Assembly (NCBI GenBank): GCA_033764955.1
Contig: JANRIL010000034.1
Span: 1-62,434 of the forward strand
Reading direction: 5' to 3'
Length of the DNA stretch: 62,434 nt
Source of the DNA: Cyanobacteriota bacterium
GTDB taxonomy: Bacteria; Cyanobacteriota; Cyanobacteriia; Thermostichales; Thermostichaceae
Shown here: positions 1 through 62,434 of the stretch, in pieces
How positions within the stretch are numbered: position 1 is the first letter of the stretch
How the letters are laid out: every line of letters begins with the position of its first letter
Position numbers and translations under genes: made by a program
The notes under the pieces: generated by a model
What the model was told of the DNA's origin: nothing
Seen by the model: the letters and a program-made list of their open reading frames with translations, nothing else
The model's database searches: none

Positions 1-34
1 CGTGCCTTGCATTCCACCGCGTTCATTACTTACT

Positions 35-211
35 AACAGCGTAGGCAGAGTCTAAGACTCTTTTACGTGAGGACGGAGGGAAGGAGCCTCCGGGTGCTAT
101 GCACCACTTGAAAGGGGCAACTTTTCACGTCGCACCCAAACCATTTGGATAGTGGATCCGCAATTGGCGGACTTACCCACTGGGGAATTTACCCCACCCA
201 CCCTGCGCGTT
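35..211. other. Densely structured non-coding element (candidate ssDNA promoter/origin or ncRNA leader)
   Basis: Hairpins at 47-61, 74-92, 93-105, 109-127, 136-148, 151-181, 181-196, closed by 35-45 pairing with 202-211. Confidence 0.6.
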
Positions 212-287
212 CCCCAGACCCCATCTCCCTGTGGAAAAAGGATCCGACAGTCCTGCGGAGTGGGTGAAATTGATCAAGGTGAATGAA

Positions 288-437
288 ATGTCAGATCAAC
301 AGAACGGATCGGCAGAAACCTATTACGTGGATGACGACGGGAATGTAGTGATGGCGGTGTTTACCCTCGATGAAGCGGATCCTGATTCCGGCGAGAAGCT
401 GTTCAATTTCATGACTCGTTTACTCGGAGATGATTAA
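288..437 (+). CDS. Small acidic hypothetical protein (49 aa), array gene 1
   Basis: ATG288 lies 21 nt after repeat 1; stop abuts repeat 2; the ORF-track start at 231 would run through the repeat. Confidence 0.65.
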   Translation: MSDQQNGSAETYYVDDDGNVVMAVFTLDEADPDSGEKLFNFMTRLLGDD

Positions 438-475
438 CAGTCCTGCGGCGTGGGTGTCGTTGTGGAGACACACTC

Positions 476-625
476 ATGCTCAATTCTCAAATTGTTGAAT
501 GTCTAATGTCACAAGCTCTGGTCTGGATTGCAGAACATTTCCCAGACTGTCAACCAGATGATGTTCCTATCTATCAAGAGGTATATGTGAACCGGATCCT
601 GATGGCGGTGGCTAATCAGTTGTAG
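476..625 (+). CDS. Small hypothetical protein (49 aa, MLNSQIVECLMSQALVWIAEHFPDCQPDDVPIYQEVYVNRILMAVANQL), array gene 2, absent from the ORF track
   Basis: GGAGA RBS and ATG476 after repeat 2; TAG 623-625 overlaps repeat 3. Confidence 0.7.
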   Translation: MLNSQIVECLMSQALVWIAEHFPDCQPDDVPIYQEVYVNRILMAVANQL

Positions 626-658
626 TCCTACGGCAGGGGTGACGTTGACGGAGAGTTT

Positions 659-1012
659 ATGCTCATCACTCATCCCTGTCGTGTAGCAGTTGTGGGATCC
701 CGCACCTACTGGGATCTCAAAGCCGTGCGGGATTTCATCACTCAGTTACCAGAGGGTTGCACTGTGATCTCAGGTGGAGCCAGAGGCGTTGACCAGACGG
801 CAGAACAAGCAGCTCGTGCCAGAGGGATCCTTGTCCAAATCTACCCAGCCGACTGGCATTAACACGGAAAGTTGGCAGGGATCCGGCGTAACCACGACAT
901 TGTCCAATCTGCCGATGTAATCGTCGCCTTCTGGGACGGATCCAGCCCTGGCACCGCCCACAGCATTCAGCTTGCCAAGTCCATGAATAAACCTATCCAG
1001 ATCATTTACTGA
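659..1012 (+). pseudogene. SLOG/YspA-like (DUF2493) protein with in-frame TAA at 860-862
   Basis: VVGSR and SGGARGVD motifs; after the stop the frame continues HGKLAGIRRNHDIV...AFWDGSSPGTAHSI to TGA 1010-1012. Confidence 0.8.
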
Positions 1013-1051
1013 CAAGTCCTACGGCATGGGTGCAGAGAAGGAGCATTCACA

Positions 1052-1372
1052 ATGTCTAATTCACAAAAAATCGCACAACTAAATGACGAGTTCCGCAAGC
1101 CTCAGAGTGCCTACATTGTCATCACACCAATGGTGCAATCACTGGGATCCCAAGTCTCAGACCTACTCCAGCTAGTCAGACAGTTTAATGTCTTTAATGA
1201 AGACAATGATCCTTATGAAGAACATGACTTTGGATCCATTGACTATAATGGAGAAACCTACTTTTGGAAGATAGATTATTACGATAAAAGTTTGAAATAT
1301 CTCTCTCCAAATCCAGCAGATCCAAGTCTGACCAAAAGAGTCCTAACAGTAATGCATTCAAGTGAATACTAG
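1052..1372 (+). CDS. DUF3768-family protein
   Basis: IAQLNDEFR, NDPYEEHDFG, FWKIDYYD and TKRVLTVM motifs; AAGGAG RBS. Confidence 0.8.
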   Translation: MSNSQKIAQLNDEFRKPQSAYIVITPMVQSLGSQVSDLLQLVRQFNVFNEDNDPYEEHDFGSIDYNGETYFWKIDYYDKSLKYLSPNPADPSLTKRVLTVMHSSEY

Positions 1373-1407
1373 TCCTGCGGAATGGGTGTCGTTAAGAGGG
1401 CTAAATC

Positions 1408-1839
1408 ATGATGACTAAAGAGAAAATGTTGTACTCTCGCACTGCTGCCAGCCGGATCCTGGGAGTCATGCCTCATCACGTTCAGATCCAAGTCTAGCCT
1501 AGAGTTGTGTTGGCTCAGGTAAAGGGATCCCGTCCCCGCTTCCTGTCTCGAAAAACCTTCCACCAAGACTTTGTGGAAACTCGTAGATCTGCTGCGATGG
1601 ATCTGCATTGTAAGCTAATTTACCCAGGTAGATATGCCGTTTTCAATTCAGAGAATGGACATCAGCATCAAGTCTTACTCCATGATTCTGGATTACATTG
1701 CACTTGTGATGATTATCAAAATCAGAAAGCTTTCTTTAAGCAGGCTTGTTGTAAGCATTGTTACGCTGTTCTGTTTGCTAATGGTTATCAAAATTTGCGA
1801 GAATATATCAATGCAAAACACTCAAAATTCGTTGGCTAG
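1408..1839 (+). pseudogene. SWIM zinc-finger protein with in-frame TAG at 1495-1497
   Basis: ATG1408 after repeat 5 is in frame with ORF 1507-1839; CTCDDY...CKHC SWIM motif. Confidence 0.7.
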
Positions 1840-1890
1840 ATTAGTCCTTTCGTATGGATGAATTGTCGTTTCTCAAAAGGAGAAATTATC

Positions 1891-2418
1891 ATGTTTGTGA
1901 ATGCGTTTACTACCCCTGATCTAAAAGGGATCACCTACATTCCTGGTCGCCCCTGTCAGTATCGTGCTGACTGTAAATCTGGTGTGTTCAAAATTGGCGA
2001 ATCTAAGTTTGTCGGATCCACATTGGCAATGGAAATCCTATCTTGGCGCACCTTTGAAGACCAACTCTTTGACTATCCCCATCAGACTTGGTTGGAAATT
2101 CTGTTTGTGGATCCGCGTAATGTCGTGAGCCATGTCCTCTTCAAGACCCAGAGCCTGGACAACTTCCTCGATTTCATGCTGGATCTGGCCTCACAAGGCA
2201 AAGCCGTCGGAGAAGGGGTGACTACCGCCAGAATGTCCAAACGCTCAGGAGATCTGGGTGTCTACTATGCCGTCGAGTGTGAGTGGAAGGAATCTGACAA
2301 AAAACGAGTGACCGAGCTGCAAGCCTTTGCCAGTGAGCAGGATCTCTATGCATCCCGCTTAGCGGATGTCCGGCAGCTCAAAGATGCTGGAGCACAGCCG
2401 TTGGAACTGCCTGCATAG
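1891..2418 (+). CDS. Hypothetical protein, last array gene (possibly SSB/OB-fold-like)
   Basis: AAGGAG RBS and ATG1891 after repeat 6; fold is inference only. Confidence 0.65.
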   Translation: MFVNAFTTPDLKGITYIPGRPCQYRADCKSGVFKIGESKFVGSTLAMEILSWRTFEDQLFDYPHQTWLEILFVDPRNVVSHVLFKTQSLDNFLDFMLDLASQGKAVGEGVTTARMSKRSGDLGVYYAVECEWKESDKKRVTELQAFASEQDLYASRLADVRQLKDAGAQPLELPA

Positions 2419-2425
2419 ATTGATT

Positions 2426-2458
2426 GGGGATCCTCATGTGAAGGGGATCCCTTTTCTT
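2426..2458 (+). terminator. Intrinsic terminator closing the array
   Basis: Stem GGGATCCTC/GGGGATCCC followed by TTTTCTT. Confidence 0.65.
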
Positions 2459-2530
2459 GGTCGCCCTACCGCCTGGTGAGGTAGTGTACCAGGCTCCACC
2501 CCGACACCCCACCCACCATGAAACTCTCCA

Positions 2531-5500
2531 TCATGCGGCTGCTTTAGATCGCACCTCTTGAAGAATTTGGACGAGCTGCTTTACCTCAGCAGGAAGGAAC
2601 AAACCGCTAACCCCTTGATCGTCAAGATCAGTGAAGGGACTTTCGTATAGGCGACGGGGATCTATCACACCCTGCTCTGTTAGGTGCTCAATAATCAAGT
2701 CGATAAATTCGATTTGGTTAGCATTTAAGTTCTTGCCATTCATAAAGGTGGATAAAGCCTGTTTTGCTGCTTCACGATCTAATCCTAACAGTGTGCGAAT
2801 AAATAACCCTAGTCCGCCATCGGTGGATCGAATTGTCTCAAGTTCCTCAGTGCTGGCCACACCCTCATCCAGAAAGATCCGCTCTAGTTCAGAGAGATCA
2901 AGAGGTGTTAGTTGCTGGTTTAGCTTAAGTTTCTGAATAGTGATGTGATTTTCGTGTTGGGTAAGAAAGTGACGTACTTTTCTCATGAATCGGGCTTTAT
3001 CAGTACCATTAGAAACGGCAGGGAGATTGATTGTGATCGCTTGGCCTATCTCATCCTCAAAATCGGTATAGACAATCTTACGACTCTCAAAGGTAATCAA
3101 TTTAACTAAGGAACGTAGATGAATTCTTACTTGTTCCAGGATGGGTAGAGTGATATCTTGCCAAAAATCATCGGTTAAGATCTCCAGGATCAGCTCCAAT
3201 TTAGAGGCGACCATCGGAATATTTCCTAATTCTGAAAGTTGTAACGCAACGGTCTTAATTCGCTCTTGATATCGGATAAGACTGGGATCCCTATGCAGCA
3301 GAGCAAGCTGAGATTGAAGTACCACATAATCAAACTGTCTGGCAGTTAGATCGTCGTCGTCTAGAGAGCTAGGTAAACCTGCAATGTGTTCGGTTAGTTC
3401 GGTGCGTTCTATTGAACCTAATTGCTCCCATGTTTGTGGAGTCTGAAATTTTTCGACGAGCCGACGTTTCGGCCTGACGATGAAGTTTTCTAGACTCATA
3501 CCTGCTATTTCTTGATGGAGACGCTCGGCAATTTCTTGTTGCAACGGGAGCAGGGTATCGTTAGCCGCTTTTTCGATTTCATCTAGCAGTGTAACGCGAG
3601 CAGTAAAGAGCTTTTTAGCCAAAGATGGCCCTAAGGCTTTATCGGCAATGGCGGGATTTTGGTTAAAAAACTCGAAGTTTTGGCAGAAGTCAAATACTAA
3701 GAAATCTTCTTTGTGCCGATCAGGACCAAATAAGTTTTGGCAGAGGCGAGTACCGCGCCCGATCATCTGCCAGAATTTGGTTTTTGAGCGGACGATCTTG
3801 AAGAAGACCAAGTTGACCACTTCCGGTACATCAATACCCGTGTCGAGCATATCGACGGAGATGGCTATATGAGGAGCTTTGGCTGGAATGGAGAAATCAT
3901 CGATCAGAGATTGGGCATATTCCACCTTGTTGTCGATGACACGGGCAAAATGTCCTTTTAGGTGGGGGTAGTTGGCATCGAACCGTTGGGCAATGAATTC
4001 GGCATGGTTGTGGTTTTTGGCAAAGATAATTGTTTTACCCAGTCGATCACCTTCATCGACTTTTAAGCCGTTGGTCATGACATGCTCAAGCACTTTATCA
4101 ACAGTATCGATGTTGAATAGCCAATCATTGAGGGCAGAAGCCTCGACTTGATCCGGTACATTGCCATCCTCAGACCAATCCAGGGCATCCCATTCTGACT
4201 TTTCTTCATCAGATAAGTCGTCATACCGGATCCCTTCCCGTTGGAACTTCAGCGGCACTGAGATGGCTTTGGGAGGAACCAGAAACCCATCAGCGACCGC
4301 TTGATCGAGATCGTAGGAATCGGTGGGAACACCGCTCTCTAGCTCAAAGAGGGAATAGGTATCGCGGTCGATCTCGGTGCGAGGGGTGGCGGTCAGCCCT
4401 ACCAGTAGGCAATCAAAATACTCAAAGATAGAGCGATATTTCCGGTATACGGAACGGTGGGCTTCATCAATCACCAGCAGATCAAAATGACCGGATCCAA
4501 AGCGGCGTTGACCATTCTGCATCTCGTCGATCAGACTCACCATCGTTGGATAGGTGGAGACATAGATGCGGCCTTCTGTAGCTTTTTCCGTGACCAGATT
4601 GACGGGCGCTGTCTGGGGTAAGTGGGTTTTGAAGGCGTTCACGGCTTGTTTGACTAATGCCACCCGATCCGCTAGGAAGAGGGCGCGTTTTACCCAGTTG
4701 GCTCGCATCAATTGATCGATCAGGGCGATTACGGTGCGGGTCTTTCCGGATCCGGTGGCCATGACCAGGAGCGCCTTACGGAGATTATCTTTCTCAAAGG
4801 CTTCGCCAATTCTTCGGATGGCACGGGTCTGGTAATAGCGACCGACGATGCTAGTGTCGATGTCAGTAGACCCTAAGGATTTTTTAGTGGTGCGACGTTG
4901 ATGCAATAACATCAGTTCGTCTTTTTTGAGAAAGCCTTGTATGGGTCGGGGCGGGTAAGTCACATCATCCCAGAGCCAATGTTCATAGCCATTGGTGTAG
5001 AAGATGATCGGTCGTTGACCGAATTGCTGCTCCAAGCAGTCGGCGTAGAGCTTGGCCTGTTGTTTACCCGCACGCGGATCCCGTTGAGTGCGTTTGGCTT
5101 CGATCAAGGCGAGGGGTTTGCCGTCGTTACCCCAGAGGACGTAATCTACATAGCCCTCTCCGGTTTGATTGGGCATACCTGTGACAGGGAATTCCCGATC
5201 TCGGGGTTGGTTAAGCGGCCAGCCTGCCTCATTCAACAACAAGTCGATAAAGAGGTCGCGGGTTTGGGCTTCGTTGTAGTCGTGGTTATCGGGTGCGGAC
5301 TGGTTGGCTTGTTTGACGGCGGCAATTTCGGCTTGTAGGCGTTGGATCTCGGCTTCTAGTTGGGCGCGTTGCTGTTCGGTTTGGATCTGGGCTGCTTCGG
5401 CTTGTTGCTGAGCTTTAGCTTGGTTTTCGTAATCTTTGGCGATAGTCTGCAATCGCTTAAGGGTGGTGGCTGCTACTTGGGTGGTTTGGGGTAGGGCTTC

Positions 5501-5911
5501 CTGACTAAATTGATAACCTGATTCCGGTTTGGATCCTGTGGCATAGGAGCGCACCAACCAATAGCTAACATGAAACAGTTCTCGTAGGGCGTTGATGGCC
5601 GTTTGGGTGGTGACTGGGCGGGAATCATGCACGGCACGGTTGCCTAAGTCTTTGATCACCTTGGTTTTAGCCAGGAGTGATTGACCCACGACCGCTATGA
5701 AAGTTGGCTCGTGGATCAGGGCGGATAGGTTATTGTCATAGGGCTTGCGTAGGGATCTGTCGTGTTCATACATCCAGTTGATCGCGGTTTCTAAGGCGAA
5801 GCGGGCATAGAAACAGGCGGCACGCGGATCCGATAGGGCAAGGGTTTCGGCACGTCGGGCGTGCTCAAATACAGAAGTAAATTCGGGTTGGAGAAAGGAG
5901 AATTGGCTCAT
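2531..5911 (-). CDS. hsdR: Type I restriction enzyme R subunit (EcoKI/EcoAI-like, N-terminal DUF4145)
   Basis: DYVL...IEAK nuclease motif, MATGSGKT, DEAHRS, QMIGRGTR. Confidence 0.95.
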   Translation of the reverse strand: MSQFSFLQPEFTSVFEHARRAETLALSDPRAACFYARFALETAINWMYEHDRSLRKPYDNNLSALIHEPTFIAVVGQSLLAKTKVIKDLGNRAVHDSRPVTTQTAINALRELFHVSYWLVRSYATGSKPESGYQFSQEALPQTTQVAATTLKRLQTIAKDYENQAKAQQQAEAAQIQTEQQRAQLEAEIQRLQAEIAAVKQANQSAPDNHDYNEAQTRDLFIDLLLNEAGWPLNQPRDREFPVTGMPNQTGEGYVDYVLWGNDGKPLALIEAKRTQRDPRAGKQQAKLYADCLEQQFGQRPIIFYTNGYEHWLWDDVTYPPRPIQGFLKKDELMLLHQRRTTKKSLGSTDIDTSIVGRYYQTRAIRRIGEAFEKDNLRKALLVMATGSGKTRTVIALIDQLMRANWVKRALFLADRVALVKQAVNAFKTHLPQTAPVNLVTEKATEGRIYVSTYPTMVSLIDEMQNGQRRFGSGHFDLLVIDEAHRSVYRKYRSIFEYFDCLLVGLTATPRTEIDRDTYSLFELESGVPTDSYDLDQAVADGFLVPPKAISVPLKFQREGIRYDDLSDEEKSEWDALDWSEDGNVPDQVEASALNDWLFNIDTVDKVLEHVMTNGLKVDEGDRLGKTIIFAKNHNHAEFIAQRFDANYPHLKGHFARVIDNKVEYAQSLIDDFSIPAKAPHIAISVDMLDTGIDVPEVVNLVFFKIVRSKTKFWQMIGRGTRLCQNLFGPDRHKEDFLVFDFCQNFEFFNQNPAIADKALGPSLAKKLFTARVTLLDEIEKAANDTLLPLQQEIAERLHQEIAGMSLENFIVRPKRRLVEKFQTPQTWEQLGSIERTELTEHIAGLPSSLDDDDLTARQFDYVVLQSQLALLHRDPSLIRYQERIKTVALQLSELGNIPMVASKLELILEILTDDFWQDITLPILEQVRIHLRSLVKLITFESRKIVYTDFEDEIGQAITINLPAVSNGTDKARFMRKVRHFLTQHENHITIQKLKLNQQLTPLDLSELERIFLDEGVASTEELETIRSTDGGLGLFIRTLLGLDREAAKQALSTFMNGKNLNANQIEFIDLIIEHLTEQGVIDPRRLYESPFTDLDDQGVSGLFLPAEVKQLVQILQEVRSKAAA

Positions 5912-7095
5912 AGGTGAACCTCATCGGTGCCTGGAACTGGATCACTGAATAACTTAATGTAGGGCGCATATTGAAAGCGTCTGTTGCGTGCGTAGCCAGT
6001 CATCTCGATAAGCACACCCAGATCTGCCAGCTTCGATACCAGTGTATTGGCTGCTGAATAAGTGGTGCCAGTTAAGCTCTGTACGTCACTTACAGTTACA
6101 ATCGGTCGATCAAATAAGAACTCCAAAACCTTGTGCCCATTGCCAGAAGCACGTCCTAACTTTTCAGTGATGGCACTGCGATGTTGTTCACGCAGTATCA
6201 GAATCCGTCTAGCCGTTTCTGCTGCCTCACCAGCGATACTGACCACCCCTTGCAAGAAGAACTTTAGCCATGCTTCCCATTCACCGTAGTCACGCACGGA
6301 CTGTAGGTGTTCATAGTAGGTTTGTCGATGCTGCTTGAAGTAGTGTGACAAGTACAGCACAGGCTTATGCAGCACACCGCGTTCAGTCAGCAAAAAAGTA
6401 ATAAGTAGCCGCCCGACCCGTCCATTGCCGTCTAGAAAAGGATGAATAGTCTCAAACTGGACATGAGCCAGTGCGATCTTCACCAGCGGCGGCAGACTAT
6501 CCTTGTTATGCAGGAAGGTCTCTAGCTCACCCAATATTCTGGGAACTTCGTGGTGTGGCGGTGGTACGAAAATAGCAGTATTCAGGGTGCATCCCGACGG
6601 GCCGATCCAATTCTGGGTTGCACGCAGTTCTCCAGGTTGGAGTTGACCGCCTCTGACACCCTTTAACAACTCTGCATGGATTTCACGGATCAGCCGCACA
6701 GAAACTGGAAGAGTGGCTAGCCGATCTAGCCCATAGTTCATTGCACGGACGTAATTGACCACTTCATCCACATCTCGAGGGAGTTCGTGGTCGAATAATT
6801 GGGCTTCGGCGGCCAGCAAGTCTTGGAGCGAGCTTTGCGTTCCTTCGATCTGGCTGGAGAGAACCGCCTCTTTGCGCACATACATGAAGACGAAGAGATC
6901 AGGGTTTGGCAGGGTCAACACAGATCCATCCAGTCGCCCGATAGCTCGGTCGGCATCGGACAGCAAACCCGCCAGTTCTCCACCTAGATCCAATGCGGGA
7001 ATGGGTGGCAGGGGTGCGGGCATAAAGGCGCGGTAGCCCAGGGATTGACTAATGTATCTACCTGCTCGGTTGGAGGCCGTGGCGTTGCCTTCCAT
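5908..7095 (-). CDS. Fic-family protein with C-terminal HTH-like region
   Basis: HPFLDGNGRVGR Fic motif; SSQIEG inhibitory motif. Confidence 0.93.
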   Translation of the reverse strand: MEGNATASNRAGRYISQSLGYRAFMPAPLPPIPALDLGGELAGLLSDADRAIGRLDGSVLTLPNPDLFVFMYVRKEAVLSSQIEGTQSSLQDLLAAEAQLFDHELPRDVDEVVNYVRAMNYGLDRLATLPVSVRLIREIHAELLKGVRGGQLQPGELRATQNWIGPSGCTLNTAIFVPPPHHEVPRILGELETFLHNKDSLPPLVKIALAHVQFETIHPFLDGNGRVGRLLITFLLTERGVLHKPVLYLSHYFKQHRQTYYEHLQSVRDYGEWEAWLKFFLQGVVSIAGEAAETARRILILREQHRSAITEKLGRASGNGHKVLEFLFDRPIVTVSDVQSLTGTTYSAANTLVSKLADLGVLIEMTGYARNRRFQYAPYIKLFSDPVPGTDEVHL

Positions 7096-7158
7096 ACTAT
7101 GGGCTGCCTTGCATATGGGCTGAAAATCCTTCCATATTATAGGCTGCCTTGCATATGG
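7088..7158. promoter_or_regulatory. Tandem 31-bp direct repeat containing four CCTT(C/G)CATA boxes over the fic start; probable operator
   Basis: 7088-7118 vs 7128-7158 differ at 2 positions; boxes at 7088, 7107, 7128, 7147. Confidence 0.55.
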
Positions 7159-7284
7159 AACGGATCCGTCGCCATATTATAGTTTTGGCAGATGTAGTCA
7201 AAGCCTGTCTTTGCGCCAAAGAGAATATCTCGAAAGACGTGGTTGATAAATTCTTATTGAATAATTGAAAATTCTCTCTTGTCA

Positions 7285-7773
7285 TCACTTAGAAAGTTGG
7301 TGATAGTTTTTTAGATCTTGATCGAGAGCCCAAATGAATACTTCACTCATCGGAAAACGTATACATAATTTATTGAATTCTTCGATGATGCTGAGATCGC
7401 CAAAACTAGTTCCTTCTTGTTTATTAGGAGCTTTGTTTTGACCAGCTCGGTCAGGGAATCCGTCGATCCACTCTAATATTTCAGTCGTGTTGGGGAATGG
7501 AGTTGGTGACCAAGGAGCTGTACCCTGAAATGAGTTTTTTACAGTATCAACAAAACGCCTAGCAGCTTGCCTTCGCATTGTGCCATTACCATTCTGGGCT
7601 ATGTGATTACCTGTTTCAAGAATGGTAGCCATAGGCAGTAAAAAAGTGCACCCTAGATCAATATACTCTCGAAAATCTTGTAATACTATAGCTTTGTCTT
7701 GAGTGAAGTTTGGAACCTCAAGAAGGATAAGGAATATACTGGTATCAATGAGACAGATGCTAGTCATTGACAT
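7285..7773 (-). CDS. PIN-domain-like protein
   Basis: Acidic residues in PIN spacing: IDTS, ILETGNH, GDLSI, LDQDL; overlaps the ATPase stop. Confidence 0.7.
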   Translation of the reverse strand: MSMTSICLIDTSIFLILLEVPNFTQDKAIVLQDFREYIDLGCTFLLPMATILETGNHIAQNGNGTMRRQAARRFVDTVKNSFQGTAPWSPTPFPNTTEILEWIDGFPDRAGQNKAPNKQEGTSFGDLSIIEEFNKLCIRFPMSEVFIWALDQDLKNYHQLSK

Positions 7774-9073
7774 TATCCTGCAACTGAGTTAGCCAAGCTA
7801 GAGCTAGCTGTTTCTTCACTTCAGACGTGTGTGGCGATTTGATAAACCGATCTACAATTCCAGCAGTTACTAATTGACCCAATGCTCCTTGCGAGATCAG
7901 GCTGGGAAATTCTGGTAAGTCGCTGAGTCGGATAAGTCGGCTGTTTCCTGTTTGCGGATCGCGGTAGCAAAACACGACATCGCTAAGAGATTCGTCGGGT
8001 AAGGCATCCATGAGGGCAGGATTATGCGTGGAGAGCAAAACACGCAATTTACGCTGTTCAGCGATCTTTTGGATGCTGGCAAGTAAATGTTTTGCTCGAC
8101 TGGGGTGAACGCCGTTGTCAATTTCTTCGATGACAACAAGACTACCTTCGGTAGCGGATAGCATGGCGGCAGCAATCGCTAATACTCGCAGGGTGCCATC
8201 GGATAACAAAGCAGCTTCACAGGGACGTTGCTGGTTGCCAAAGGTTTCAGTGAGCCTAACCATTACTTCGTCCCTGGGGCCTTCGATGAAATCTAATCCC
8301 TCGATAGATTGTTCTGGTAAACTCTGGATAAAGTTGAGAATCGCCTGTTGGTTTTCAGTCTGCTTTTGCCAAAGACGGTACAGTACACTAGATAGATTTG
8401 TGCCATCTTCTTGTAGGCGTTTGTCAGACTTAAAGCTGTACTCTCGCATTTGAGCAGGAACAGGATCCAGAAATAGAATGTTTTGCAATACTCGCTGATA
8501 TTCCCTCACAGTTTCAGGGATAGCTCTCTGAGATTCCTTATATTTCTCTCCAAAGCGGGCGGGGCTATCTAGCTGCACAAATACACCCATTTGATCGCTG
8601 CATATTATTTGAGGTTTATTCTTGCCTTTAGTAAAATTATTATAGGCAACATTTATGTCTGTATTTACTCCTTGAGATGGTTGAGTGATTTGATAGAGAG
8701 GAATGGGAGCATTTTCTCCAGAGATTTTTTCATTAGAGATATGTATTTCTCCATCCCGAACGCTTAGCGTTATTTCTAGATAATTCCATTCGAGCGTATC
8801 AATGTAGCAACCGATGGTAAAGCTAGATTGCCCTCGATGGCATAGATCACTTACTCGTCCACGGACTACGCGATCGGCACGATTAACTGCATATTGAATG
8901 CTACTCAGTTTTTGCCCTTGGGCTAGCCAAGATAAGAAACGTAAGCCTTCGATAGCATTACTTTTGCCAGAAGCATTGGCTCCAATGAGTATTGTCAGTG
9001 ATCCCAGGGGTAATCGGCTGGAGTCATAGCTTTTGAAATTGGCAATCGTAAATTCTGTAAGTACAGTAGTCAT
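7760..9073 (-). CDS. Soluble ABC-type (AAA_15/AAA_21-like) ATPase
   Basis: NFKS, Walker A GANASGKS, signature LSDGT, Walker B VIEEID, H-loop STHN. Confidence 0.9.
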   Translation of the reverse strand: MTTVLTEFTIANFKSYDSSRLPLGSLTILIGANASGKSNAIEGLRFLSWLAQGQKLSSIQYAVNRADRVVRGRVSDLCHRGQSSFTIGCYIDTLEWNYLEITLSVRDGEIHISNEKISGENAPIPLYQITQPSQGVNTDINVAYNNFTKGKNKPQIICSDQMGVFVQLDSPARFGEKYKESQRAIPETVREYQRVLQNILFLDPVPAQMREYSFKSDKRLQEDGTNLSSVLYRLWQKQTENQQAILNFIQSLPEQSIEGLDFIEGPRDEVMVRLTETFGNQQRPCEAALLSDGTLRVLAIAAAMLSATEGSLVVIEEIDNGVHPSRAKHLLASIQKIAEQRKLRVLLSTHNPALMDALPDESLSDVVFCYRDPQTGNSRLIRLSDLPEFPSLISQGALGQLVTAGIVDRFIKSPHTSEVKKQLALAWLTQLQDNVND

Positions 9074-10240
9074 TTATAACTCTCCTTGGAAGGCGAGGTG
9101 TTGTAGGGACGAGAAGAGCTTATCTAGTTCGGCTAAGGAGCTATAAAAAGAACTTTTCTGCTTTTCAATAACTTCTACTCGTCGGGTAAACTCTTGCTGG
9201 AGAGGAAGAGGGGGGATCAGGATTGGTATCTTCCCCAATCCATCAGAGTCTAAGCGCTTGGTTCCATGGGCAGACTCAGAGACCTGCTGAAGAGCAAAAT
9301 TAGCCTCTGCTCTTAGACAAGCTGCGAGAAACTGTGGTTCTAAAGGCTCTCTAGGTAGCAGCGCTTTAATATCTTGATTAATAGTGGCCGGAATCTTAAT
9401 AGTGCTAACAGGAAAAGTATGAGCAAGGATCATACCTCGAACAACAATGACTACAGTATTTGCGGGGAGCAAATTAATAGTTGTTTTTTGAAGAACGTTC
9501 TCATTGATATGATCTTGGGAGTCGAATAAATCATTTGCTTTTAGGTCTTTAGGGCTAAACCAAGGGAGCGATCCCTTCCAAAATTCATCATTACTTTTTG
9601 AAGGTGTTCCACCACTGGAACAATGACAGGATTGGATTAAGGATTTGGTTGCCCACCCCATCGGATTCGTCACCGGATCCCCAAACATCTCATAGAAGAT
9701 CGCTTGCCCCAACTGGTTAAGTCGGTCTATGGATCCCTGGCGCAGGCGGCGAAGGGCATCGGCCTGATCGAGGATCGCCGCAATCCGCTTCTGCTCGTCG
9801 AGAGGGGGGAGGGGAACTTGAAGATTTCTTAGGTCTCCAAGAGAGACAAACTTTTGAGTTCCTCCTCTTTTTGAAACCTTAACAGCCTTCTCAAATAGCG
9901 GACTTGATAAAAATGCATGAATATAATTCATACAGACGGGTTGGGTATTTCTCTTGATTAGAGCAACATTTTTTATTGCATAATCAGGCTCTTCAGTTAT
10001 GAATACTGGTGATCCAATTGTTCCAATCATTGGCATGACAATGTCACCCATATCCACTTTTGATCTTTTATTGATTTCATCATAATCATGTTTTGATATT
10101 TTTCTTGCTCCTTCATATGAAACTTTTCCTGAAGAAAAGTTCTTTGAGGTTAGCAAATAAAATCCATTCTCAACATATTGTGGAGAAGCATGGGTTCCAT
10201 CTCTAACATCACAAAGTTCCCCAAGAGGCTTAGTTTTCAT
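9074..10240 (-). CDS. hsdS: Type I R-M specificity subunit
   Basis: Two TRDs with conserved PLPPLDEQKRIAAILD and PPLPLQQEF regions. Confidence 0.95.
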   Translation of the reverse strand: MKTKPLGELCDVRDGTHASPQYVENGFYLLTSKNFSSGKVSYEGARKISKHDYDEINKRSKVDMGDIVMPMIGTIGSPVFITEEPDYAIKNVALIKRNTQPVCMNYIHAFLSSPLFEKAVKVSKRGGTQKFVSLGDLRNLQVPLPPLDEQKRIAAILDQADALRRLRQGSIDRLNQLGQAIFYEMFGDPVTNPMGWATKSLIQSCHCSSGGTPSKSNDEFWKGSLPWFSPKDLKANDLFDSQDHINENVLQKTTINLLPANTVVIVVRGMILAHTFPVSTIKIPATINQDIKALLPREPLEPQFLAACLRAEANFALQQVSESAHGTKRLDSDGLGKIPILIPPLPLQQEFTRRVEVIEKQKSSFYSSLAELDKLFSSLQHLAFQGEL

Positions 10241-10251
10241 CCCAGCATCTC

Positions 10252-10719
10252 CTATACACTATCCATATTAGGATTGCTTCTTTTTGCTATATTAAATTGG
10301 TTAGGTAATAGCTCGAGTTGAGCGAGTGTTTTACGCACAGGCAGATACTCCTCACGATTCATTCGCAATAACTTTACAGTCACCCGTCCAATTGCTGTTA
10401 GAGGCTGTATCATCCCATTCTCTTGCTCAAAGTAAAAATGTTCAACCCAACTATCTTTTCTAGGGTTAAACAATCTCACTGTATCACCAGATTCAGGATC
10501 AATCGAAGCAATATCGCTACCCTTAGCTTGATTACATAATGCACAAGATATCGCTAGATTTTCTGGATCCGTTACGCCACCATGTTTTTCGGCGATAATA
10601 TGATCAATCTGATGAGTAGATAAAACAACCATTTCAGAAATCAAGCAATACTCACAATAACCCTCAGCACGATCAAATACAGCTTGTCGCAAAGCACTAG
10701 AAATATAGGTCTTACTCAT
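10252..10719 (-). CDS. HNH endonuclease
   Basis: CEYC, IDHII...HGG, NL...CALCN...KG; 4-bp overlap with the upstream gene. Confidence 0.9.
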   Translation of the reverse strand: MSKTYISSALRQAVFDRAEGYCEYCLISEMVVLSTHQIDHIIAEKHGGVTDPENLAISCALCNQAKGSDIASIDPESGDTVRLFNPRKDSWVEHFYFEQENGMIQPLTAIGRVTVKLLRMNREEYLPVRKTLAQLELLPNQFNIAKRSNPNMDSV

Positions 10720-11072
10720 GTGCCTTGTTGCAACTTTAACAGTGCCTGAGCCTTAGCCAACCGCACCAGATGCTCAACAAACTCATAATGCTGCCACAAC
10801 AACCGCTCACTGTCATCCAAGCCTTGAGTCCGATTTTTATCTAGCAAAGCATCAATGTCAGCTTGAACCTCAGAAGATAAACGCAAAGCTAAGATCTCTT
10901 TTGGAGATGGTAACTTAGCCAAAAACTCTAAAATCTCAGTCAAACCCGAAAAACTCAATGATGGATTTGCATCAAGTTGCCGCAGACCTAAAGCTAAGAT
11001 TTGGGGTAGATTCTCTTTGCGAGACTCTAAACTCTTAACCATTTCATCCGGTATATCTAACATCATTTTCAT
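10716..11072 (-). CDS. Hypothetical protein coupled to the HNH gene (possible antitoxin)
   Basis: ATGA overlap with HNH; intact ORF. Confidence 0.7.
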   Translation of the reverse strand: MKMMLDIPDEMVKSLESRKENLPQILALGLRQLDANPSLSFSGLTEILEFLAKLPSPKEILALRLSSEVQADIDALLDKNRTQGLDDSERLLWQHYEFVEHLVRLAKAQALLKLQQGT

Positions 11073-11094
11073 GTCTGATTCTCAGAGAAATAAC

Positions 11095-11388
11095 TTATGG
11101 GATAACGACTTCAGCCAAAACACGATCACGGATCCGAGCCTTCAGTCCATTCTTAGTAACAATATCTACCTTAAGACCAAATAGATCACTCAAATAGTCT
11201 CTAAGCTCTACTAACATCACAAAAGTAGGCGCAATCTCATAGTCTACCAAAATATCAACATCACTCTCCTCAGTCTGCTCCCCTCTCGCATAAGAGCCAA
11301 ATACACCTAACTCCGTGATTTGATACTTTTCACACAGATCCCTTTTTTGTGCCACTAAAACTTGCCTAATTTCGTTCAGCGTTTTCAT
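11095..11388 (-). CDS. Minimal nucleotidyltransferase (MNT) family protein
   Basis: FGSYARG...SDVDILV motif; 97 aa. Confidence 0.9.
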   Translation of the reverse strand: MKTLNEIRQVLVAQKRDLCEKYQITELGVFGSYARGEQTEESDVDILVDYEIAPTFVMLVELRDYLSDLFGLKVDIVTKNGLKARIRDRVLAEVVIP

Positions 11389-11394
11389 AACACC

Positions 11395-12936
11395 TCATCT
11401 CAGCATTTCCTCTAATATGCCTAAACCGCTAGCGATCTCCTCTTCCAAAGCCCTCAACTCCCGAATGATATCCATCGGATCCTCATGATGTTGCTCCTCA
11501 TGCTCAACCTGTTTATAGCGATTCAGCGACAGATCATAGGTGCCAGTAAGAGCGATCTCTGTTTTGGGTACACAAAAGCTCTGAGCAGTGCGTGGACTGT
11601 TGCGCTCTAGCCCGTCTCTTTCTCTCCAACGCTTCAGTACATCAGGAAGGTTATTTTTGCTGTGCTCTTCATCGTTGAGGGCTTCTATTGGCACTGAACC
11701 GAGCTTTTCGACTGGCAACAACTCAGAACGCTTATCATCCAGCGAATACCCATCCGCCTGCACATCATAAAACCAAACCTGATCAGTGCCACCCACACCA
11801 GTCTTGGTAAAAAAGAGGATCGCCGTCGAAACCCCCGCATAGGGGCGGAAAACACCAGATGGCAGTTTGACCACCGCATCTAGCTTGTGTTCTTCCACTA
11901 GCATCCGGCGAATCTGTTGGTGAGCCTTAGAGGATCCGAAAAGCACACCATCCGGCACGATCACCGCCGCCCGTCCCCCAGTTTTGAGCAGCCGCAGGAA
12001 CAACGCCACAAAAAGCAGCTCCGTCTTCTTGGTCTTGACAATTTGCTGTAAATCTTTGGCGGTTGCCTCGTAATCCAGGGATCCGGCAAAAGGTGGATTA
12101 GCAAGAATCAGCGAATAGGTGCCAGCATCAGCAGTATGATCCTGCGCCAAACTATCCCGATAACTAACATCAGGATTATCCACCCCGTGCAGCGTCATAT
12201 TCATGGATCCGATCCGTAGCATCGTCGGGTCGAAGTCAAACCCATGAAACATCCGGTTATGAAAATGCCTGCGCTGCTTCTCATCCCGAAAAAGCTGAGG
12301 GAAATTAACTCGCAGATATTCCCCCGCCGCCACCAAAAAACCACAGGTACCCGCCGCCGGATCACAGATCACATCCTCAGGAGTGGGTTGGGTCAACTCC
12401 ACCATCAACCGGATGATGTGGCGCGGTGTGCGAAACTGCCCATTTTGTCCAGCACTGGCAATCTTACCGAGCATGTACTCATAGAGGTCGCCCTTCGTGT
12501 CCCGGTCTTCCATCGGGATCTTGTCCAGCATCTCCACAGTCTTAGCCAGCAAAGCAGCATTGCTGAAACCTAGCCGTGCATCCTTCATATGCTGCCCGAA
12601 GCTGGATCCCTTTTCCCCCATAGTTCTCAGGAAGGGAAAGACCCGCTCATCCACCACCTGCATCATTTCGCGAGGCTCAAAGTTCTTGAAGCGTGACCAC
12701 CGCAGATCCGAGTAAGGGCGACCCTTCTCATCTAGACCATCTGGGAAAATACGCCGTTCCATCGGGATACCCAGAGTCTCAGCTTTGCTTTCCTCAAGGG
12801 TGTGCAGGTCGTCCAGCCGCTTGATAAAGAGTAGAAACGTGATCTGCTCAATCACCGATAACGGATTAGACACTCCCCCAGACCAGAAGGCATTCCAGAT
12901 CTGATCCACCTGATTGCGAATTTCACCCGTTAGCAA
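11395..12936 (-). CDS. hsdM: Type I R-M N6-adenine methyltransferase
   Basis: GQFRTP, DPAAGTCGF, NPPF; probable TTG start at 12936 after GAGGAG. Confidence 0.95.
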   Translation of the reverse strand: MLTGEIRNQVDQIWNAFWSGGVSNPLSVIEQITFLLFIKRLDDLHTLEESKAETLGIPMERRIFPDGLDEKGRPYSDLRWSRFKNFEPREMMQVVDERVFPFLRTMGEKGSSFGQHMKDARLGFSNAALLAKTVEMLDKIPMEDRDTKGDLYEYMLGKIASAGQNGQFRTPRHIIRLMVELTQPTPEDVICDPAAGTCGFLVAAGEYLRVNFPQLFRDEKQRRHFHNRMFHGFDFDPTMLRIGSMNMTLHGVDNPDVSYRDSLAQDHTADAGTYSLILANPPFAGSLDYEATAKDLQQIVKTKKTELLFVALFLRLLKTGGRAAVIVPDGVLFGSSKAHQQIRRMLVEEHKLDAVVKLPSGVFRPYAGVSTAILFFTKTGVGGTDQVWFYDVQADGYSLDDKRSELLPVEKLGSVPIEALNDEEHSKNNLPDVLKRWRERDGLERNSPRTAQSFCVPKTEIALTGTYDLSLNRYKQVEHEEQHHEDPMDIIRELRALEEEIASGLGILEEMLR

Positions 12937-13406
12937 TGTACAACACTCCTCTCTTGCATACTTCGCCAAATCCACACACGCTGGCTGTATCGTCATTATG
13001 CCAAAGACCGAGAGTGAGCCATCTGAAGTTAGACAGGATCTACACCCAGCACTCCCACAGACCCATGCGAGACGGTACGGTAGCAGGAAAAGAGTTTTAC
13101 TCCCCCAGTCACCCCTCTAATCCATGCTCACAGAATCAGGAAAAGTCATCAGCACCATCCTGAAACACGACACTAAAGTAATCATCTACAAAATCGCTCT
13201 GCTCAGATCCATCAATGATGTCGTGCTCTCCTTCCTGGATCTCCGGTAGGTTTGGGTACAAGTGCATAGATCTTCTAGACTCAAGTAACGCCCAACGTTC
13301 TCCATGCTGGCTTCCTAATCTCATCACAACCTTATCAATCAAAGCCGACGCAATTTGGTTGATGACTAAGCCACAGCTATGAGACGATTTCAACGGATTC
13401 CCGCCT

Positions 13407-14306
13407 GTGACCCGCTTTCGCCACGATCGTTTCGCGAAATCCTTTCTGGCTGACTTACTCGAACCTCTGGGTCAAGTGGAAGTCAGCCGAGAGGTCACCG
13501 ATGAAGCTCGTGAGATTGATCTGTATTTCACCCCTGCCCCAGGACAGGATCCGCAATCCTTGGGTCTATTGGGTCGCATGGTTCTATCCCCCTGCCTGCT
13601 GGAACCCTTCCGTAATCCGGTTGACCGAGACGGGATCCGTTCCTGTATCGCCAAACAGTTTGTGATTTACAGCGAGCTGCAACGGCAAACAAAATCTGGT
13701 GACTCCCCACCCCAGATCCCTTTCCTGTGGATCCTGACTCCCACCGCTTCCCCGGAGATCCTAACCGACTGCGGGGGATCCCTCAACCTCGACACTTGGA
13801 TGGAAGGAATTTACTTTTTACCCACACTCTTGAGAACTGCCCTCGTTGTCATCCATCTACTGCCCAGGCGATCCGATACCCTGTGGTTAAGGCTGCTGGG
13901 TCGAAATAGATTCCAACAGCAAGCAATCCAAGAATTGTCAGACCTACCATCGGGAGATCCGGTGGGTCAAAATGTACTCAGAAGGCTGTACAACCTGAAA
14001 ATCGCATTGTCCACCGAACCAGATCTCTTGGAAGAAGAAAGGGAGTTTCTCATGAACCTGTCACCCGCCTACCTCAAATGGGAAGAGGAGACTATTGGCA
14101 AAGCCAAGCTAGAGGGTAAGGAAGAAGAAGCATTATCTCTGATTTCCCGACTGGTCGTCCGCCGATTTGGAAAGCTTACCCCGGCTGCCCAAACTCAGCT
14201 CCAGACATTGACTGTCGATCAGCTTGAAGAACTGGGACTCGCCTTATTCGATTTTTCCAGTCAATCAGACTTAATCACCTGGTTACAAAAATTCAGCCAT
14301 GAGTAA
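13407..14306 (+). CDS. Rpn-like/DUF4351 cyanobacterial hypothetical protein
   Basis: HDRFAK...REIDLYF...LLEPFRN; C-terminal QLEELGLALFDFSSQSDLITWL (DUF4351-like). Confidence 0.75.
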   Translation: MTRFRHDRFAKSFLADLLEPLGQVEVSREVTDEAREIDLYFTPAPGQDPQSLGLLGRMVLSPCLLEPFRNPVDRDGIRSCIAKQFVIYSELQRQTKSGDSPPQIPFLWILTPTASPEILTDCGGSLNLDTWMEGIYFLPTLLRTALVVIHLLPRRSDTLWLRLLGRNRFQQQAIQELSDLPSGDPVGQNVLRRLYNLKIALSTEPDLLEEEREFLMNLSPAYLKWEEETIGKAKLEGKEEEALSLISRLVVRRFGKLTPAAQTQLQTLTVDQLEELGLALFDFSSQSDLITWLQKFSHE

Positions 14307-14380
14307 CGATATCTGATGGGGTAAGTTTGGGGTAAGTCCTCTTCCCAATCCCCAAAACCCTTTCCCAGCAAGGATCCTTA

Positions 14381-14427
14381 GCAAACTCATAATTTGCCCT
14401 ACACAGGTTCAAGTCCTGTACGCCCCA
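14381..14427 (+). pseudogene. 3' half of tRNA-Ile2(CAU), putative attR
   Basis: GCAAA-CTCATAA-TTTGC anticodon arm, ACAGG-TTCAAGT-CCTGT T-arm, 3' acceptor strand; no D-arm or 5' strand upstream. Confidence 0.8.
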
Positions 14428-14492
14428 TCGACAAAACTAGCTCTGGACAAGGCTTCCGGTAGGGATCCCACCTTACAGAGCTAAGATCCTGA

Positions 14493-14564
14493 TGGCACAG
14501 GCGTGATTTGAACACGCGACCAAGGGCTTATGAGTCCCCTGCTCTACCGCTGAGCTACTATGCC
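14493..14564 (-). tRNA. trnM: tRNA-Met(CAT), elongator type
   Basis: GGCATAGTAGCTCAGCGGTAGAGCAGGGGACTCATAAGCCCTTGGTCGCGTGTTCAAATCACGCCTGTGCCA folds as a cloverleaf. Confidence 0.92.
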
Positions 14565-14753
14565 AGATTGCGTTATTTAGTATAACAACAACCTCTTCAT
14601 TGTTACTAGGGTTTACCTAGCCATGCCGCCAAACCATACTTAAAAGGTATACCAAGTGGATGATCGTTGTCCTACCCAACTTCCAGACACTTAGCCTTGA
14701 TGTCTTCTTTCCCTGAGGGATCCTAGGGCAAGAGCCTGAGGGCAATCTGAAGC

Positions 14754-15734
14754 TCAAAACTGGCGGAGGAAGCGCAGGTCACTTTTATAGAACTGCCGGA
14801 TATCTTCGATGTGATGCAGCAGCATGGCAATTCGCTCGACACCAATCCCTGCCGCAAAGCCACTGATGCGTTCGGGGTCATAACCCACTGCCTGAAACAC
14901 ATTGGGATCCACCATACCGCAACCAAAGATCTCAAGCCAACGGTCGCCAAACTTGACATCCATTTCTGCCGACGGCTCGGTAAACGGAAAATAACTGGGA
15001 CGAAAACGGGTTTCCCGTTCCCCTAGCAGACGGGTGATAAACTCCCTCAGGGTTCCTTTCAAATCGGCAAAGGTAAGGTTCTCGCTGACGGCCAAAATTT
15101 CGATTTGGTGAAAAACAGGAGAATGAGTCGCATCGACGGTATCGCGTCGTACTACCCGTCCGGCATGAACAATTCGTAGAGGGGGGGTGTGGGTTTGCAT
15201 GTGCCGCACCTGCACCGAGGACGTTTGGGTTCGCAAGAGATAGCCGTGTTGCAAATAGAGGGTATCTTGCATGTCACGGGCAGGATGGTCAGCGGGGGTA
15301 TTCAAAGCTTCAAAGTTGTAATATTCTGTCTCGATCTCAGGGCCATGCACAACGGTATAACCCATGCCCACAAAGATATCGAGCACCCGATCAATCGTCG
15401 CTTGTAAAGGATGTACCCGCCCAATTGGAGGTACCCGCCCCGGCATGGTGACATCTAGGGTTTCCGCTTGCAGTTGTTGAGCCAGTTGAGCCGCCGCTAA
15501 TTCCTGCTTGCGGGCTTCTAGGCTAGCTTGCAGTTGCTCTTTAATAGTGTTGGCCACTGCCCCCCACTGCGGACGCTCAGCCGGAGGGAGCTTACCCATT
15601 TCTCCTAGTATTTTGGAGAGTTTTCCTTTCTTACCCAAAAAATCAATACGAATCTGTTCTAGATCATCGAGGCTGTTGGCTCGTTGGACTACGTTTACAG
15701 CATCTTGTTGCAGGGCTGTCAGTTGTTCTTGCAT
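14754..15734 (-). CDS. pheS: Phenylalanine--tRNA ligase alpha subunit
   Basis: [24 protein letters not shown]. Confidence 0.97.
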
Positions 15735-15815
15735 GGGGTTGGCAGGTTAGCGAACAAGCACCGAATCTATTGGCGGAAGATCAGCCCTTTAACCTTATCA
15801 CGACTGGCTTACGGC

Positions 15816-16331
15816 TTAGCCAGCCTTGAGGGGCTTTACCTGTACCCGATCCCCAACCCGAATCCCCAGCTTGGCAGTTGTTCCACCAGGTAGCTCTAAG
15901 ACTTGGCTGACCTTTTGCTGAACGCCAGGGCTATAGGAGGGACAAGGGAGTTTGGCACAGCCAGGAACCGATTCGGCAATCGCCACAATCTGCCCATCCA
16001 AAATAAACAGTAGATCCAGATCAAAGGAGACATTAAACATCCAAAAACTAACGGGTTGAGCAGGCTGATAGGGAAACAACATACCGCGGTTAGCAGGCAG
16101 TTCAGCTCGATGCATCAAACCAATCGATTGTTGCTGCGGGGTGCGGGCAATCTCCAGTTGAAAGGTTTGTCCGGCCAGAGTGACTTCCGCTTCAATCGGC
16201 AACTGTTGTGCCTGAGCCATCAACAGGGATCCCGCCGCCGGAGTGGGAGGCATACTCCAACCCGTTAGGAGCAGCATAGCCCCCGATAGTCCCCAGCCTG
16301 TGAATGCACGTTTCCAAAATTTGGTTTGCAT
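15816..16331 (-). CDS. DUF192 family protein
   Basis: GLMHR...GMLF...FWM...VLELPGG. Confidence 0.88.
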   Translation of the reverse strand: MQTKFWKRAFTGWGLSGAMLLLTGWSMPPTPAAGSLLMAQAQQLPIEAEVTLAGQTFQLEIARTPQQQSIGLMHRAELPANRGMLFPYQPAQPVSFWMFNVSFDLDLLFILDGQIVAIAESVPGCAKLPCPSYSPGVQQKVSQVLELPGGTTAKLGIRVGDRVQVKPLKAG

Positions 16332-16558
16332 GGATCCTCAGCCCGCTCAACGACAATTCGATTTCTAGGATGCAAAATTCCCAGCCTTTACTGGCTGGAT
16401 TGTTCCTTTAGCTCAGATGCTCTATCCGTTGCTGAAGTTCCTCCGATTGTGGGGGCGCTAAATGTTAGCGTGGGAGGAATGGGGCTGGTTGCTGGAATGG
16501 ATAGTCCCTCACATGCAAAAGATATTCGCTTGTTTTGGTCGTTTAGAGATGGGCAGGC

Positions 16559-17455
16559 ATGGTCAAAAAAATTGTGGTGGCCACCGATGGGGAAGAGGGG
16601 CTAGACCGTCTGGGGCACTGTCTAGAAGCGTTGGCAGCCAGCGGTGTTGAGCAACTGATCTGGGTGCAAGCTTTGCCTTGGCAAGACGATGCCATTGGCT
16701 TGCCCGAAGATACGACCCCTCAGATCGAGGCGGCTCGCTCCCGCCTGCGTGCCCACCTGACGGATCATCTGCCCGTGGACGTTGTTGTGCAAATCGGTCA
16801 ACCACAGGAGGTTATCCTCCAGGCTATTCAACGGTTTCATCCTGATTTGCTGATCATGGGCATGTCTCCCAACCAACTGCTGCTGGAGAAGGTGTTTGGC
16901 AGTACCACTATGACCCTACTGCCCAAACTGACCATTCCATTGCTGGTGATCCGCCCCCAATTGATCGCCGCCTTTACCCTAAAAGAACTGCAACTGCGCT
17001 GCCGAGGACTGCTGCGCTCCCTCTTATTTCCTTGTGATGCCGAGGCCACTCAGCAACCTCTTCTCCCCCAACTGATCCAGATCTGCCAAAAGGATCCCAG
17101 CCATTGCCAATCCATCCTGATTTTGCATGTTCTAGATACCAGTAGCCGTCGCCTGCAAGGGATCCCCTTTGAGGAACTGCGCCAACAAGCCCTGCTAAAA
17201 CTCACCCCCATTCAACAAACCCTGCAACAGGCTCTCCCCCACACGCAGATTACCATCCAGGTGGAGGAGGGATCCCCTGTCCAACAGATCCTCAAAACGG
17301 CGGCCAGTGCCGATGTGACGGCTATTGCCCTCACCTCCCAGAATGCCGGTCGATTTTGGGAGTTGTCGATTCCTAGTGTGACCGGAGAGCTGTTGCGCCG
17401 CAGTTGGCATCCGGTTTTGTTCTTTCCCTCCCGTGCAAAAGGTTCTGTTGATTAG
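16559..17455 (+). CDS. Tandem universal stress protein
   Basis: KKIVVATD, GQP, FGSTT...PLLVIR and a second USP unit. Confidence 0.85.
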   Translation: MVKKIVVATDGEEGLDRLGHCLEALAASGVEQLIWVQALPWQDDAIGLPEDTTPQIEAARSRLRAHLTDHLPVDVVVQIGQPQEVILQAIQRFHPDLLIMGMSPNQLLLEKVFGSTTMTLLPKLTIPLLVIRPQLIAAFTLKELQLRCRGLLRSLLFPCDAEATQQPLLPQLIQICQKDPSHCQSILILHVLDTSSRRLQGIPFEELRQQALLKLTPIQQTLQQALPHTQITIQVEEGSPVQQILKTAASADVTAIALTSQNAGRFWELSIPSVTGELLRRSWHPVLFFPSRAKGSVD

Positions 17456-17565
17456 CCCAACAGGGCAAGGGATCCCCCCGCAAAACCGGAAGCAGTGACT
17501 GTCGGTAGCCAGAAGGCTAGACTGATGAACGGCTAACCCTGATTGGCAGAGGTGAGGAGTGAGGC

Positions 17566-18237
17566 ATGGTGGATATTGAACAGGCACCCGCCCTGAAGTT
17601 TTTGATTGTGGAAGACCATCCTGAGGTTGCTCAAAACAACTGCGAATGGTTGCAGCGCCTAAGCAGCAACGGCCTATGTACGATTGTTACCGCTCCCAGT
17701 GAGGCAATCACCAAGCTGAAACGAGAACAACCTGATCTGGTCGTCTCTGACCTCCTCTACGGACAAAGCAGTGGCGAACAATCCGCCGAGCCAGGTCTAG
17801 AATTTCTGCGACATGTTTTTGAAAATTATCCCACCCTTAACATCATGGCTTATTCCAGCGAGCCATTGTTGCTCACCCCCCTGGTGGGATTAATCAGCAA
17901 GCACCAAGGGGGTTTTGCTGCGGTTAACAAGATGGAACGGCGAGCAGTATTTCTGGAGGGAGCCAAAAGTGCGTTGAACGGTGAGCTGCGGATGCCCAGA
18001 GAACTGCGAGGTCTCACCAAGCTAACCGAACGCGAGATTGAAGTCCTCAACTTGCTCTGCAAAGAGGCGATGACCGATCAAGCTATTGCCGATCGCATTC
18101 ATACCAGCAAAAAAACGGTGCAAAACTGCATTCAACGCCTCAAAGAGAAGCTGGATATTTTTGAGTCCGAAGATGAAATCAATGCACGGGTGGCTATGTG
18201 TATGACGGCGGTCAAAAACAAGATCATCCAGTGGTAG
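17566..18237 (+). CDS. NarL/FixJ-family response regulator
   Basis: IVEDH receiver, PDLVVSD, LTEREIEVL LuxR HTH. Confidence 0.9.
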   Translation: MVDIEQAPALKFLIVEDHPEVAQNNCEWLQRLSSNGLCTIVTAPSEAITKLKREQPDLVVSDLLYGQSSGEQSAEPGLEFLRHVFENYPTLNIMAYSSEPLLLTPLVGLISKHQGGFAAVNKMERRAVFLEGAKSALNGELRMPRELRGLTKLTEREIEVLNLLCKEAMTDQAIADRIHTSKKTVQNCIQRLKEKLDIFESEDEINARVAMCMTAVKNKIIQW

Positions 18238-18261
18238 AATCAGGATCCACCCATAAATTCA

Positions 18262-18275
18262 GTTACAAAAACTAC
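18262..18275 (+). promoter_or_regulatory. NtcA-like box GTT-N8-TAC
   Basis: GTTACAAAAACTAC, one mismatch to GTA-N8-TAC, upstream of the PirA-like gene. Confidence 0.3.
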
Positions 18276-18506
18276 AAAAATCAGCGGATAATCACCTTTT
18301 TTGCCCAGATCTGCGTTACATCCGGCAATATTGCCCCCCAGATCAGGGCAAGTTGTTATGATCTTTTTTATACGGGGTTGGCTCCCACAGGCTCTCTGAT
18401 ACTCACGAGTTCCTCCTCAGGAGTCATCCTTAGGCGAGCTTCCTATGGGTTTTTGTCAAAACCCAGCTTGCTAAGCCTTTAACTCTATCTCCCTCGAGCT
18501 TTCACC

Positions 18507-18770
18507 ATGACCACACTCAGCATTAACGCGCAACAAGTTCATCGTTCTCACCTCTGGGAACGGCTCAAGCACCGGATTGAGGCGGCTAACCAAAATCCTT
18601 CTTTGTTGGCTCATTTGGCTCAAGAGGCTCACGATTTGGGATTTGATTGGCGAGAATTGGCTCCCTCTGATGCTCAGCCTGTTTTGAACGGCCACACCTC
18701 GCGGCAGTCCCGCCGCGATGCCACCATCAACGCCCTCAAGCAGATCAGGGTGCAGCACGATCCGATGTAA
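18507..18770 (+). CDS. Small protein resembling PII-interacting regulator PirA, with C-terminal extension
   Basis: HxxxLxxRLxHRIEAA...LLxxLxxE pattern recalled from PirA homologues. Confidence 0.45.
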   Translation: MTTLSINAQQVHRSHLWERLKHRIEAANQNPSLLAHLAQEAHDLGFDWRELAPSDAQPVLNGHTSRQSRRDATINALKQIRVQHDPM

Positions 18771-19000
18771 TGTTCGGGGCAGGTTCCCCTACCTGGAAGG
18801 AAGTGACTGCTTGCCTTCCCCTGCATCTAGGCATCCCTAGCTTTGGCAAGGTTTCCTTAAGGGCAGAGTAAGATACAATTAAAAGTATAAAATCAGACAA
18901 GACTAAGAACGGGTTCAGGATGTGTCTACACTCTGAACCCTTTGCTGCTATTGTGTAGAAATGTACTGAGGAACTACCGGGCTAAGAGAGGATCGCCAGT

Positions 19001-19555
19001 ATGAATTCCGCAGAAGCCCTGACCCTTTTGCAGCTTGAACCTGGAGCTTCCGAAAAGCAAATTCGCAGCCAGCTTTTTCGTCACTATCAACTCCTCACCG
19101 CTAATTTGGCTGCTCTGGATGATGAGCGGCAACGCCCCATGCTGGAGCGGCAGATCGATCGGCTCAACCAAGCACGGGATCTCTTGCTGGCGCAAACCCC
19201 AGCCACGGATCCCCAGCCGAACGCACCCTCTCTAGCTCTGGTTAGCCCCGATGACCTCCCTGATCAGGTAATGGTCTTGCTCTATCGGCAAGGGGGACAG
19301 GAAGGCATCTGTACTCGGCAAATTCAGGGTCAAGATATTGTCTTAACCTTTGAGAGTATGTTTGCGGCTCGCAAATATGCTCAACGACTGGAACAGCAGG
19401 GTTTGGGGAAACCTTGGGTGGAGCGATTTGATAGTCAAGAGATTATGGAGTTCTGTCAAGCCTCTGGCTATGGAATGGTAGTGATTCCTGCTGACCAAAC
19501 CCTAGAACCTCTCTCTGAAGCCACCTCCGCTGCCCAAGATTGGGGATCCTCCTAA
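19001..19555 (+). CDS. J-domain-like (no HPD) plus DUF3110 protein
   Basis: ALTLLQLEPGAS N-terminus; EGI...VLTFES...A..YA..LE...FC...GY DUF3110 pattern. Confidence 0.7.
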   Translation: MNSAEALTLLQLEPGASEKQIRSQLFRHYQLLTANLAALDDERQRPMLERQIDRLNQARDLLLAQTPATDPQPNAPSLALVSPDDLPDQVMVLLYRQGGQEGICTRQIQGQDIVLTFESMFAARKYAQRLEQQGLGKPWVERFDSQEIMEFCQASGYGMVVIPADQTLEPLSEATSAAQDWGSS

Positions 19556-19636
19556 TCTTTTGCTGCTTCTCCCGATCAGTGTTGCCCTCACCTGGATTAC
19601 CCCGTTCCCATTACACTTTCACGACTGGATGATGTC

Positions 19637-20362
19637 ATGACCGGAGTCGAGAAAATCCTAGAAAGTGAGTTTAGGCAGATCATGAATGCTGATCTTCATG
19701 CTTGCAGCAATGCCTATGAAATTATGTTGGAATATGTACAGTTGCGACGGCGAAGAGTTTGGTTATTTGTTTATGCGTTGCTGGTTTGCATTGTAATTTC
19801 TTTAGCAACCATCGTGCTTTATCAATACTCTGCCAATCAACTCCTAGTGGGGGCGGCTCTGGTGGGAGTGGGGATCACCCTCTTAATCTTACTCAGACAG
19901 AACACGCGGTTGCAGCGCTCTCTCAATGCTACTCGTACCCGTTGGGAAGAAGCCCATCTGCAAAAATGTGATGTTTTCTTAATGCGATTTATTACTGAAA
20001 TTGCCCGTAAGGTGATCAATTATAATGCCTTGGTGAATCGATTGGAGGAGCTGCAAACCGGAGACTATTGGCGAGATTTTCGCCAACTCACCGACGCCGA
20101 AAAAGCCTACATCAGTTCAATCTTTACTCAGGTGAGGGGACAACTGTTATCTGCTCTACAAGCCTGTCGGCAAATTGTCGATCATCCCGAAACCAAAGTG
20201 GGTCATATGTTGTCTAGCCAACTGGTGTCACGGGACAAAGAATTGGTGCAGGAATTTACGGCCAAAACCATGACCTCGAATCAATACCTCAGCCTAGCCA
20301 AAGATCTGACGGCGATGGAGTCGGAGTTACAGGTTCAGATTAAGACCCTGGCCGCCCGCTGA
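19637..20362 (+). CDS. Hypothetical membrane protein (2 TM)
   Basis: Intact 241-aa ORF with two hydrophobic helices. Confidence 0.75.
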   Translation: MTGVEKILESEFRQIMNADLHACSNAYEIMLEYVQLRRRRVWLFVYALLVCIVISLATIVLYQYSANQLLVGAALVGVGITLLILLRQNTRLQRSLNATRTRWEEAHLQKCDVFLMRFITEIARKVINYNALVNRLEELQTGDYWRDFRQLTDAEKAYISSIFTQVRGQLLSALQACRQIVDHPETKVGHMLSSQLVSRDKELVQEFTAKTMTSNQYLSLAKDLTAMESELQVQIKTLAAR

Positions 20363-20419
20363 GGGTAACTTTGGAGTTAGAGGGGTTTTTTTACCTCTAT
20401 GCTTATCTTTAAGGAATAG

Positions 20420-20869
20420 TTGTTTTTCTTGGAAGCTATGTCTGCCCACCTTCACACTATGCTTGCCTCAGGTTTTTCGGGGACGGTGGGTCGAGTGTTT
20501 CTGCTTATCTGTGTGTTGTCGGCTTGCGGAAATCCTAATGTGCCTTTAACCCAACCCCCTCAAGATGCCTTTCGGGTCACCTCCCCTCGCCCCAGACGGG
20601 TGGATAACACTCCCACTTCCCGCTCGACTCCCCCCAAAGATGCGGAGCAAGATGCTCTGGCTCGTTTAACCGCTCAGTTTTTAGGGATTGATTGGCCTCG
20701 GCAAGCTGCCAGGACTACGGCTAGTGGTTCACTTGTAGAACTGACCGCCAGTTTTTTGCAGATTCGCTGGCCTTCTCCTGCTGCACCCAAGCGCCCTGCT
20801 GCCCTCAATCCGGAGACCCGTCCCCAGCAAGCTACTCCTAGGCAACAGCTAGAGCAACCCAACCCATGA
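20420..20869 (+). CDS. Hypothetical lipoprotein-like protein
   Basis: LSAC lipobox; internal duplicated motif; start uncertain. Confidence 0.55.
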   Translation: MFFLEAMSAHLHTMLASGFSGTVGRVFLLICVLSACGNPNVPLTQPPQDAFRVTSPRPRRVDNTPTSRSTPPKDAEQDALARLTAQFLGIDWPRQAARTTASGSLVELTASFLQIRWPSPAAPKRPAALNPETRPQQATPRQQLEQPNP

Positions 20870-20923
20870 AGGGGCTGACGAAAGACCCCTATGGCACCTA
20901 GACTTGCCTAGGCTTCCACTCCG

Positions 20924-22444
20924 CTAGTGCAAGAAATGACGGATGCCGGTGTAAACCATGCTGAGACCCGCTTGGTTGGCGGCATCAATCGAGTCTTGAT
21001 CCCGCAGGCTACCGCCCGGTTGAACAATCACCCGAATACCCGCACTGGCGGCCAACTTGACACTATCGGCGAATGGGAAAAACCCATCACTGGCAAGAAC
21101 CGATCCCCTGACCTGCTGGGCGGCCTGTTGCAGAGCAATTTGGACGGAGCCGACGCGATTCATTTGACCTGCCCCCACTCCCAATGTTTGCTGATTCTTG
21201 CTGATTACAATGGCGTTGGATTTGACGTGTTTACAGACTTTCCAGGCAAAGATGAGTTCCTTCCATTCCTCTGGTGTAGGGGGGGATTCTGTCATCACCC
21301 GCCACTGGCTGGGATCCACCGCTTGGTTGTCCGCCTCTTGCACCAACAGCCCACCCGCAATCGAGCGAACCGTTTGGGGGGATCCCTGGTTTAGCTCGGC
21401 AAGCAACAAAACCCGCAGGTTCTTTTTGCTTTGCAGCTTTTGCTGGGCGGCGGGTGTGCAGTCGGGAGCCACGATACATTCCAAAAATCGTTCCGTTAGG
21501 ATCTCGGCACCTGCTTCATCGAGGGGCTGAGTGAGGGCAACAATCCCCCCAAAGGCTGAAACGGGATCCGCCTCTAGAGCAGCCAGGCAGGCTTGAGAAA
21601 GGGTAGGACGAACGGCTACACCGCAAGGATTGGTGTGTTTGACCACGACCGCCGCCGCTTGCCCAGGAAACTCAGCCGCTAAGGCGCGGGCGGCTTCTAG
21701 ATCCATCAGGTTGTTGTAGCTCAGTTCTTTGCCTTGCAGTTGTTGGGCGCTATGCCAACCGGAAGGAGCCAGGGCATACCAACGGGCGGCTTGGTGGGGA
21801 TTTTCGCCATAGCGGAGGGATTGGTGTAGGGATCCCTCTAGACGTAGGTAGGGGGGTGTGGGCGGAGCACCTTGCCGCATGAAATAGTCAGCAATCGCGC
21901 GGTCGTAGTCAAGAATGTGGCAGAAGGCTTGCTGGGCACACATCCAACGAAACGCTGGGGAGGGATGGGGCAATTGCTCTAGATAGCTAGTGTATTGACT
22001 GGGATCCGTCAACACCGTGACATGGGCATAATTTTTGGCGGCAGCTCTGATCAGGGTTGGCCCCCCAATATCAATCTGTTCAATGGCTTGACTGAGGGTT
22101 GTGTCGGGTTGAGCAATCGTGGCCTGAAACGGATAGAGATTGACCACCACTAGTGAAATCGGCAGGATCCCTTGGGCTTCTAGATCAGCGACATCCTCCC
22201 GCCAATCGAGGCGAGCCAAAATCCCCCCATGAATGCGTGGATGCAGGGTTTTGACCCGCCCCCCTAACATCTCAGGCGCACCCGTATAATCGGCAACCGC
22301 CGTCACAGGGATGCCCGCTGAGCGCAGAGCTGATGCAGTTCCACCACTGCTCACGATTTGAAAATCATGCTGCTCTACCAGGAGTTTGGCCAAATCCTCA
22401 AGACCCGTTTTGTCAGAAACACTGATCAGTGCAAGGCGAGGCAT
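20924..22444 (-). CDS. purH: Bifunctional AICAR transformylase/IMP cyclohydrolase
   Basis: GRVKTLHP, IDIGGP, LRYGENPHQ, SDGFFPF. Confidence 0.98.
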   Translation of the reverse strand: MPRLALISVSDKTGLEDLAKLLVEQHDFQIVSSGGTASALRSAGIPVTAVADYTGAPEMLGGRVKTLHPRIHGGILARLDWREDVADLEAQGILPISLVVVNLYPFQATIAQPDTTLSQAIEQIDIGGPTLIRAAAKNYAHVTVLTDPSQYTSYLEQLPHPSPAFRWMCAQQAFCHILDYDRAIADYFMRQGAPPTPPYLRLEGSLHQSLRYGENPHQAARWYALAPSGWHSAQQLQGKELSYNNLMDLEAARALAAEFPGQAAAVVVKHTNPCGVAVRPTLSQACLAALEADPVSAFGGIVALTQPLDEAGAEILTERFLECIVAPDCTPAAQQKLQSKKNLRVLLLAELNQGSPQTVRSIAGGLLVQEADNQAVDPSQWRVMTESPPTPEEWKELIFAWKVCKHVKSNAIVISKNQQTLGVGAGQMNRVGSVQIALQQAAQQVRGSVLASDGFFPFADSVKLAASAGIRVIVQPGGSLRDQDSIDAANQAGLSMVYTGIRHFLH

Positions 22445-22526
22445 AGCGGACTTCGCTTAAGATATTTTGACTACAGTATTTTAAGCTACGTATTACCGAC
22501 TGCTCCACCCATGGGAGGGGGATCCC

Positions 22527-23048
22527 TTGCACGAAATTTCGATCACCTGGGCTGACTACCACCGCAAGGTAGAGGAATTAGCCGTCAAAATCTATGAGAG
22601 TGAATGGGAATTTGACCAAATCGTCTGTATTGCCAAGGGAGGGCTGCGGGTGGGAGACACACTGGCTCGTATCTTTGACCTCCCGTTGGGCATTTTGGCG
22701 GCTTCTTCCTATGGGGGGGCAGGCAATCGGCAACGGGGACGGCTGACATTCTCTCGTGACCTAGCGATGACCACTACCAATTTGGGGAGTCATGTTTTAT
22801 TGGTGGATGATCTGGCGGATTCCGGCATGACTCTCAAAAAAGGAGTGGAGTGGCTAAAGCACCACTACGGGTTTTATATCGAAGAGATGCGAACCGGGGT
22901 GTTGTGGTACAAAGCGGCTTCTATTTATCGACCCGATTATTATGTTGATTATTTGCCGGATAATCCCTGGATTCATCAGCCGTTTGAGCCATACGAAAGC
23001 CTCACTCCCCAACAATTGGCTCAGATGTTGCGTCAATCTGGTCATTAG
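22527..23048 (+). CDS. Purine phosphoribosyltransferase family protein
   Basis: VLLVDDLADSGMT PRPP-binding motif. Confidence 0.9.
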   Translation: MHEISITWADYHRKVEELAVKIYESEWEFDQIVCIAKGGLRVGDTLARIFDLPLGILAASSYGGAGNRQRGRLTFSRDLAMTTTNLGSHVLLVDDLADSGMTLKKGVEWLKHHYGFYIEEMRTGVLWYKAASIYRPDYYVDYLPDNPWIHQPFEPYESLTPQQLAQMLRQSGH

Positions 23049-23310
23049 GTATGGCCCAACCGTCGAATTGACTCAAAATCTTGCATGTTGTCAGTCAGGA
23101 TCATGACTCCTGCCTGCTTTGCGGTTCGTGCCATTAGCACATCGTGAGTTATGGGGTACTTTTGGTCAGCAGACATTCTCGGTGTCAGTCTGCCTTTCTG
23201 TGACTTCAAGCCTTGCTGCAAAGAGTCAATCACCTTACCCACCAACCCACAATCTTCTGCTGTTGGGACAATCAAGCTGTCAGTTTTTTCATATTCACGG
23301 CGAGCAACGG
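23045..23310 (-). pseudogene. C-terminal fragment of a PIN/VapC toxin
   Basis: HDVLMARTA...LTDNMQDF; N-terminal half missing, upstream stops. Confidence 0.6.
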
Positions 23311-23663
23311 CTAGGCTTTAACTCTAAAGCTTTCATCAATACCTGATTTGTCTTTCTGGCTGACTCAAGTTTTTCTTTTCAGCTTAAAACCCTCTTCACT
23401 AAAGCTTTGGAATTTCTCTTACTGGTTTTGGGCCTCAACTTGGCTGAAGTTCTGCTCTCCCAAGGTGCATTACCATCCCTGTCTGTAGCGAAAAGCCGGA
23501 CATCCATCTCTGCACCAAAGGAATAGTTTCAGATCATCTCAAGGATCAACCCGGAACAGCCCCTCCCAAATCCGGCGGGAAGTGGTGGGCATTGCGTTGG
23601 TCATCACTTGCATGGCAATACCCGATATAATTTATTGCCTGTTGGTTTTGGTAGAGACAAGTT

Positions 23664-24773
23664 ATGAGTGAAGCCACTCAGCCCACTTATACCGTCACCT
23701 TGTTAGCCGGAGATGGCATTGGGCCTGAGATTCTTAGGGTGGGAGTAGCGGTACTCAAGCAGGTCGCTGCCCACTTCCATATTCCGATCCAGTTCCAGGA
23801 GGCGTTGGTGGGGGGAGTTGCCATTGAGCAAACCGGGATCCCTTTGCCCCCCGAAACGCTACAACGCTGCCAAGCCAGTCATGCCGTTTATTTGGCGGCG
23901 GTGGGAGATTTTCGCTATGACAGCTTGCCTAGTGAGCTGCGACCGGAACGGGCATTGCTGGGTTTGCGCTCTGGCTTAGGCTTGTTTGCCAATTTGCGTC
24001 CCGTCAAAATTTTTCCCCAGTTGCTGGCGGCTTCTTCCCTCAAACCCGAGATCATCGCAGACATCGACTTGATGGTGGTGCGGGAACTGACGGGGGGGAT
24101 TTATTTTGGGCAGCCTAAGGGTATCTTTAGCGATGCTGAGGGATGCCGGCGGGGGGTCAACACGATGGCCTACCACGATTACGAAGTGGATCGCATTGCC
24201 AAGGTAGCTTTTGAGTTGGCGGAGAAGCGTTCACAGAGACTTTGTTCTGTGGATAAAGCCAATGTTTTGGAGGTTTCTCAACTATGGCGAGAACGGGTGA
24301 GCGCCCTAGCTAGCCAATATCCACAAGTGCATCTGTCCCACATGTATGTGGATAACGCGGCGATGCAACTGATTCGCTGGCCAAAGCAATTTGATGTGAT
24401 GTTGACGGGCAATTTGTTTGGGGATATTCTCTCGGATGAAGCGGCGATGTTAACGGGATCCATTGGCATGTTGCCCTCCGCCTCCTTAGGCTCCTCAGGA
24501 GCCGCCGTCTATGAGCCTGTGCATGGCTCTGCCCCTGATATCGCCGGACAGGACAAAGCCAACCCGATTGCCCAAGTATTGTCGGGAGCAATGTTGCTGC
24601 GCTACTCCCTCAACCAACCCGCCGCCGCGCAAGCTATTGAACAGGCTGTGGAAGCGGTTTTAGCTGCCGGATATCGGACGGGAGACATCATGTCGGAGGG
24701 AATGCAATTGGTGGGCTGTCAGGAAATGGGGGACAAGATTTTGGCAGCCCTGGAGGAAGTTGTCAATTGTTAG
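23664..24773 (+). CDS. leuB: 3-isopropylmalate dehydrogenase
   Basis: GDGIGPE, RELTGGIYFG, NLFGDILSDEA, EPVHGSAPDIAG. Confidence 0.98.
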   Translation: MSEATQPTYTVTLLAGDGIGPEILRVGVAVLKQVAAHFHIPIQFQEALVGGVAIEQTGIPLPPETLQRCQASHAVYLAAVGDFRYDSLPSELRPERALLGLRSGLGLFANLRPVKIFPQLLAASSLKPEIIADIDLMVVRELTGGIYFGQPKGIFSDAEGCRRGVNTMAYHDYEVDRIAKVAFELAEKRSQRLCSVDKANVLEVSQLWRERVSALASQYPQVHLSHMYVDNAAMQLIRWPKQFDVMLTGNLFGDILSDEAAMLTGSIGMLPSASLGSSGAAVYEPVHGSAPDIAGQDKANPIAQVLSGAMLLRYSLNQPAAAQAIEQAVEAVLAAGYRTGDIMSEGMQLVGCQEMGDKILAALEEVVNC

Positions 24774-27024
24774 GAGGCTGAGGAAAGGTTGGTGACGGTA
24801 GCTTGACTCGAAAGGTTGTCTGTTGGGAGTGGCTCTCGACGTTGATCTCACCCCCCAGCCAAGTCACCGTTTTCTGCACCAGGGCTAGCCCCAAGCCAGT
24901 ACCTCCCTGCTGCCAACGATCCTGGCGGGGAACTCGATAAAACTTGTCAAACACCCGTGGCAATTCTTGAGCCGGAATTTCGGTGCCAAAATTGCTGATC
25001 TCAACCTGCAAAAGGGATCCCTGAGATTGGGCACGAAAAATAATCCTTTCTTCTGGGGGAGTATACTTACAGGCATTATTGAGCAACTCCATTAAGACTC
25101 GGCTGAGTGCCTGGGGGTCTGTCCAGAAATCACCCAAATCATCAGGAATTTCCACCTCTAACCGTTGCTGTTGAGCCAAGATCCGCGAGGAAAATCCTTC
25201 TAGCAAAGACCGTAACCAAGCAGGTAAAACAATTTTTTCCCAGTGAGGTATCTGCTGGGATAGCTCTAGTCGCTGCAGGTTGAGCAAATCATCAATCAGA
25301 GCAGTTTCTCGATAGCATTCCTGTTCTAATATGTTGACATAATCAGCCTGCTTTTCTAGATTGTTTAGATTAATTCGTAACATATGAATCGCCATCTTCA
25401 TATTGGACATGGGGGTTCGCAGTTCATGGGAAATAGTGCTAATAAAATCATCTTTAATATGGTTAATTCGCGCTAACTCTTTGACCTGTCCTTGCGAACT
25501 TTGATAGAGGCGGGCTTGCCGCATCGAGATCGCACATTGAATAGCAATCTGTTCTACCAACCGAACTTCCTCTTCGTTAAAACAATCTATCTGGGGACGG
25601 TGAATCCAGATATCCCCCAATACCAGATTTTGGTCGTCAGCAATCGGAATGGCTAAAGCCAACGTATCTGGAAGGGATGGATAATTCCCACCACGATCCA
25701 AGAGACAAAATTGGCAAAGGGATCCTTTGAATAGCTGGGTATAAACATCTGGGCACCTGGATTCAGCCATCACAATGGTTTCGTTGAGAAGAGATAAATC
25801 AACGGCTGAAAACTCATGGGTAATTCGACAGGTTTGCCCGGAGGGATCATAAAGGGCGATATCGCAATAAGTGGCGTTGAGGGCATTGCCTATCTCAAGA
25901 ACAACCGTCTGCAAAATTTGATCTTCATCCAAACTAGCGTGCATTTTATCGGTAATGCGTTTGAGTAAACTGGCAAACTCTAGGGACTGTTGAAGTTGCT
26001 GGGTACGCTCTTTGACCTGATCTTCGAGATGGGCATTGAGAGTTTGAACCTGTTGATAAAGTTGCGCCTGTTGAATCGCAATGCCCACTTGATCCGCTAA
26101 TTGCTGTAATAAAAAAATTTCTTCACTTGACCATGGGCGGGGCGCAAAACATTCATGTACCACCAAAAGACCCCAGAGGTGGTTTTGCTCGAGAATCGGC
26201 ACAGAAATACTGGCTCGGATCGGATAGTGATCCACAAACTGGCGCACCGCTGGAGATAGGGAGATGGTTTGGGTATCGTTGGTCACCACAGGGGATCCCC
26301 CCCGCGGGGCTTGATAGCGTTCCGCTAACCAGTCTTTGGGAATCGAGATGGGTTGTCGCTGGGGAGCTTCTTCGGTTTGGGATTGAGCGGCGGGATGGGC
26401 ATCTCCACTGGGGGTGCAGCGAAAGATCAGGCATTGATCCACCTGTAGGCAGGTTCTTACTTCCTCTGCGGTTGTCTGGAGAACATCGGGCAGATGCAGA
26501 GACTCCCGAATGCGTTGGGTAATCGTTCGCAGCAGGTTTTCTCGTTTCACCTGCTGTTTGAGGCTCGCTTCCGATTGTTTTTGCAGAGAAATATCTTGAC
26601 AAGCCCCTACCACATGATGAGGGGAAGATTCTCCCAACAGAACGGGGGCTAAGGTGATCAACAGTATTTTGCCTCCGTCTACCTCCGATTGATGCATTTC
26701 GTATTGTTTTGATTGGCGATGGGTCAGACACCCTAAACAGGTTGAGCAAAGTGGTTCCGCTATAGCTGGAGGCAGACAATCCTGCGGTCGTAAACCTTGG
26801 AGAGAAGCCTGACGGATCCCTAGCATCGTTACCAACGAGGGATTATTTTTAACAAAAAAATAACCTTGCGGGTTGACTTCAATAACAAAAAGTCCTTCCT
26901 GCACCGTTTCAAAAACAGATTGAAGAATAGAGGGACTTTTGGGAGCTAGAGGACGACCTCGATAAATAGGGATATCTGAGGAAAATTCGCTAGATCGTGC
27001 CCACTTACCCAAAAAATTCAGCAT
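24763..27024 (-). CDS. PAS-GAF-GAF sensor histidine kinase
   Basis: SHELRTP, NACKY, GTGLGL; two GAF domains. Confidence 0.92.
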   Translation of the reverse strand: MLNFLGKWARSSEFSSDIPIYRGRPLAPKSPSILQSVFETVQEGLFVIEVNPQGYFFVKNNPSLVTMLGIRQASLQGLRPQDCLPPAIAEPLCSTCLGCLTHRQSKQYEMHQSEVDGGKILLITLAPVLLGESSPHHVVGACQDISLQKQSEASLKQQVKRENLLRTITQRIRESLHLPDVLQTTAEEVRTCLQVDQCLIFRCTPSGDAHPAAQSQTEEAPQRQPISIPKDWLAERYQAPRGGSPVVTNDTQTISLSPAVRQFVDHYPIRASISVPILEQNHLWGLLVVHECFAPRPWSSEEIFLLQQLADQVGIAIQQAQLYQQVQTLNAHLEDQVKERTQQLQQSLEFASLLKRITDKMHASLDEDQILQTVVLEIGNALNATYCDIALYDPSGQTCRITHEFSAVDLSLLNETIVMAESRCPDVYTQLFKGSLCQFCLLDRGGNYPSLPDTLALAIPIADDQNLVLGDIWIHRPQIDCFNEEEVRLVEQIAIQCAISMRQARLYQSSQGQVKELARINHIKDDFISTISHELRTPMSNMKMAIHMLRINLNNLEKQADYVNILEQECYRETALIDDLLNLQRLELSQQIPHWEKIVLPAWLRSLLEGFSSRILAQQQRLEVEIPDDLGDFWTDPQALSRVLMELLNNACKYTPPEERIIFRAQSQGSLLQVEISNFGTEIPAQELPRVFDKFYRVPRQDRWQQGGTGLGLALVQKTVTWLGGEINVESHSQQTTFRVKLPSPTFPQPPNN

Positions 27025-27189
27025 GAGCTTGAATCGTTAAATTTGATGTAACCACTTAACCTACTACCAGGAAAGGAGGGATCCCAACACCCTAAATTCT
27101 GCCGTTCTTTGTCATTTGATCACGTAGCACAGACTACGCCTGAATACGGAAGTTCTCAGAAAAGATCTGCCTAGAGAAAAGGGCACTGG

Positions 27190-27870
27190 CTAGGGATCCT
27201 GAGAAGTCGCCATGTTGGCGGTGGGATCCCAGCCTGGGGGGGCGACACCAAAAGCCGCTAAGGGAGCAGGACTTTGCAACAGCCACTCTGCAAACGGACT
27301 GTTGGGGGAAGGGAGTTTGGCTGGGGGAGGGGCTTGCGTATCGATGTTGCTATACAAAACCAGGAGATCTCGTTTGCCGGAGGTGGGGTTGGTCTTGCCG
27401 ATTTGCACCACCACCTGCTGCCATCGCTCTGGGCGGGCTACTGTGCTCCGCGAACTGGAGGGGATCCGTTCAAAGGTGAGGGTAACAATCTCCTCCTGCA
27501 AAACATGGGAGAGCAAATCCCAGCGCCCTTGCCAAAGGCGATCCTGATAATAGGCCACAATCGGAGCCACATCAGCTTCGGTTTCCAACAACAGGGAGGC
27601 GATTCCTCCGGCGGTGTCACGGATGGTGCCGGAGGAGCTAACCTGCGCCTGGGGAAAAATCAGATAGCGGGGAAATTCCTCCGGTAAGGCAGCTACATTC
27701 CCCAGAGAAGTAAGAAATTGTGTGCCATCTTTGCCCAGGTGGCTTCTGACGGTGGGGGTGGCGGCTGATGAGGGGGAAGGGGGTTCTGAGGCCTGACAGG
27801 CCGTCAATAGACCAAAAGTACAAGCCAGCAGGAACCCGCTTGGTCTGCCGATTAGCCAACGATTGCCCAT
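27190..27870 (-). CDS. Hypothetical lipoprotein
   Basis: LTAC lipobox; GAGG RBS. Confidence 0.65.
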   Translation of the reverse strand: MGNRWLIGRPSGFLLACTFGLLTACQASEPPSPSSAATPTVRSHLGKDGTQFLTSLGNVAALPEEFPRYLIFPQAQVSSSGTIRDTAGGIASLLLETEADVAPIVAYYQDRLWQGRWDLLSHVLQEEIVTLTFERIPSSSRSTVARPERWQQVVVQIGKTNPTSGKRDLLVLYSNIDTQAPPPAKLPSPNSPFAEWLLQSPAPLAAFGVAPPGWDPTANMATSQDP

Positions 27871-28030
27871 GCTGTTCCCGCCATGATGGTGTTGAAGATG
27901 CCCATGCTGACCCTATCAATCCATGAGATGAATCGGTGACATCAATTCCGCGAGAGGGATCCCTCTGCTCCGTGATCCTACCCTGAGTTTGGGGGGGTGA
28001 GCAGAGGTGCTCTGCGGTAAACCGTCCCAT

Positions 28031-29305
28031 TCAAACCGACAGAGGAACCCGTCCATAAACCTTTGATAACACCCGCCCTACGGCAGCAATCCCCTGTTCA
28101 ATCGCCTCCATCGTTGCGGTTAAACTAATGCGGATACATTGGTGCTTGTGGGGCCAGTCCTCCTCCAATCCGGGGAAGAAGGAGGATCCGGGGACTACCA
28201 CCACTTTTTCTGTTTTGATCGCCTGATAGAGATCCCAATCGCTGATCGGCAGATCGGCTAACCACAACCAGGCAAATAAACCCCCTTCTGCTTTGTGGAG
28301 ATACCACGGCAGATCCGCTGGCAGCTCTCGATCTACAGCCGCCTCTAAGCGGGCAAACTTGGCTAGATAGTGAGGTTTGATCACCTGATCGGAAAGGCGA
28401 GCCAACTCCCCGGACGCAATCGCTTGGGCCGCAATCGCCTGTCCAAACCGTGACGAATGAATACTGGCATTGGCTTGAAATGCCTCCATCGCCTTCAGAT
28501 ATTTTTCCTGACCGATGGCAATACCAATCCGCTCTCCCGGCAGACCCGCCTTCGACAAACTCAGGCAATGAATGACATTTTCTGCCCAAATGGGTTGCAT
28601 CGGCGCAAACACCAAGTTGGGAAAGGGCAGGGCATAGGCCGAGTCAATCAGCACCGGGATCCCATGAGGTTCCGCCATCGCCAAAATCTGTTGCACTTCC
28701 TGATCCGTCAAAACATTGCCCGTCGGGTTACAGGGACGGGAAAACAAAACGGCTCCTGTGCTGCCATCAATCTGTAGCTGGTCAAAATCAGGCCGATATT
28801 TGAAGCGGTGGGATCCCAGCATCTCCAGCTTGGGCTTGTAACTGACCAGGGCGTCTTCCGTGAGCATGACACTGCCATAGCCCGTGTAGTCGGGGCTGAG
28901 GGGCAATACCACCGAGCGCAGAGATCCGGCGGGATCCCGTCCCCCGAAGGCATTGGCCGCATAAAAATAGATGCTTTGGCTGCCGGGGGTAATCAAAATA
29001 TTACGGCGGGTGATCCCCCAGCCGTAGTGCTGATTAAACCAGTTGACCACTGCTTCAATTAAGGGTTCATAGCCCTGGGTCACCCCGTAGCGGCAGACCA
29101 CCTCCCCAAAATCAGGACTTGCCGCCAACTGCTGGGTATAGCCTCGCCACATTTCCACCACCTCCGGCAAGAGGACGGGATTGCCCGCGCTTAAGTTAAT
29201 CCAATCGGCTGCCGCCCCAGACTGAAGAGTTTCCACGATGTCTTTCATAATGGCGCGTACTCCGGTCAGCCGCGACATCCGCAGACCTATCTGAGTCAGT
29301 GACAT
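28031..29305 (-). CDS. avtA: Valine--pyruvate aminotransferase
   Basis: GVRAIMKDI, NLSAGNP, SRPCNPTGNV, SLSKAGLPGERIG. Confidence 0.88.
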   Translation of the reverse strand: MSLTQIGLRMSRLTGVRAIMKDIVETLQSGAAADWINLSAGNPVLLPEVVEMWRGYTQQLAASPDFGEVVCRYGVTQGYEPLIEAVVNWFNQHYGWGITRRNILITPGSQSIYFYAANAFGGRDPAGSLRSVVLPLSPDYTGYGSVMLTEDALVSYKPKLEMLGSHRFKYRPDFDQLQIDGSTGAVLFSRPCNPTGNVLTDQEVQQILAMAEPHGIPVLIDSAYALPFPNLVFAPMQPIWAENVIHCLSLSKAGLPGERIGIAIGQEKYLKAMEAFQANASIHSSRFGQAIAAQAIASGELARLSDQVIKPHYLAKFARLEAAVDRELPADLPWYLHKAEGGLFAWLWLADLPISDWDLYQAIKTEKVVVVPGSSFFPGLEEDWPHKHQCIRISLTATMEAIEQGIAAVGRVLSKVYGRVPLSV

Positions 29306-29360
29306 AGGGGAGATCCTTCGTGATGAGTGTTCCCAGTTTAAGCCATCCGGTTGGGATCCC

Positions 29361-30698
29361 CTATCCGCCGGTAGCGGGGTGGAACAAAGCCCGCCCCGTC
29401 AGAGAAAAGGCGCGAGTGGCGGTGATCTCCACCGGAACCAGGCAACCGTGCCACTGGGTCAGGGATCCCTCAAAAAAGACCAGGCGATTGCCGCGAGTTC
29501 GCCCCATCACTTGAGCCGGATTTTTGGGGTTTTGGCCTTCCACCAAGACCTCCACCTGCTGTCCGGCATAGCGAGCGCTGCGGGCGGCAGCCACCTGAGC
29601 CACACAATGGTTCAGCCGTTGCAGTCGATCCGATTTTTCGGCTTCGCTGACCTGATCCGACCAATTGGCGGCGGGAGTGCCCGGACGGGGGGAATACGCC
29701 GCTGTGTTGACCAGATCAAACCCCACTTCCTCCACCAAGCGCAGCGTCTCTTGGAACTGCTCCTCGCTTTCTCCGGGGAAGCCAACGATGGCATCAGCAC
29801 TGATGGAGGCATCGGGCATAAGCTGGCGAATTTGCTCGATGATGGCGCGGTAACGCTCATGGGTATAGCCCCGCCGCATCCGCTTCAATACCTCGTTACT
29901 GCCGGCTTGAAAGGGAATATGAAAGTATTCACAAACCTTGGGTAGTTCAGCACAGGTGGCGATTAGGGCTTCGGTGAAGTAGCGGGGGTGACTGGTGGCA
30001 AAGCGAATCCGCGCAATTCCTGGGATGTCATGGATCTGGCGCAGCAATTCGGCCAGGGTCACCTTGGGATCCAGATCCCGCCCGTAGGCATCAATGTTTT
30101 GCCCCAGCAAGGTGATCTCTTGGTAGCCAGCTTCCGCCAGTTGTTGGACTTCCTGAACAATCGCGTTGGGAGTACGAGATTGTTCCAGACCCCGCACCGC
30201 TGGCACAATACAGTAGGTGCAGTGTTCATTACACCCATAAATCACATTCACCCAGGCGGTAATCTGGCTCTCGCGGCGGGGCTTGGTGATGTCTTCTGGG
30301 ATGCCGGTCGGCTCTGTGGCCACCACTTGTTGTCCGGCCTCCACTTGTGCCAACAAATCCCCCAGGCGATTGACGTATTGCGGCCCCATCACCAGATCCA
30401 CCTCCGGGATCCGCCGCAGCAAGCGCTCCCCCTCCTGTTGCGCCACACATCCCGCCACCACGATTTTGAGGGCAGGATTGAGGCGTTTACGCTCCGCTTG
30501 GATACCGAGATAGGAATACACCTTTTGTTCGGCGTTGTCGCGGATCGTGCAGGTGTTATAGAGCACGAGATCCGCCTGTTCGGGATCCCCGACGTAGCAG
30601 TAGCCCAAGGACTCCAGCACCCCTGACAGGCGCTCCGAGTCAGCGCGATTCATTTGACAACCAAAGGTGATGGTGTGGTAAGTGGGGGCAGCGGTCAT
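29361..30698 (-). CDS. miaB: tRNA methylthiotransferase MiaB
   Basis: [14 protein letters not shown] radical SAM motif, TRAM domain. Confidence 0.96.
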
Positions 30699-30795
30699 GG
30701 TCGGATAGTGGCAAAGGCGATATCTAGCTTAACCTTGTCCAAGCTTGAAAAAGCAGTATTGAAAAAGCAGGGTGAAAAAAAGCGGTGCGGCGGGA

Positions 30796-31875
30796 TCAGG
30801 GGGTAGCGGGTCGGGTTGGGGAGCTGAGTTGTGCCACTGTATTTGATCCGTTTGAGCCACTCAAAACATCGATTTCAAAGGTTTGCCGCTCGCCCCGATA
30901 GTTGGCAGGTAAGGGGGCAAAGGGGGCGGCTCGCTGAATCGAACTGAGCACGGCGGCATCCACTAACGGATCCCCAGAGGGGGTGGTTAGGTCTAACTGC
31001 TGAAGCTGACCGGAGCGGTTGAGGGTGAGGCGGACGACGGTAACATAGGCGTGGTCGGCATTCTGAATCAGCCAGGTTTTCTCCACTTCTTCTTGCAGTT
31101 GAGCCAGATAGCTTCCCCAGGTGACATCCGCCTGTGCCGCCAGTTTTACCTCTCCGGCTAACTGGCTTTGGGTTTGGGCGAACCCCACGGTCTGCCCCCC
31201 ATGACCGGATCCCTTTTCAAGAGGCGCAGGAGGAAAAAGGGGAGTGGGTGGAGGGGTTGCTTTGACGATGGGCAGAGGGGTTGCTTTGACGGCTTTGACG
31301 ACGGGTAGAGGGGTGGGCAAGGGCTGTTGCAGTTGGCTGAGGTGGTGTCGATAAGCCATTAGTTCTGCCTGTCGTTCTGGCTCGACCCGTAACATCTGTT
31401 CCGTAATAGCCAGAGCTGCCTGCCAGTTTTGCTTTTCTACGGCTGTTTCCAGTTGATTGAAGAGGGGTGGTGACGGCTGTCCACCGCTAGCCAGAGGCAG
31501 GACATCCGGTTGGGGTTTTCCTGAGGGTTGGCTATGGTTTTGGGCGCGCACCACGGGTTCGGGAGGGGGATCCAAAAGGGGAGCGGCATCCACCAAACGA
31601 AAGGGTAAGTAGGAGGTGATCACCTCAGGGGCGGGCGGCGCAGGAATCTTAGCGAATAGTAAGCCCAAGACCAGCCCATGAATACCCAAGGATCCCGCTA
31701 GGGGAAGGAGCCAGTGGGTGGATTGCCGCTGCTGGAGCCGTTGCCGTTGTTCTATCCATGCGGCCTGATCCGTCTCGGAATAGGACAAAGGATCCTTTTC
31801 CACTCTAGTATCCTTGTCTAGCAACAAGGCGTCGCTATCGTGATCCATCTCCCGATCCATGCAACCGATACCCAC
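30796..31875 (-). CDS. TonB/TolA C-terminal domain protein
   Basis: TM helix with SxxxH, Pro-rich linker, SGDPLVD...AAPFAPLP. Confidence 0.75.
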   Translation of the reverse strand: MGIGCMDREMDHDSDALLLDKDTRVEKDPLSYSETDQAAWIEQRQRLQQRQSTHWLLPLAGSLGIHGLVLGLLFAKIPAPPAPEVITSYLPFRLVDAAPLLDPPPEPVVRAQNHSQPSGKPQPDVLPLASGGQPSPPLFNQLETAVEKQNWQAALAITEQMLRVEPERQAELMAYRHHLSQLQQPLPTPLPVVKAVKATPLPIVKATPPPTPLFPPAPLEKGSGHGGQTVGFAQTQSQLAGEVKLAAQADVTWGSYLAQLQEEVEKTWLIQNADHAYVTVVRLTLNRSGQLQQLDLTTPSGDPLVDAAVLSSIQRAAPFAPLPANYRGERQTFEIDVLSGSNGSNTVAQLSSPTRPATP

Positions 31876-31926
31876 GTGAAAGGGATCCCTGTCACACTAT
31901 ACCCGCAACGATTTGAGAGGCACCCG

Positions 31927-32331
31927 CTAGCCTTGTTTTTTGATGCGGTTTAATTCGGCTTGCAACTGATCAATTTTTTGTCTGAGATGGGCGGCCTCCG
32001 TCAGGGCGAGGGCTGTGGCCTCCGGATCGGGATCCCCGTCTCCCATATCATCAATCGTGATTTTGCGAGGACCATTGGCAGATGCTTTGTCATTAGCGGT
32101 TTGCTGATTTGGCTTGGCCGGGGCTTGCGCCAGTAAATTGTCCATATAGGCACGAGCCTCTTCCGCGCTCATGGCTCCCCGCTCCACCAGCTCATCAACT
32201 AGACCTTGAGCTTGCTTGCGAAGTCCCCCCAACTGGGCGGCTAGAGACGTAGCCTTGTCTGCTGCCAAAGAAGCAATACCCATACCCAGGTAAAGTGCTT
32301 TTTGGGCAAAGCTGGTGAGGGGATTTTCCAT
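31927..32331 (-). CDS. Phasin-family-like protein
   Basis: KALYLGMGIAS...LVDELVERGAMSAEEAR. Confidence 0.7.
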   Translation of the reverse strand: MENPLTSFAQKALYLGMGIASLAADKATSLAAQLGGLRKQAQGLVDELVERGAMSAEEARAYMDNLLAQAPAKPNQQTANDKASANGPRKITIDDMGDGDPDPEATALALTEAAHLRQKIDQLQAELNRIKKQG

Positions 32332-32534
32332 AAATCTCTTGAGAAATCAGGCGACCCGGGCAATCGCGCCTGCCCAAAGCATCCCGTAGTGCTGCTACCT
32401 TCCGGTTCTGACACGGTTTGGGCGTTTAAGCCGCACGGACCCAGGTCTCTATGTAGCCTAACATTTTTTTGGGATAGGCAAGTTAGGCATACTATAAACC
32501 CTGAGGTTGCTTTGGTTTGTCGAGGGGTTGGCCT

Positions 32535-33272
32535 CTAGGGAGCACCAAAAACCTGCACCCAGTAATGGGTATAGTTAACGCTGCCCGTGTCGTTAGCTAG
32601 GTAATAGTAGCCCACCCCAATATGTTTGTAGTTGGGGTTCAAGATGTTGGCGCGATGACCTGAGCTATTCATCCATCCTTGAACAACCGCTTGGGGAGTC
32701 GTATATCCGGCGGCAATGTTTTCGCCGACATAACCAGAGGGATATCCGGCTCGCTGGGCACGAGTGGCGGGGCTGGATCCATCTTTTCCTGTGTGGCTGA
32801 AGTAATCTTTGAGAGCCATATCTTGAGCATGGCTTTGGGCCGCCTGGGTCAAACTACTCTGAACTGTTAAAGGCGCTAACCCCGCTTTTTGTCGCTCTTG
32901 ATTGGTCAGATTCACCACCTCTTGGGCAAAGGTATTGTTGGGATTGCTGGTGGGAGAAGGGCTAGGTTGGGAGGTGGGATTGGGGGTGGGGCGGCGGCTA
33001 GGGCGGGGAAAGGGGCGCCGCCATAGTTGGCTACTTTCTGCCTGGGTGGGGGCTTCTTGGCTGGGGGTGACGGGCGCAGGCAGGGGAGCCGTCTCGGCGT
33101 TAGTCACGTCAGGGTTGTCAAAAGTAGAGGAGGTCGGTGGGGCAGAGGCACAGCCAACTACCAACATTAAAGACAAGAGAGGACTCAACCAAAAGCCAGT
33201 GGAAGGAAAACGATTATGGTTCATACCCATCACTCCGAAAACCTCAGCGTTCATTAGGATTATGATCATCAC
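32535..33272 (-). CDS. CAP/SCP-domain protein (lipoprotein-like)
   Basis: FSHTG, GENIAAG, WMNSSGHRANIL, YWVQVF. Confidence 0.9.
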   Translation of the reverse strand: MMIIILMNAEVFGVMGMNHNRFPSTGFWLSPLLSLMLVVGCASAPPTSSTFDNPDVTNAETAPLPAPVTPSQEAPTQAESSQLWRRPFPRPSRRPTPNPTSQPSPSPTSNPNNTFAQEVVNLTNQERQKAGLAPLTVQSSLTQAAQSHAQDMALKDYFSHTGKDGSSPATRAQRAGYPSGYVGENIAAGYTTPQAVVQGWMNSSGHRANILNPNYKHIGVGYYYLANDTGSVNYTHYWVQVFGAP

Positions 33273-33491
33273 AACCTATGCCCTCACTCTACTGCTCATC
33301 CTGAGGCCACATGGAGAAGGTTTAGATTGTGACCAGTATTTATCTCTTCAGTTCAGATCCGAGTGATGGTGACGGCAATCGGCAGGAGATCTTGATCAGC
33401 CGTCCACTTCCCATTGAAAGAAACGTCCTCTGTCAGCCATATGAAGGCAGGGGATCAACCGTAAGACTAATCTTCATTCCACTAGCTTTGG

Positions 33492-34790
33492 CTACAAGCT
33501 AGGCTCCAACAAAACAAACAAAAATTCTTCCAGAGCCGATAAATAAGCCAACACTTGATCGGTTGCTTCCGGTAGCGCTAGGGAATTCAATTGAGCGGCT
33601 TTTTCTATCAGAGTTTGCACTGGGATAGAGCCGTTCAATAGTAAATGTAACCACGGCAATTTATCTGCTGGAATGGTGAGCACTCCTCGATTGGAGTAAC
33701 CCCAGTTAATCGTGAAATCAAGTTTTTTCTCAACCGCTTCCTTGAACCGCTGGTGAAATGGTTTATTTTGAATCAACACAGGATTAAGCTGAACGGATCC
33801 GTTTAGCCAATCGTCGTCTGCCCACGGCAAGATAAAAGAGGAGCCACGCTGCTCTGCCCAAAAATCAATCAGTCGATGATTGGGAGCAGTTAATTCATAG
33901 AGATGAAGCTGATCAGCCAGACTGAGGTTGGCTAAGGACTGCTGCACAAATTCAGGAACCTGGTTAAAAAGCGACTCAATTTGCCAGCTAGGGGCATCCA
34001 CTAAACTGACCATATCCAAACCAGCCTGCCGCAATAAATTAAAAGTTTCGGGGATAGAAAACCCCTTATCATGCTCCAATAAGTAGTTATTCATAATAAT
34101 GGTGTTATCTCGATAAAACGCGGGATCCCAGGCTTTGCGCCGCGGGTTATCGGGAATTAAGCTTTCCATAAATAATTTGACGTTGCCAGCCGCTTCAAAC
34201 CGTGAAATTTGATATTGACCCAACAGCCCAAAGGCTTCCTGCATTTCTAGCTTTTCACGACGAGTATATAGATTGTGTAGGTTAGTTCTAAGGATGCCAT
34301 CGGGCTTGAGGATCTTACCAAATACTTGGAGGGCTGCTAATGGGGAGTCTAGTAAGTAAATAACATCATTACAACTAATAAAGTCAAATTGGATCCCTAA
34401 CTGCTCTAGATCTAACAAATCCAATGCGTAAAATTCTGTATTGAGATAGCCGTGATAGCGCAAGCGTTGCTCCGCTATTTTGACCGAAGTGGGAGAAAGA
34501 TCAACCCCTATAATTTTGGCTCCAGGATTGGCTTCAGCCAGCAGTAAAGTTTCCCAGCCAGAACCACATCCTGCATTTAACAAAACGGCTCCTTCGGTCT
34601 CGACAATTTGGCGAGTGCGGGCGTATTGAGCCACCATTAACGACACCTTAAAGGCTTCTCCATAACCCCCTTCTGCTTCGCTCGGAGATAGGGAATAGGG
34701 GGCATTTGGGTAGGGCAGTTCGTCGTAAAATTGCCTAAGCTGATCGGCTGTATGGGTTGGGGAAGAAGCCGCCATGTTCCGTTTCTCCAA
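33492..34790 (-). CDS. Class I SAM-dependent methyltransferase
   Basis: LNAGCGSG, GVDLS, FDFI. Confidence 0.85.
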   Translation of the reverse strand: MEKRNMAASSPTHTADQLRQFYDELPYPNAPYSLSPSEAEGGYGEAFKVSLMVAQYARTRQIVETEGAVLLNAGCGSGWETLLLAEANPGAKIIGVDLSPTSVKIAEQRLRYHGYLNTEFYALDLLDLEQLGIQFDFISCNDVIYLLDSPLAALQVFGKILKPDGILRTNLHNLYTRREKLEMQEAFGLLGQYQISRFEAAGNVKLFMESLIPDNPRRKAWDPAFYRDNTIIMNNYLLEHDKGFSIPETFNLLRQAGLDMVSLVDAPSWQIESLFNQVPEFVQQSLANLSLADQLHLYELTAPNHRLIDFWAEQRGSSFILPWADDDWLNGSVQLNPVLIQNKPFHQRFKEAVEKKLDFTINWGYSNRGVLTIPADKLPWLHLLLNGSIPVQTLIEKAAQLNSLALPEATDQVLAYLSALEEFLFVLLEPSL

Positions 34791-34822
34791 CTTGATCTCG
34801 TATTCTAATAAAGTGTAGTCTA

Positions 34823-35695
34823 TTGCTTCTCACTCACGATATGGCTAATCATGGGTTTCGTGAACGGGTTGGGTCATCGGCTCTCCTGTCAGCCCTGCGC
34901 TCTGCCGGCATCCCCGCCCTGATCATGGTGGGATCCCTGGTGGGGGTCGTCACCCTGCAAATGCCCCTAGTACAGCAGGTCAAAGAACCGGATCCCAATG
35001 AAGAGATCACTCGTTTTAACCAAAGCACGGCTCTAGCCTCCGTTCTACAGGGATTGGGTTATGGCAATTTGGCTTCTGGCTGGCTGTGGTTGGAGTTTAT
35101 TCAGTATTACGGAGATGTGCGAATCCGCTCTCAAAAAGGCTACGACCTGGCGGATGACTATCTCGACAAGATGACCCAGGCAGATCCGCGCTTTTTGTTG
35201 GCTTATCGCATCGCCAGCTTGGTTTTGGCCTATCGGGCGGCGGAACCGGATGAGGCGGTGGCTCTTTTGGATCGGGCAACCCAGTACATCACCCCCGACT
35301 GGATCCCTGAGGAAGCCTGGAAACTCTACGTGGATCGCGCCCTCCTCAATTTCTTGTTTCTTGGGGATCCCGAAGCGGCCAAACAGGACTATTTCAAGGC
35401 GGCGGAATGGTATGAAAAACTTTATCCCGGCTATGGTAACCAATGGCGAGATCTGGGGGAAAGCCTTGCCAACAAAGAGCATATTGATCGGATTCGTTTT
35501 GATGTGTGGATGAGCGTGTTTAATGCTTCCGATGACCCCGAAACCCGCGAGTTTGTTTTTCAAGAGTTGCTCAAACTGGGTCGTGTGGTGCGCTTACCCA
35601 GCGGAGAAATGCGCCTCGTTCCTCCCCCGTTGCCCGGAGAACTTACCCCGCCAACCGAGACTCCTTTGCCGGAGCAGGCTGCCCCGGACCCCTAA
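34823..35695 (+). CDS. Conserved hypothetical protein, N-terminal TM, helical-repeat-like
   Basis: GYGNLASGWLWLEFIQYYGD; intact ORF. Confidence 0.7.
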   Translation: MLLTHDMANHGFRERVGSSALLSALRSAGIPALIMVGSLVGVVTLQMPLVQQVKEPDPNEEITRFNQSTALASVLQGLGYGNLASGWLWLEFIQYYGDVRIRSQKGYDLADDYLDKMTQADPRFLLAYRIASLVLAYRAAEPDEAVALLDRATQYITPDWIPEEAWKLYVDRALLNFLFLGDPEAAKQDYFKAAEWYEKLYPGYGNQWRDLGESLANKEHIDRIRFDVWMSVFNASDDPETREFVFQELLKLGRVVRLPSGEMRLVPPPLPGELTPPTETPLPEQAAPDP

Positions 35696-35713
35696 AAGCA
35701 GCAACCCTGCGAA

Positions 35714-37813
35714 TTATAGGGATCCCATCTCCAAAGGCTCTGATCGAGGGGGATCAACCGATCCCTCTGAAGCCACAGGTTTCTGAGCAGGCAGAGTAAA
35801 GTTGAAGGTGGATTGGCCGCTGTTGTATCCCAACCGATAGCACCAGGCCAGCAGTCGATGCCAAAGACGGGGATAACGAGCCTCTAGCCAGGGACGCAGG
35901 GATCCCGCCAGCCTGGGTAACCAGCCTTCTAACAGGTAGGCCAAGAGTGCGGTCAGGGTAAAGCGAAAATAGGTGGGCAACCAAGCCGCTATGCCTCGCC
36001 AACCCACCGACTGCCAAATCCAAACCAAGATTTGTGGGTTTTGCTGAGCCGCCCGCCAAGCCATCCGGCTAAAGTCGCTCCAACTGGCGCGATCTTTAAT
36101 AAAGTTATCTACTGCTTCCGGCGACTCCTGCCCCAGGATGGCAAAGAAACTGTTGAGCATCGCGTTGATGCGAGCCGGAGGCATGGTTTGACCCGTGGGT
36201 ACCATCATGCCGCGGGAAAACAGCCAAGTGACCGCCGAGTTACCTTGATCCGCCCGCACCCGATGCAGATCGGCAGCCGTCAATAAGTCATGGCGGAGTG
36301 CTGTATCCAAGAGATCCACCAAGCGGGGAGAGTTGCGAACCAATGCCCCAAAACCCGTAAAGCTCAGGGGAGACTGCATTGCCGCCGCATCCCCCACCAG
36401 CCAAACCCGATCCATGCTGTGCTGTGGTTGAGCTGTAGGCAACCCAAAACGACCGGGAATGTAGCCAAAAGTAGCCTTTTTCCACTGCAATTGATCCAGA
36501 TCGCAACGGCGATATTCCGGCAAAATCGTGAAAAAATCCTCGTACATTTCCAGTAGGGATCCTGGATTTTGCGGATTCACTTGGTGATAGTGAAATAAAT
36601 AAAAGGTGAGTTCTTGCCCTGGCCCAGGAAAAAGCTCCCAAATCAACTGGCGACCCCGGCTAATATCTCCATGACTGGCCAAAATATCTCCGACGCTAGA
36701 GTCCCAAACCCCCGGCTCAAATCCCCCTTGAATAACCGCTCCCACCGTCGGACAAACGCTGTCAAAGGCTCGATAGTTGGCTAATTGCTGCGCCACTGGA
36801 GAAGCCGTGCCCATAGCATCTACCAATAGGCGAGAACGGAGATAAAAGGGAGGGGATCCTGCGGTGCGGGGCTGTAGTTGTAGGGTGATCTCGGCATCGC
36901 TCAGATAGGCTGATTGAAACTCTGTCTGATCAAAGATTTTGCCTCCAGCCGCCAGAATCTTTTCACCGCACAAATTGAGCAATTTTTCAGCATCAATGGC
37001 GATGTTGAGTACCGTAGGCGTATGTAACACGGGAGCCTTGACCGGACTATTGCCATCAAAAAACTTATTGAATCCATCCTGATATTCCCGCAAAATTAAG
37101 CTTTCCACCTGACTGCTTGTCAACAAGCCCATGCGAGTCAGGGTTGCGAGTTCCCGTCGAGAAATGTTCCATTCGCGGTTCATCCGACCAAAACTGAGGC
37201 GCTCCACTAGGGCGACTCGATAACCCAGTTGTGCCAGGGCAGCCGCTTGTAGGGATCCCAACGCTCCTCCCACCACCACCACATCCCAGAGGGGATCCTG
37301 AGGGTGAGCTGACTCAGGGGGGGGAGGCTGACGAAAAATGACGGGTTGACGGGGTAGGGATCCCGCTTGGGCTTCCGTGCGCCACCGCTGTTCCCACCAA
37401 TAGACCCGCTCCAGATCTCGCTCTCCATTGGGAATGCGGCGAAAGTAGCGCACCGTCAAGGGGTAGTGGGGTTCTAACGCCTCAAAAATGGAAGCAGCGG
37501 ATCCGTCAATGGCCGGTAAGGGCGGATAGGACGGGGGAAAGTGTTGCTGAATAGCCTGGGTAAACTGATCCAGCCATGCCTGTTGACCGGGAAAGGCTTG
37601 TTCTGACCATTGAAAAATCTTCAGATAAGTGGTGTTGAGAACACTCCAGGTAAAAACCACCAATACCTGAGTTTGCTCATGGTTTTGCCAACGACAGCCG
37701 GTGGGGGTGAGATGTTTTTCTGCCGACAAGAGAGGGATCGCCAGTTGATGCAACCACTGCACAACCTCACCCTGATGACGGGTGGGAATCTCCTGATAGC
37801 TCAGTTCCTTCAT
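35714..37813 (-). CDS. cruA: CruA-type lycopene cyclase (flavoprotein)
   Basis: VGGALG, GRMNREWNISR, GDAAAMQSPLSFTGFG; ~700 aa favours CruA over CruP. Confidence 0.8.
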   Translation of the reverse strand: MKELSYQEIPTRHQGEVVQWLHQLAIPLLSAEKHLTPTGCRWQNHEQTQVLVVFTWSVLNTTYLKIFQWSEQAFPGQQAWLDQFTQAIQQHFPPSYPPLPAIDGSAASIFEALEPHYPLTVRYFRRIPNGERDLERVYWWEQRWRTEAQAGSLPRQPVIFRQPPPPESAHPQDPLWDVVVVGGALGSLQAAALAQLGYRVALVERLSFGRMNREWNISRRELATLTRMGLLTSSQVESLILREYQDGFNKFFDGNSPVKAPVLHTPTVLNIAIDAEKLLNLCGEKILAAGGKIFDQTEFQSAYLSDAEITLQLQPRTAGSPPFYLRSRLLVDAMGTASPVAQQLANYRAFDSVCPTVGAVIQGGFEPGVWDSSVGDILASHGDISRGRQLIWELFPGPGQELTFYLFHYHQVNPQNPGSLLEMYEDFFTILPEYRRCDLDQLQWKKATFGYIPGRFGLPTAQPQHSMDRVWLVGDAAAMQSPLSFTGFGALVRNSPRLVDLLDTALRHDLLTAADLHRVRADQGNSAVTWLFSRGMMVPTGQTMPPARINAMLNSFFAILGQESPEAVDNFIKDRASWSDFSRMAWRAAQQNPQILVWIWQSVGWRGIAAWLPTYFRFTLTALLAYLLEGWLPRLAGSLRPWLEARYPRLWHRLLAWCYRLGYNSGQSTFNFTLPAQKPVASEGSVDPPRSEPLEMGSL

Positions 37814-37992
37814 CCTATTTTCCTGCCAGTGCTATGGGCAAAACCCTTAGCCATTGTGCCATGCCACCCCCAGGCTACTCTAGCCCCGATCCTGCCAATG
37901 CCTTCTCAGTGGAGCTATTGGATGGGGCACCTGTGGTCAATTTTTTCAGGCTTAGCCCAGACCTACCCTATCAACTAACAACCGCATCCCGG

Positions 37993-38958
37993 TCATCCCG
38001 TTGGGCTGAGATTGACTTCCCAAACCAGTTGGGGCTGCACAAAACTGAGCAGTTGCTGGCGAATTTGTTCTAAAATCCGCACCCGCTCAGGGGATCCCTG
38101 TTGCCACCAGTAGTGCTGCCAATAATCCGCTAACCACAACTGACTGGGCACATCCAGAGACTTAGCAATCATCCGCCCTAAGGTCATCGATTCCCTCAGG
38201 GAAGTCGGCCAATGGGTAAGGGATCCCTTAATCTCATCGGGAATGCTCTGCCAGATATCAATGGCGGCTAAGGCTTGACCAGGACTACCCGCGGCGAGGG
38301 AGAGCAAGAGAGGGGAAGGCAGAGATTGATGATGGCTGTCTAAAACCCGTTGCAAATCCTGGAGAGAAAGATGCTGAAAACGAATGATTTGGCAACGAGA
38401 AAGAATCGTCGGCAGCAAATCTGCCACCTGAGAGGTCAGCAGGATCAAAATGGCGTGGGCAGGCTCTTCTAGAGTTTTGAGGAGAGCATTGGCCGCCGCT
38501 TCCGCTAGGGTTTCGGATCCATCCACAATCACGACGGAGTGGGAAGCGCGTAGGGGGGCACGACTGACAAACTGAATGAGGGTCTGAATTTGCTCCAGGC
38601 GAATCTGGGGGGGAGCGCGCCGTTGTAAATCCTGCTGTTGGGCTTCCGAGAGGGTGAGCAGCTTGCCTTGGTGGACATAAGTAGGCTCTAGCCAGAGCAG
38701 ATCAGGATGGTTGTGGTGAATCGCTAGATGACAGGTGCTACAGTCACCGCAGGGAAGGGGAGCAGCGGGATCCCCTTGACAAAGCAAGGCTTGAGCCAGC
38801 CAACCAGCCACCAATCCTTTGCCCACACCAGCCGGGCCCACAAAACAATAGGCCGGGGGTATTCGATCCTGCTGGAGGGCGGACTTCAACAGTTGCAAAG
38901 CAAACGTTTGTCCCAAGACCTGTTGCGGAAGCTGAATACTTTTGCTGACTAACCCCAC
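37993..38958 (-). CDS. holB: DNA polymerase III delta' subunit
   Basis: GPAGVGK, PCGDCSTC, ANALLKTLEEP, TILSRCQ. Confidence 0.92.
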   Translation of the reverse strand: MGLVSKSIQLPQQVLGQTFALQLLKSALQQDRIPPAYCFVGPAGVGKGLVAGWLAQALLCQGDPAAPLPCGDCSTCHLAIHHNHPDLLWLEPTYVHQGKLLTLSEAQQQDLQRRAPPQIRLEQIQTLIQFVSRAPLRASHSVVIVDGSETLAEAAANALLKTLEEPAHAILILLTSQVADLLPTILSRCQIIRFQHLSLQDLQRVLDSHHQSLPSPLLLSLAAGSPGQALAAIDIWQSIPDEIKGSLTHWPTSLRESMTLGRMIAKSLDVPSQLWLADYWQHYWWQQGSPERVRILEQIRQQLLSFVQPQLVWEVNLSPTG

Positions 38959-39127
38959 GCCCCCTCTCCAAAATCTTTAAGCCGAGTTTCTATCTATTTC
39001 TCTCTGTAGACATACTTCGCCATTGGATTCGGATCGATTCCGATCTCATGGTAGCTGCTAGTAGTGAGCGGGCTTGCCAGTGCTGATCGGTGGTCAAAAA
39101 TGATAGAAAGGGATCCTCTCCTTTGGG

Positions 39128-39892
39128 TTGGGTCGTTTGGGTATGGGACTCGGCATTATTGTGGTTTGTCATGGAAGCTCCCATCCCCTCTATCAAAAGA
39201 CCTTCAGTGGGTTTTTAGGGGAGTGTCAAGCAGCTTTATCTCCTTGGCGGTTGGCGGGAGCACAGTTAGAGGCGGGAGGGATCCCGTTGCAGGAGCAGAT
39301 CCTCCGATTAGCTGAGTTATGGCAGGCCGAACTTCTGGATCATCTGGTATTGCTGCCCCTTTTTATGGGGGGAGGCGTGCATGTGGAGGAGGATCTGCCC
39401 CAGTGCCTAACCGCAGTAGGGCAACGACAACCCGATTGGCGGCTGCAATGGACTATGCCGCTTGGGCAAAGTCCGGTGATACGCGAGCTAATACGCCATA
39501 AAATCCGCTCTACTCACCAGGATGAACAGATCCCCATTCTGGTGGGGCATGGCAGCCGCTCTCCCACATTTGCCAGTTATGCCCAGGATTTACGCCAGCA
39601 CCTCCACACCGAGTTTGGTGACACTACCATGGTTTGGCTCACCCAAAGCCCCCGTTTAGCGGATTATCTCAGTGATTGGCATCCCTCCAGACCGATTCGC
39701 CTCCTTCCGTTGTTCCTGCTGCCGGGGGGGATCCTCGACCAGATTCAGCTCACATGCCAGCAGATGATGCTAGAGCGACCTGGCCTGACCATTCACGTTG
39801 ATCCGGCGCTGATCCCCGATCCAAGGGTAGTGATGGCAGTGAAACAAACCGTTTTGGCGGCACTCCCTCCGCTAAAATCAACTACTCCCTAG
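39128..39892 (+). CDS. cbiX: Sirohydrochlorin chelatase (CbiX/SirB family)
   Basis: HGS, PLFMGGGVHVEEDLP, second HGS; next to cobA. Confidence 0.8.
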   Translation: MGRLGMGLGIIVVCHGSSHPLYQKTFSGFLGECQAALSPWRLAGAQLEAGGIPLQEQILRLAELWQAELLDHLVLLPLFMGGGVHVEEDLPQCLTAVGQRQPDWRLQWTMPLGQSPVIRELIRHKIRSTHQDEQIPILVGHGSRSPTFASYAQDLRQHLHTEFGDTTMVWLTQSPRLADYLSDWHPSRPIRLLPLFLLPGGILDQIQLTCQQMMLERPGLTIHVDPALIPDPRVVMAVKQTVLAALPPLKSTTP

Positions 39893-39928
39893 CCCTTAAC
39901 CAGGAATTGGCAAACAACGAAGACAACT

Positions 39929-40684
39929 ATGGCAGGAAAAGTCTATCTAGTTGGGGCTGGCCCAGGCGATCCGGGACTCTTGACGGTCAAGGGCAAAACC
40001 CTGCTCGGTCATGCGGATGTGGTGATCTACGATGCCCTGGTCAGCCAGCCCATTTTGGATCTAATCCCCGCAGGGGCAGAACGGATTTATGCGGGTAAAA
40101 CCACAGGCATGCACACCCTCCCTCAGCCCGCCATCACCGAACTGCTGATCCACAAGGCGCAAACGGCGGCGGTGGTGGTACGTCTGAAGGGCGGGGATCC
40201 CTTTGTCTTTGGACGGGGGGGAGAAGAAATGCTGGCGCTTGTGGAAGCCGGGATTGCCGTGGAAGTTGTTCCCGGAATTAGTGCGGGGATAGCGGCCAGT
40301 GCCTATGCTGGGATCCCTCTGACCCATCGGGACTACAGTTCTTCGGTGATGTTTGTGACTGGGCATGAGGCGGTGGGCAAATACCGTCCCGATCTCAATT
40401 GGCAGGCCATGGCAACCGCCGCCGAAACTCTTGTCATTTATATGGGGATCCACCATTTGCGAGAGATCGCCAGCCAGCTTATGGCGGGAGGTAAGCCCGC
40501 CGCCACACCTGTCGCCATCATTCGCTGGGCAACCACTCCCCAACAGACCGTCATCCTCACCAGATTGGAGGATCTCGCCGCCCACTACCCCCAGTTGGAA
40601 CTAGGTCCACCTGCTATCGTGGTGGTGGGGGCGGTGGTCGATCTGTCAAGCCGTCTGCCCCATCTCTTCAATACGTTTGCCTAG
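39929..40684 (+). CDS. cobA: Uroporphyrinogen-III C-methyltransferase
   Basis: LVGAGPGDP, RLKGGDPFVFGRGGEE. Confidence 0.96.
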   Translation: MAGKVYLVGAGPGDPGLLTVKGKTLLGHADVVIYDALVSQPILDLIPAGAERIYAGKTTGMHTLPQPAITELLIHKAQTAAVVVRLKGGDPFVFGRGGEEMLALVEAGIAVEVVPGISAGIAASAYAGIPLTHRDYSSSVMFVTGHEAVGKYRPDLNWQAMATAAETLVIYMGIHHLREIASQLMAGGKPAATPVAIIRWATTPQQTVILTRLEDLAAHYPQLELGPPAIVVVGAVVDLSSRLPHLFNTFA

Positions 40685-40757
40685 AGCCTAGCTGGCGCTT
40701 CCGGCGGGCTCTCGCGACTTCCTCTCCCCTCTTTTATTCATCTAGGAGTGATCTGCC

Positions 40758-40991
40758 ATGAATCCGCCCCCACCCGGATTGTCGGGATCCCTAAAAGGCA
40801 TGGTTGTCGCCACCTTAATTCTCTCTGCGGTCAATACCATCGTCCTGATCACCTTATCCTTGGGGATGTATCAACGCTCCAATGAGATCAACTCCCGAAT
40901 TGAGAATGTTGAATCCACCGTCAAGTCCTTTCGGGATGGAGCCGGGGGGTTGTTAGACCGTGTTTTGAACCGCCCCTCCGCGAGCCCTTAG
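40758..40991 (+). CDS. Small membrane protein
   Basis: AGGAG RBS; one TM helix. Confidence 0.6.
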   Translation: MNPPPPGLSGSLKGMVVATLILSAVNTIVLITLSLGMYQRSNEINSRIENVESTVKSFRDGAGGLLDRVLNRPSASP

Positions 40992-41373
40992 GGGAGTCTG
41001 GTGGGGGGAGTCTGGTAGATTGATTCCCACCTTTATTTTTTGCCTAGCCATTTATCTGTGTTTTGGCAATTTCTCTATCCAAAATTCAGACTAAGATTTG
41101 TGAACCCATCTACTAATCTTTTGATAGATTTTGCTTAACTTGATCTGCCTATCGTGGGAATACTTAAGTTTTAGGCAGATCCAAAAATATCCGTATTTGA
41201 TGAAGGCTTAGCCGGGGTTTAATTTATTTTCAAGAGGAAGGATTCCGCCAAATCCCGTAGAAATTTCTTCCTAAAGTTACGTGTCTTAGCTGTGGGATCT
41301 CTCCACCTACTCTCCTAGACTAAAGTTAGGGGATTAACCCCCTCTTAATAAGCATTTACCTTAGGCGAAGTCA

Positions 41374-43992
41374 ATGGTTGCCCACCTCAAAATGATGCCC
41401 AGGGATCCGAAGCTGTCCAAAACAGAATTGCTCAGCCGAATTATCCACAACGTGCGGGAGTCATTGGAGTTACCGGATATTTTGTCGGCAACCGTCAGAG
41501 AAGTGCGCGACTTTTTAGCGATTGATCGCGTCATGATTTACCAATTTGATGAGGAGGGGCATGGGCAAGTTGTTGCTGAAGCCCTCAAACCCAATCGCTT
41601 GCCTTCCCTACTGGGGTTAACGTTTCCTGCCCAAGACATTCCCCAGGCTGCCCGCGAACTCTTCTGCAAGGCGCGGGTTCGCACCATCGTTGATCTGGGT
41701 CAACAGATGTTATCAGCCAGTTATCCGCACTCTCCCCACCTTACTCCCCTCACCTCCGAACTTGTGCGACTCACCCCCGTAGCGGATCTGATCCAGCGTC
41801 CTGTGGATCCCTGCCATGCCCTATATATGCGCTGTATGGGTGTCCACGCCAGCATGGTTGTGCCCCTCCTCCATCAAAACCAACTGTGGGGGTTGTTGAT
41901 TGCCCATCATGGGGATCCCTATGCGTTTGCCCAGGAAGATTTACAAATTGTGCAGATGGTGGCCGATCAAATGACGATTGCCATTGCTCAGGCTGATTTG
42001 CTGAGTCAAACCCGCGCCAAAGCTGAGCGAGAAACCTTGCTCAACCAGATCACAACGCTTTTGCACTCCCCCCTTCACCCCGAAAGTGTGTTGCCTAGCG
42101 TTTTGCAAACGATCACGCAAGCCCTACAAGGGATCGGGGCGCGACTCTATATTCAAGCCCATCCCTACCACGAGCAACATTTCCTTCCCCCCTCTTCCAA
42201 AACGGCTGGTTATCTCTGCTGCTATGGCGTGCAGCCCTCCCTCCCCTCCCAAGCCGATCCGCAATGGTTAGAAGAAAGTCCGTTTTGGCAACAGTTTTTG
42301 CACCCCAATTCGAGCTTATGGCTAGAACTTCCCCAGGAGGGTTCGCTGTTGCCGCCCTTTCTCCCCCCCCTCCGTGAGATGGCGGATTATGGGCAAGTCA
42401 CCGATATTTATCAAGAACCCCAACTATTTCCTCTGCTCACCCCATTTGCCTCCTCAACGATCCGTGGGTTGTTGATCATCCCCTTTTCCCATCGGGGGCA
42501 AACCTTGGGTTGTATTACCTTGTTTCGCCAAGCCGTGGATACCGAAACCCTCTGGGCGGGCTATCGGGATCCGGATCCCCGCCAGCAGCAGCCCCGCCTT
42601 TCCTTCAATGTTTGGCGGGAACTGAAGCTGAACCAGGCTCCCCAGTGGACAAAGGGCGAAATCGAACTCTTGCATTCCCTGGGGATCCATATCGCCTTAG
42701 CCATGATGCAAAACCAACTTTATCAGCAGGTGCATCTGCTCAATAGCCAACTGGAAGCACAGGTGGAAGAACGGACGGCTGAACTGCAAAAAGCCCTCGA
42801 TTTTGAAGCCATCGTGCGGCAGGTTACCGATAAGCTGCGCGACAGTTTGGATGAAAGTCAAATTTTGGGTGTGGCGGTCAGGGAATTAGCGGCGGGGCTG
42901 CATGTAGATTGTTGCGATATTTCCCTCTACAATTTCAGCACGGGTAAAGCCGTCATTCAATACGAATATACACAGTCCATTCCCTCGATTGGTGGACTCA
43001 TTATTAGTATGGATGACTATCCCGAATTTTATCACTTACTACGCGAAGGTCAGTATTTTCAGTGCTGTGATCTGGGCATGACCCCCCGGCGAGATGGCGT
43101 ATCGATGTTGGTTTGTCCTCTCTTGGATGACCAGGGTATCTTGGGAGATCTCTGGCTAGTGAATCAAAGTGATCGGGCGTTTGATCACCTAGAAATTCGT
43201 CTCGTCCAACAGATTGCTAACCATTGTGCCATTGCCATTCGACAGGCATGGCTTTATCAAACCGCTCAAAATCAAGTCGAAGTGTTAGAACGCTTGAATC
43301 GTCTGAAGGATGAATTTTTGAGTACGGTTTCCCATGAATTACGAACTCCTATCTCCAACATGAAGATGGCTTTACGGATGTTGCGTTTAGATGTTTCTCC
43401 CGAAAAACAGGAGATTTATCTCAACATTTTGGAGCAGGAATGTCAACGGGAAAATGAGATGATTGAAGACCTCCTTGATCTGCAACGGTTAGAGGGGGAT
43501 AACCGTGACCTAGCCCTAGAGCCTCTGGCCATCCAAGCCTGGTTGCCGCCGCTGTTGCAGTCTTTTCAAACCCGTATGCAATCCCGCCAGCAGCGACTCT
43601 CCCTAACGTTGGATCCCCGTTTGAGCCATATCCTCACGGAGCGCACCAGCCTAGAGCGGGTGGTGTCTGAGTTGGTCAATAACGCCTGCAAATATGCCCC
43701 ACCGCAGGCGGAGATTCGGGTGGGCACCAGTCAAGATAGCAGCCATATTATCCTGACCATTCAGAACACAGGCACGCATATTCCCCCCCAAGAAATTTCC
43801 CGCATCTTCCAGAAGTTTTATCGAATTCCGCAGGGGGATCCCTGGAAACAGGGGGGAACCGGACTGGGGTTAGCCCTTGTCAAAAAGTTGGTGGAGCATC
43901 TGCAAGGGGAGATCAGCGTGGAGAGTCAGGATCAACTCACGACCTTTACCGTTCGTATCCCGCGCACTTACGCCCAGCCCACTTCCACCTAG
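41374..43992 (+). CDS. Knotless (PAS-less) phytochrome histidine kinase, GAF-PHY-GAF-HK
   Basis: DIP motif, DPCH bilin Cys-His, WAG/PRLSF/WRE tongue, SHELRTP. Confidence 0.9.
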   Translation: MVAHLKMMPRDPKLSKTELLSRIIHNVRESLELPDILSATVREVRDFLAIDRVMIYQFDEEGHGQVVAEALKPNRLPSLLGLTFPAQDIPQAARELFCKARVRTIVDLGQQMLSASYPHSPHLTPLTSELVRLTPVADLIQRPVDPCHALYMRCMGVHASMVVPLLHQNQLWGLLIAHHGDPYAFAQEDLQIVQMVADQMTIAIAQADLLSQTRAKAERETLLNQITTLLHSPLHPESVLPSVLQTITQALQGIGARLYIQAHPYHEQHFLPPSSKTAGYLCCYGVQPSLPSQADPQWLEESPFWQQFLHPNSSLWLELPQEGSLLPPFLPPLREMADYGQVTDIYQEPQLFPLLTPFASSTIRGLLIIPFSHRGQTLGCITLFRQAVDTETLWAGYRDPDPRQQQPRLSFNVWRELKLNQAPQWTKGEIELLHSLGIHIALAMMQNQLYQQVHLLNSQLEAQVEERTAELQKALDFEAIVRQVTDKLRDSLDESQILGVAVRELAAGLHVDCCDISLYNFSTGKAVIQYEYTQSIPSIGGLIISMDDYPEFYHLLREGQYFQCCDLGMTPRRDGVSMLVCPLLDDQGILGDLWLVNQSDRAFDHLEIRLVQQIANHCAIAIRQAWLYQTAQNQVEVLERLNRLKDEFLSTVSHELRTPISNMKMALRMLRLDVSPEKQEIYLNILEQECQRENEMIEDLLDLQRLEGDNRDLALEPLAIQAWLPPLLQSFQTRMQSRQQRLSLTLDPRLSHILTERTSLERVVSELVNNACKYAPPQAEIRVGTSQDSSHIILTIQNTGTHIPPQEISRIFQKFYRIPQGDPWKQGGTGLGLALVKKLVEHLQGEISVESQDQLTTFTVRIPRTYAQPTST

Positions 43993-44062
43993 CCCCCTAG
44001 ATGGGGATCCCTAGAGACTCAACGCCTCCTAACGAATGGGTTATGGGTGCTCAACGTTACAT

Positions 44063-45055
44063 TTATTGGGTAGATTCTGACAATTGAGCCGCTGCCGCCT
44101 GGGCATAGGCATCCCGTACCACCCGAGTCCGCAGTAGCACCTGCACGTCCTGCATCAAGCGCTTGCCCCAGAGGTTATCCCGCAACACCTGCACCTTGGC
44201 ATACTCCGGATCCAGTTGAATGGCCTCTGCCCCCAGGGCTTCTGCCTCGCTTTGCTGACCCTGCACATAATAAGCTGTGGCCAAAGCAAGCTTGGGTTCA
44301 GCCGCCTCAGGGTTGATGGCAATCGCCGCCTGCCAGCGTTCAATTGCTGCCTCTAGATTGCCAGCTTCATATTCCAGAAGACCAATATTGTTGATGGCAG
44401 GCCAAAATTGATCGTTGAGGCTGATGGCTTCTTCAAAGGCGGCGATGGCCTGTTCTGGTTCCCCTCGCAGCAGAAACGCATTGCCCAGTTGAAAGTGTCC
44501 GTCGGCATTGCTGGGTTCTAAGCTGAGTCCTTTTTCTAAAGCCTCCACCGCTGCAAAATAGCTGCCCTGCCGTAAATAGGCCGCCCCCAGAGTGAGCAAA
44601 ACCGCCGGATCGTTGGGGGAAAGTTCCCGCCCCTTTTGCAGGGCTGCCACCGCCTGACGATAATCCCCGATTTCCAGATAAATGCTGCCCGTCGCCACTT
44701 GTAGCTCAGCCGAATTGGGCACTAGCTCAGTGGCCAACTCTAGGCGGGTGAGGGCTTCGTTCACTTGCCCAAATTGTGCCAGTCGAATAGCATCGCTAGC
44801 CAGTTGCAGCGCCTGCGCCTGCATTAAGGATGGATTGGGCACGGGAGCATGAAAAAGTGCCTGCGCTTGCCCCGGAGTCCCCCAGACACCAACCGATAGG
44901 GATCCCCCTGCCCAGCAGAGCACCGCCGTCCATTTCCCCAAAAAACCACTAGCCGCTTTGGGCAACACTTGGGTCGAGATCCACAACTGACGGAAAATAT
45001 TCATGAAGGATGCCTTAACGTCATCTTTGCCTAGCTTGGCTAGGGGAAGGAACAA
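44063..45055 (-). CDS. TPR-repeat protein
   Basis: Several TPR consensus repeats; start uncertain. Confidence 0.88.
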   Translation of the reverse strand: MFLPLAKLGKDDVKASFMNIFRQLWISTQVLPKAASGFLGKWTAVLCWAGGSLSVGVWGTPGQAQALFHAPVPNPSLMQAQALQLASDAIRLAQFGQVNEALTRLELATELVPNSAELQVATGSIYLEIGDYRQAVAALQKGRELSPNDPAVLLTLGAAYLRQGSYFAAVEALEKGLSLEPSNADGHFQLGNAFLLRGEPEQAIAAFEEAISLNDQFWPAINNIGLLEYEAGNLEAAIERWQAAIAINPEAAEPKLALATAYYVQGQQSEAEALGAEAIQLDPEYAKVQVLRDNLWGKRLMQDVQVLLRTRVVRDAYAQAAAAQLSESTQ

Positions 45056-45263
45056 ATAGCATGATTGTCATTCATCAATGAGCTGACTGCTATCCATTGC
45101 CATCCTAGTCTACAAAAATAGGTTTGGAACGGTAGCCTTTTCCTGGATCCCCAGCAACCTTGAGACTGTGACAAACCCCGTCAATCCCTGCGGTTAAATG
45201 CAGTCTCTCGCCAGTGGTGGGATGGCTAAAGTCTAGCTATTGCTTTGCAGGACTCTTGCCAGT

Positions 45264-46649
45264 ATGCGTTTACCCGATGGCCCCCAGGCTCCACCCCTTT
45301 GGCAACTCATGGCATGGATTACCCAGCCGACGGCATTTCTCGACTCTGCGGTTAGGCGATATGGGGATCCGTTTACGGCTGATTGGGGTCGTTTGGGGAA
45401 ACGGGTCTTTGTGGGGGATCCCCAAGCTATTGAGCAGATTTTTACGGCAGGGGTGACGACCTTTGATTCGGGGCGAGCCGCTGGAGTGCTGACTCCTGTG
45501 TTGGGATCCCATTCTCTCCTTCTGCTGGATGGGGAGGCTCACCAGCGGCATCGTCAGCTTTTGATGCCCCCTCTACACGGAGAACGGATGCGATCCTACG
45601 GATCCCTAATCCAGCAGATTACCCAACAGATGACGGCAACCTGGCGGCAGGGTCAGACCTTTTGGGCACGGGACTTTATGCAGGCCGTTTCTCTCCAGGT
45701 AATTTTGCAGGCGGTGTTTGGCCTGCATCCGGGGGAACGTTGTCTGCGCTTAGAAAAAAGTCTCTTAAAACTCATGGATTTGGTGGTCACTCCCATCGGG
45801 CGGCTGATGATATTTTTCCCCGCTCTTCAGCAGGATTGGGGGGCGTTCAGCCCACAGGGCTATTTTGTGCGGATCCGCCAGCAGGTGGATGATTTGATCT
45901 ACGAAGAGATTGCCGAACGACAAACTAGGGATCCCGATGCCCCCACCGGAAACGATATTCTCAGCCTACTGATGGCGGCCCGTGATGAAGAGGGGGATCC
46001 CTTAACCCCTCAAGAGCTGCGGGATGAACTGATCACCATGTTGATTGCCGGGCATGAAACAACCGCCACCAGCTTGACCTGGGCATTGTATTGGATGCAT
46101 GCGTTGCCGGATGTGCAAGCCCGCCTCCTCACCGAACTGACCACTCTTGAGGATCCCTGCGATGCGATGGCGATGACCCGCCTGCCCTATTTGAGCGCTA
46201 TCTGTGCCGAAACCCTCCGCCTTTATCCGGTGCTGTTGACCGCCCTCCCCCGCATTACCCAACACCCCTTCTCGATTGGGGAGTATGACGTGCCCCCTGA
46301 AACTCGCCTGATGCCCTGCATTTATCTCACCCATCGGCGTCCAGACTTATATCCTGAACCGGAGCAGTTTCACCCTGAGCGATTTATAGAGCGCCAATTT
46401 TCCCCTTACGAGTATCTGCCCTTTGGCGGGGGCAACCGTCGTTGTATCGGAGCCGCTTTTGCCCTATTTGAGATGAAGATTGTCTTGGTGACCCTCCTCA
46501 GCCGTTGGCATCTGCACCTGCTAGAGTCCTATCCAGTTGGGTATGTGCGACGCTCGATTACGATGGCTCCAGCCAGTGGCATCAAAATGCAGGTGATGGC
46601 TCCCCTTGCGCCCTCTCGGTCTGAACAACCCAGTTTGGTGGTTCGCTAG
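45264..46649 (+). CDS. Cytochrome P450 (CYP110-like)
   Basis: AGHETT, ETLR, PERF, FGGGNRRCIG. Confidence 0.93.
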   Translation: MRLPDGPQAPPLWQLMAWITQPTAFLDSAVRRYGDPFTADWGRLGKRVFVGDPQAIEQIFTAGVTTFDSGRAAGVLTPVLGSHSLLLLDGEAHQRHRQLLMPPLHGERMRSYGSLIQQITQQMTATWRQGQTFWARDFMQAVSLQVILQAVFGLHPGERCLRLEKSLLKLMDLVVTPIGRLMIFFPALQQDWGAFSPQGYFVRIRQQVDDLIYEEIAERQTRDPDAPTGNDILSLLMAARDEEGDPLTPQELRDELITMLIAGHETTATSLTWALYWMHALPDVQARLLTELTTLEDPCDAMAMTRLPYLSAICAETLRLYPVLLTALPRITQHPFSIGEYDVPPETRLMPCIYLTHRRPDLYPEPEQFHPERFIERQFSPYEYLPFGGGNRRCIGAAFALFEMKIVLVTLLSRWHLHLLESYPVGYVRRSITMAPASGIKMQVMAPLAPSRSEQPSLVVR

Positions 46650-47497
46650 GGATGGGGGTTCTCTTCCATGATCAGTTGCGGCTGGGATCCCCAGATGGGG
46701 AAAAAATGTCCGATCGGGCCTTGGCCGTGGCCAATCGCTAGGGCATGGGCAATTGCCTGGGTCACGTAGTGTTTAGCGGCTTTGCTGGCGGCGAGAGGAG
46801 ATTGTCCTTGGGCGAGCTGGGCAGCGATCGCGGCGGCGAGGGTGCATCCGGTGCCATGAGTGTGGGGTGTGGGCAGAGCCTCGGCGGATAAAACCAAAAA
46901 CTGCTGCCCGTCAAACCAAAGATCGGTGGCTTTTAGGGATCCCGCCATGCCTCCCCCTTTAATCAACACCGCTTGGCAACCCAAGGCATAAATGTTCTCA
47001 GCAGCCCGTTGTCTATCCTGTTGATCATGGATGGATAAGCCGCTTAAGATCTCCGCTTCATAACGATTGGGGGTAGCTATCAGCGCCAGGGGCAGCAGTT
47101 GGGTTTTGAGGATCTCAACGGCCTGCTCATCCAAAAGTCGGGATCCCGTGCGGGAGACCATCACTGGATCCACCACCAAATTGGGCAAAGCTAGGTGTTG
47201 GATCTGCTCCACCACCGCTCCAATGATGGATGCGTTCAGCAACATGCCTGTTTTGACTGCTTGCACCCCGATATCGCTGACCACCGCCTGAATTTGGGCA
47301 ACAACCGCTTCCACTGGCAGGGCATCCACCCGCGTTACCCCCAGAGTATTTTGAGCCGTCACGCAGGTAAGGGCACTGGTTCCATGCACGCCATGAAAGG
47401 CAAAGGTTCGCAAGTCCGCTTGGATCCCTGCTCCTCCTCCACTATCGGATCCCGCAATGGTTAAGGCGACGGGAGGCCGTAATTCTTGACCAATCAT
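46646..47497 (-). CDS. thiD: Hydroxymethylpyrimidine/phosphomethylpyrimidine kinase
   Basis: [22 protein letters not shown]. Confidence 0.96.
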
Positions 47498-47597
47498 GGC
47501 TTGCCTATCCTTGATAAACAGTCGGGATTCTGGAGATTCTGGGGGTTTCTTATCTTGACAAAAGACAAAAGGATTGTCATCATAAGGTTCCAGGTTT

Positions 47598-47669
47598 GCG
47601 GGTGTAGCTCAGTGGTAGAGCTTCTCGTTGCCAACGAGAAGGTCGCGCGTTCGAATCGCGTCACCCGCT
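47598..47669 (+). tRNA. trnG: tRNA-Gly(GCC)
   Basis: GCGGGTGTAGCTCAGTGGTAGAGC...TTGCCAA...GTTCGAATC...ACCCGCT. Confidence 0.96.
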
Positions 47670-47777
47670 TCATCAAACTAAAAATACTAAAACATAAAAC
47701 TACAGAATTTTTTTTGAGGATATTCTCAGTCAATCAGAGGCTATTGAACTAACGTGAACTAACGAACCAATCAGGCT

Positions 47778-49331
47778 CTAGCTAAACTTAAATTTTTGAG
47801 CCGCAAACCAGCAGATTTTTAATAGTTTTAGACCATCTCGCACATGCTGGATATTCGATCTACCGTAGACACGCGGGTAATAGCGAACCGGAATGTCAAC
47901 AATTTTTAGATTGTTTTTGGTTGCCCCTAACAACAGATCAAAATCTCCAAAGGGATCAAAATCTCCAAAATAATGTTGGTTGGCCAAAATTTCTAGATAA
48001 TCGGAGCGCCTGAGAACCTTCGTTCCACATAGAGAATCTTTAATACGAATATTCAAAATATAGGACAGTAATGCGGCAAAAAATCGATTCCCCCAACGGT
48101 TGGCATCCGGCATAGAGGAGCGATTTAAGGGATAAATTAAGCGACAGCCATTGGCAAAATCACAGCGCCCTGTCGCCACTGCCCGAAAGAATTTCGGCAT
48201 ATCCTCTGCTTGAACGGTTAAATCAGCGTCTAGGATCATCAAAATGTCTCCGGTTGCCGCCGCAAACCCTTTGCGAACCGCATCGGCTTTCCCTTTGCCA
48301 TCCTGCTGCATGATTTTGATATCTCGTTGCGTTGCCCATTCCGCTTGAATTTTTTGGATCTCTAGCCAGGTATGATCCGTAGAGTGACCCTCCACAAAAA
48401 TAATCTCTGTATGGGATCCCATCAGGGGCAAGTTTTGAACGCAATTGAGGATGTTGCCCGCTTCGTTGCGAGCCGGGATGATCACTGAACAGGACAACGA
48501 TTCTGCCGGATTGATGGGATCCACTTTCAGATCCACAACAGGAGTAATTCCCTGCAAGGGCTGATGCCGCGTAGGAAAGGTAGAGGGTGGAATCTGTGGC
48601 CGGGAGACCATATATTCGGTTAGGCAAAGGTGATTGAACCCAGGCAGGGGCGCCAACCCCCGATTGATCAGACTGGCTAGCAGAGGAATCGACTTGGGCA
48701 TGAGCAGGCGTTTCCCTTGGCGAATCGTCTCAAATCCCGCCAGATCGAGGAGATTGGCAATATCCTGTTGGCTGAGCCAGTTAAGGGCAGGTAAAGGCAT
48801 CCGTTGTTTCAGCCAGGAGGCCATTTGCAAAAGAGGTTCCCAGAGAGGGTTATGGCTGGAGATGATCAGACGAGTTGCTGCACTGCACAGGGGTCGTACC
48901 CGTTCAAAAACTTGTTGAATATCGCTGACGCGGCTGAGGGTATTGGGGAAAATGATGTAGTCAAAGGGATCAAAACAGTCAGACTCTGCTCCCCAGCGGG
49001 GATCCCAAGTGAGGGCTTCCAGTTTTTGCACCTGCCAATTCAACCTAGGAAAATGCTGTTGGGCTTGCTCGATCACAGCAGGATCCGGATCGATGCCCAC
49101 ACCATAGGCAGGTTGCAAACCATCTAATAAATCTCCCGTGCCCACTCCAATCTGCAAAACCCGCTTTTGGCTGGGGATCAAGAACTGATGCAATTTCTCC
49201 AGATCCTGATGGTAGTAGAGATTTTTTTGCCGCCAAAAGGTTTGTGGGGCTTCTGGAGCAAGGGGGCTATCGGGTTGAGATAAGCGAGCCAAACCTTGAG
49301 CAGATTGATCCACTACCGCCTCCGACACCAC
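47778..49331 (-). CDS. Methyltransferase-like / GT2 glycosyltransferase fusion
   Basis: LQIGVGTG; SVIIPARNE, GKADAVRKG, ILDADL. Confidence 0.88.
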   Translation of the reverse strand: MVSEAVVDQSAQGLARLSQPDSPLAPEAPQTFWRQKNLYYHQDLEKLHQFLIPSQKRVLQIGVGTGDLLDGLQPAYGVGIDPDPAVIEQAQQHFPRLNWQVQKLEALTWDPRWGAESDCFDPFDYIIFPNTLSRVSDIQQVFERVRPLCSAATRLIISSHNPLWEPLLQMASWLKQRMPLPALNWLSQQDIANLLDLAGFETIRQGKRLLMPKSIPLLASLINRGLAPLPGFNHLCLTEYMVSRPQIPPSTFPTRHQPLQGITPVVDLKVDPINPAESLSCSVIIPARNEAGNILNCVQNLPLMGSHTEIIFVEGHSTDHTWLEIQKIQAEWATQRDIKIMQQDGKGKADAVRKGFAAATGDILMILDADLTVQAEDMPKFFRAVATGRCDFANGCRLIYPLNRSSMPDANRWGNRFFAALLSYILNIRIKDSLCGTKVLRRSDYLEILANQHYFGDFDPFGDFDLLLGATKNNLKIVDIPVRYYPRVYGRSNIQHVRDGLKLLKICWFAAQKFKFS

Positions 49332-49551
49332 ACACCCAGCAACACCCTATCATAGGGCATTCGGATAACCGGCGTGACAACTTCCGAGGCGGAGGCAAGG
49401 CATAGAACCCGCTGCCAGGGCAGGGCTTTGCCGACTTCTTCTTCACGGACATCTGAGTATAGAAGTGGGATCCGAATTATGCTGGTGTCGTTGCTTGTCC
49501 TGTGTTGGGACAACCATTGGGTTTGTTCTTTATCTGCATTGTTCAACTGAC

Positions 49552-51432
49552 ATGGCTATGACCGGGATCCCCTTTCATCTGCTGGCTTTGCTGGTATTTT
49601 TACTGAGTCCTTGGTGGGTGCTGAAACGAGAGTTTGGCGGGGTGGGGGTGTTGGTGGGGCCGTGGGGGGTGATCAACCCTCAGTCTCTGGCCTTGCCGGA
49701 GGGCTTAGCTGTGGGTTGGGTCGGCTGGTGGGCGGGGGTTTGGCTGCTGTTGAGCGGGATGGCTTTGGGGGTGATGGTTCTCAAACCAGCTCAGCGCCGT
49801 GCCTATGCCCTTTATGGGTTGGGGATCCTGGGTCTGCTTTTGTTTTTGGTGGGGTTGGGGCTTTTTTATCAGATGATTGGGGCGGTAAATGGCGAAGCTC
49901 TGGCGCAGGGAGTGGCGGCGGCTCGGCTTCCTCTGAAACGCGCCAGCCCTTCCCTAGCCGCCTACGCTAGTGGATTTTATAGCCTGGGGTTGTTGTTGTT
50001 GGGGCGGTTGCAGTTACCAGGCAGCAAAGCGTTTTTGGTGAAGCGACGGCAGATGGTCGTGCCGTTGGTGGCGATGGGGCTGGCGGTGATGGTGGGAGCA
50101 GTTGTAGTCTGGATGCTCCGGCCAGGATTGGGATCCGCAGGGGTAGAGTTATCTGCCTATGAAAGGCTGGTCGGCAAGCTGGATCTGGTGACCTATACGT
50201 TTCAGTTGATGTTTGGCGCGATCACCAGCCTGCCCGGATTGTTTCAAAGCCTGTTGCTGGCTACTCCCCTGATGTTTACGGGGTTGGCGGTGGCTTTTGC
50301 CTTTCATGGGGGCTTGTTTAATATCGGTGCGCCGGGGCAACTGACGATGGGGGCGATTGCCACGATGCTGGTAGGGGTTTATCTACCAGGGCCAACTTGG
50401 TTGGTCTTGCCCCTAGCGATTGCTGCCGCCGCCCTGGGAGGCGCGATCTGGGGAGGGATCCCTGGCTGGTTGAAGGCACGCTTTGGCACCCACGAGGTGA
50501 TCAACACGATCATGCTCAACTACATTGCCTCCTCTCTGTTCTTGTTTTTGATCTCTGCTAACCAATACTCATTTTTTGGTTATGAGATTGAATTGCCTTT
50601 CAAGGCGGCAGGCCCAGAAGCCCGCAGCGAAGAACTCCGTCCAGCAGCCCGTCTTCCCCTCCTCTTGACGATCCTGGGTCGGCAAGGATCGGAGGGAAGT
50701 AGCCTGACTTGGGCGATTCCGTTGGCCTTGCTCCTGGGGCTACTGGTCTATGGATGGTTGAGAGCACTGCCCTGGCAAACCCGTCTGGCCGCCACAGCCG
50801 TTTCTCTGCTGGCGGGCTATGGGATGGGATCCCTTTTGCCCCCCATCCCGGTCACGTTCTCTCCTGCCCTCACCTCAGTTCGCTTGAATGGCTCGTTTTT
50901 CATTGCTCTGGTGGCGGTGCTGGGGGTGAATCTCTATCTGTGGCGCACCAAGGGGGGCTACGAGCTACGTGCCACCGGATTATCTCCCAAAGCGGCGGAA
51001 TATGCGGGGGTCAACTTGGCACAAAAAATGGTGTTGGCGATGGCGGTGTCCGGTGCGCTAGCGGGTCTGGCCGCCACCCACTACGTGTTGGGATCCGGTA
51101 TTGATGAATATCGCCTCAAGCAATCGCTGCCCACCAGTGTCGGCTTTGATGGGATCGCCGTCGCCCTGATGGGACAAAACTCCCCCCTAGGAATTGCCCT
51201 CACCTCCTTCCTGTTTGGCGTGTTGTTGACGGGTGGACTACAGCTTAATCTGGAACTGGGCATCAGTCGGGAACTGGTAACCACACTGCAAGCGTTGATC
51301 GTTCTATTTATGGCGGCAGGAGGATTTTTGCCCAGCTACTTTAGGGATCCCCTCCAGGCCGCCCAGGTGGAGATGGAGGCGCACTCCCCACTAACCCCAG
51401 AAAGCCTAGCCGAACCGCAGGAGGTGGCCTAA
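49552..51432 (+). CDS. ABC transporter permease (nucleoside/BMP type) with long N-terminal membrane extension
   Basis: GLFNIGAPGQ, HEVINTIMLN, GFDGIAVAL. Confidence 0.88.
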   Translation: MAMTGIPFHLLALLVFLLSPWWVLKREFGGVGVLVGPWGVINPQSLALPEGLAVGWVGWWAGVWLLLSGMALGVMVLKPAQRRAYALYGLGILGLLLFLVGLGLFYQMIGAVNGEALAQGVAAARLPLKRASPSLAAYASGFYSLGLLLLGRLQLPGSKAFLVKRRQMVVPLVAMGLAVMVGAVVVWMLRPGLGSAGVELSAYERLVGKLDLVTYTFQLMFGAITSLPGLFQSLLLATPLMFTGLAVAFAFHGGLFNIGAPGQLTMGAIATMLVGVYLPGPTWLVLPLAIAAAALGGAIWGGIPGWLKARFGTHEVINTIMLNYIASSLFLFLISANQYSFFGYEIELPFKAAGPEARSEELRPAARLPLLLTILGRQGSEGSSLTWAIPLALLLGLLVYGWLRALPWQTRLAATAVSLLAGYGMGSLLPPIPVTFSPALTSVRLNGSFFIALVAVLGVNLYLWRTKGGYELRATGLSPKAAEYAGVNLAQKMVLAMAVSGALAGLAATHYVLGSGIDEYRLKQSLPTSVGFDGIAVALMGQNSPLGIALTSFLFGVLLTGGLQLNLELGISRELVTTLQALIVLFMAAGGFLPSYFRDPLQAAQVEMEAHSPLTPESLAEPQEVA

Positions 51433-52346
51433 TGCCGACGTTTCTTTTGGCGCTCATTCCGGCCACCTTGCGATCCACCACACCCCTCTTGTTGACCGCC
51501 TTGGGGGGGATGTTTGCCGAGCGGAGTGGGGTGGTCAATATAGCCCTGGAAGGGATCATGCTGTTTGGGGCGTTGGCAGCGGCTCTCACCACCCAACAAC
51601 TGGAAGCCCCCTATCTGGCGGTGGATGCCAATGCCCAGGTGTTTTGGATCCCGTGGCTGGGGTTGCTGGCGGGGGCGATTGGGGGAGCCATGATTGCGGC
51701 AGTCCATGCAGTGGTGAGCATTCACTACAAAGCGGATCAGATTGTCAGTGGGACAGCGATCAACCTATTGGCGTTTAGTGTGCCTTCCATCCTCTTGCAG
51801 TTTTTTTATAACAACACCACCAACTCTCAAGAAATCCTCAATCGCTTGCCCCTCTGGCTGGGGTTTAGCCCCCTGGTTTATCTGGCGTTTGGGCTAGTGC
51901 CCTTCAGTTGGTGGTTGCTGTTCAAAACCTCCTGGGGGCTGCGGTTGCGAGCGGTGGGAGAACATCCCCAGGCTGCCGATACGATGGGGGTGAATGTGGC
52001 ACGGGTGCGCTACGGAGCGGTGCTGCTGTCGGGGGTGTTGGCAGGGTTGGCGGGAGCCTACTTGTCCATTGGTTTTCTCAATCAATTTGTGCGGGGCATG
52101 TCAGCCGGAAAGGGCTTTATTGCTCTGGCGGCGATGATTTTTGGCAAGTGGCATCCCTTCGGCATTTTCGGGGCAACCCTGCTGTTTGGTCTGGCGGATG
52201 CCCTCGCCATTCAACTTCAGGGGGGAGCCATCCTGCCCGCAGTGCTCATTCAGGCGTTTCCGTTTGTCTTGACCATGCTGGTGTTGGCGGGGTTGATCAA
52301 TCGCGCCCGTCCGCCTGCCGCTCTCGGCAAACCCTACACCTCCTGA
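51432..52346 (+). CDS. ABC transporter permease (nucleoside/BMP type)
   Basis: ERSGVVNIALEG, LRAVGEHP, GFIALAAMIFGKW. Confidence 0.92.
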   Translation: MPTFLLALIPATLRSTTPLLLTALGGMFAERSGVVNIALEGIMLFGALAAALTTQQLEAPYLAVDANAQVFWIPWLGLLAGAIGGAMIAAVHAVVSIHYKADQIVSGTAINLLAFSVPSILLQFFYNNTTNSQEILNRLPLWLGFSPLVYLAFGLVPFSWWLLFKTSWGLRLRAVGEHPQAADTMGVNVARVRYGAVLLSGVLAGLAGAYLSIGFLNQFVRGMSAGKGFIALAAMIFGKWHPFGIFGATLLFGLADALAIQLQGGAILPAVLIQAFPFVLTMLVLAGLINRARPPAALGKPYTS

Positions 52347-52407
52347 TCCTCCTGGTTCTCCCCGAACACCCTAAACAATCGTCTCAATTTGACGGTGGCG
52401 ATAAAGT

Positions 52408-53688
52408 TTGATGGAGACTGATGAAGAACACCATTTCATTGAGAAGCAGCGTTGCATGGCATCTGGTCGCTTATCCAAATCCCCTCGACAAGCTCAGCCG
52501 ATTCGGTCTGGGCATTATCCCGCCAAAGAACTGTGCAGCGAGTGTGGCCTCTGCGACACCCAATATGTGCAATATGTCAAATCGGCCTGCGCCTTTATCA
52601 ACCCGCAAATCGAAGCCCTCGAACAGCAAACCCACGGCCAATCTCGTGCCATAGAGGACGCTACAAATTCTGCTACCCGTCAATCACCCACTGATACCGA
52701 CTACTTTGGCGTTCACCAAGCCATGTTGACCGCCCGCAAACGAGATCCCATCGCGGGTGCTCAATGGACGGGCATTGTCAGCACTATTGCCATCGCCGCC
52801 CTTGAGCAAGGCTGGGTGGAGGGGGTGATCTGCGTGCAAGCGGATGAGACGGATCGCTTCCAACCTCGTCCGGTGCTGGCTCGTACCGCCGCTGAGATTC
52901 TGGCGGCAAAGGTGAATAAACCCACCCTCTCCCCCAATCTCTCGGTGCTAGAAACCGTCAAACAGTCCGGTTGTCGGCGTTTGTTGGTAATTGGGGTGGG
53001 CTGCCAGATCCAAGCGCTGCGAGCGGTAGAATCACAGTTGGGACTGGAGAAACTCTATGTCTTAGGCACTCCCTGTGTGGATAATGTCAGTCGGGCGGGT
53101 CTGCAAAAGTTTTTGGAAGTGACCAGCCATTCTCCTGCAACCGTGGTCAGCTACGAGTTTATGCAGGATTTTCGCGTGCATTTTAAGCACGAAGATGGCT
53201 CGGTGGAAAAAGTCCCTTTCTTTGGCTTGAAAACCCCTCAACTCAAGGATGTCTTTGCCCCCTCCTGCCTGAGTTGTTTTGATTATGTGAATGGCTTGGC
53301 GGATTTGGTGGTGGGCTATATGGGATCCCCTTTTGGCTGGCAATGGCTGGTGGTTCGCAATGAACGGGGGCAAGCCCTGCTGGATTTGGTGAAGGATCAA
53401 CTGGATTGGCAACCCGTCATCTCCAAAGGCCAGCGACAAGCGGCGGTGCAGCAATCCATCAGTCTCTATGATCGAGCCGCTAGTCTCCCCATGTGGTTAG
53501 CGCGGTTGATGGCTAGTGTGATTGATAAAATCGGTCCGCAAGGGCTGGAGTATGCGCGATTTTCGATTGACTCCCATTTCACCCGCAACTATCTTTATGT
53601 ACGCCGTCATTATCCACAAAAATTGGCTCGCCAAGTGCCAGGGTTTGCTCAGCGGATTGTGGCTCAATATCAACTGCCTAACGACTAA
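52408..53688 (+). CDS. bciB: Ferredoxin-dependent 8-vinyl reductase (F420 hydrogenase beta family)
   Basis: CSECGLC, GAQWTGIV, GTPCVDN, CLSCFDYVN. Confidence 0.85.
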   Translation: MMETDEEHHFIEKQRCMASGRLSKSPRQAQPIRSGHYPAKELCSECGLCDTQYVQYVKSACAFINPQIEALEQQTHGQSRAIEDATNSATRQSPTDTDYFGVHQAMLTARKRDPIAGAQWTGIVSTIAIAALEQGWVEGVICVQADETDRFQPRPVLARTAAEILAAKVNKPTLSPNLSVLETVKQSGCRRLLVIGVGCQIQALRAVESQLGLEKLYVLGTPCVDNVSRAGLQKFLEVTSHSPATVVSYEFMQDFRVHFKHEDGSVEKVPFFGLKTPQLKDVFAPSCLSCFDYVNGLADLVVGYMGSPFGWQWLVVRNERGQALLDLVKDQLDWQPVISKGQRQAAVQQSISLYDRAASLPMWLARLMASVIDKIGPQGLEYARFSIDSHFTRNYLYVRRHYPQKLARQVPGFAQRIVAQYQLPND

Positions 53689-53704
53689 AGAAAAAGTTAG
53701 TTGC

Positions 53705-54760
53705 TTAAAGAGTATATCCATACGCCTGCATTTTCGGGCCAATGATAGCTAGCAATCGCTCTACATCATCTGAGCTGAGGCGTTTTTTCCAAGCATCATT
53801 ACGCCCATCCATCTTTAGTTTGCTGGCCTCCTTTTGGAAGATAGTTTCAATGTGGGGATCCCAAGTAAGCTGAGAGAAATTGGCAATTTTTTGTAGGTAA
53901 GCCAGCGGTTCAGTGACAAAATCTTCGTAGCGCAGTTCCAGATAGCGATCGGGGGAAATAACCTGCCGATCCCGTTCCACCGTTTCTACCACCTCTCGCC
54001 ATAGCATCCCAATCGAGCTGATGGGATCGCTTTCCCAAGCGGCTTCGATGTCTGCCCAGGCTTTCACCTTGACTCCACTTTTGGCATGACGGTGATCAGG
54101 GCCAAAAAACTGTTCGGCAATCTGACGCACCTTGAGTAGTGAACTACAAACCGCTCGACCATCGCGGATAATGTTGATGAAATAGGCATCGGGAAAGAGT
54201 TTATTAAGATAGCGAATTCTCACAGAGTTGTCAGGGTTTTTGTTGATAAATCGTTTGCCAGAAAAATACTTGAGATGCTTACGAATCGTATATTTCAGAT
54301 ATTTCTCCATGTCAGGATTATCATAGGTTTCATCCAGACAATAGTCTCCCCCTTCCGGGGCGCAAAATTCCCAAATGCGGATCCCTTCGTTGGGAGTGGC
54401 ATAGGTAAAGGGGATCCCATCCTGTAAAAAACGTTCCTGGACAACTTCATCTAGTTCTAACCATTTCCCAATGGTGTTAGATACTATCGGGATGCGGGGC
54501 AGAAGATTAGAGGCATTAGTGAGAAAAACCATCTCAGGGTGTTGAGCAATCGCCTCATATAAAACAGTCGTGCCGGAGCGATGGCAGCCCACAATAAAAA
54601 TGGGTTTGTTAATAGGAATATCCTCCAGGTTCTGGCTGTAGAATAATTGTTCAATGGCTGCCAGAGGCGCTTCCACAAGAGGTGGCAAGCTCATCGTGAC
54701 GTAGGATTTTTGCATCTCTTCCATCACTTTCTTCTTGACAAAATAAGGTAGAATGCCCAT
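53705..54760 (-). CDS. Sulfotransferase
   Basis: IVGCHRSGTT (5'-PSB), IIRDGRAVCSS (3'-PB), RYEDFV. Confidence 0.9.
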   Translation of the reverse strand: MGILPYFVKKKVMEEMQKSYVTMSLPPLVEAPLAAIEQLFYSQNLEDIPINKPIFIVGCHRSGTTVLYEAIAQHPEMVFLTNASNLLPRIPIVSNTIGKWLELDEVVQERFLQDGIPFTYATPNEGIRIWEFCAPEGGDYCLDETYDNPDMEKYLKYTIRKHLKYFSGKRFINKNPDNSVRIRYLNKLFPDAYFINIIRDGRAVCSSLLKVRQIAEQFFGPDHRHAKSGVKVKAWADIEAAWESDPISSIGMLWREVVETVERDRQVISPDRYLELRYEDFVTEPLAYLQKIANFSQLTWDPHIETIFQKEASKLKMDGRNDAWKKRLSSDDVERLLAIIGPKMQAYGYTL

Positions 54761-54835
54761 GGATAATCTTCTCCGGAAAGGTAAAGCTAGTCAGCTCAAA
54801 TTGCTAATCCAAAATATCCCTAACTATGAGTTCAA

Positions 54836-55906
54836 TCATGAAAGGGATCCCTTCACTAATGGATCCAGGTTATAGCCGTATTCCAGCATTTTGCTACCAA
54901 TGATATCTATCAACTGTTCGATTTCTGTGGAGGATAACTTTTGCTTCCAGGCATCGTTTCGCTGTCCTAAGCTCAGTTTTTGAGCAGCCTGTGTCATTTG
55001 AGTCTGGATATGTGGATCCCAAGCAAGCTGACAAAACTCAATCATCTTTTGTAGGGAGATCAGGGGATCCCCCACAACATCTTCATAGCGAACTTGCAAA
55101 TAGCGATGGGGATCGATAGCCTGTTGATCCCGCTCTAGAGTTTCGATGATTTCTCGCCACAATAGTCCAATCGCCACAACCGGTTTGGTCTGCCAGTAGG
55201 TTTGAATGTGATCCCAAGCTTTCACCTTGACTCCACTGGTAGCATGGCGATGTTCGGAGCCAAAAAACTGCGCTGCTGCCTGTCGAAACTTAAGGAGAGA
55301 GTGACAAACCGCCCGACCATCCCGAATGATATGGATGAAATAAGCATCCGGGAATAATTTGTTAAGATAGCGAATTCGGACGGAGTTGTCAGGATTTTTG
55401 TTGAGGAAGCGAGACTTTTTCCAGTGGTAGAGATGCTTTTGAATGGTGGTTTTAAGATAGTTATCCATTGCCGGATTATCATAGGTTTCATCCAAGCAAT
55501 AATCTCCGCCCACCGGAGCTAAATGTTCCCAGATACGGATCCCTTCACTGGGAGTGCTGTAGGAAATGGCCAGATCATCCTGAACAAACCGTTCAACGCT
55601 GGCGGAATCGGCTCCGACCACTCCCATCAGTTGATTGACTAAAATGGGAATACTGGGCAACATGCTGGAGGCATTGGTGAAATAGGCTAAATCGGGGTGT
55701 TGAGCCAGTGTTTCATAAAGAATTGTTGTGCCAGAACGATGACATCCCACAATAAAGATTGGTTTTTCAATGATAGTCTGGTGAGCTGGGTTTTCGTAAA
55801 GTATTTTCTCTAGCCATTCCACGGGCTTTTCAACAAAAGGAGGTAAGTGCAGATCCAGATAGTTTTTCTCCAAATGGATCAAGATTTTTTGTCTGAGGTT
55901 TGCCAT
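54836..55906 (-). CDS. Sulfotransferase, paralogue of the neighbouring gene
   Basis: IVGCHRSGTT, IIRDGRAVCHS, RYEDVV. Confidence 0.9.
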   Translation of the reverse strand: MANLRQKILIHLEKNYLDLHLPPFVEKPVEWLEKILYENPAHQTIIEKPIFIVGCHRSGTTILYETLAQHPDLAYFTNASSMLPSIPILVNQLMGVVGADSASVERFVQDDLAISYSTPSEGIRIWEHLAPVGGDYCLDETYDNPAMDNYLKTTIQKHLYHWKKSRFLNKNPDNSVRIRYLNKLFPDAYFIHIIRDGRAVCHSLLKFRQAAAQFFGSEHRHATSGVKVKAWDHIQTYWQTKPVVAIGLLWREIIETLERDQQAIDPHRYLQVRYEDVVGDPLISLQKMIEFCQLAWDPHIQTQMTQAAQKLSLGQRNDAWKQKLSSTEIEQLIDIIGSKMLEYGYNLDPLVKGSLS

Positions 55907-55915
55907 AGAGTTAAT

Positions 55916-57163
55916 TTAGATTGCTCCAAAGTCTTTATCCAGGGCTTGTCGTGCGCCTCGTTCTAACCAATCAGCCAGATCTACTCCGTGATCAGGGTGC
56001 AAATGATGCCAGTTTTCCCCCAATAAAGCATCCACATGATCGGTGAGGGCATGGGTGCGGGCGCGGTTCATATAACCGACAAAAGGCTCGATCAAATTGG
56101 TGTAGTAAATCTTATCCATCATTGAAAGTTTGGGTAAGATATCTTTCTTAAATTGATCAGGGGTTACTTGGGTGACTAGCTTAGCTTTATCCGGCTCTGT
56201 GGCCTCACATAACTCCCGAATAAAGCGAATGGGAATCGGTCGCCAACGATTCACCAAATGAAAGATTTGATAGCCCAAATCGGGGGTCATGCCGCCATCC
56301 CCAAATAGAACAGCTAGCTGCATCATGGCTTTGGTCACGCTATCAGCATCCGAAATATTCAAAACTGTGTTTTCATTAACCGGAATATATTTCAACGGAC
56401 TATTGATGGTAGGACCATTGGGAAGTTTGATTTTGGTGCGTCCTAGCATCGCTGCCATCAACTGATAGACAACCTTGAAATCATCGGTAATTAAACCAGG
56501 ATTATAGGCGCTCACCTCCTTAACAGGAATGTGGTGCATGATAATGTCAGGTCGAAAAATCAGCAGATTAAATGGCAGAGATCCCGACTCCACTAACGAT
56601 TGTAGATAGGTTTCTGCCTTCAATTTAGAGTAGCCATAGGCGTTATGGTGATCCATCTCCGCCAGATCATGAAAAGCCTCTGGAACGGTATATTCTCCAT
56701 CGGGGTCCCCAGCTTTTTCAAACACATAAAAGGTAGAGGTATGGCAGACCGTGCGGGGGATATGTTGGGTTGCTGCCGCCGTTTCGATAAAGTTGACGGT
56801 GTAGTCCAGATTGGTGACCAGGGAAGTTTTATCCCCTAGTTTTTTGAAGGTGACATCCCCCGCCATGTGCAGCCAGCAATCCGCTTGTAGGGATCCCATC
56901 GCCTCTGGGTTGCCCAGATAGGGAGAACTGAGTTCGCCGGGAATTACTGTCACCCGCTCCCGTTGGGAGGCTAAGCCAATCGAGTCCAAAACCTTGAGTA
57001 GGCGACGTTGGGCATCCGCCTGGGCTTTCTCCCCCTTTTCCTGGGGGCGAATCAACACCGCCACCCGTTCGTCTGGTAGTTCGGTCAAGAACCAAAAGAG
57101 TGTCCAGCGACCTAAGTATCCCGTCACTCCATCCATAAAAACAATATGTCGGCCTGCTGTCAT
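55916..57163 (-). CDS. Extended SDR, thioester-reductase/FAR-like
   Basis: DGVTGYLG, HMAGDV, YGYSK, FRPDII. Confidence 0.75.
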   Translation of the reverse strand: MTAGRHIVFMDGVTGYLGRWTLFWFLTELPDERVAVLIRPQEKGEKAQADAQRRLLKVLDSIGLASQRERVTVIPGELSSPYLGNPEAMGSLQADCWLHMAGDVTFKKLGDKTSLVTNLDYTVNFIETAAATQHIPRTVCHTSTFYVFEKAGDPDGEYTVPEAFHDLAEMDHHNAYGYSKLKAETYLQSLVESGSLPFNLLIFRPDIIMHHIPVKEVSAYNPGLITDDFKVVYQLMAAMLGRTKIKLPNGPTINSPLKYIPVNENTVLNISDADSVTKAMMQLAVLFGDGGMTPDLGYQIFHLVNRWRPIPIRFIRELCEATEPDKAKLVTQVTPDQFKKDILPKLSMMDKIYYTNLIEPFVGYMNRARTHALTDHVDALLGENWHHLHPDHGVDLADWLERGARQALDKDFGAI

Positions 57164-57274
57164 GAGCGTTTCCCTTGGGGATCCTGCGATAAAGTCGTGG
57201 ACTGGAGCAGCCTAACCTGAATGGCGGGAAATTTTCCAGAGCCATGTCTAGAGAAAATTCCCAGAGCCAATTGC

Positions 57275-60200
57275 CTAGAGATAGGTGAGCAATAGCTCCC
57301 GTGCTGCCGGACGCGCTAACTCCGATAGCCCCGCCAGGCGGATCCCCGCTTGACTGAGATGATCCGCCCGCGTCAGGAAGGCGGCTCCGTGCAGGAGCGC
57401 CAACCCCATCAGCACAACATCCCGATTCTCTAGCGGCTCTAACCAGGATCCCGCCACCCAGTTGTTGAATAATCCCATCGCCGGACCACACCAAATTTGG
57501 TAGTCTGACTTGCGATCCGCCTGCCCCGACTGTGCCCAGCGGGAGCTTAACCCCAAATAAGCGCGGAAAGTCAGGGCCATTTGGAACTTGGGATCCCGTT
57601 CGGCTTTTTCCAAATTTTTCGGATCCCGTTGCCGCCAGTATTGGGCGGTGCTCGCCCAAACCTCCGCGAGGGGCTGCCGGAATAGATCCCGCTCCAGCTT
57701 GGCTCGCTCTTCGGCGGGGATCGCCTCTAGGCCGTCGTAGGTTTTGTAGATGTCGTAGAGTTTTTTGGCGCGTTGGGCATAGAAACTGCCCCCTTTGAGA
57801 ATCTGCACCTGTACTCCCATCTCAAACATATCCGCCGCCGGAGCCATTACTACATCGGTCATGCTGGCTTTGGCAAGCATTTCTTTCGCCAAGTGAGAGG
57901 TGCCCGCTTGCCAACTGCTTTGATTCATCGATCCGGTCAGCAGATAGTCGGCTCCCAAAGCCAAGGCTGCCCGTGCCGAGAGGGGATCCCCAATACTGCC
58001 TGCGGATCCCACCCGCAGGTCGATGCCTAGGGTCTGATACTGGTGACGGGCGGCCACCTCATCTCGCAGGCGAATCATTTGGGGCAACAACACCGAGAGG
58101 GGGCGGCGATCGGTGTGGCCGCCGCTATCGGCTTCGGCGGTGATATCTTGCGCCACCGGCAGGAGAGCCGCTAGTTCCGCCTCTTCTATGGTCAATTTGC
58201 CCTGAGCCACCAGTTGTTTGAGCATGGCTGCTGGGGGAGGAGCCATAAACTGGCTAGCCACCTCTAGAGAACTGACTTTGGCAAACACTCGGTTGGGAGT
58301 GACAATTCGTCCATCCGCGAGGCGCTGCATCCCTGTGGCCCGATAGCGAACCACACTGGGCATCAGGCGCAAATAAGCGGAGGCAGAGACTTTGTGAACC
58401 CCGTGCTGAAGATAGAGATCGACGGTGCGCTCCTCCATGCCCGACTCAATCGGATTATGCAGCAGATTAAAGCCAAAGGCAGCGTGGGGATGATCGATGA
58501 GTTGCTGTTTTACCTCCAGGATGGCTTTTTCCACCCGTCCCAGATCCAAGCCGCCAGAGCCAAAAAAGCCCAACATGCCTGCTTTAGCCATCGCCACCAC
58601 TATATCCACCGAGCCGATGCCACCCGCCATCGCTCCGGCGATGTAGTTAAATTTCACCCCATGATCCTGCCGGAAACTAGGGGATCCCAAATCCTGGGGA
58701 CGGATGGCTGGAACCCAACCCCGCAGGCATCCCATGCTGAGGATCTCAGGCGTGGTCTGAGCCGTCACAGGAATCACCGTCGGGGTATCCTCACGAGTGA
58801 GCACCGCTAACGGCAGATCCAACGCCGACAGACAGGTGGCGAGATCGCCCGTGGAGGGGAAATGAGTGGGGGTGGGCTGGGGAGATCCCACCACCGCTAG
58901 GGGTTGCTCTAGCTTATGGAGGGCGGATCCCAGGTTAACCACCTCTGGAGCTTGCCCCGTTGGCAGGGAATCCTGGCTGGACTGAGGCTGGGCTGAGGAG
59001 GCCAGACGATCCTGATAAAACTCCCGATAGATGCGCGTGGAGCGCAGTTCCCGGCGAAAGGCTTCGCTGCGATAAAACTCAGGATCATAGGCTTCCACAA
59101 TCACATGGAAATTGGTGCCCCCAAAGCCAAAGGAATTGACTCCCGCCCGCCGCGGTGTGACCTCCGTATGTTCCCACTCGCAGGTGGTGGTGTTGATAAT
59201 AAAGGGAGCCGCTTGCTGATCAATCTTGGGGTTAGGGGTCTCAAAGTTGAGGGTGGGGGGAACTTTCCCCTGCTGCACACTCAAAATCGCTTTAATCAAT
59301 CCGGCCACTCCGGCGGAGGTTTTGAGGTGTCCTACCATTGATTTGACAGATCCCAGATAAACCGGACGCTGGCGGGCTGACTCACCAAAGATTTCCGCTA
59401 ATGAGGCAAACTCGGTAGCATCCCCCAGGGGAGTAGAGGTGCCGTGGGCTTCCACCAAGCCAATGGTGGCCGGATCCACACCCGCATCGGCGTAGGCATG
59501 GCGCATGGCTGCCACCTGCCCTTCTTGGCTGGGGGCGGTGATCCCGCGTCCGCGTCCATCAGAGGAACTGCCGGTGCCGCGAATCACGGCATGAATCTTG
59601 TCTCCCGCCGCCTCGGCATCCCGCAACCGCTTCAGCAGCAGAATACCGGATCCCTCTCCCATGACAAAACCATCCGCTTTGGCATCAAAGGGATAGCTAC
59701 CTTTGGCGCTGAGGGCATAGGTTTTGCAGAAACCAACATAGGATCCGGCTGACATGGCACTATCGGATCCCCCCATCACCACCATGTCCACTTCCCCCAT
59801 CCGCAGGCTTTTGACCGCGTGATCGAGGGCGGCTAAAGAGGCAGCACAGGCGGCATCCAAAACGACATTTCCCCCTTGCAAATCAAAGCAGTAGGCCACC
59901 CGTCCCGCCACGATATTGGGCAAGCCCCCCGGCATAGAGTCCTCAGAGGAGGCCGGGATCCGTTTATTGATGTGCTGCCGAGCCTGTTCAATCATCTGAC
60001 TCTGGATGTCAGGGGGCAGGGATTGAAACACGGCTGAGGCTTGAAACCCTTCCGCTACCTCGTCAAAAAACACCCGCGGAGCTGCTAAGTCGTGAAACTC
60101 AGGGATCGAGGTGCCAATGATCACCCGCACCCTTGTCCGATCAAACTCCTTGTCGTAATAGCCACTGTCTTTGAGGGCTTCGCGGGTAGCCAAGAGCGCC

Positions 60201-62434
60201 ATTTTTTGGCTGCGATCCATTTGTAGAGCGGTCTTGGGGGTGATGCGAAACTCAATGGGCTTGAACTCAAAGTTGGGCACAAAAGCACCAATTTTGGAGT
60301 AGGTTTTGTCGGGAGCCTTAAAGTCAGGGTTGTAAAAGGTTTGCAGTTTCCAACGGAAAGAGGCGTCCTGGGGGATCTCGCGGATGGCACTGTGACCCGC
60401 CAAAAGATTCTGCCAAAACTGCTGGATGTTGACGGCATCCGGCAAAATTCCCCCCATGCCAATCACTGCAATCGGGTCGAGGAGCGCCGGACGTTCAGAC
60501 AGCCAATCGAAGTTAGGGATCCCCTGGGGATGGGTACCGGCAGACAGGTCAGTAGGTTGTGCCTGTTGGGGAATCGCTACCGAGACAGAGATCGCTGCTG
60601 AGTGGATAGGAGCGGATGCAGGAGTGGGAGTGGTTTTCAGGCTGATGGGGGGTTCGGGAGAAGCAACGGAAGGAGGATGTGTTGGCTGAGACGGGGATCC
60701 GGTGGGAATAGGTATAACCCATTGCTCTGGGGCAGGGGGGAGGGGAGCCTGAATCGGGAAGCCCAGCACATGCAGTTGAGCCAACGCTTCTAGGAAGCAA
60801 AGCCGACCACTGCGCTTGGGACGGTTGGCACCCAACAGCAGGATCTGGTTGGTATCCACAGTCTCTTTGGCTAAGCGGGCAAGGCGATCGGTGGGGCCGA
60901 TATCCAGAAGCAGGCCGCAGCCCAGCGATTGCAGCCGTTGCAGTTGGGCAACGTGGTTGACAGGGGCAATAAAGGCACAATCCAACAAAGCACGCACTTG
61001 CGCCGAAGCGAGACTTGACCAGGGCAGGAAATCACCGGTCAGACCGGAAATCACCGGAATCCGTGGCAGTTGAAATTCGCTCTGTTGTAAGGCTTGTCGA
61101 TAGTATTGGTGGGCGGTCGCCAGAATCGGGGAGTGATAGGCCGTCTCTACCTGCAACGGATGGGGTTGGATCCCTTCTTTTTGGGCGAGTGCCATCAACT
61201 GCTTGATGTCCTCCTGTTCCCCAGAAACCACCAACTGTTGAGTAGAGTTGCGGTTAGAAATCACCACCCGTCCCTGCATCGCCTGCACCAAACGGCGGGT
61301 AATGGCTTCTGGCCCGATCAACGCCGCCATGGATCCCTTGGGATAGGCGGGCAAATCTTTGAAGGGAGCTGTGGTCAGACGAATTAACTCCGTCAGGTCA
61401 AAGGCTCCCGCGATGTGGCAGGCGGTTAATTCCCCCACGCTGTGTCCAGCCACCCAAGCTGGCTGTAGCCCAAAATGCTCAAACAGGCGTGCCATCGCCG
61501 TGGAAATCGTCACGGTAGCAGGCCGTTGCCAGAGGGGATCCGTGGTGGCAGTGAAGGTTAGCTCCTGATCCACAATCTGCTGAAAAGCCTTTTGAGCGGT
61601 CTGCAACACCTGCTGCACAACTGGCAATCCCTGCCATTCTTCCAGAAGACCAGGATAGATGGATCCCGAACCGGGGAATAACCAGGCCATCGCGGGCGGT
61701 GTGGGCTGAAGGGATCCCCACCAGATCCCCTGTTCAGGGCGGGTTTGTCCGGCGGATTGATTCCACTGGTTCGTGATCTGGCTAGCAAGGGTTGGGGAAA
61801 GGCGATTCACTAAGACTGCGAAGGGTTGCCCCGATGTTTGGCTGGGGAGGGAGATCACCCACTCCGCACTCTGCTGGATGGCTTCCACCAAGCCCTCTAG
61901 AGGTTGTGGCTGATCGGGGGATCCCTGACCCAGGATCAATACCCAGTCTTCGGCAAGAGGGGCAAGGGGGTGAGCAGATTGGGGAGGAGGAGCCGGAGTT
62001 GTCACCACTGAGGGGCGTAGGCTGGCTGCTAATTCCTCGACAGTCCAATCTTGATGACCATTGGGAGTAACTCCCAGTTGCCCCAAAAGTGTTTGCACTT
62101 CAGTACGAGTCAATCCCAAATCCTTGATGAGGGTGAGGTGGGGTTGCAACCACTGGGGTTCGTAGTTGCGGATCTGGGCAAGCGCCTGGGTGACCTGGGT
62201 GAGTTCGGGGCTGAAGGTTAGCTTGGCCTGAGACAGGGATCCCTGAGGGGTCGGCAGAGGAGCATCGGAAGCAGGATCCGTTGGAGCCATCCCCAACTGA
62301 GCCAGCTTTTCGGCAGCGTCGGCAGGTAAGTTATCAGCATTTTGGATCCCTGCCATCAACTCTGCCATCATGCCCGTGGGGGCTTCTCCGGTGGCCGTAT
62401 TTTGGCGAGTTTGTGCCAGTTCAATCAACTTGCC
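57275..62434 (-). CDS. PUFA-synthase/Hgl-like PKS: degenerate ACP-like, AT, KS, PfaD-type enoyl reductase; 5' end beyond the window
   Basis: AT FPGSG/GHSVG/AYHS; KS DAACAAS/EAHGTST/GHLK; PfaD AGAMAGG/EADSGGHTD/YQIWCGP; frame open to 62434. Confidence 0.9.
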   Translation of the reverse strand, partial: GKLIELAQTRQNTATGEAPTGMMAELMAGIQNADNLPADAAEKLAQLGMAPTDPASDAPLPTPQGSLSQAKLTFSPELTQVTQALAQIRNYEPQWLQPHLTLIKDLGLTRTEVQTLLGQLGVTPNGHQDWTVEELAASLRPSVVTTPAPPPQSAHPLAPLAEDWVLILGQGSPDQPQPLEGLVEAIQQSAEWVISLPSQTSGQPFAVLVNRLSPTLASQITNQWNQSAGQTRPEQGIWWGSLQPTPPAMAWLFPGSGSIYPGLLEEWQGLPVVQQVLQTAQKAFQQIVDQELTFTATTDPLWQRPATVTISTAMARLFEHFGLQPAWVAGHSVGELTACHIAGAFDLTELIRLTTAPFKDLPAYPKGSMAALIGPEAITRRLVQAMQGRVVISNRNSTQQLVVSGEQEDIKQLMALAQKEGIQPHPLQVETAYHSPILATAHQYYRQALQQSEFQLPRIPVISGLTGDFLPWSSLASAQVRALLDCAFIAPVNHVAQLQRLQSLGCGLLLDIGPTDRLARLAKETVDTNQILLLGANRPKRSGRLCFLEALAQLHVLGFPIQAPLPPAPEQWVIPIPTGSPSQPTHPPSVASPEPPISLKTTPTPASAPIHSAAISVSVAIPQQAQPTDLSAGTHPQGIPNFDWLSERPALLDPIAVIGMGGILPDAVNIQQFWQNLLAGHSAIREIPQDASFRWKLQTFYNPDFKAPDKTYSKIGAFVPNFEFKPIEFRITPKTALQMDRSQKMALLATREALKDSGYYDKEFDRTRVRVIIGTSIPEFHDLAAPRVFFDEVAEGFQASAVFQSLPPDIQSQMIEQARQHINKRIPASSEDSMPGGLPNIVAGRVAYCFDLQGGNVVLDAACAASLAALDHAVKSLRMGEVDMVVMGGSDSAMSAGSYVGFCKTYALSAKGSYPFDAKADGFVMGEGSGILLLKRLRDAEAAGDKIHAVIRGTGSSSDGRGRGITAPSQEGQVAAMRHAYADAGVDPATIGLVEAHGTSTPLGDATEFASLAEIFGESARQRPVYLGSVKSMVGHLKTSAGVAGLIKAILSVQQGKVPPTLNFETPNPKIDQQAAPFIINTTTCEWEHTEVTPRRAGVNSFGFGGTNFHVIVEAYDPEFYRSEAFRRELRSTRIYREFYQDRLASSAQPQSSQDSLPTGQAPEVVNLGSALHKLEQPLAVVGSPQPTPTHFPSTGDLATCLSALDLPLAVLTREDTPTVIPVTAQTTPEILSMGCLRGWVPAIRPQDLGSPSFRQDHGVKFNYIAGAMAGGIGSVDIVVAMAKAGMLGFFGSGGLDLGRVEKAILEVKQQLIDHPHAAFGFNLLHNPIESGMEERTVDLYLQHGVHKVSASAYLRLMPSVVRYRATGMQRLADGRIVTPNRVFAKVSSLEVASQFMAPPPAAMLKQLVAQGKLTIEEAELAALLPVAQDITAEADSGGHTDRRPLSVLLPQMIRLRDEVAARHQYQTLGIDLRVGSAGSIGDPLSARAALALGADYLLTGSMNQSSWQAGTSHLAKEMLAKASMTDVVMAPAADMFEMGVQVQILKGGSFYAQRAKKLYDIYKTYDGLEAIPAEERAKLERDLFRQPLAEVWASTAQYWRQRDPKNLEKAERDPKFQMALTFRAYLGLSSRWAQSGQADRKSDYQIWCGPAMGLFNNWVAGSWLEPLENRDVVLMGLALLHGAAFLTRADHLSQAGIRLAGLSELARPAARELLLTYL

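Follow-up and report, generated by a model that had tools for sequence, protein, structure and literature searches.

An asymmetric 18-nt motif under purifying selection precedes nearly all genes of a phage-derived island in a cyanobacterium and resembles phage regulatory sites

Background

A row of six small genes near the start of a cyanobacterial contig, each preceded by a similar 18-nucleotide sequence, raises the question of what a short repeat does when it stands before every gene of an operon. The contig (JANRIL010000034.1 of NCBI GenBank assembly GCA_033764955.1, from a member of the Thermostichaceae) was analysed over a stretch of 62,434 nucleotides, referred to here as the window. A sequence-only reading of it had proposed recombination sites for cassette shuffling, per-gene RNA or translation elements, or operators, within a candidate cassette or establishment system. 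Few regulatory signals of phages can be recognised from sequence alone; repeated asymmetric sequences ahead of genes belong to these, and among such repeats only the stoperators of mycobacteriophages have a solved mechanism.

Results

The motif array and its genes

The motif AGTCCTRCGG-N3-GGGTG (18 nt) occurs six times between positions 249 and 1860 of the window, all on the plus strand (Table 1). Scanning with the pattern AGTCCTN7GGRTG gave 6 matches in the window compared to a mean of 0.06 and a largest count of 1 across 100 shuffles, which confirms the six copies claimed earlier. The tight spacing described with them was also confirmed: as read from the sequence, copies 2 to 6 lie 1 nt beyond the previous stop, across it, 2 nt beyond, across it and 3 nt beyond, respectively, and copies 1 to 6 end 21, 19, 17, 19, 19 and 30 nt before a start codon, with GGAG, GAGG or GGTG at 6–12 nt ahead of each ATG. 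The sixth copy is indeed the most degenerate, which had been taken as a sign of array growth at one end; since all four orthologous arrays (the window, island copies A and B and the second genome, G013) share this degeneracy, it is uninformative on that point. Across positions 1 to 2700 of the window, neither the motifs nor the leader (136..248) showed a sigma-70-like site, and a single terminator-like hairpin follows the last gene, so that the array is probably read as one transcription unit punctuated by the sites.

Table 1. Features at the left end of the window
Feature	Position	Strand	Remarks
Probable group II intron 5′ end	1..135	−	Interrupts this island copy, breaks the assembly
Leader of six-gene operon	136..248	+	Aligns with A, B and partly G013; C-rich box 193–202
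Motif copy 1	249..266	+	First in operon, without upstream gene
49a, 49-aa orphan	288..437	+	No family match; conserved in A, B and G013
Motif copy 2	439..456	+	
49b, 49-aa orphan	476..625	+	No family match
Motif copy 3	624..641	+	Overlaps TAG stop of 49b
YAcAr/SLOG (DprA-like) gene	659..1012	+	Pfam YAcAr 5.6e-11 on first piece; in-frame TAA 860–862
Motif copy 4	1015..1032	+	
DUF3768 gene, 106 aa	1052..1372	+	Pfam PF12599 1.3e-33
Motif copy 5	1371..1388	+	Overlaps TAG stop of DUF3768 gene
SWIM-like zinc-finger gene	1408..1839	+	In-frame TAG 1495–1497
Motif copy 6	1843..1860	+	Degenerate: 3′ box lost, 5′ box kept, ATG 30 nt away
OB-fold, SSB-like protein, 175 aa	1891..2418	+	T4 gp32 / phiC31 RDF-like fold by model
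Terminator-like hairpin with T-run	2426..2452	+	Sole one in window 1–2700; ends operon
Conserved right end of island	2453..2522	+	Runs to ATG of variable next gene, truncated here; A/B homology stops at 2522

Four of the gene assignments made earlier (two 49-aa unknowns, SLOG and DUF3768) held, while the SWIM assignment is weak, with an E value of 0.04 and 13.9 bits against a 19.6-bit cutoff and a CxC...CxH pattern recognized by eye, and the SSB-like assignment comes from a structural model. The SLOG and SWIM genes of the window each carry an in-frame stop that the earlier reading had overlooked, where the paralogues have sense codons. The SLOG codon at 860–862 is CAA in A, B and G013, the gene is intact in copy A (117 aa), and 860 T>C is seen in 3/3 and 2/2 covering metagenomic contigs. 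Likewise, the SWIM codon at 1495–1497 is TGG in relatives, the gene is intact in A, B and G013 (136–143 aa), and 1496 A>G is seen in 2/2 and 1/1 metagenomic contigs. The AF2 model of the 175-aa protein (pLDDT 82.9) aligned by VIA-align to 9teh_I (Z 8.1), to T4 gp32 (Z 6.3) and to many OB folds of SSB and RPA proteins (Z 4–5); Foldseek gave weak matches (best E 0.014). Homologues of this protein at 50–73% identity occur in other cyanobacteria, and in three viral contigs the gene following the homologue looks like an exonuclease, judging from its N-terminal sequence read by eye. The model of the SWIM protein (pLDDT 53.7) was too poor for use, a protein atlas search with the 140-aa and 94-aa island proteins gave no usable lead, and a literature search for the term "DUF3768" found no paper.

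A phage-derived island in several diverged copies

The array is part of a phage-derived island of 5–7 kb, of which three to four diverged copies are present in this genome (82–87% identity between copies) and at least one, with the same array and motifs, in a sister genus. The island consists of two co-oriented operons with a motif module before almost every gene, and its gene set is of the recombination or early type, namely Gp157, YAcAr/SLOG, DUF3768, SWIM-like, OB-fold SSB-like and small orphan genes. This chromosomal context replaces the establishment system suggested before. Restriction-modification, SNF2-helicase and CRISPR-Cas loci are the island's neighbours, and in contig C11 a remnant copy, also followed by the 70 nt of the right end, directly adjoins a cas3 locus. 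About 5 kb upstream of copy B is a gene for a CI-like repressor (HTH_3 plus Peptidase_S24); the scanned flank ORFs of copy A and of the window's copy included no repressor-like gene.

The first bases of the window are probably the end of an intron. Homology to paralogue A begins only at position 136, and the left half of the window's island copy, with its upstream genes, is found at the end of contig C25, where Rfam matched Intron_gpII (L004 16849–16926, minus strand, 59.5 bits). An Rfam scan covering A, B and the part on C25 returned, at the gathering score, a tRNA and the group II intron only.

Conservation and specificity of the motif

Given the several island copies, the motif could be compared across 34 occurrences from six loci, where it stands ahead of about ten unrelated gene families, including Sipho_Gp157, YAcAr/SLOG, DUF3768, SWIM-like, OB-fold SSB-like and several orphans. 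All 34 lie on the coding strand, in intergenic space or at the end of a gene, and the motif before a 53-aa gene is located within the upstream coding sequence. The distance from motif end to start is 17–21 nt in 30 copies and 30 nt in the other four, and the Shine-Dalgarno (SD) sequence is an element separate from the motif. Genome-wide, 17 of 20 strict matches fall within island copies, and the remaining three are about what chance would give by our own estimate (roughly 3–4).

Positions 2–5, 10, 17 and 18 are invariant in 34/34 copies. At each of the eight fixed positions (GTCCT, G10 and TG), 0 of 48 orthologous pairs differ, compared to 0.31–0.52 in the N3 spacer and 0.23–0.52 in the flanking columns, and position 7 shows solely A↔G changes, in at least four orthologous groups. 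That fixed positions alternate with free ones speaks for selection and against gene conversion. About 12 bp, close to one turn of the helix, lie between the centres of the two boxes, and an extra base separates the boxes in the orthologous copies of B and C11 before Gp157. In these alignments, which cover two genomes only (this genome and G013), the motif is seen to be under base-specific purifying selection, strand-specific, start-proximal and island-specific, and it is the conserved core of a gene-start module of about 40 nt made up of a stop, the motif, 17–21 nt with the SD, and ATG. Neither of the outcomes that the sequence-only reading had named as contrary to it, a fixed gene order with an unconserved motif in homologous loci or a common genome-wide repeat, was found.

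Gene order and the recombination reading

All four full arrays (the window, two in contig C14, and G013; two genomes) hold the same six genes in the same order, at odds with the expectation that content and order would vary by whole units. No integrase or recombinase family was found by Pfam among selected ORFs flanking A, B, the window's copy with its C25 part, and C11 (22 and 26 proteins), and the flank ORFs covered showed neither the integron tyrosine recombinase IntI nor attI. Cassette shuffling as the main role is thus not supported by the fixed order, the absence of attC-like structure and the lack of a recombinase in the scanned flanks; one hint points the other way. The flanks upstream of the Gp157 motif in A, C25 and B/C11 are unrelated (54–60% identity, background 57.7 ± 2.8), identity downstream of it is 72–77%, and it is precisely at the motif that the island copies become homologous. 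This would be expected if the 40-nt modules served as short homologies for gene swap, insertion or excision, as in the PeSL (promoter-early stem-loop) cassettes of T4-type phages or in integron cassettes, possibly with the island's own recombination proteins, among which Gp157 and the SSB-like protein are encoded. Also in keeping with such boundaries are an additional motif-preceded 67-aa gene in copy B, outside the shared region, a mosaic of per-unit identities (49b of the window is 91% identical to G013 and 84% to A, while the other units of the window are nearest A) and the precedent of the PeSL cassettes (PMC2839356). Phage DNA is, however, expected to show mosaic junctions at gene boundaries irrespective of any role of the motif, and the alternation of invariant with free positions indicates sequence-specific recognition and not mere homology. 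We regard a role as recombination boundary as quite improbable.

Possible RNA-level recognition

The alternatives of a per-gene RNA or translation element and of an operator, both raised earlier, are each compatible with base-specific selection, strand specificity and proximity to the start; structure and 16S rRNA complementarity were not found. RNAalifold placed 0 consensus pairs in the 34 aligned modules, with no attC-like or stem-loop structure, and the weak stem said to be possible in every copy was possible in 89.7% of cells with 0 compensatory changes. The fold of a leader-motif hairpin (window 136–300) was not significant (z = −1.25), and complementarity to 16S rRNA was no better than that of shuffled sequences (−19.1 vs −19.7 ± 2.0 kcal/mol). 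An antisense partner was sought in the assembled genome with wobble allowed, and of 23 complement matches 12 were the motif's own opposite strand and 11 were scattered, the latter near the chance level (about 7 by our estimate). A same-sense match of 9/10 to 16S position 304 was also seen and is most likely due to chance, with about 1 in 8 as our estimate for some rRNA site.

It is possible, at a low probability, that reading of the motif takes place on the mRNA, within an extended translation-initiation region (positions −37 to −20), where the ribosome, or an RNA-binding factor of the host or the island, would set, activate or shut translation or processing for each cistron. The near-constant distance to the start is not needed by a DNA operator, and an mRNA-level or promoter role fits it at least as well, although it may also result from how closely stop, site, SD and ATG are packed. 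Placement on the coding strand is strict, the SD lies between motif and start, and the motif moves with the downstream gene: genes that open an operon have it too, and ahead of the 53-aa gene it falls within the coding sequence upstream. A 1-nt change in box spacing is tolerated, and A→G and C→T changes predominate at positions 7 and 8. A precedent for one orientation before unrelated non-structural gene starts is offered by the start-associated sequences (SAS) of cluster K mycobacteriophages (PMC3203893). Against this reading stand the missing conserved structure, 16S complementarity and antisense partner described above, and the sixth unit, which retains its 5′ box though the start is 30 nt off. 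The motif is also G+C-rich, unlike the A/U-rich enhancers that are known.

A possible dedicated promoter

A further candidate role is that of a promoter read by a helper-phage RNA polymerase or by an unrecognised sigma-like or activator protein, giving each gene its own start site and a leader of about 20 nt as in the multi-promoter early and middle regions of T7-type phages. An asymmetric 18-nt sequence at a constant distance before SD and ATG, with a run of G at its end, would suit this role, as would an operon for which no sigma-70-type promoter was found and island copies whose homology sets in precisely at the first motif. We nonetheless consider it unlikely. The polymerase family PF00940 had 0 matches in this genome, which is 89% complete (a weak result, as the control matched in no reference genome), and the island proteins scanned included no member of a sigma family. 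In IMG/VR, an exact-pattern scan returned 89 stretches with a single match each, none clustered within about 600 nt. Three central positions of the motif are free, and one-base spacing variants occur.

Searches for related arrays

A metagenome scan with a two-motif pattern returned at least 156 stretches. Among the matches listed, a single unrelated CRISPR repeat of 37 nt, present in arrays, accounted for 125 of 135 loci; the remaining 10 comprised collagen-like repeats, tandem repeats and fortuitous pairs, so that no related array was among them. That a CRISPR repeat fits the pattern in most listed matches, and that a remnant island copy adjoins cas3, could suggest that the motif mimics a solitary repeat unit as a decoy for Cas proteins. 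This reading is close to refuted: the likeness was imposed by the search pattern, with agreement at 2/4 of the pattern-free motif positions, the 5′ half of the 37-nt repeat's hairpin is absent from the motif, and the three CRISPR repeats of this genome are unlike it.

Around relatives of the DUF3768 gene (79 genome and 44 viral loci, all at ≤57% identity), no motif was found within 3 substitutions, a looser pattern gave 8 scattered matches, and three cyanobacterial DUF3768 loci held no other repeat with at least 4 copies. The 140-aa and SLOG proteins had no relative in IMG/VR or one at ≤41% identity, and in a phylum sample of 401 genomes the 175-aa query found, outside this genome, just distant relatives (25–35% identity). 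The motif was found at none of the other Gp157 genes of G013, at least two of which adjoin an SSB-like gene. Contigs of one sediment sample gave short relatives of the window only, with no joints, and in one of them the sequence before position 641 was unrelated to the window.

A proposed stoperator-like operator

The reading that we favour, tentatively and with less than even confidence, is a DNA-level, stoperator-like operator. One putative sequence-specific trans-acting factor would act on every cistron through the motif; occupying every one of the short intergenic sites, which all face the same way with respect to transcription, it would silence the early or recombination operon in a resident island, and its release would turn all island genes on together. 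In stoperator systems of the cluster A mycobacteriophage type, the element encodes an immunity repressor with an HTH and a second DNA-binding domain, which blocks initiation at the early promoter and elongation at the sites in an orientation-dependent manner. The CI-like protein encoded upstream of copy B is a candidate trans regulator. Seven small core-island proteins matched no DNA-binding family at E ≤ 5, the other core genes having been scanned at stricter thresholds. An operator role is weakened in that none of the motif copies was seen to overlap a promoter, as true operator sites do, and the 1-base variant in box spacing (B and C11) should be badly tolerated by a rigid DNA binder that spans two grooves.

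Discussion

The best reading of the motif is that of a selected, asymmetric recognition site for a putative trans-acting factor, with its closest likeness in the stoperators or start-associated sequences of mycobacteriophages. A broader version of this, which is improbable in our view, would make the motif an address label: a putative factor encoded by the island, such as the SWIM-like protein or a small orphan, would read the 18-mer on DNA or RNA, the genes placed behind the 40-nt module would join one switchable programme, and the island's recombination proteins would swap genes between copies. If true, this would amount to a portable punctuation-and-regulation module for cyanobacterial counter-defence genes, one without a described factor family and with copies beside defence loci. 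If the motif is instead an ordinary operator, it would be a modest extension of a known theme. The array appears to be a clean cyanobacterial example of repeated pre-gene sites, and the several diverged island copies are natural replicates. Finding the factor would provide a compact multi-gene control switch for cyanobacteria and a handle on an island family with SLOG, DUF3768 and SSB-like genes beside defence loci.

Several known systems share part of this arrangement. As in integron cassettes, small co-oriented genes stand in a row with a repeated site between them. The attC sites of integrons, located at the 3′ end of every cassette, are imperfect inverted repeats able to fold into a hairpin; the motif, in contrast, has no inverted repeat or hairpin and lies on the 5′ side of its gene, and the gene order is fixed. 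The CUP repeats in the leading regions of IncN plasmids are upstream regulatory repeats before small genes of the anti-restriction or establishment type, much longer than the motif and comprising a promoter and an operator. The motif resembles them as a repeated upstream sequence before several small genes and differs in being 18 nt long, chromosomal and phage-derived.

Phage systems come closer. The PeSL elements of T4-type phages are, like the motif, short repeated modules between small accessory genes and at mosaic junctions (PMC2839356). They consist of a sigma-70-like promoter and a terminator stem-loop, neither of which is found at the motifs, and the array shows no unit-wise gain or loss inside it. 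The SAS and ESAS of cluster K mycobacteriophages, for which a role at the RNA level has been proposed without proof, are likewise asymmetric, restricted to their element, placed in one orientation before unrelated non-structural genes, sometimes over the upstream stop, and without hairpin support (PMC3203893). SAS are 13 bp long, occupy the position of the RBS, contain the SD and lie 3–7 bp from the start, whereas the motif lies 17–21 nt (30/34) or 30 nt (4/34) away with a separate SD and has no inverted-repeat extension.

Stoperators are asymmetric 13-mers that occupy short intergenic spaces and are oriented with transcription, each bound by a monomer with two domains in successive major grooves (PMC9283540). 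The motif resembles these L5-type immunity repressor sites of cluster A mycobacteriophages in consisting of many short, asymmetric, intergenic sites of a temperate-phage-type element in one orientation, often touching stop or start codons, and in having two half-sites about one helical turn apart. It is unlike them in its length (18 nt with a free central triplet, compared to 13 nt), its unrelated sequence, its cyanobacterial host and its setting in a small gene island rather than a complete phage. The motif is most likely a docking site for a factor that controls these genes in concert, an instance of an arrangement described before in phages and not a new system of gene shuffling.

Structure and copies of the island

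The repeat-punctuated array proposed in the sequence-only reading was real and clearly non-random, with the pattern AGTCCTN7GGRTG matching six times in the window, the start of contig C10, compared with 0.06 times in shuffled sequence, and the six motif positions given there were exact. Each motif copy either lay 0–3 nt after the preceding stop codon or overlapped it and ended 17–21 nt before an ATG (30 nt for copy 6), with GGAG, GAGG or GGTG sited 6–12 nt 5′ of the ATGs. The genes arranged in this way encode two 49-aa orphans (49a and 49b), a YAcAr/SLOG protein, a DUF3768 protein, a weakly SWIM-like protein and a 175-aa protein, followed by a single terminator-like hairpin. The SLOG and SWIM-like genes each contain an in-frame stop that had been missed earlier and, because both are sense codons in the paralogues and in all metagenomic contigs covering them, the window copy of the island is decaying.

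Genome-wide, 17 of 20 strict motif matches fell within five places, namely the window, two loci on contig C14 (copies A and B), the end of contig C25 and a remnant on C11, and the other three were singletons at about chance level. Positions 136–2522 of the window were 86.9% identical to copy A and 82.0% to copy B. Intact copy A consists of a GH108 endolysin-like gene with small membrane ORFs; a first motif-punctuated operon, in which Sipho_Gp157 (PHROG 'Mu Gam-like end protection') is followed by genes for 67 aa and 53 aa; two stand-alone genes (140 aa and 94 aa), both with a terminator-like hairpin behind them; the six-gene array; and a conserved right end that reaches as far as the ATG of a variable gene. 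As C25 ends in the 5′ portion of an island copy and then a group II intron, and the window is homologous to copy A only from 136 onward, the two contigs C25 and C10 most likely carry a single island copy, broken in two at the intron during assembly; the intron was probably the cause of the contig break, and ~360 nt lie between the end of copy-A homology and the intron match. The intron match (59.5 bits) lies after the 94-aa gene and before the array leader.

In copy B, C11 and C25, Gp157 lacks residues 36–81 of the copy-A protein and has a different C-terminal half, which ends in a motif-encoded peptide, SPTERV, and then a stop. A C-rich box resembling CTTGACCCACCCACC lies 5′ of each separate island transcription unit and could serve the island as a promoter or regulator site; its short core is common genome-wide (73 matches), and its extended contexts are island-specific. 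In 49a of copies A and B, a 24-nt in-frame, partly palindromic insertion was present that is absent from the window and from the sister-genus genome G013, and 49b of copy B alone carries another, different 24-nt insertion; these may be very small mobile inserts.

Coordinates of features in the window and related loci
Feature	Sequence	Position	Strand	Remark
Motif copies	window	249, 439, 624, 1015, 1371, 1843	+	
In-frame TAA	window	860-862		SLOG gene
In-frame TAG	window	1495-1497		SWIM-like gene
Terminator-like hairpin	window	2426-2452		3′ of last array gene
Group II intron, probable end	window	1-135	minus	
Region with group II intron match	L004 (C25)	16481-16984	minus	Rfam Intron_gpII
C-rich box	window	193-202, 2508-2517		units behind the boxes of the island as a whole: 140-aa gene, 94-aa gene, array, variable right-end gene
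C-rich box	L002 (copy A)	8630, 9503, 10424, 12761		
Variant Gp157	L001 (copy B)	12764-13096		
Variant Gp157	L003 (C11)	9277-9609		
Variant Gp157	L004 (C25)	13908-14195		
49a insertion	L002 (copy A)	10601-10624		
49a site without insertion	window	350/351		
Type I R-M cluster	window	2531-12996	minus	HsdR, Fic, AAA_21/AbiEii-like ATPase, HsdS, HNH, nucleotidyltransferase, HsdM
tRNA gene	L002 (copy A)	13509-13581	minus	
Region of the conserved pre-gene sequence	L415 (IMG/VR)	9885-10974		

Conservation of the motif and its proposed readings

Comparison across two genomes and six loci gave 34 modules, lying before about ten unrelated gene families and all on the coding strand, with ATG as the start codon in 33 and TTG in one. 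The distance from motif end to start codon was 17 nt in four copies, 18 nt in five, 19 nt in 14, 20 nt in three, 21 nt in four and 30 nt in four, the last being degenerate sites before the 175-aa gene whose degeneracy is alike in all four arrays. Positions 2–5 (GTCC), 10 (G) and 17–18 (TG) were invariant, A1, T6 and G9 nearly so. GTCCT, G10 and TG each showed no difference in 48 orthologous pairs, the central triplet differed in 31–52% of pairs and the flanking columns in 23–52%, and position 7 varied only between A and G. Since fixed and free positions interleave, the alignment indicates base-specific recognition and not hitch-hiking or gene conversion. Each motif goes with the gene downstream of it; genes that are first in an operon also carry it, and that of the 53-aa gene falls within the last part of the reading frame before it.

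Taken together, the data call for a trans-acting factor that reads, in a sequence-specific manner, an asymmetric site before every cistron. By analogy, the motif is most plausibly, though still tentatively, read as a stoperator-like DNA site, to which a trans-acting factor would bind before each cistron. Its near-constant distance from the start codon favours either an mRNA-level start-associated element, which we regard as rather unlikely, or a dedicated promoter, which seems improbable, although that distance would also follow if stop, site, SD and ATG are packed as tightly as possible. A one-base spacing variant is mild evidence against a DNA binder of rigid geometry. Among the island proteins examined, none could be identified as a DNA- or RNA-binding regulator, which weakens the DNA-site, mRNA-level and promoter models equally.

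Several other identities were rejected. RNAalifold gave no consensus pairs across the 34 modules, and the 4-bp stem earlier described for every copy was possible in 89.7% of cells, showed no compensatory change and was broken in the degenerate copies. An Rfam scan of copies A and B returned no match for the motif, complementarity to 16S rRNA did not go beyond shuffled controls, and a search of the assembled genome yielded no antisense partner. The motif is neither a sigma-70 promoter nor a terminator, and no sigma-70-like site coincided with it at any copy in the window array. It copies none of the CRISPR repeats of this genome, and its likeness to a metagenomic CRISPR repeat was imposed by the search pattern itself. 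An attC site was likewise discarded, with no recombinase family among the flank ORFs scanned.

Integron-like cassette shuffling, as first proposed, found no support because the gene order is identical in all four full arrays. Three observations are compatible with a minor recombination role, namely the start of homology between island lineages exactly at the Gp157 motif, with the 120 nt 5′ of it at background identity, the extra 67-aa gene of copy B with its own motif outside the shared region, and the mosaic per-unit identities between copies. Phage DNA, however, commonly has junctions where two genes meet. We consider a primary recombination role very unlikely.

Origin, distribution and genomic setting

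The predicted structure of the 175-aa protein (pLDDT 82.9) contains an OB-fold-like domain, and VIA-align matched it to a chain of the phiC31 integrase-RDF complex (Z 8.1), T4 gp32 (Z 6.3) and many SSB and RPA domains (Z 4–5), while Foldseek alone gave weak matches at most; on this model, the earlier guess of an SSB-like protein seems reasonable. In three viral contigs, the gene 3′ of the 175-aa homologue looks exonuclease-like by its N-terminal sequence, as read by eye. Given this OB-fold protein, Gp157 and the DprA-like SLOG protein, the island looks like an early/recombination module of a temperate phage, and not like a plasmid-establishment region. The unrelated, low-GC IMG/VR contig L415, which encodes a 175-aa homologue, has its own conserved ~25-nt sequence, SD included, directly 5′ of three consecutive small genes; modules of this kind, shared among gene starts, may be widespread in the early regions of phages.

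Among 30 genomes of the order, arrays occurred only in this genome and G013, whose array has the same six genes, order and six motifs as the window's. No further array was found near DUF3768 relatives across bacteria and IMG/VR, in a 401-genome phylum sample, in an exact-pattern scan of IMG/VR or among the matches listed from a metagenome pattern scan, where an unrelated CRISPR repeat predominated. To our knowledge, there is no earlier example in this lineage. Homologues of the 175-aa protein (50–73% identity) occur in other cyanobacteria, and close homologues of the SWIM-like protein in metagenomes. One 37-nt CRISPR repeat, very abundant in the metagenomes sampled (L286 and at least about 125 other loci), contains a stretch fitting the loose pattern, a fit that we judge coincidental.

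The right flanks of the copies are unlike one another, with a type I restriction-modification cluster directly adjoining the island in the window, an SNF2 helicase at copy B, and a WYL regulator, cas3 and a CRISPR array at the C11 remnant; the island family is sited beside defence loci. The scanned ORFs included no integrase, replication or structural gene. A tRNA gene ~450 nt past the right end of copy A could be left over from a tRNA-targeted integration event, though no integrase was among the scanned ORFs. The 8-mer GGGATCCC occurs 4915 times in the genome compared with 65 expected, a 75-fold excess, and looks like a HIP-type iterated palindrome of different sequence, the usual cyanobacterial palindrome GCGATCGC being just 1.7-fold over-represented here; GGATCC is 12-fold over-represented, with 16 occurrences in window 1–2600. 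Because GGGATCCC is also dense in the island, the island is long adapted to this lineage.

Comparison with phage systems

The closest solved precedent is the stoperators of cluster A mycobacteriophages, asymmetric sites in short intergenic spaces whose direction follows transcription and which are bound by a monomeric two-domain repressor that blocks elongation (PMC9283540). Among unsolved precedents, the start-associated sequences that cluster K phages carry come closest (PMC3203893). The motif system is a variation on this known phage theme, seen in just two genomes.

Follow-up and report, generated by a model that had tools for sequence, protein, structure and literature searches.

Gene arrangement in the window

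The stretch of cyanobacterial DNA analysed here (62,434 nucleotides, hereafter the window) ends with four genes that are all encoded on the minus strand in one direction, in the order synthase, reductase, sulfotransferase 1 (ST1) and sulfotransferase 2 (ST2). The first of them (positions 57275-62434) specifies the C-terminal 1719 aa of a predicted Pfa-like synthase subunit and is 5'-truncated, its reading frame being open at the window end. It is followed by the genes for a stand-alone, thioester-reductase-like extended SDR (415 aa, 55916-57163), ST1 (356 aa, 54836-55906) and ST2 (351 aa, 53705-54760). In the list of open reading frames the intergenic gaps amount to 111, 9 and 75 bp, and the gene order, orientation and spacing given in an earlier note on this DNA were thus reproduced from the coordinates. 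The cluster boundary lies at position 53705, and the next gene, which is FrhB-like and situated on the plus strand (52408-53688), converges on ST2 with 16 bp between the stop codons. Matches to promoter and terminator consensus sequences did not exceed the shuffle expectation in the scanned region and none fell into the three gaps. The four genes are best explained as the 3' part of an operon. By its gene content the window is cyanobacterial, and no relative of its PurH exceeds 68% identity. Neither PAPS-supply genes nor a PPTase were found in the window, and no hgd/dev exporter is visible within it. Its sole cytochrome P450 gene (45240-46649, plus strand) resides 7 kb from the cluster on the opposite strand, among housekeeping genes; it is a candidate accessory hydroxylase of uncertain membership.

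The synthase

Domains of the window proteins were called by Pfam and NCBIfam profile searches. The synthase part comprises a post-ACP linker, an AT domain with a GHSVG motif (residues 249-528, 60851-61690, minus strand; PF00698 and a fabD-like match to TIGR00128), a KS domain (residues 653-1118, 59081-60478, minus strand) and a PfaD-type enoyl reductase (ER) domain (residues 1245-1690, 57365-58702, minus strand). The ER scores 603 bits with TIGR02814, whose cut-off is 449, and its counterpart in L004, one of nine loci with a related synthase (L001-L009) that stem from a single scan of 185,579 species genomes, reaches 594 bits. The PfaA model is matched piecewise, with 493 bits in the window and 782 bits in L004, both below the full-length threshold of 1010. 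Alignment of the window protein begins at residue 733 of the 2494-aa L004 protein, just past the last ACP. Judged from the relatives, the N-terminal ~730-780 aa with the first KS and the ACPs, as well as a whole upstream KR-DH-DH gene, lie beyond the window. The complete synthase in the relatives consists of two subunits, KR-DH-DH and KS-ACP(1-5)-AT-KS-ER, an arrangement that, going by its domains, is a rearranged PUFA-synthase layout. The number of LGVDS-type ACPs is one in L003 and L006, two in L002 and L004 and five in L005, such that tandem ACPs occur in orthologues while the window covers the post-ACP linker only.

Both KS domains keep the active-site Cys/His/His. In the window KS these residues lie in the motifs DAACAAS, EAHGTST and KSMVGH, and it is therefore not a chain-length factor. 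A KS-CLF pair as in the PfaA/PfaC organisation was considered and rejected: an obvious CLF is lacking and the triad is present in both KS. In agreement with the earlier note, a thioesterase domain was reported neither in the window synthase nor in its full-length relatives, including those of L002 and L004. The same note had called the synthase Pfa/Hgl-like. The first half of this label holds, given the PfaD-family ER above cut-off, the tandem ACPs of the relatives and the piecewise PfaA match; the locus is not an Hgl island.

The reductase and the sulfotransferases

The reductase, simply termed an SDR before, can be placed more closely. It matches PF07993 (NAD_binding_4, the "male sterility"/thioester reductase type) with 73 bits (cut-off 20), far above the 26.8 bits obtained with Pfam Epimerase, whereas the NCBIfam thioester-reductase domain TIGR01746 is not reached (45 bits, cut-off 213). 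The Rossmann motif TGYLGR and the catalytic YGYSK are present, and T14, G15, G18, Y176, S179 and K180 are invariant in 30 aligned family members. Searching the PDB with the single sequence gave no match. The best PDB matches of the family profile are the R domains of carboxylic acid reductase (3.5e-5), of Mycobacterium tuberculosis Nrp (2.8e-4) and of MxaA, that is, CAR, NRPS and PKS R domains. Fold matches are weak evidence in this case because the AF2 model is poor (pLDDT 56.7). The family is very narrow, with four of 1.84 billion representatives found at E<=1e-10, and more distant library matches sit at the C-termini of proteins of 1200-2800 aa. Pfam detects no PP-binding domain, i.e. the protein resembles a TR without a fused ACP. 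Its sequence thus marks it as a divergent branch of thioester-reductase-type enzymes, and we propose that it acts as a chain-release enzyme.

ST1 and ST2 are paralogues with 59% identity and were correctly described as stand-alone and intact: they are separate ORFs that score 117 and 112 bits with PF13469 (Sulfotransfer_3, cut-off 27) and share the PAPS-binding motifs GCHRSGTT, NKNP and IIRDGRAVCHS, which align to the TPST motifs. Residues G54, R57, S58, G59, K170, R195, D196, R198 and S203 are invariant in 64 aligned family members. The AF2 model of ST1 (pLDDT 93.5) shows a confident sulfotransferase fold with matches to PDB sulfotransferases. Its closest fold neighbours are mycobacterial Stf9 (2z6v) and Stf1 (2zq5), with identities of only 15-16% and a TM of about 0.5, together with TPSTs, which are also the best PDB sequence matches. 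These come ahead of the ST domains of CurM and Ols (4gbm and 4gox, TM 0.40-0.43, the latter also a weak sequence match); LGS1, which represents sulfate-assisted chemistry, is likewise among the fold matches. The automatic JGI name for relatives is Stf3, a lipid-alcohol sulfotransferase. Both proteins are predicted PAPS-dependent sulfotransferases of the Sulfotransfer_3/TPST-like type. In the phylogenetic tree, ST2 falls together with the second STs of L004 and L008 (SH-aLRT 87), while the orthology group of ST1 is not resolved.

Related loci

Co-conservation had been set beforehand as a test of the proposed gene set, and the synthase-reductase-ST order was found again in L001, L004, L007 and L008, mostly in Gloeobacterales MAGs. 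A reductase gene directly follows the synthase gene in six of the nine loci (L001, L002, L004, L007, L008 and L009) and in these it was seen at that place only. The three others (L003, L005 and L006) have neither a reductase gene within 10 kb nor an ST gene near the synthase, which thus does not need them. Five loci have sequence past the reductase, and in four of these a homologous ST follows: it is cut in L001, L004 and L008 contain two STs in the order of the window, and in L007 a single ST follows, another being encoded far off on the opposite strand. At protein identities of 48-72%, several MAGs repeat the order and the spacing, and a conserved arrangement of this kind is not a chance juxtaposition. 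For 11 of 30 reductase clusters the longest contig equals in length that of an ST cluster, which, by this criterion only, points to co-occurrence on one contig.

The fifth locus, L002 from an Elainellaceae MAG, contains the same synthase and reductase followed by three GT1 glycosyltransferase genes in place of the STs. This is what would be expected if the product of the reductase is an alcohol acceptor, and the analogy drawn in the earlier note, reductive release followed by decoration with a head group, gains support from it.

Export genes flank the synthase in L002 (HlyD and AcrB) and in L004 (ABC exporter). Just past the STs, L004 and L008 feature genes for Rieske, P450, fatty acid desaturase-like, AurF-like and weakly condensation-like proteins; these extras are not adjacent to the window cluster. 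The window P450 is 41% identical to the P450 encoded 3 kb past the STs in L004 and 48% identical to one next to a homologous ST on a Stanieria plasmid. On this plasmid the ST gene is located between the genes for a weakly AurF-like (dimetal-carboxylate) protein and the P450, and genes annotated as a DevBCA-type exporter come after this group.

Proposed pathway and alternatives

Taken together, the cluster most likely makes a sulfated long-chain lipid by iterative synthesis, reductive release to an alcohol and one or two O-sulfations, a reading that we hold with moderate confidence. The chemical steps, the chain length, the number and position of the sulfates and the localisation are all what we infer. 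A two-subunit, PUFA-synthase-like iterative synthase would use malonyl units to assemble, on its ACPs, an acyl chain that is long and for the most part reduced; its KR-DH-DH subunit would be encoded upstream, outside the window, and the last 1719 aa of its KS-ACPn-AT-KS-ER subunit inside. Instead of a thioesterase, the stand-alone SDR would use NAD(P)H to free the chain, the outcome being an aldehyde or, if a second reduction follows, a primary alcohol. The two PAPS-dependent STs, probably paralogues of long standing that have stayed neighbours, could next place sulfate on the oxygen of the terminal alcohol, of a second hydroxyl or of both. Such a second hydroxyl may be a beta-hydroxyl that was not removed (giving a 1,3-diol) or may come from a P450. 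We expect the product to be an alkyl sulfate or an alkanediol disulfate bound for the cell envelope, and it is conceivable that it is "(poly)hydroxy" and "di-sulfated" as suggested earlier.

In a different course, release ends at the aldehyde or goes another way and the STs act on hydroxyls in the middle of the chain of a hydroxy fatty aldehyde or acid, or of a scaffold that has been processed further; additional tailoring enzymes (P450, acyltransferase, desaturase-like, dimetal) would be encoded elsewhere. The genes past the STs in L004 and L008 and the relatedness of the window P450 to ST-linked P450s are in line with this, but in the window such extra genes are not adjacent and the exchange for GT1s in L002 speaks for a simple alcohol as acceptor, so that we consider this course rather unlikely. 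It is unlikely, too, that one or both STs add sulfate only as a leaving group, as in CurM/Ols, and that the pathway ends in an alkene, an ether or a cyclised lipid without sulfate. While the CurM/Ols domains and LGS1 are indeed among the fold matches, Stf9, Stf1 and the TPSTs are nearer neighbours, a TE is lacking, the synthase contains no ST, and a pair of paralogous STs is kept across lineages. Moreover, the STs occupy the position of the glycosyltransferases of relatives, enzymes that add permanent head groups.

Relatives of the reductase carry the JGI label "nucleoside-diphosphate-sugar epimerase" and Pfam Epimerase is matched, and together with the TPSTs as best PDB sequence matches of the STs this could mean that the reductase is an SDR of the sugar-nucleotide epimerase/dehydratase type, that the STs modify carbohydrate or protein and that the link to the synthase is merely positional. 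The bit scores (73 for NAD_binding_4 versus 27), the CAR, NRPS and PKS R domains as top profile matches, the invariable position right after the synthase in six loci and a cluster without sugar-nucleotide genes render this quite improbable. That unrelated genes are neighbours by chance is highly improbable and already disfavoured: order and spacing repeat across MAGs at the identities given above.

We tentatively suggest that early-branching and other poorly sampled cyanobacteria might form long-chain (di)sulfates of alkanols or alkanediols for their envelope or membranes, using a rearranged, compact synthase of the Pfa type, an orphan thioester reductase and two STs dedicated to lipids. Head groups would then be exchangeable, with sulfate in clusters of the Gloeobacterales type and hexose in L002, and the pathway would be related to that of heterocyst glycolipids as its sister or its forerunner. 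If so, this would be a genetically defined bacterial route to the kind of alkanediol-disulfate scaffold that has so far been described, by chemistry, in chrysophyte chlorosulfolipids, for which our literature search found no description of the genes. Some lineages are reported to lack SQDG, and there the sulfated lipids might act as anionic lipids.

Comparison with known systems

A literature search retrieved no paper describing the synthase-reductase-sulfotransferase cluster type or a Pfa-like synthase linked to sulfotransferases. To our knowledge, Pfa-like "secondary lipid" synthases have few known products (heterocyst glycolipids, phenolic lipids, zeamines and PUFAs). If our reading is true, the cluster would stand for a new class of sulfated lipids in bacteria and offer biocatalysts in the form of two sulfotransferases for lipid alcohols and a distinct reductase for chain release, and the exchange of STs for glycosyltransferases would be a natural experiment on the diversification of cyanobacterial envelope lipids before heterocysts arose.

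The hgl pathway of Nostocales is alike: its Pfa-related synthase produces a long chain, reductive release yields the alcohol, and decoration follows. Both systems occur in cyanobacteria including early-branching lineages, and the glycosyltransferases of L002 reside at the exact position of the STs. According to the main text of PMC11804610, "hgl-like islands" occur in non-heterocytous cyanobacteria and are defined by at least seven hgl homologues per island; "sulfotransferase" and "sulfat*" are absent from that text. In contrast to the multi-gene hgl set, our full-length relatives have two synthase genes with rearranged domain order and one reductase, which in the window lacks a fused ACP; a putative sulfate takes the place of the hexose, with STs at the glycosyltransferase position in the window and GT1s in L002 only. 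The two-gene rearranged synthase and the reductase without fused ACP rule out an Hgl island.

With PfaABCD and the "secondary lipid synthases" (Shulse & Allen 2011, PMC3098273) our cluster shares, going by the sections of that work on synthase types, the PfaD-family ER, tandem ACPs, a KR-DH part matching the C-terminal part of PfaA and the iterative logic. The arrangement KS-ACPn-AT-KS-ER plus KR-DH-DH differs from loci of other phyla, which keep ER, KS-AT-ACP-KR and KS-CLF, and no description of it was found among the text on Types A-T in that paper. Stand-alone TRs serve Pfa-like synthases in the routes to zeamine and fabclavine (passages in PMC13291983), which likewise combine a PUFA-like synthase with a separate TR for reductive chain release (PMC5811116 and passages in PMC13291983). 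These routes also include aminotransferases and NRPS-PKS parts leading to polyamino alcohols, whereas the two STs are the sole tailoring genes here.

In CurM and olefin synthase, too, a cyanobacterial PKS-derived lipid is the substrate of a PAPS-dependent ST of related fold. That ST is a built-in part of the megasynthase (ACP-ST-TE) and coupled to a TE for decarboxylative elimination, while the window has two free-standing STs, a reductase and no TE. An ST-TE off-loading module was rejected since the STs are separate ORFs and a TE domain is found neither in the window nor in L002 and L004.

Finally, the lipid STs of mycobacteria resemble ours in structure, Stf9 and Stf1 being the best matches, although sequence identity is low and substrate and pathway context differ; JGI's automatic naming of relatives points to Stf3. 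Stf3 works with Cyp128 in the sulfomenaquinone pathway of mycobacteria, and a P450-ST pairing is also present on the Stanieria plasmid and in L004.

Gene arrangement and conservation of the cluster

Four co-oriented open reading frames make up the cluster on the minus strand of the window: a Pfa-like synthase gene (57275-62434, 1719 aa without a stop codon before the window end), a reductase gene (55916-57163, 415 aa, NAD_binding_4 SDR of the 'male sterility'/thioester reductase type) and two sulfotransferase (ST) genes of the Sulfotransfer_3 type, ST1 (54836-55906, 356 aa) and ST2 (53705-54760, 351 aa). The gaps of 111, 9 and 75 bp stated in the earlier note are matched exactly by the coordinates. 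The cluster ends at position 53705, because the neighboring FrhB-like gene (52408-53688) converges with ST2, leaving 16 bp between the two stop codons. A promoter and terminator scan of positions 52300-58000 returned matches only within coding regions and at or below the number expected from shuffled sequence; it supports operon boundaries neither way. The 111 bp separating the synthase gene from the reductase gene harbor two imperfect 17-nt direct repeats (57228-57269, minus strand; TGGCTCTGGGAATTTTC and TGGCTCTGGAAAATTTC) that are identical in 15 of 17 positions and lie 25 nt apart from start to start. This repeat is not conserved, as the corresponding gap is almost nil in relatives (6 nt in locus L004).

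When 185,579 species genomes were scanned for the synthase fragment, 80 loci were retrieved, nine of which (L001-L009) reside on cyanobacterial or same-type unclassified MAG contigs and encode proteins with 57-76% identity to the window fragment. The reductase gene immediately follows the synthase gene in six of the nine (L001, L002, L004, L007, L008 and L009); it was not found within 10 kb of the synthase in L003, L005 and L006, where housekeeping genes are present instead. Sequence past the reductase is available for five loci (L001, L002, L004, L007 and L008), and in four of these a homologous ST gene comes next, separated from the reductase gene by 9 bp or overlapping it. Both ST genes are present in L004 and L008, two Gloeobacterales MAGs, in the same order as in the window, while L001 holds the first part of one ST before the contig ends and L007 contains one ST gene followed by an SDR gene, with a distant ST on the opposite strand. 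The co-conservation on which the earlier note had made its proposal depend is thus borne out for synthase, reductase and sulfotransferases. The fifth locus, L002 from an Elainellaceae MAG, encodes the same two-subunit synthase and an orthologous reductase (63% identity), followed by three GT1 (UDPGT-type) glycosyltransferases (GTs; 16638-21836) in place of the STs, and constitutes a natural head-group swap. In a wider protein collection, the longest contig of 11 of the 30 reductase clusters equals in length that of an ST cluster, and at least six more ST pairs have equal-length contigs; co-occurrence on contigs is suggested here by equal lengths only. L001 and L009 are two contigs of one MAG (Gloeobacterales ES-bin-141), each with a synthase end followed by a reductase gene, which could reflect two gene copies or strain heterogeneity of the bin.

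GC content declines along the operon from 57.7% in the synthase to 48.3% in the reductase and 45.2% and 45.7% in the STs, the window average being 51.7%. Recent transfer of the low-GC ST genes was considered as an explanation and rejected: the same gradient occurs in L004 and L008 and is therefore a property of the genes.

A rearranged Pfa-like synthase

The window synthase consists of an acyltransferase (residues 249-528), a ketosynthase (653-1118) and a PfaD-family enoyl reductase domain (1245-1690), the latter scoring 603 bits with TIGR02814 against a curated cut-off of 449. Full-length relatives (L002 to L006) comprise two subunits, one of about 1150 aa with KR-DH-DH architecture and one of 2300-2600 aa arranged as KS-ACP(1-5)-AT-KS-ER. 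Upon alignment, the window synthase starts at the equivalent of residue 733 of the L004 protein, directly past the last ACP, such that some 730-780 aa of the large subunit and the entire KR-DH-DH gene must lie beyond the window end. The Cys/His/His triad is intact in both ketosynthases, and neither is thus an obvious chain-length factor (CLF). Against the PfaA model, the KR-DH part aligns with the C-terminal region and the large subunit aligns in five pieces, scoring 782 bits where the cut-off is 1010; the PfaD match of the large subunit exceeds its cut-off. The enzyme is Pfa-like in parts but differs from Pfa synthases in falling short of a full-length PfaA and in lacking an obvious CLF.

Loci from other phyla were initially taken for members of the same 'AT-KS-ER' family. 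This assignment was rejected since re-mapping revealed the ordinary pfaD-pfaA-pfaC order, tblastn pieces having been merged; at E ≤ 1e-5, no reductase or ST homologue occurs in these loci. The cyanobacterial arrangement accordingly represents a distinct, rearranged Pfa-like layout, of which we found no description in the available portion of the text of Shulse and Allen (2011; PMC3098273).

The designation Pfa/Hgl-like in the earlier note holds for the Pfa-like parts and for the proposed logic shared with the heterocyst glycolipid (hgl) pathway, i.e., chain synthesis, reductive release and head-group decoration. It does not extend to an hgl island, from which the cluster differs in gene set, in a reductase without fused ACP and in the absence of a GT gene from the window assigned to the cluster. 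Islands of the hgl-like type with unknown product have been reported for non-heterocytous cyanobacteria including Gloeobacter in PMC11804610, whose main text does not contain the words 'sulfotransferase' and 'sulfat'. In the open-access literature searched, no work came to light that describes a Pfa-like synthase combined with a thioester reductase (TR) and sulfotransferases, or the genes behind alkanediol disulfates or chlorosulfolipids.

Reductase and sulfotransferases

The reductase carries the motifs TGYLGR (Rossmann) and YGYSK (catalytic Tyr/Lys), both invariant across its family. This family is strikingly narrow: an indexed search recovered 30 clusters, none below 48% identity, and an exhaustive HMMER search of 1.84 billion representatives retrieved 83 proteins at E ≤ 0.001, only four at E ≤ 1e-10 and three at E ≤ 1e-30, the next relative sharing 31% identity. 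Several distant matches are C-termini of proteins of 1200-2800 aa, resembling the position of a terminal R domain. As a single sequence the reductase had no match in the PDB. A profile of 30 family members matched carboxylic acid reductase (CAR) R domains (3.5e-5), the Mycobacterium tuberculosis Nrp R domain (2.8e-4) and, weakly, the MxaA R domain. The best fold matches of an AF2 model built from a 6-sequence alignment are the MxaA R domain, a Streptomyces coelicolor PKS thioreductase and CAR R domains; with a pLDDT of 56.7 the model is poor and these matches may serve as weak corroboration only. With the NCBIfam thioester-reductase model the protein scores 45 bits (cut-off 213), and we therefore name it TR-like and not a curated member.

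ST1 and ST2 are 59% identical and contain GCHRSGTT (5'-phosphosulfate loop), NKNP with an invariant Lys, and IIRDGRAV..S (3'-phosphate motif), which align with the corresponding motifs of tyrosylprotein sulfotransferases. A confident AF2 model of ST1 (pLDDT 93.5) resembles Mycobacterium avium Stf9, M. tuberculosis Stf1 and TPST1/2 most closely, followed by the Ols and CurM ST domains (TM about 0.4-0.57, identity 15-19%). With about 65 clusters at ≥41% identity, the family is a tight clade, beyond which there is a sharp fall to shorter STs of about 274 aa. Many clade members bear the automatic JGI label 'omega-hydroxy-beta-dihydromenaquinone-9 sulfotransferase' (Stf3), a lipid-alcohol sulfotransferase. 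In a quick maximum likelihood tree, ST2 groups with its second-position counterparts from L004 and L008 (SH-aLRT 87) and ST1 falls among first-position STs without resolved support; the duplication is accordingly older than these lineages, which have retained both copies.

Candidate tailoring and export genes

Just past both STs, L004 (17827-24280) and L008 (8784-12026) contain candidate tailoring genes for a Rieske protein, two P450s and a fatty acid desaturase-like protein (79% identical between the two loci), together with a 461-aa protein that has an HxxxD motif and matches Condensation weakly; L008 also encodes an AurF-like protein. No such extra genes adjoin the cluster in the window. 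In L002 and L004, the synthase has exporter genes at its flank (HlyD and AcrB upstream of it in L002, ABC type in L004).

A Stanieria sp. NIES-3757 plasmid encodes a further ST, 50-51% identical to the window STs. Here (L081, AP017376.1, 13578-20710), genes for a hypothetical 451-aa protein, the ST, a P450 and annotated DevB-, DevC- and DevA-family ABC exporter subunits form a row without an adjacent synthase gene. The 451-aa protein matches AurF/dimetal-carboxylate proteins weakly, below the Pfam cut-off, and the row may serve to tailor and export a halogenated sulfolipid. It is probably the one 'P450/sulfotransferase' CylC-halogenase cluster listed for 'Stanieria sp.' in PMC8406957. The window P450 (45240-46649) is 48% identical to the Stanieria plasmid P450 and 41% to an L004 P450 situated 3 kb past the STs, and may on the strength of these identities belong to the pathway. 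It lies 7 kb from the cluster on the opposite strand, with thiD, a methyltransferase-GT2 fusion gene, two permease genes and the FrhB-like gene in between. The fusion gene (47778-49331, minus strand) encodes a SAM-methyltransferase joined to a GT2 glycosyltransferase (517 aa). A 699-aa protein (35714-37813, minus strand; sub-threshold FAD_binding_3 match only) is 53% identical to a 710-aa protein (12143-14275) about 3.5 kb from the L008 ST pair, and the two are possibly remnants of a shared neighborhood.

Proposed pathway and alternatives

Taken together, we lean toward iterative acyl synthesis followed by reductive release, O-sulfation and export, a reading to which we assign somewhat better than even chances and in which all chemical steps are inferred. 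The Pfa-like synthase would provide a long acyl-ACP, from which the free-standing TR-like reductase would release the chain reductively. The resulting alcohol, possibly a diol with a retained beta-hydroxyl or one added by a P450, would then be O-sulfated by one or both STs and the sulfated amphiphile exported to the envelope. The most telling piece of evidence for this reading is L002, in which the genes after those of the same synthase and reductase encode glycosyltransferases, a parallel to heterocyst glycolipid biosynthesis. Free-standing TRs operating with Pfa-like synthases are described for zeamine and fabclavine in PMC13291983. It is also conceivable, albeit unlikely, that mid-chain hydroxyls are sulfated on an aldehyde or acid scaffold. 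Slightly less credence is given to cryptic sulfation, in which sulfate is installed for elimination. The cluster is not an ST-TE module of the CurM/Ols kind, and no thioesterase domain is reported in the window synthase or in the proteins of its full-length relatives, in agreement with the original reading.

Action of the STs on an unrelated sugar or protein acceptor appears improbable. Chance adjacency of the genes, finally, is given hardly any weight next to their recurrence in the related loci.

Remaining window

Outside the cluster, the window has the content of an ordinary cyanobacterial chromosome, with genes for PheS, PurH, LeuB, GAF/phytochrome kinases, DUF3110 and DUF4351 proteins. 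The best PurH match in 5.8 billion protein clusters is no more than 68% identical, indicating that the organism stems from a poorly sampled lineage. A type I restriction-modification system on the minus strand (2531-12996; HsdR 2531-5911, HsdS 9074-10240, HsdM 11395-12996) is interrupted by genes for a Fic/DOC protein (5908-7095), an AAA_21/AbiEii-like ATPase (7760-9073) and an HNH endonuclease (10252-10719); together with a GC dip to 43-44% at 8-12 kb this suggests a defence island. Rfam matches at gathering level identify two tRNA genes and a small SRP RNA at 47598-47669 (plus strand), 14493-14564 and 32350-32447 (both minus strand).
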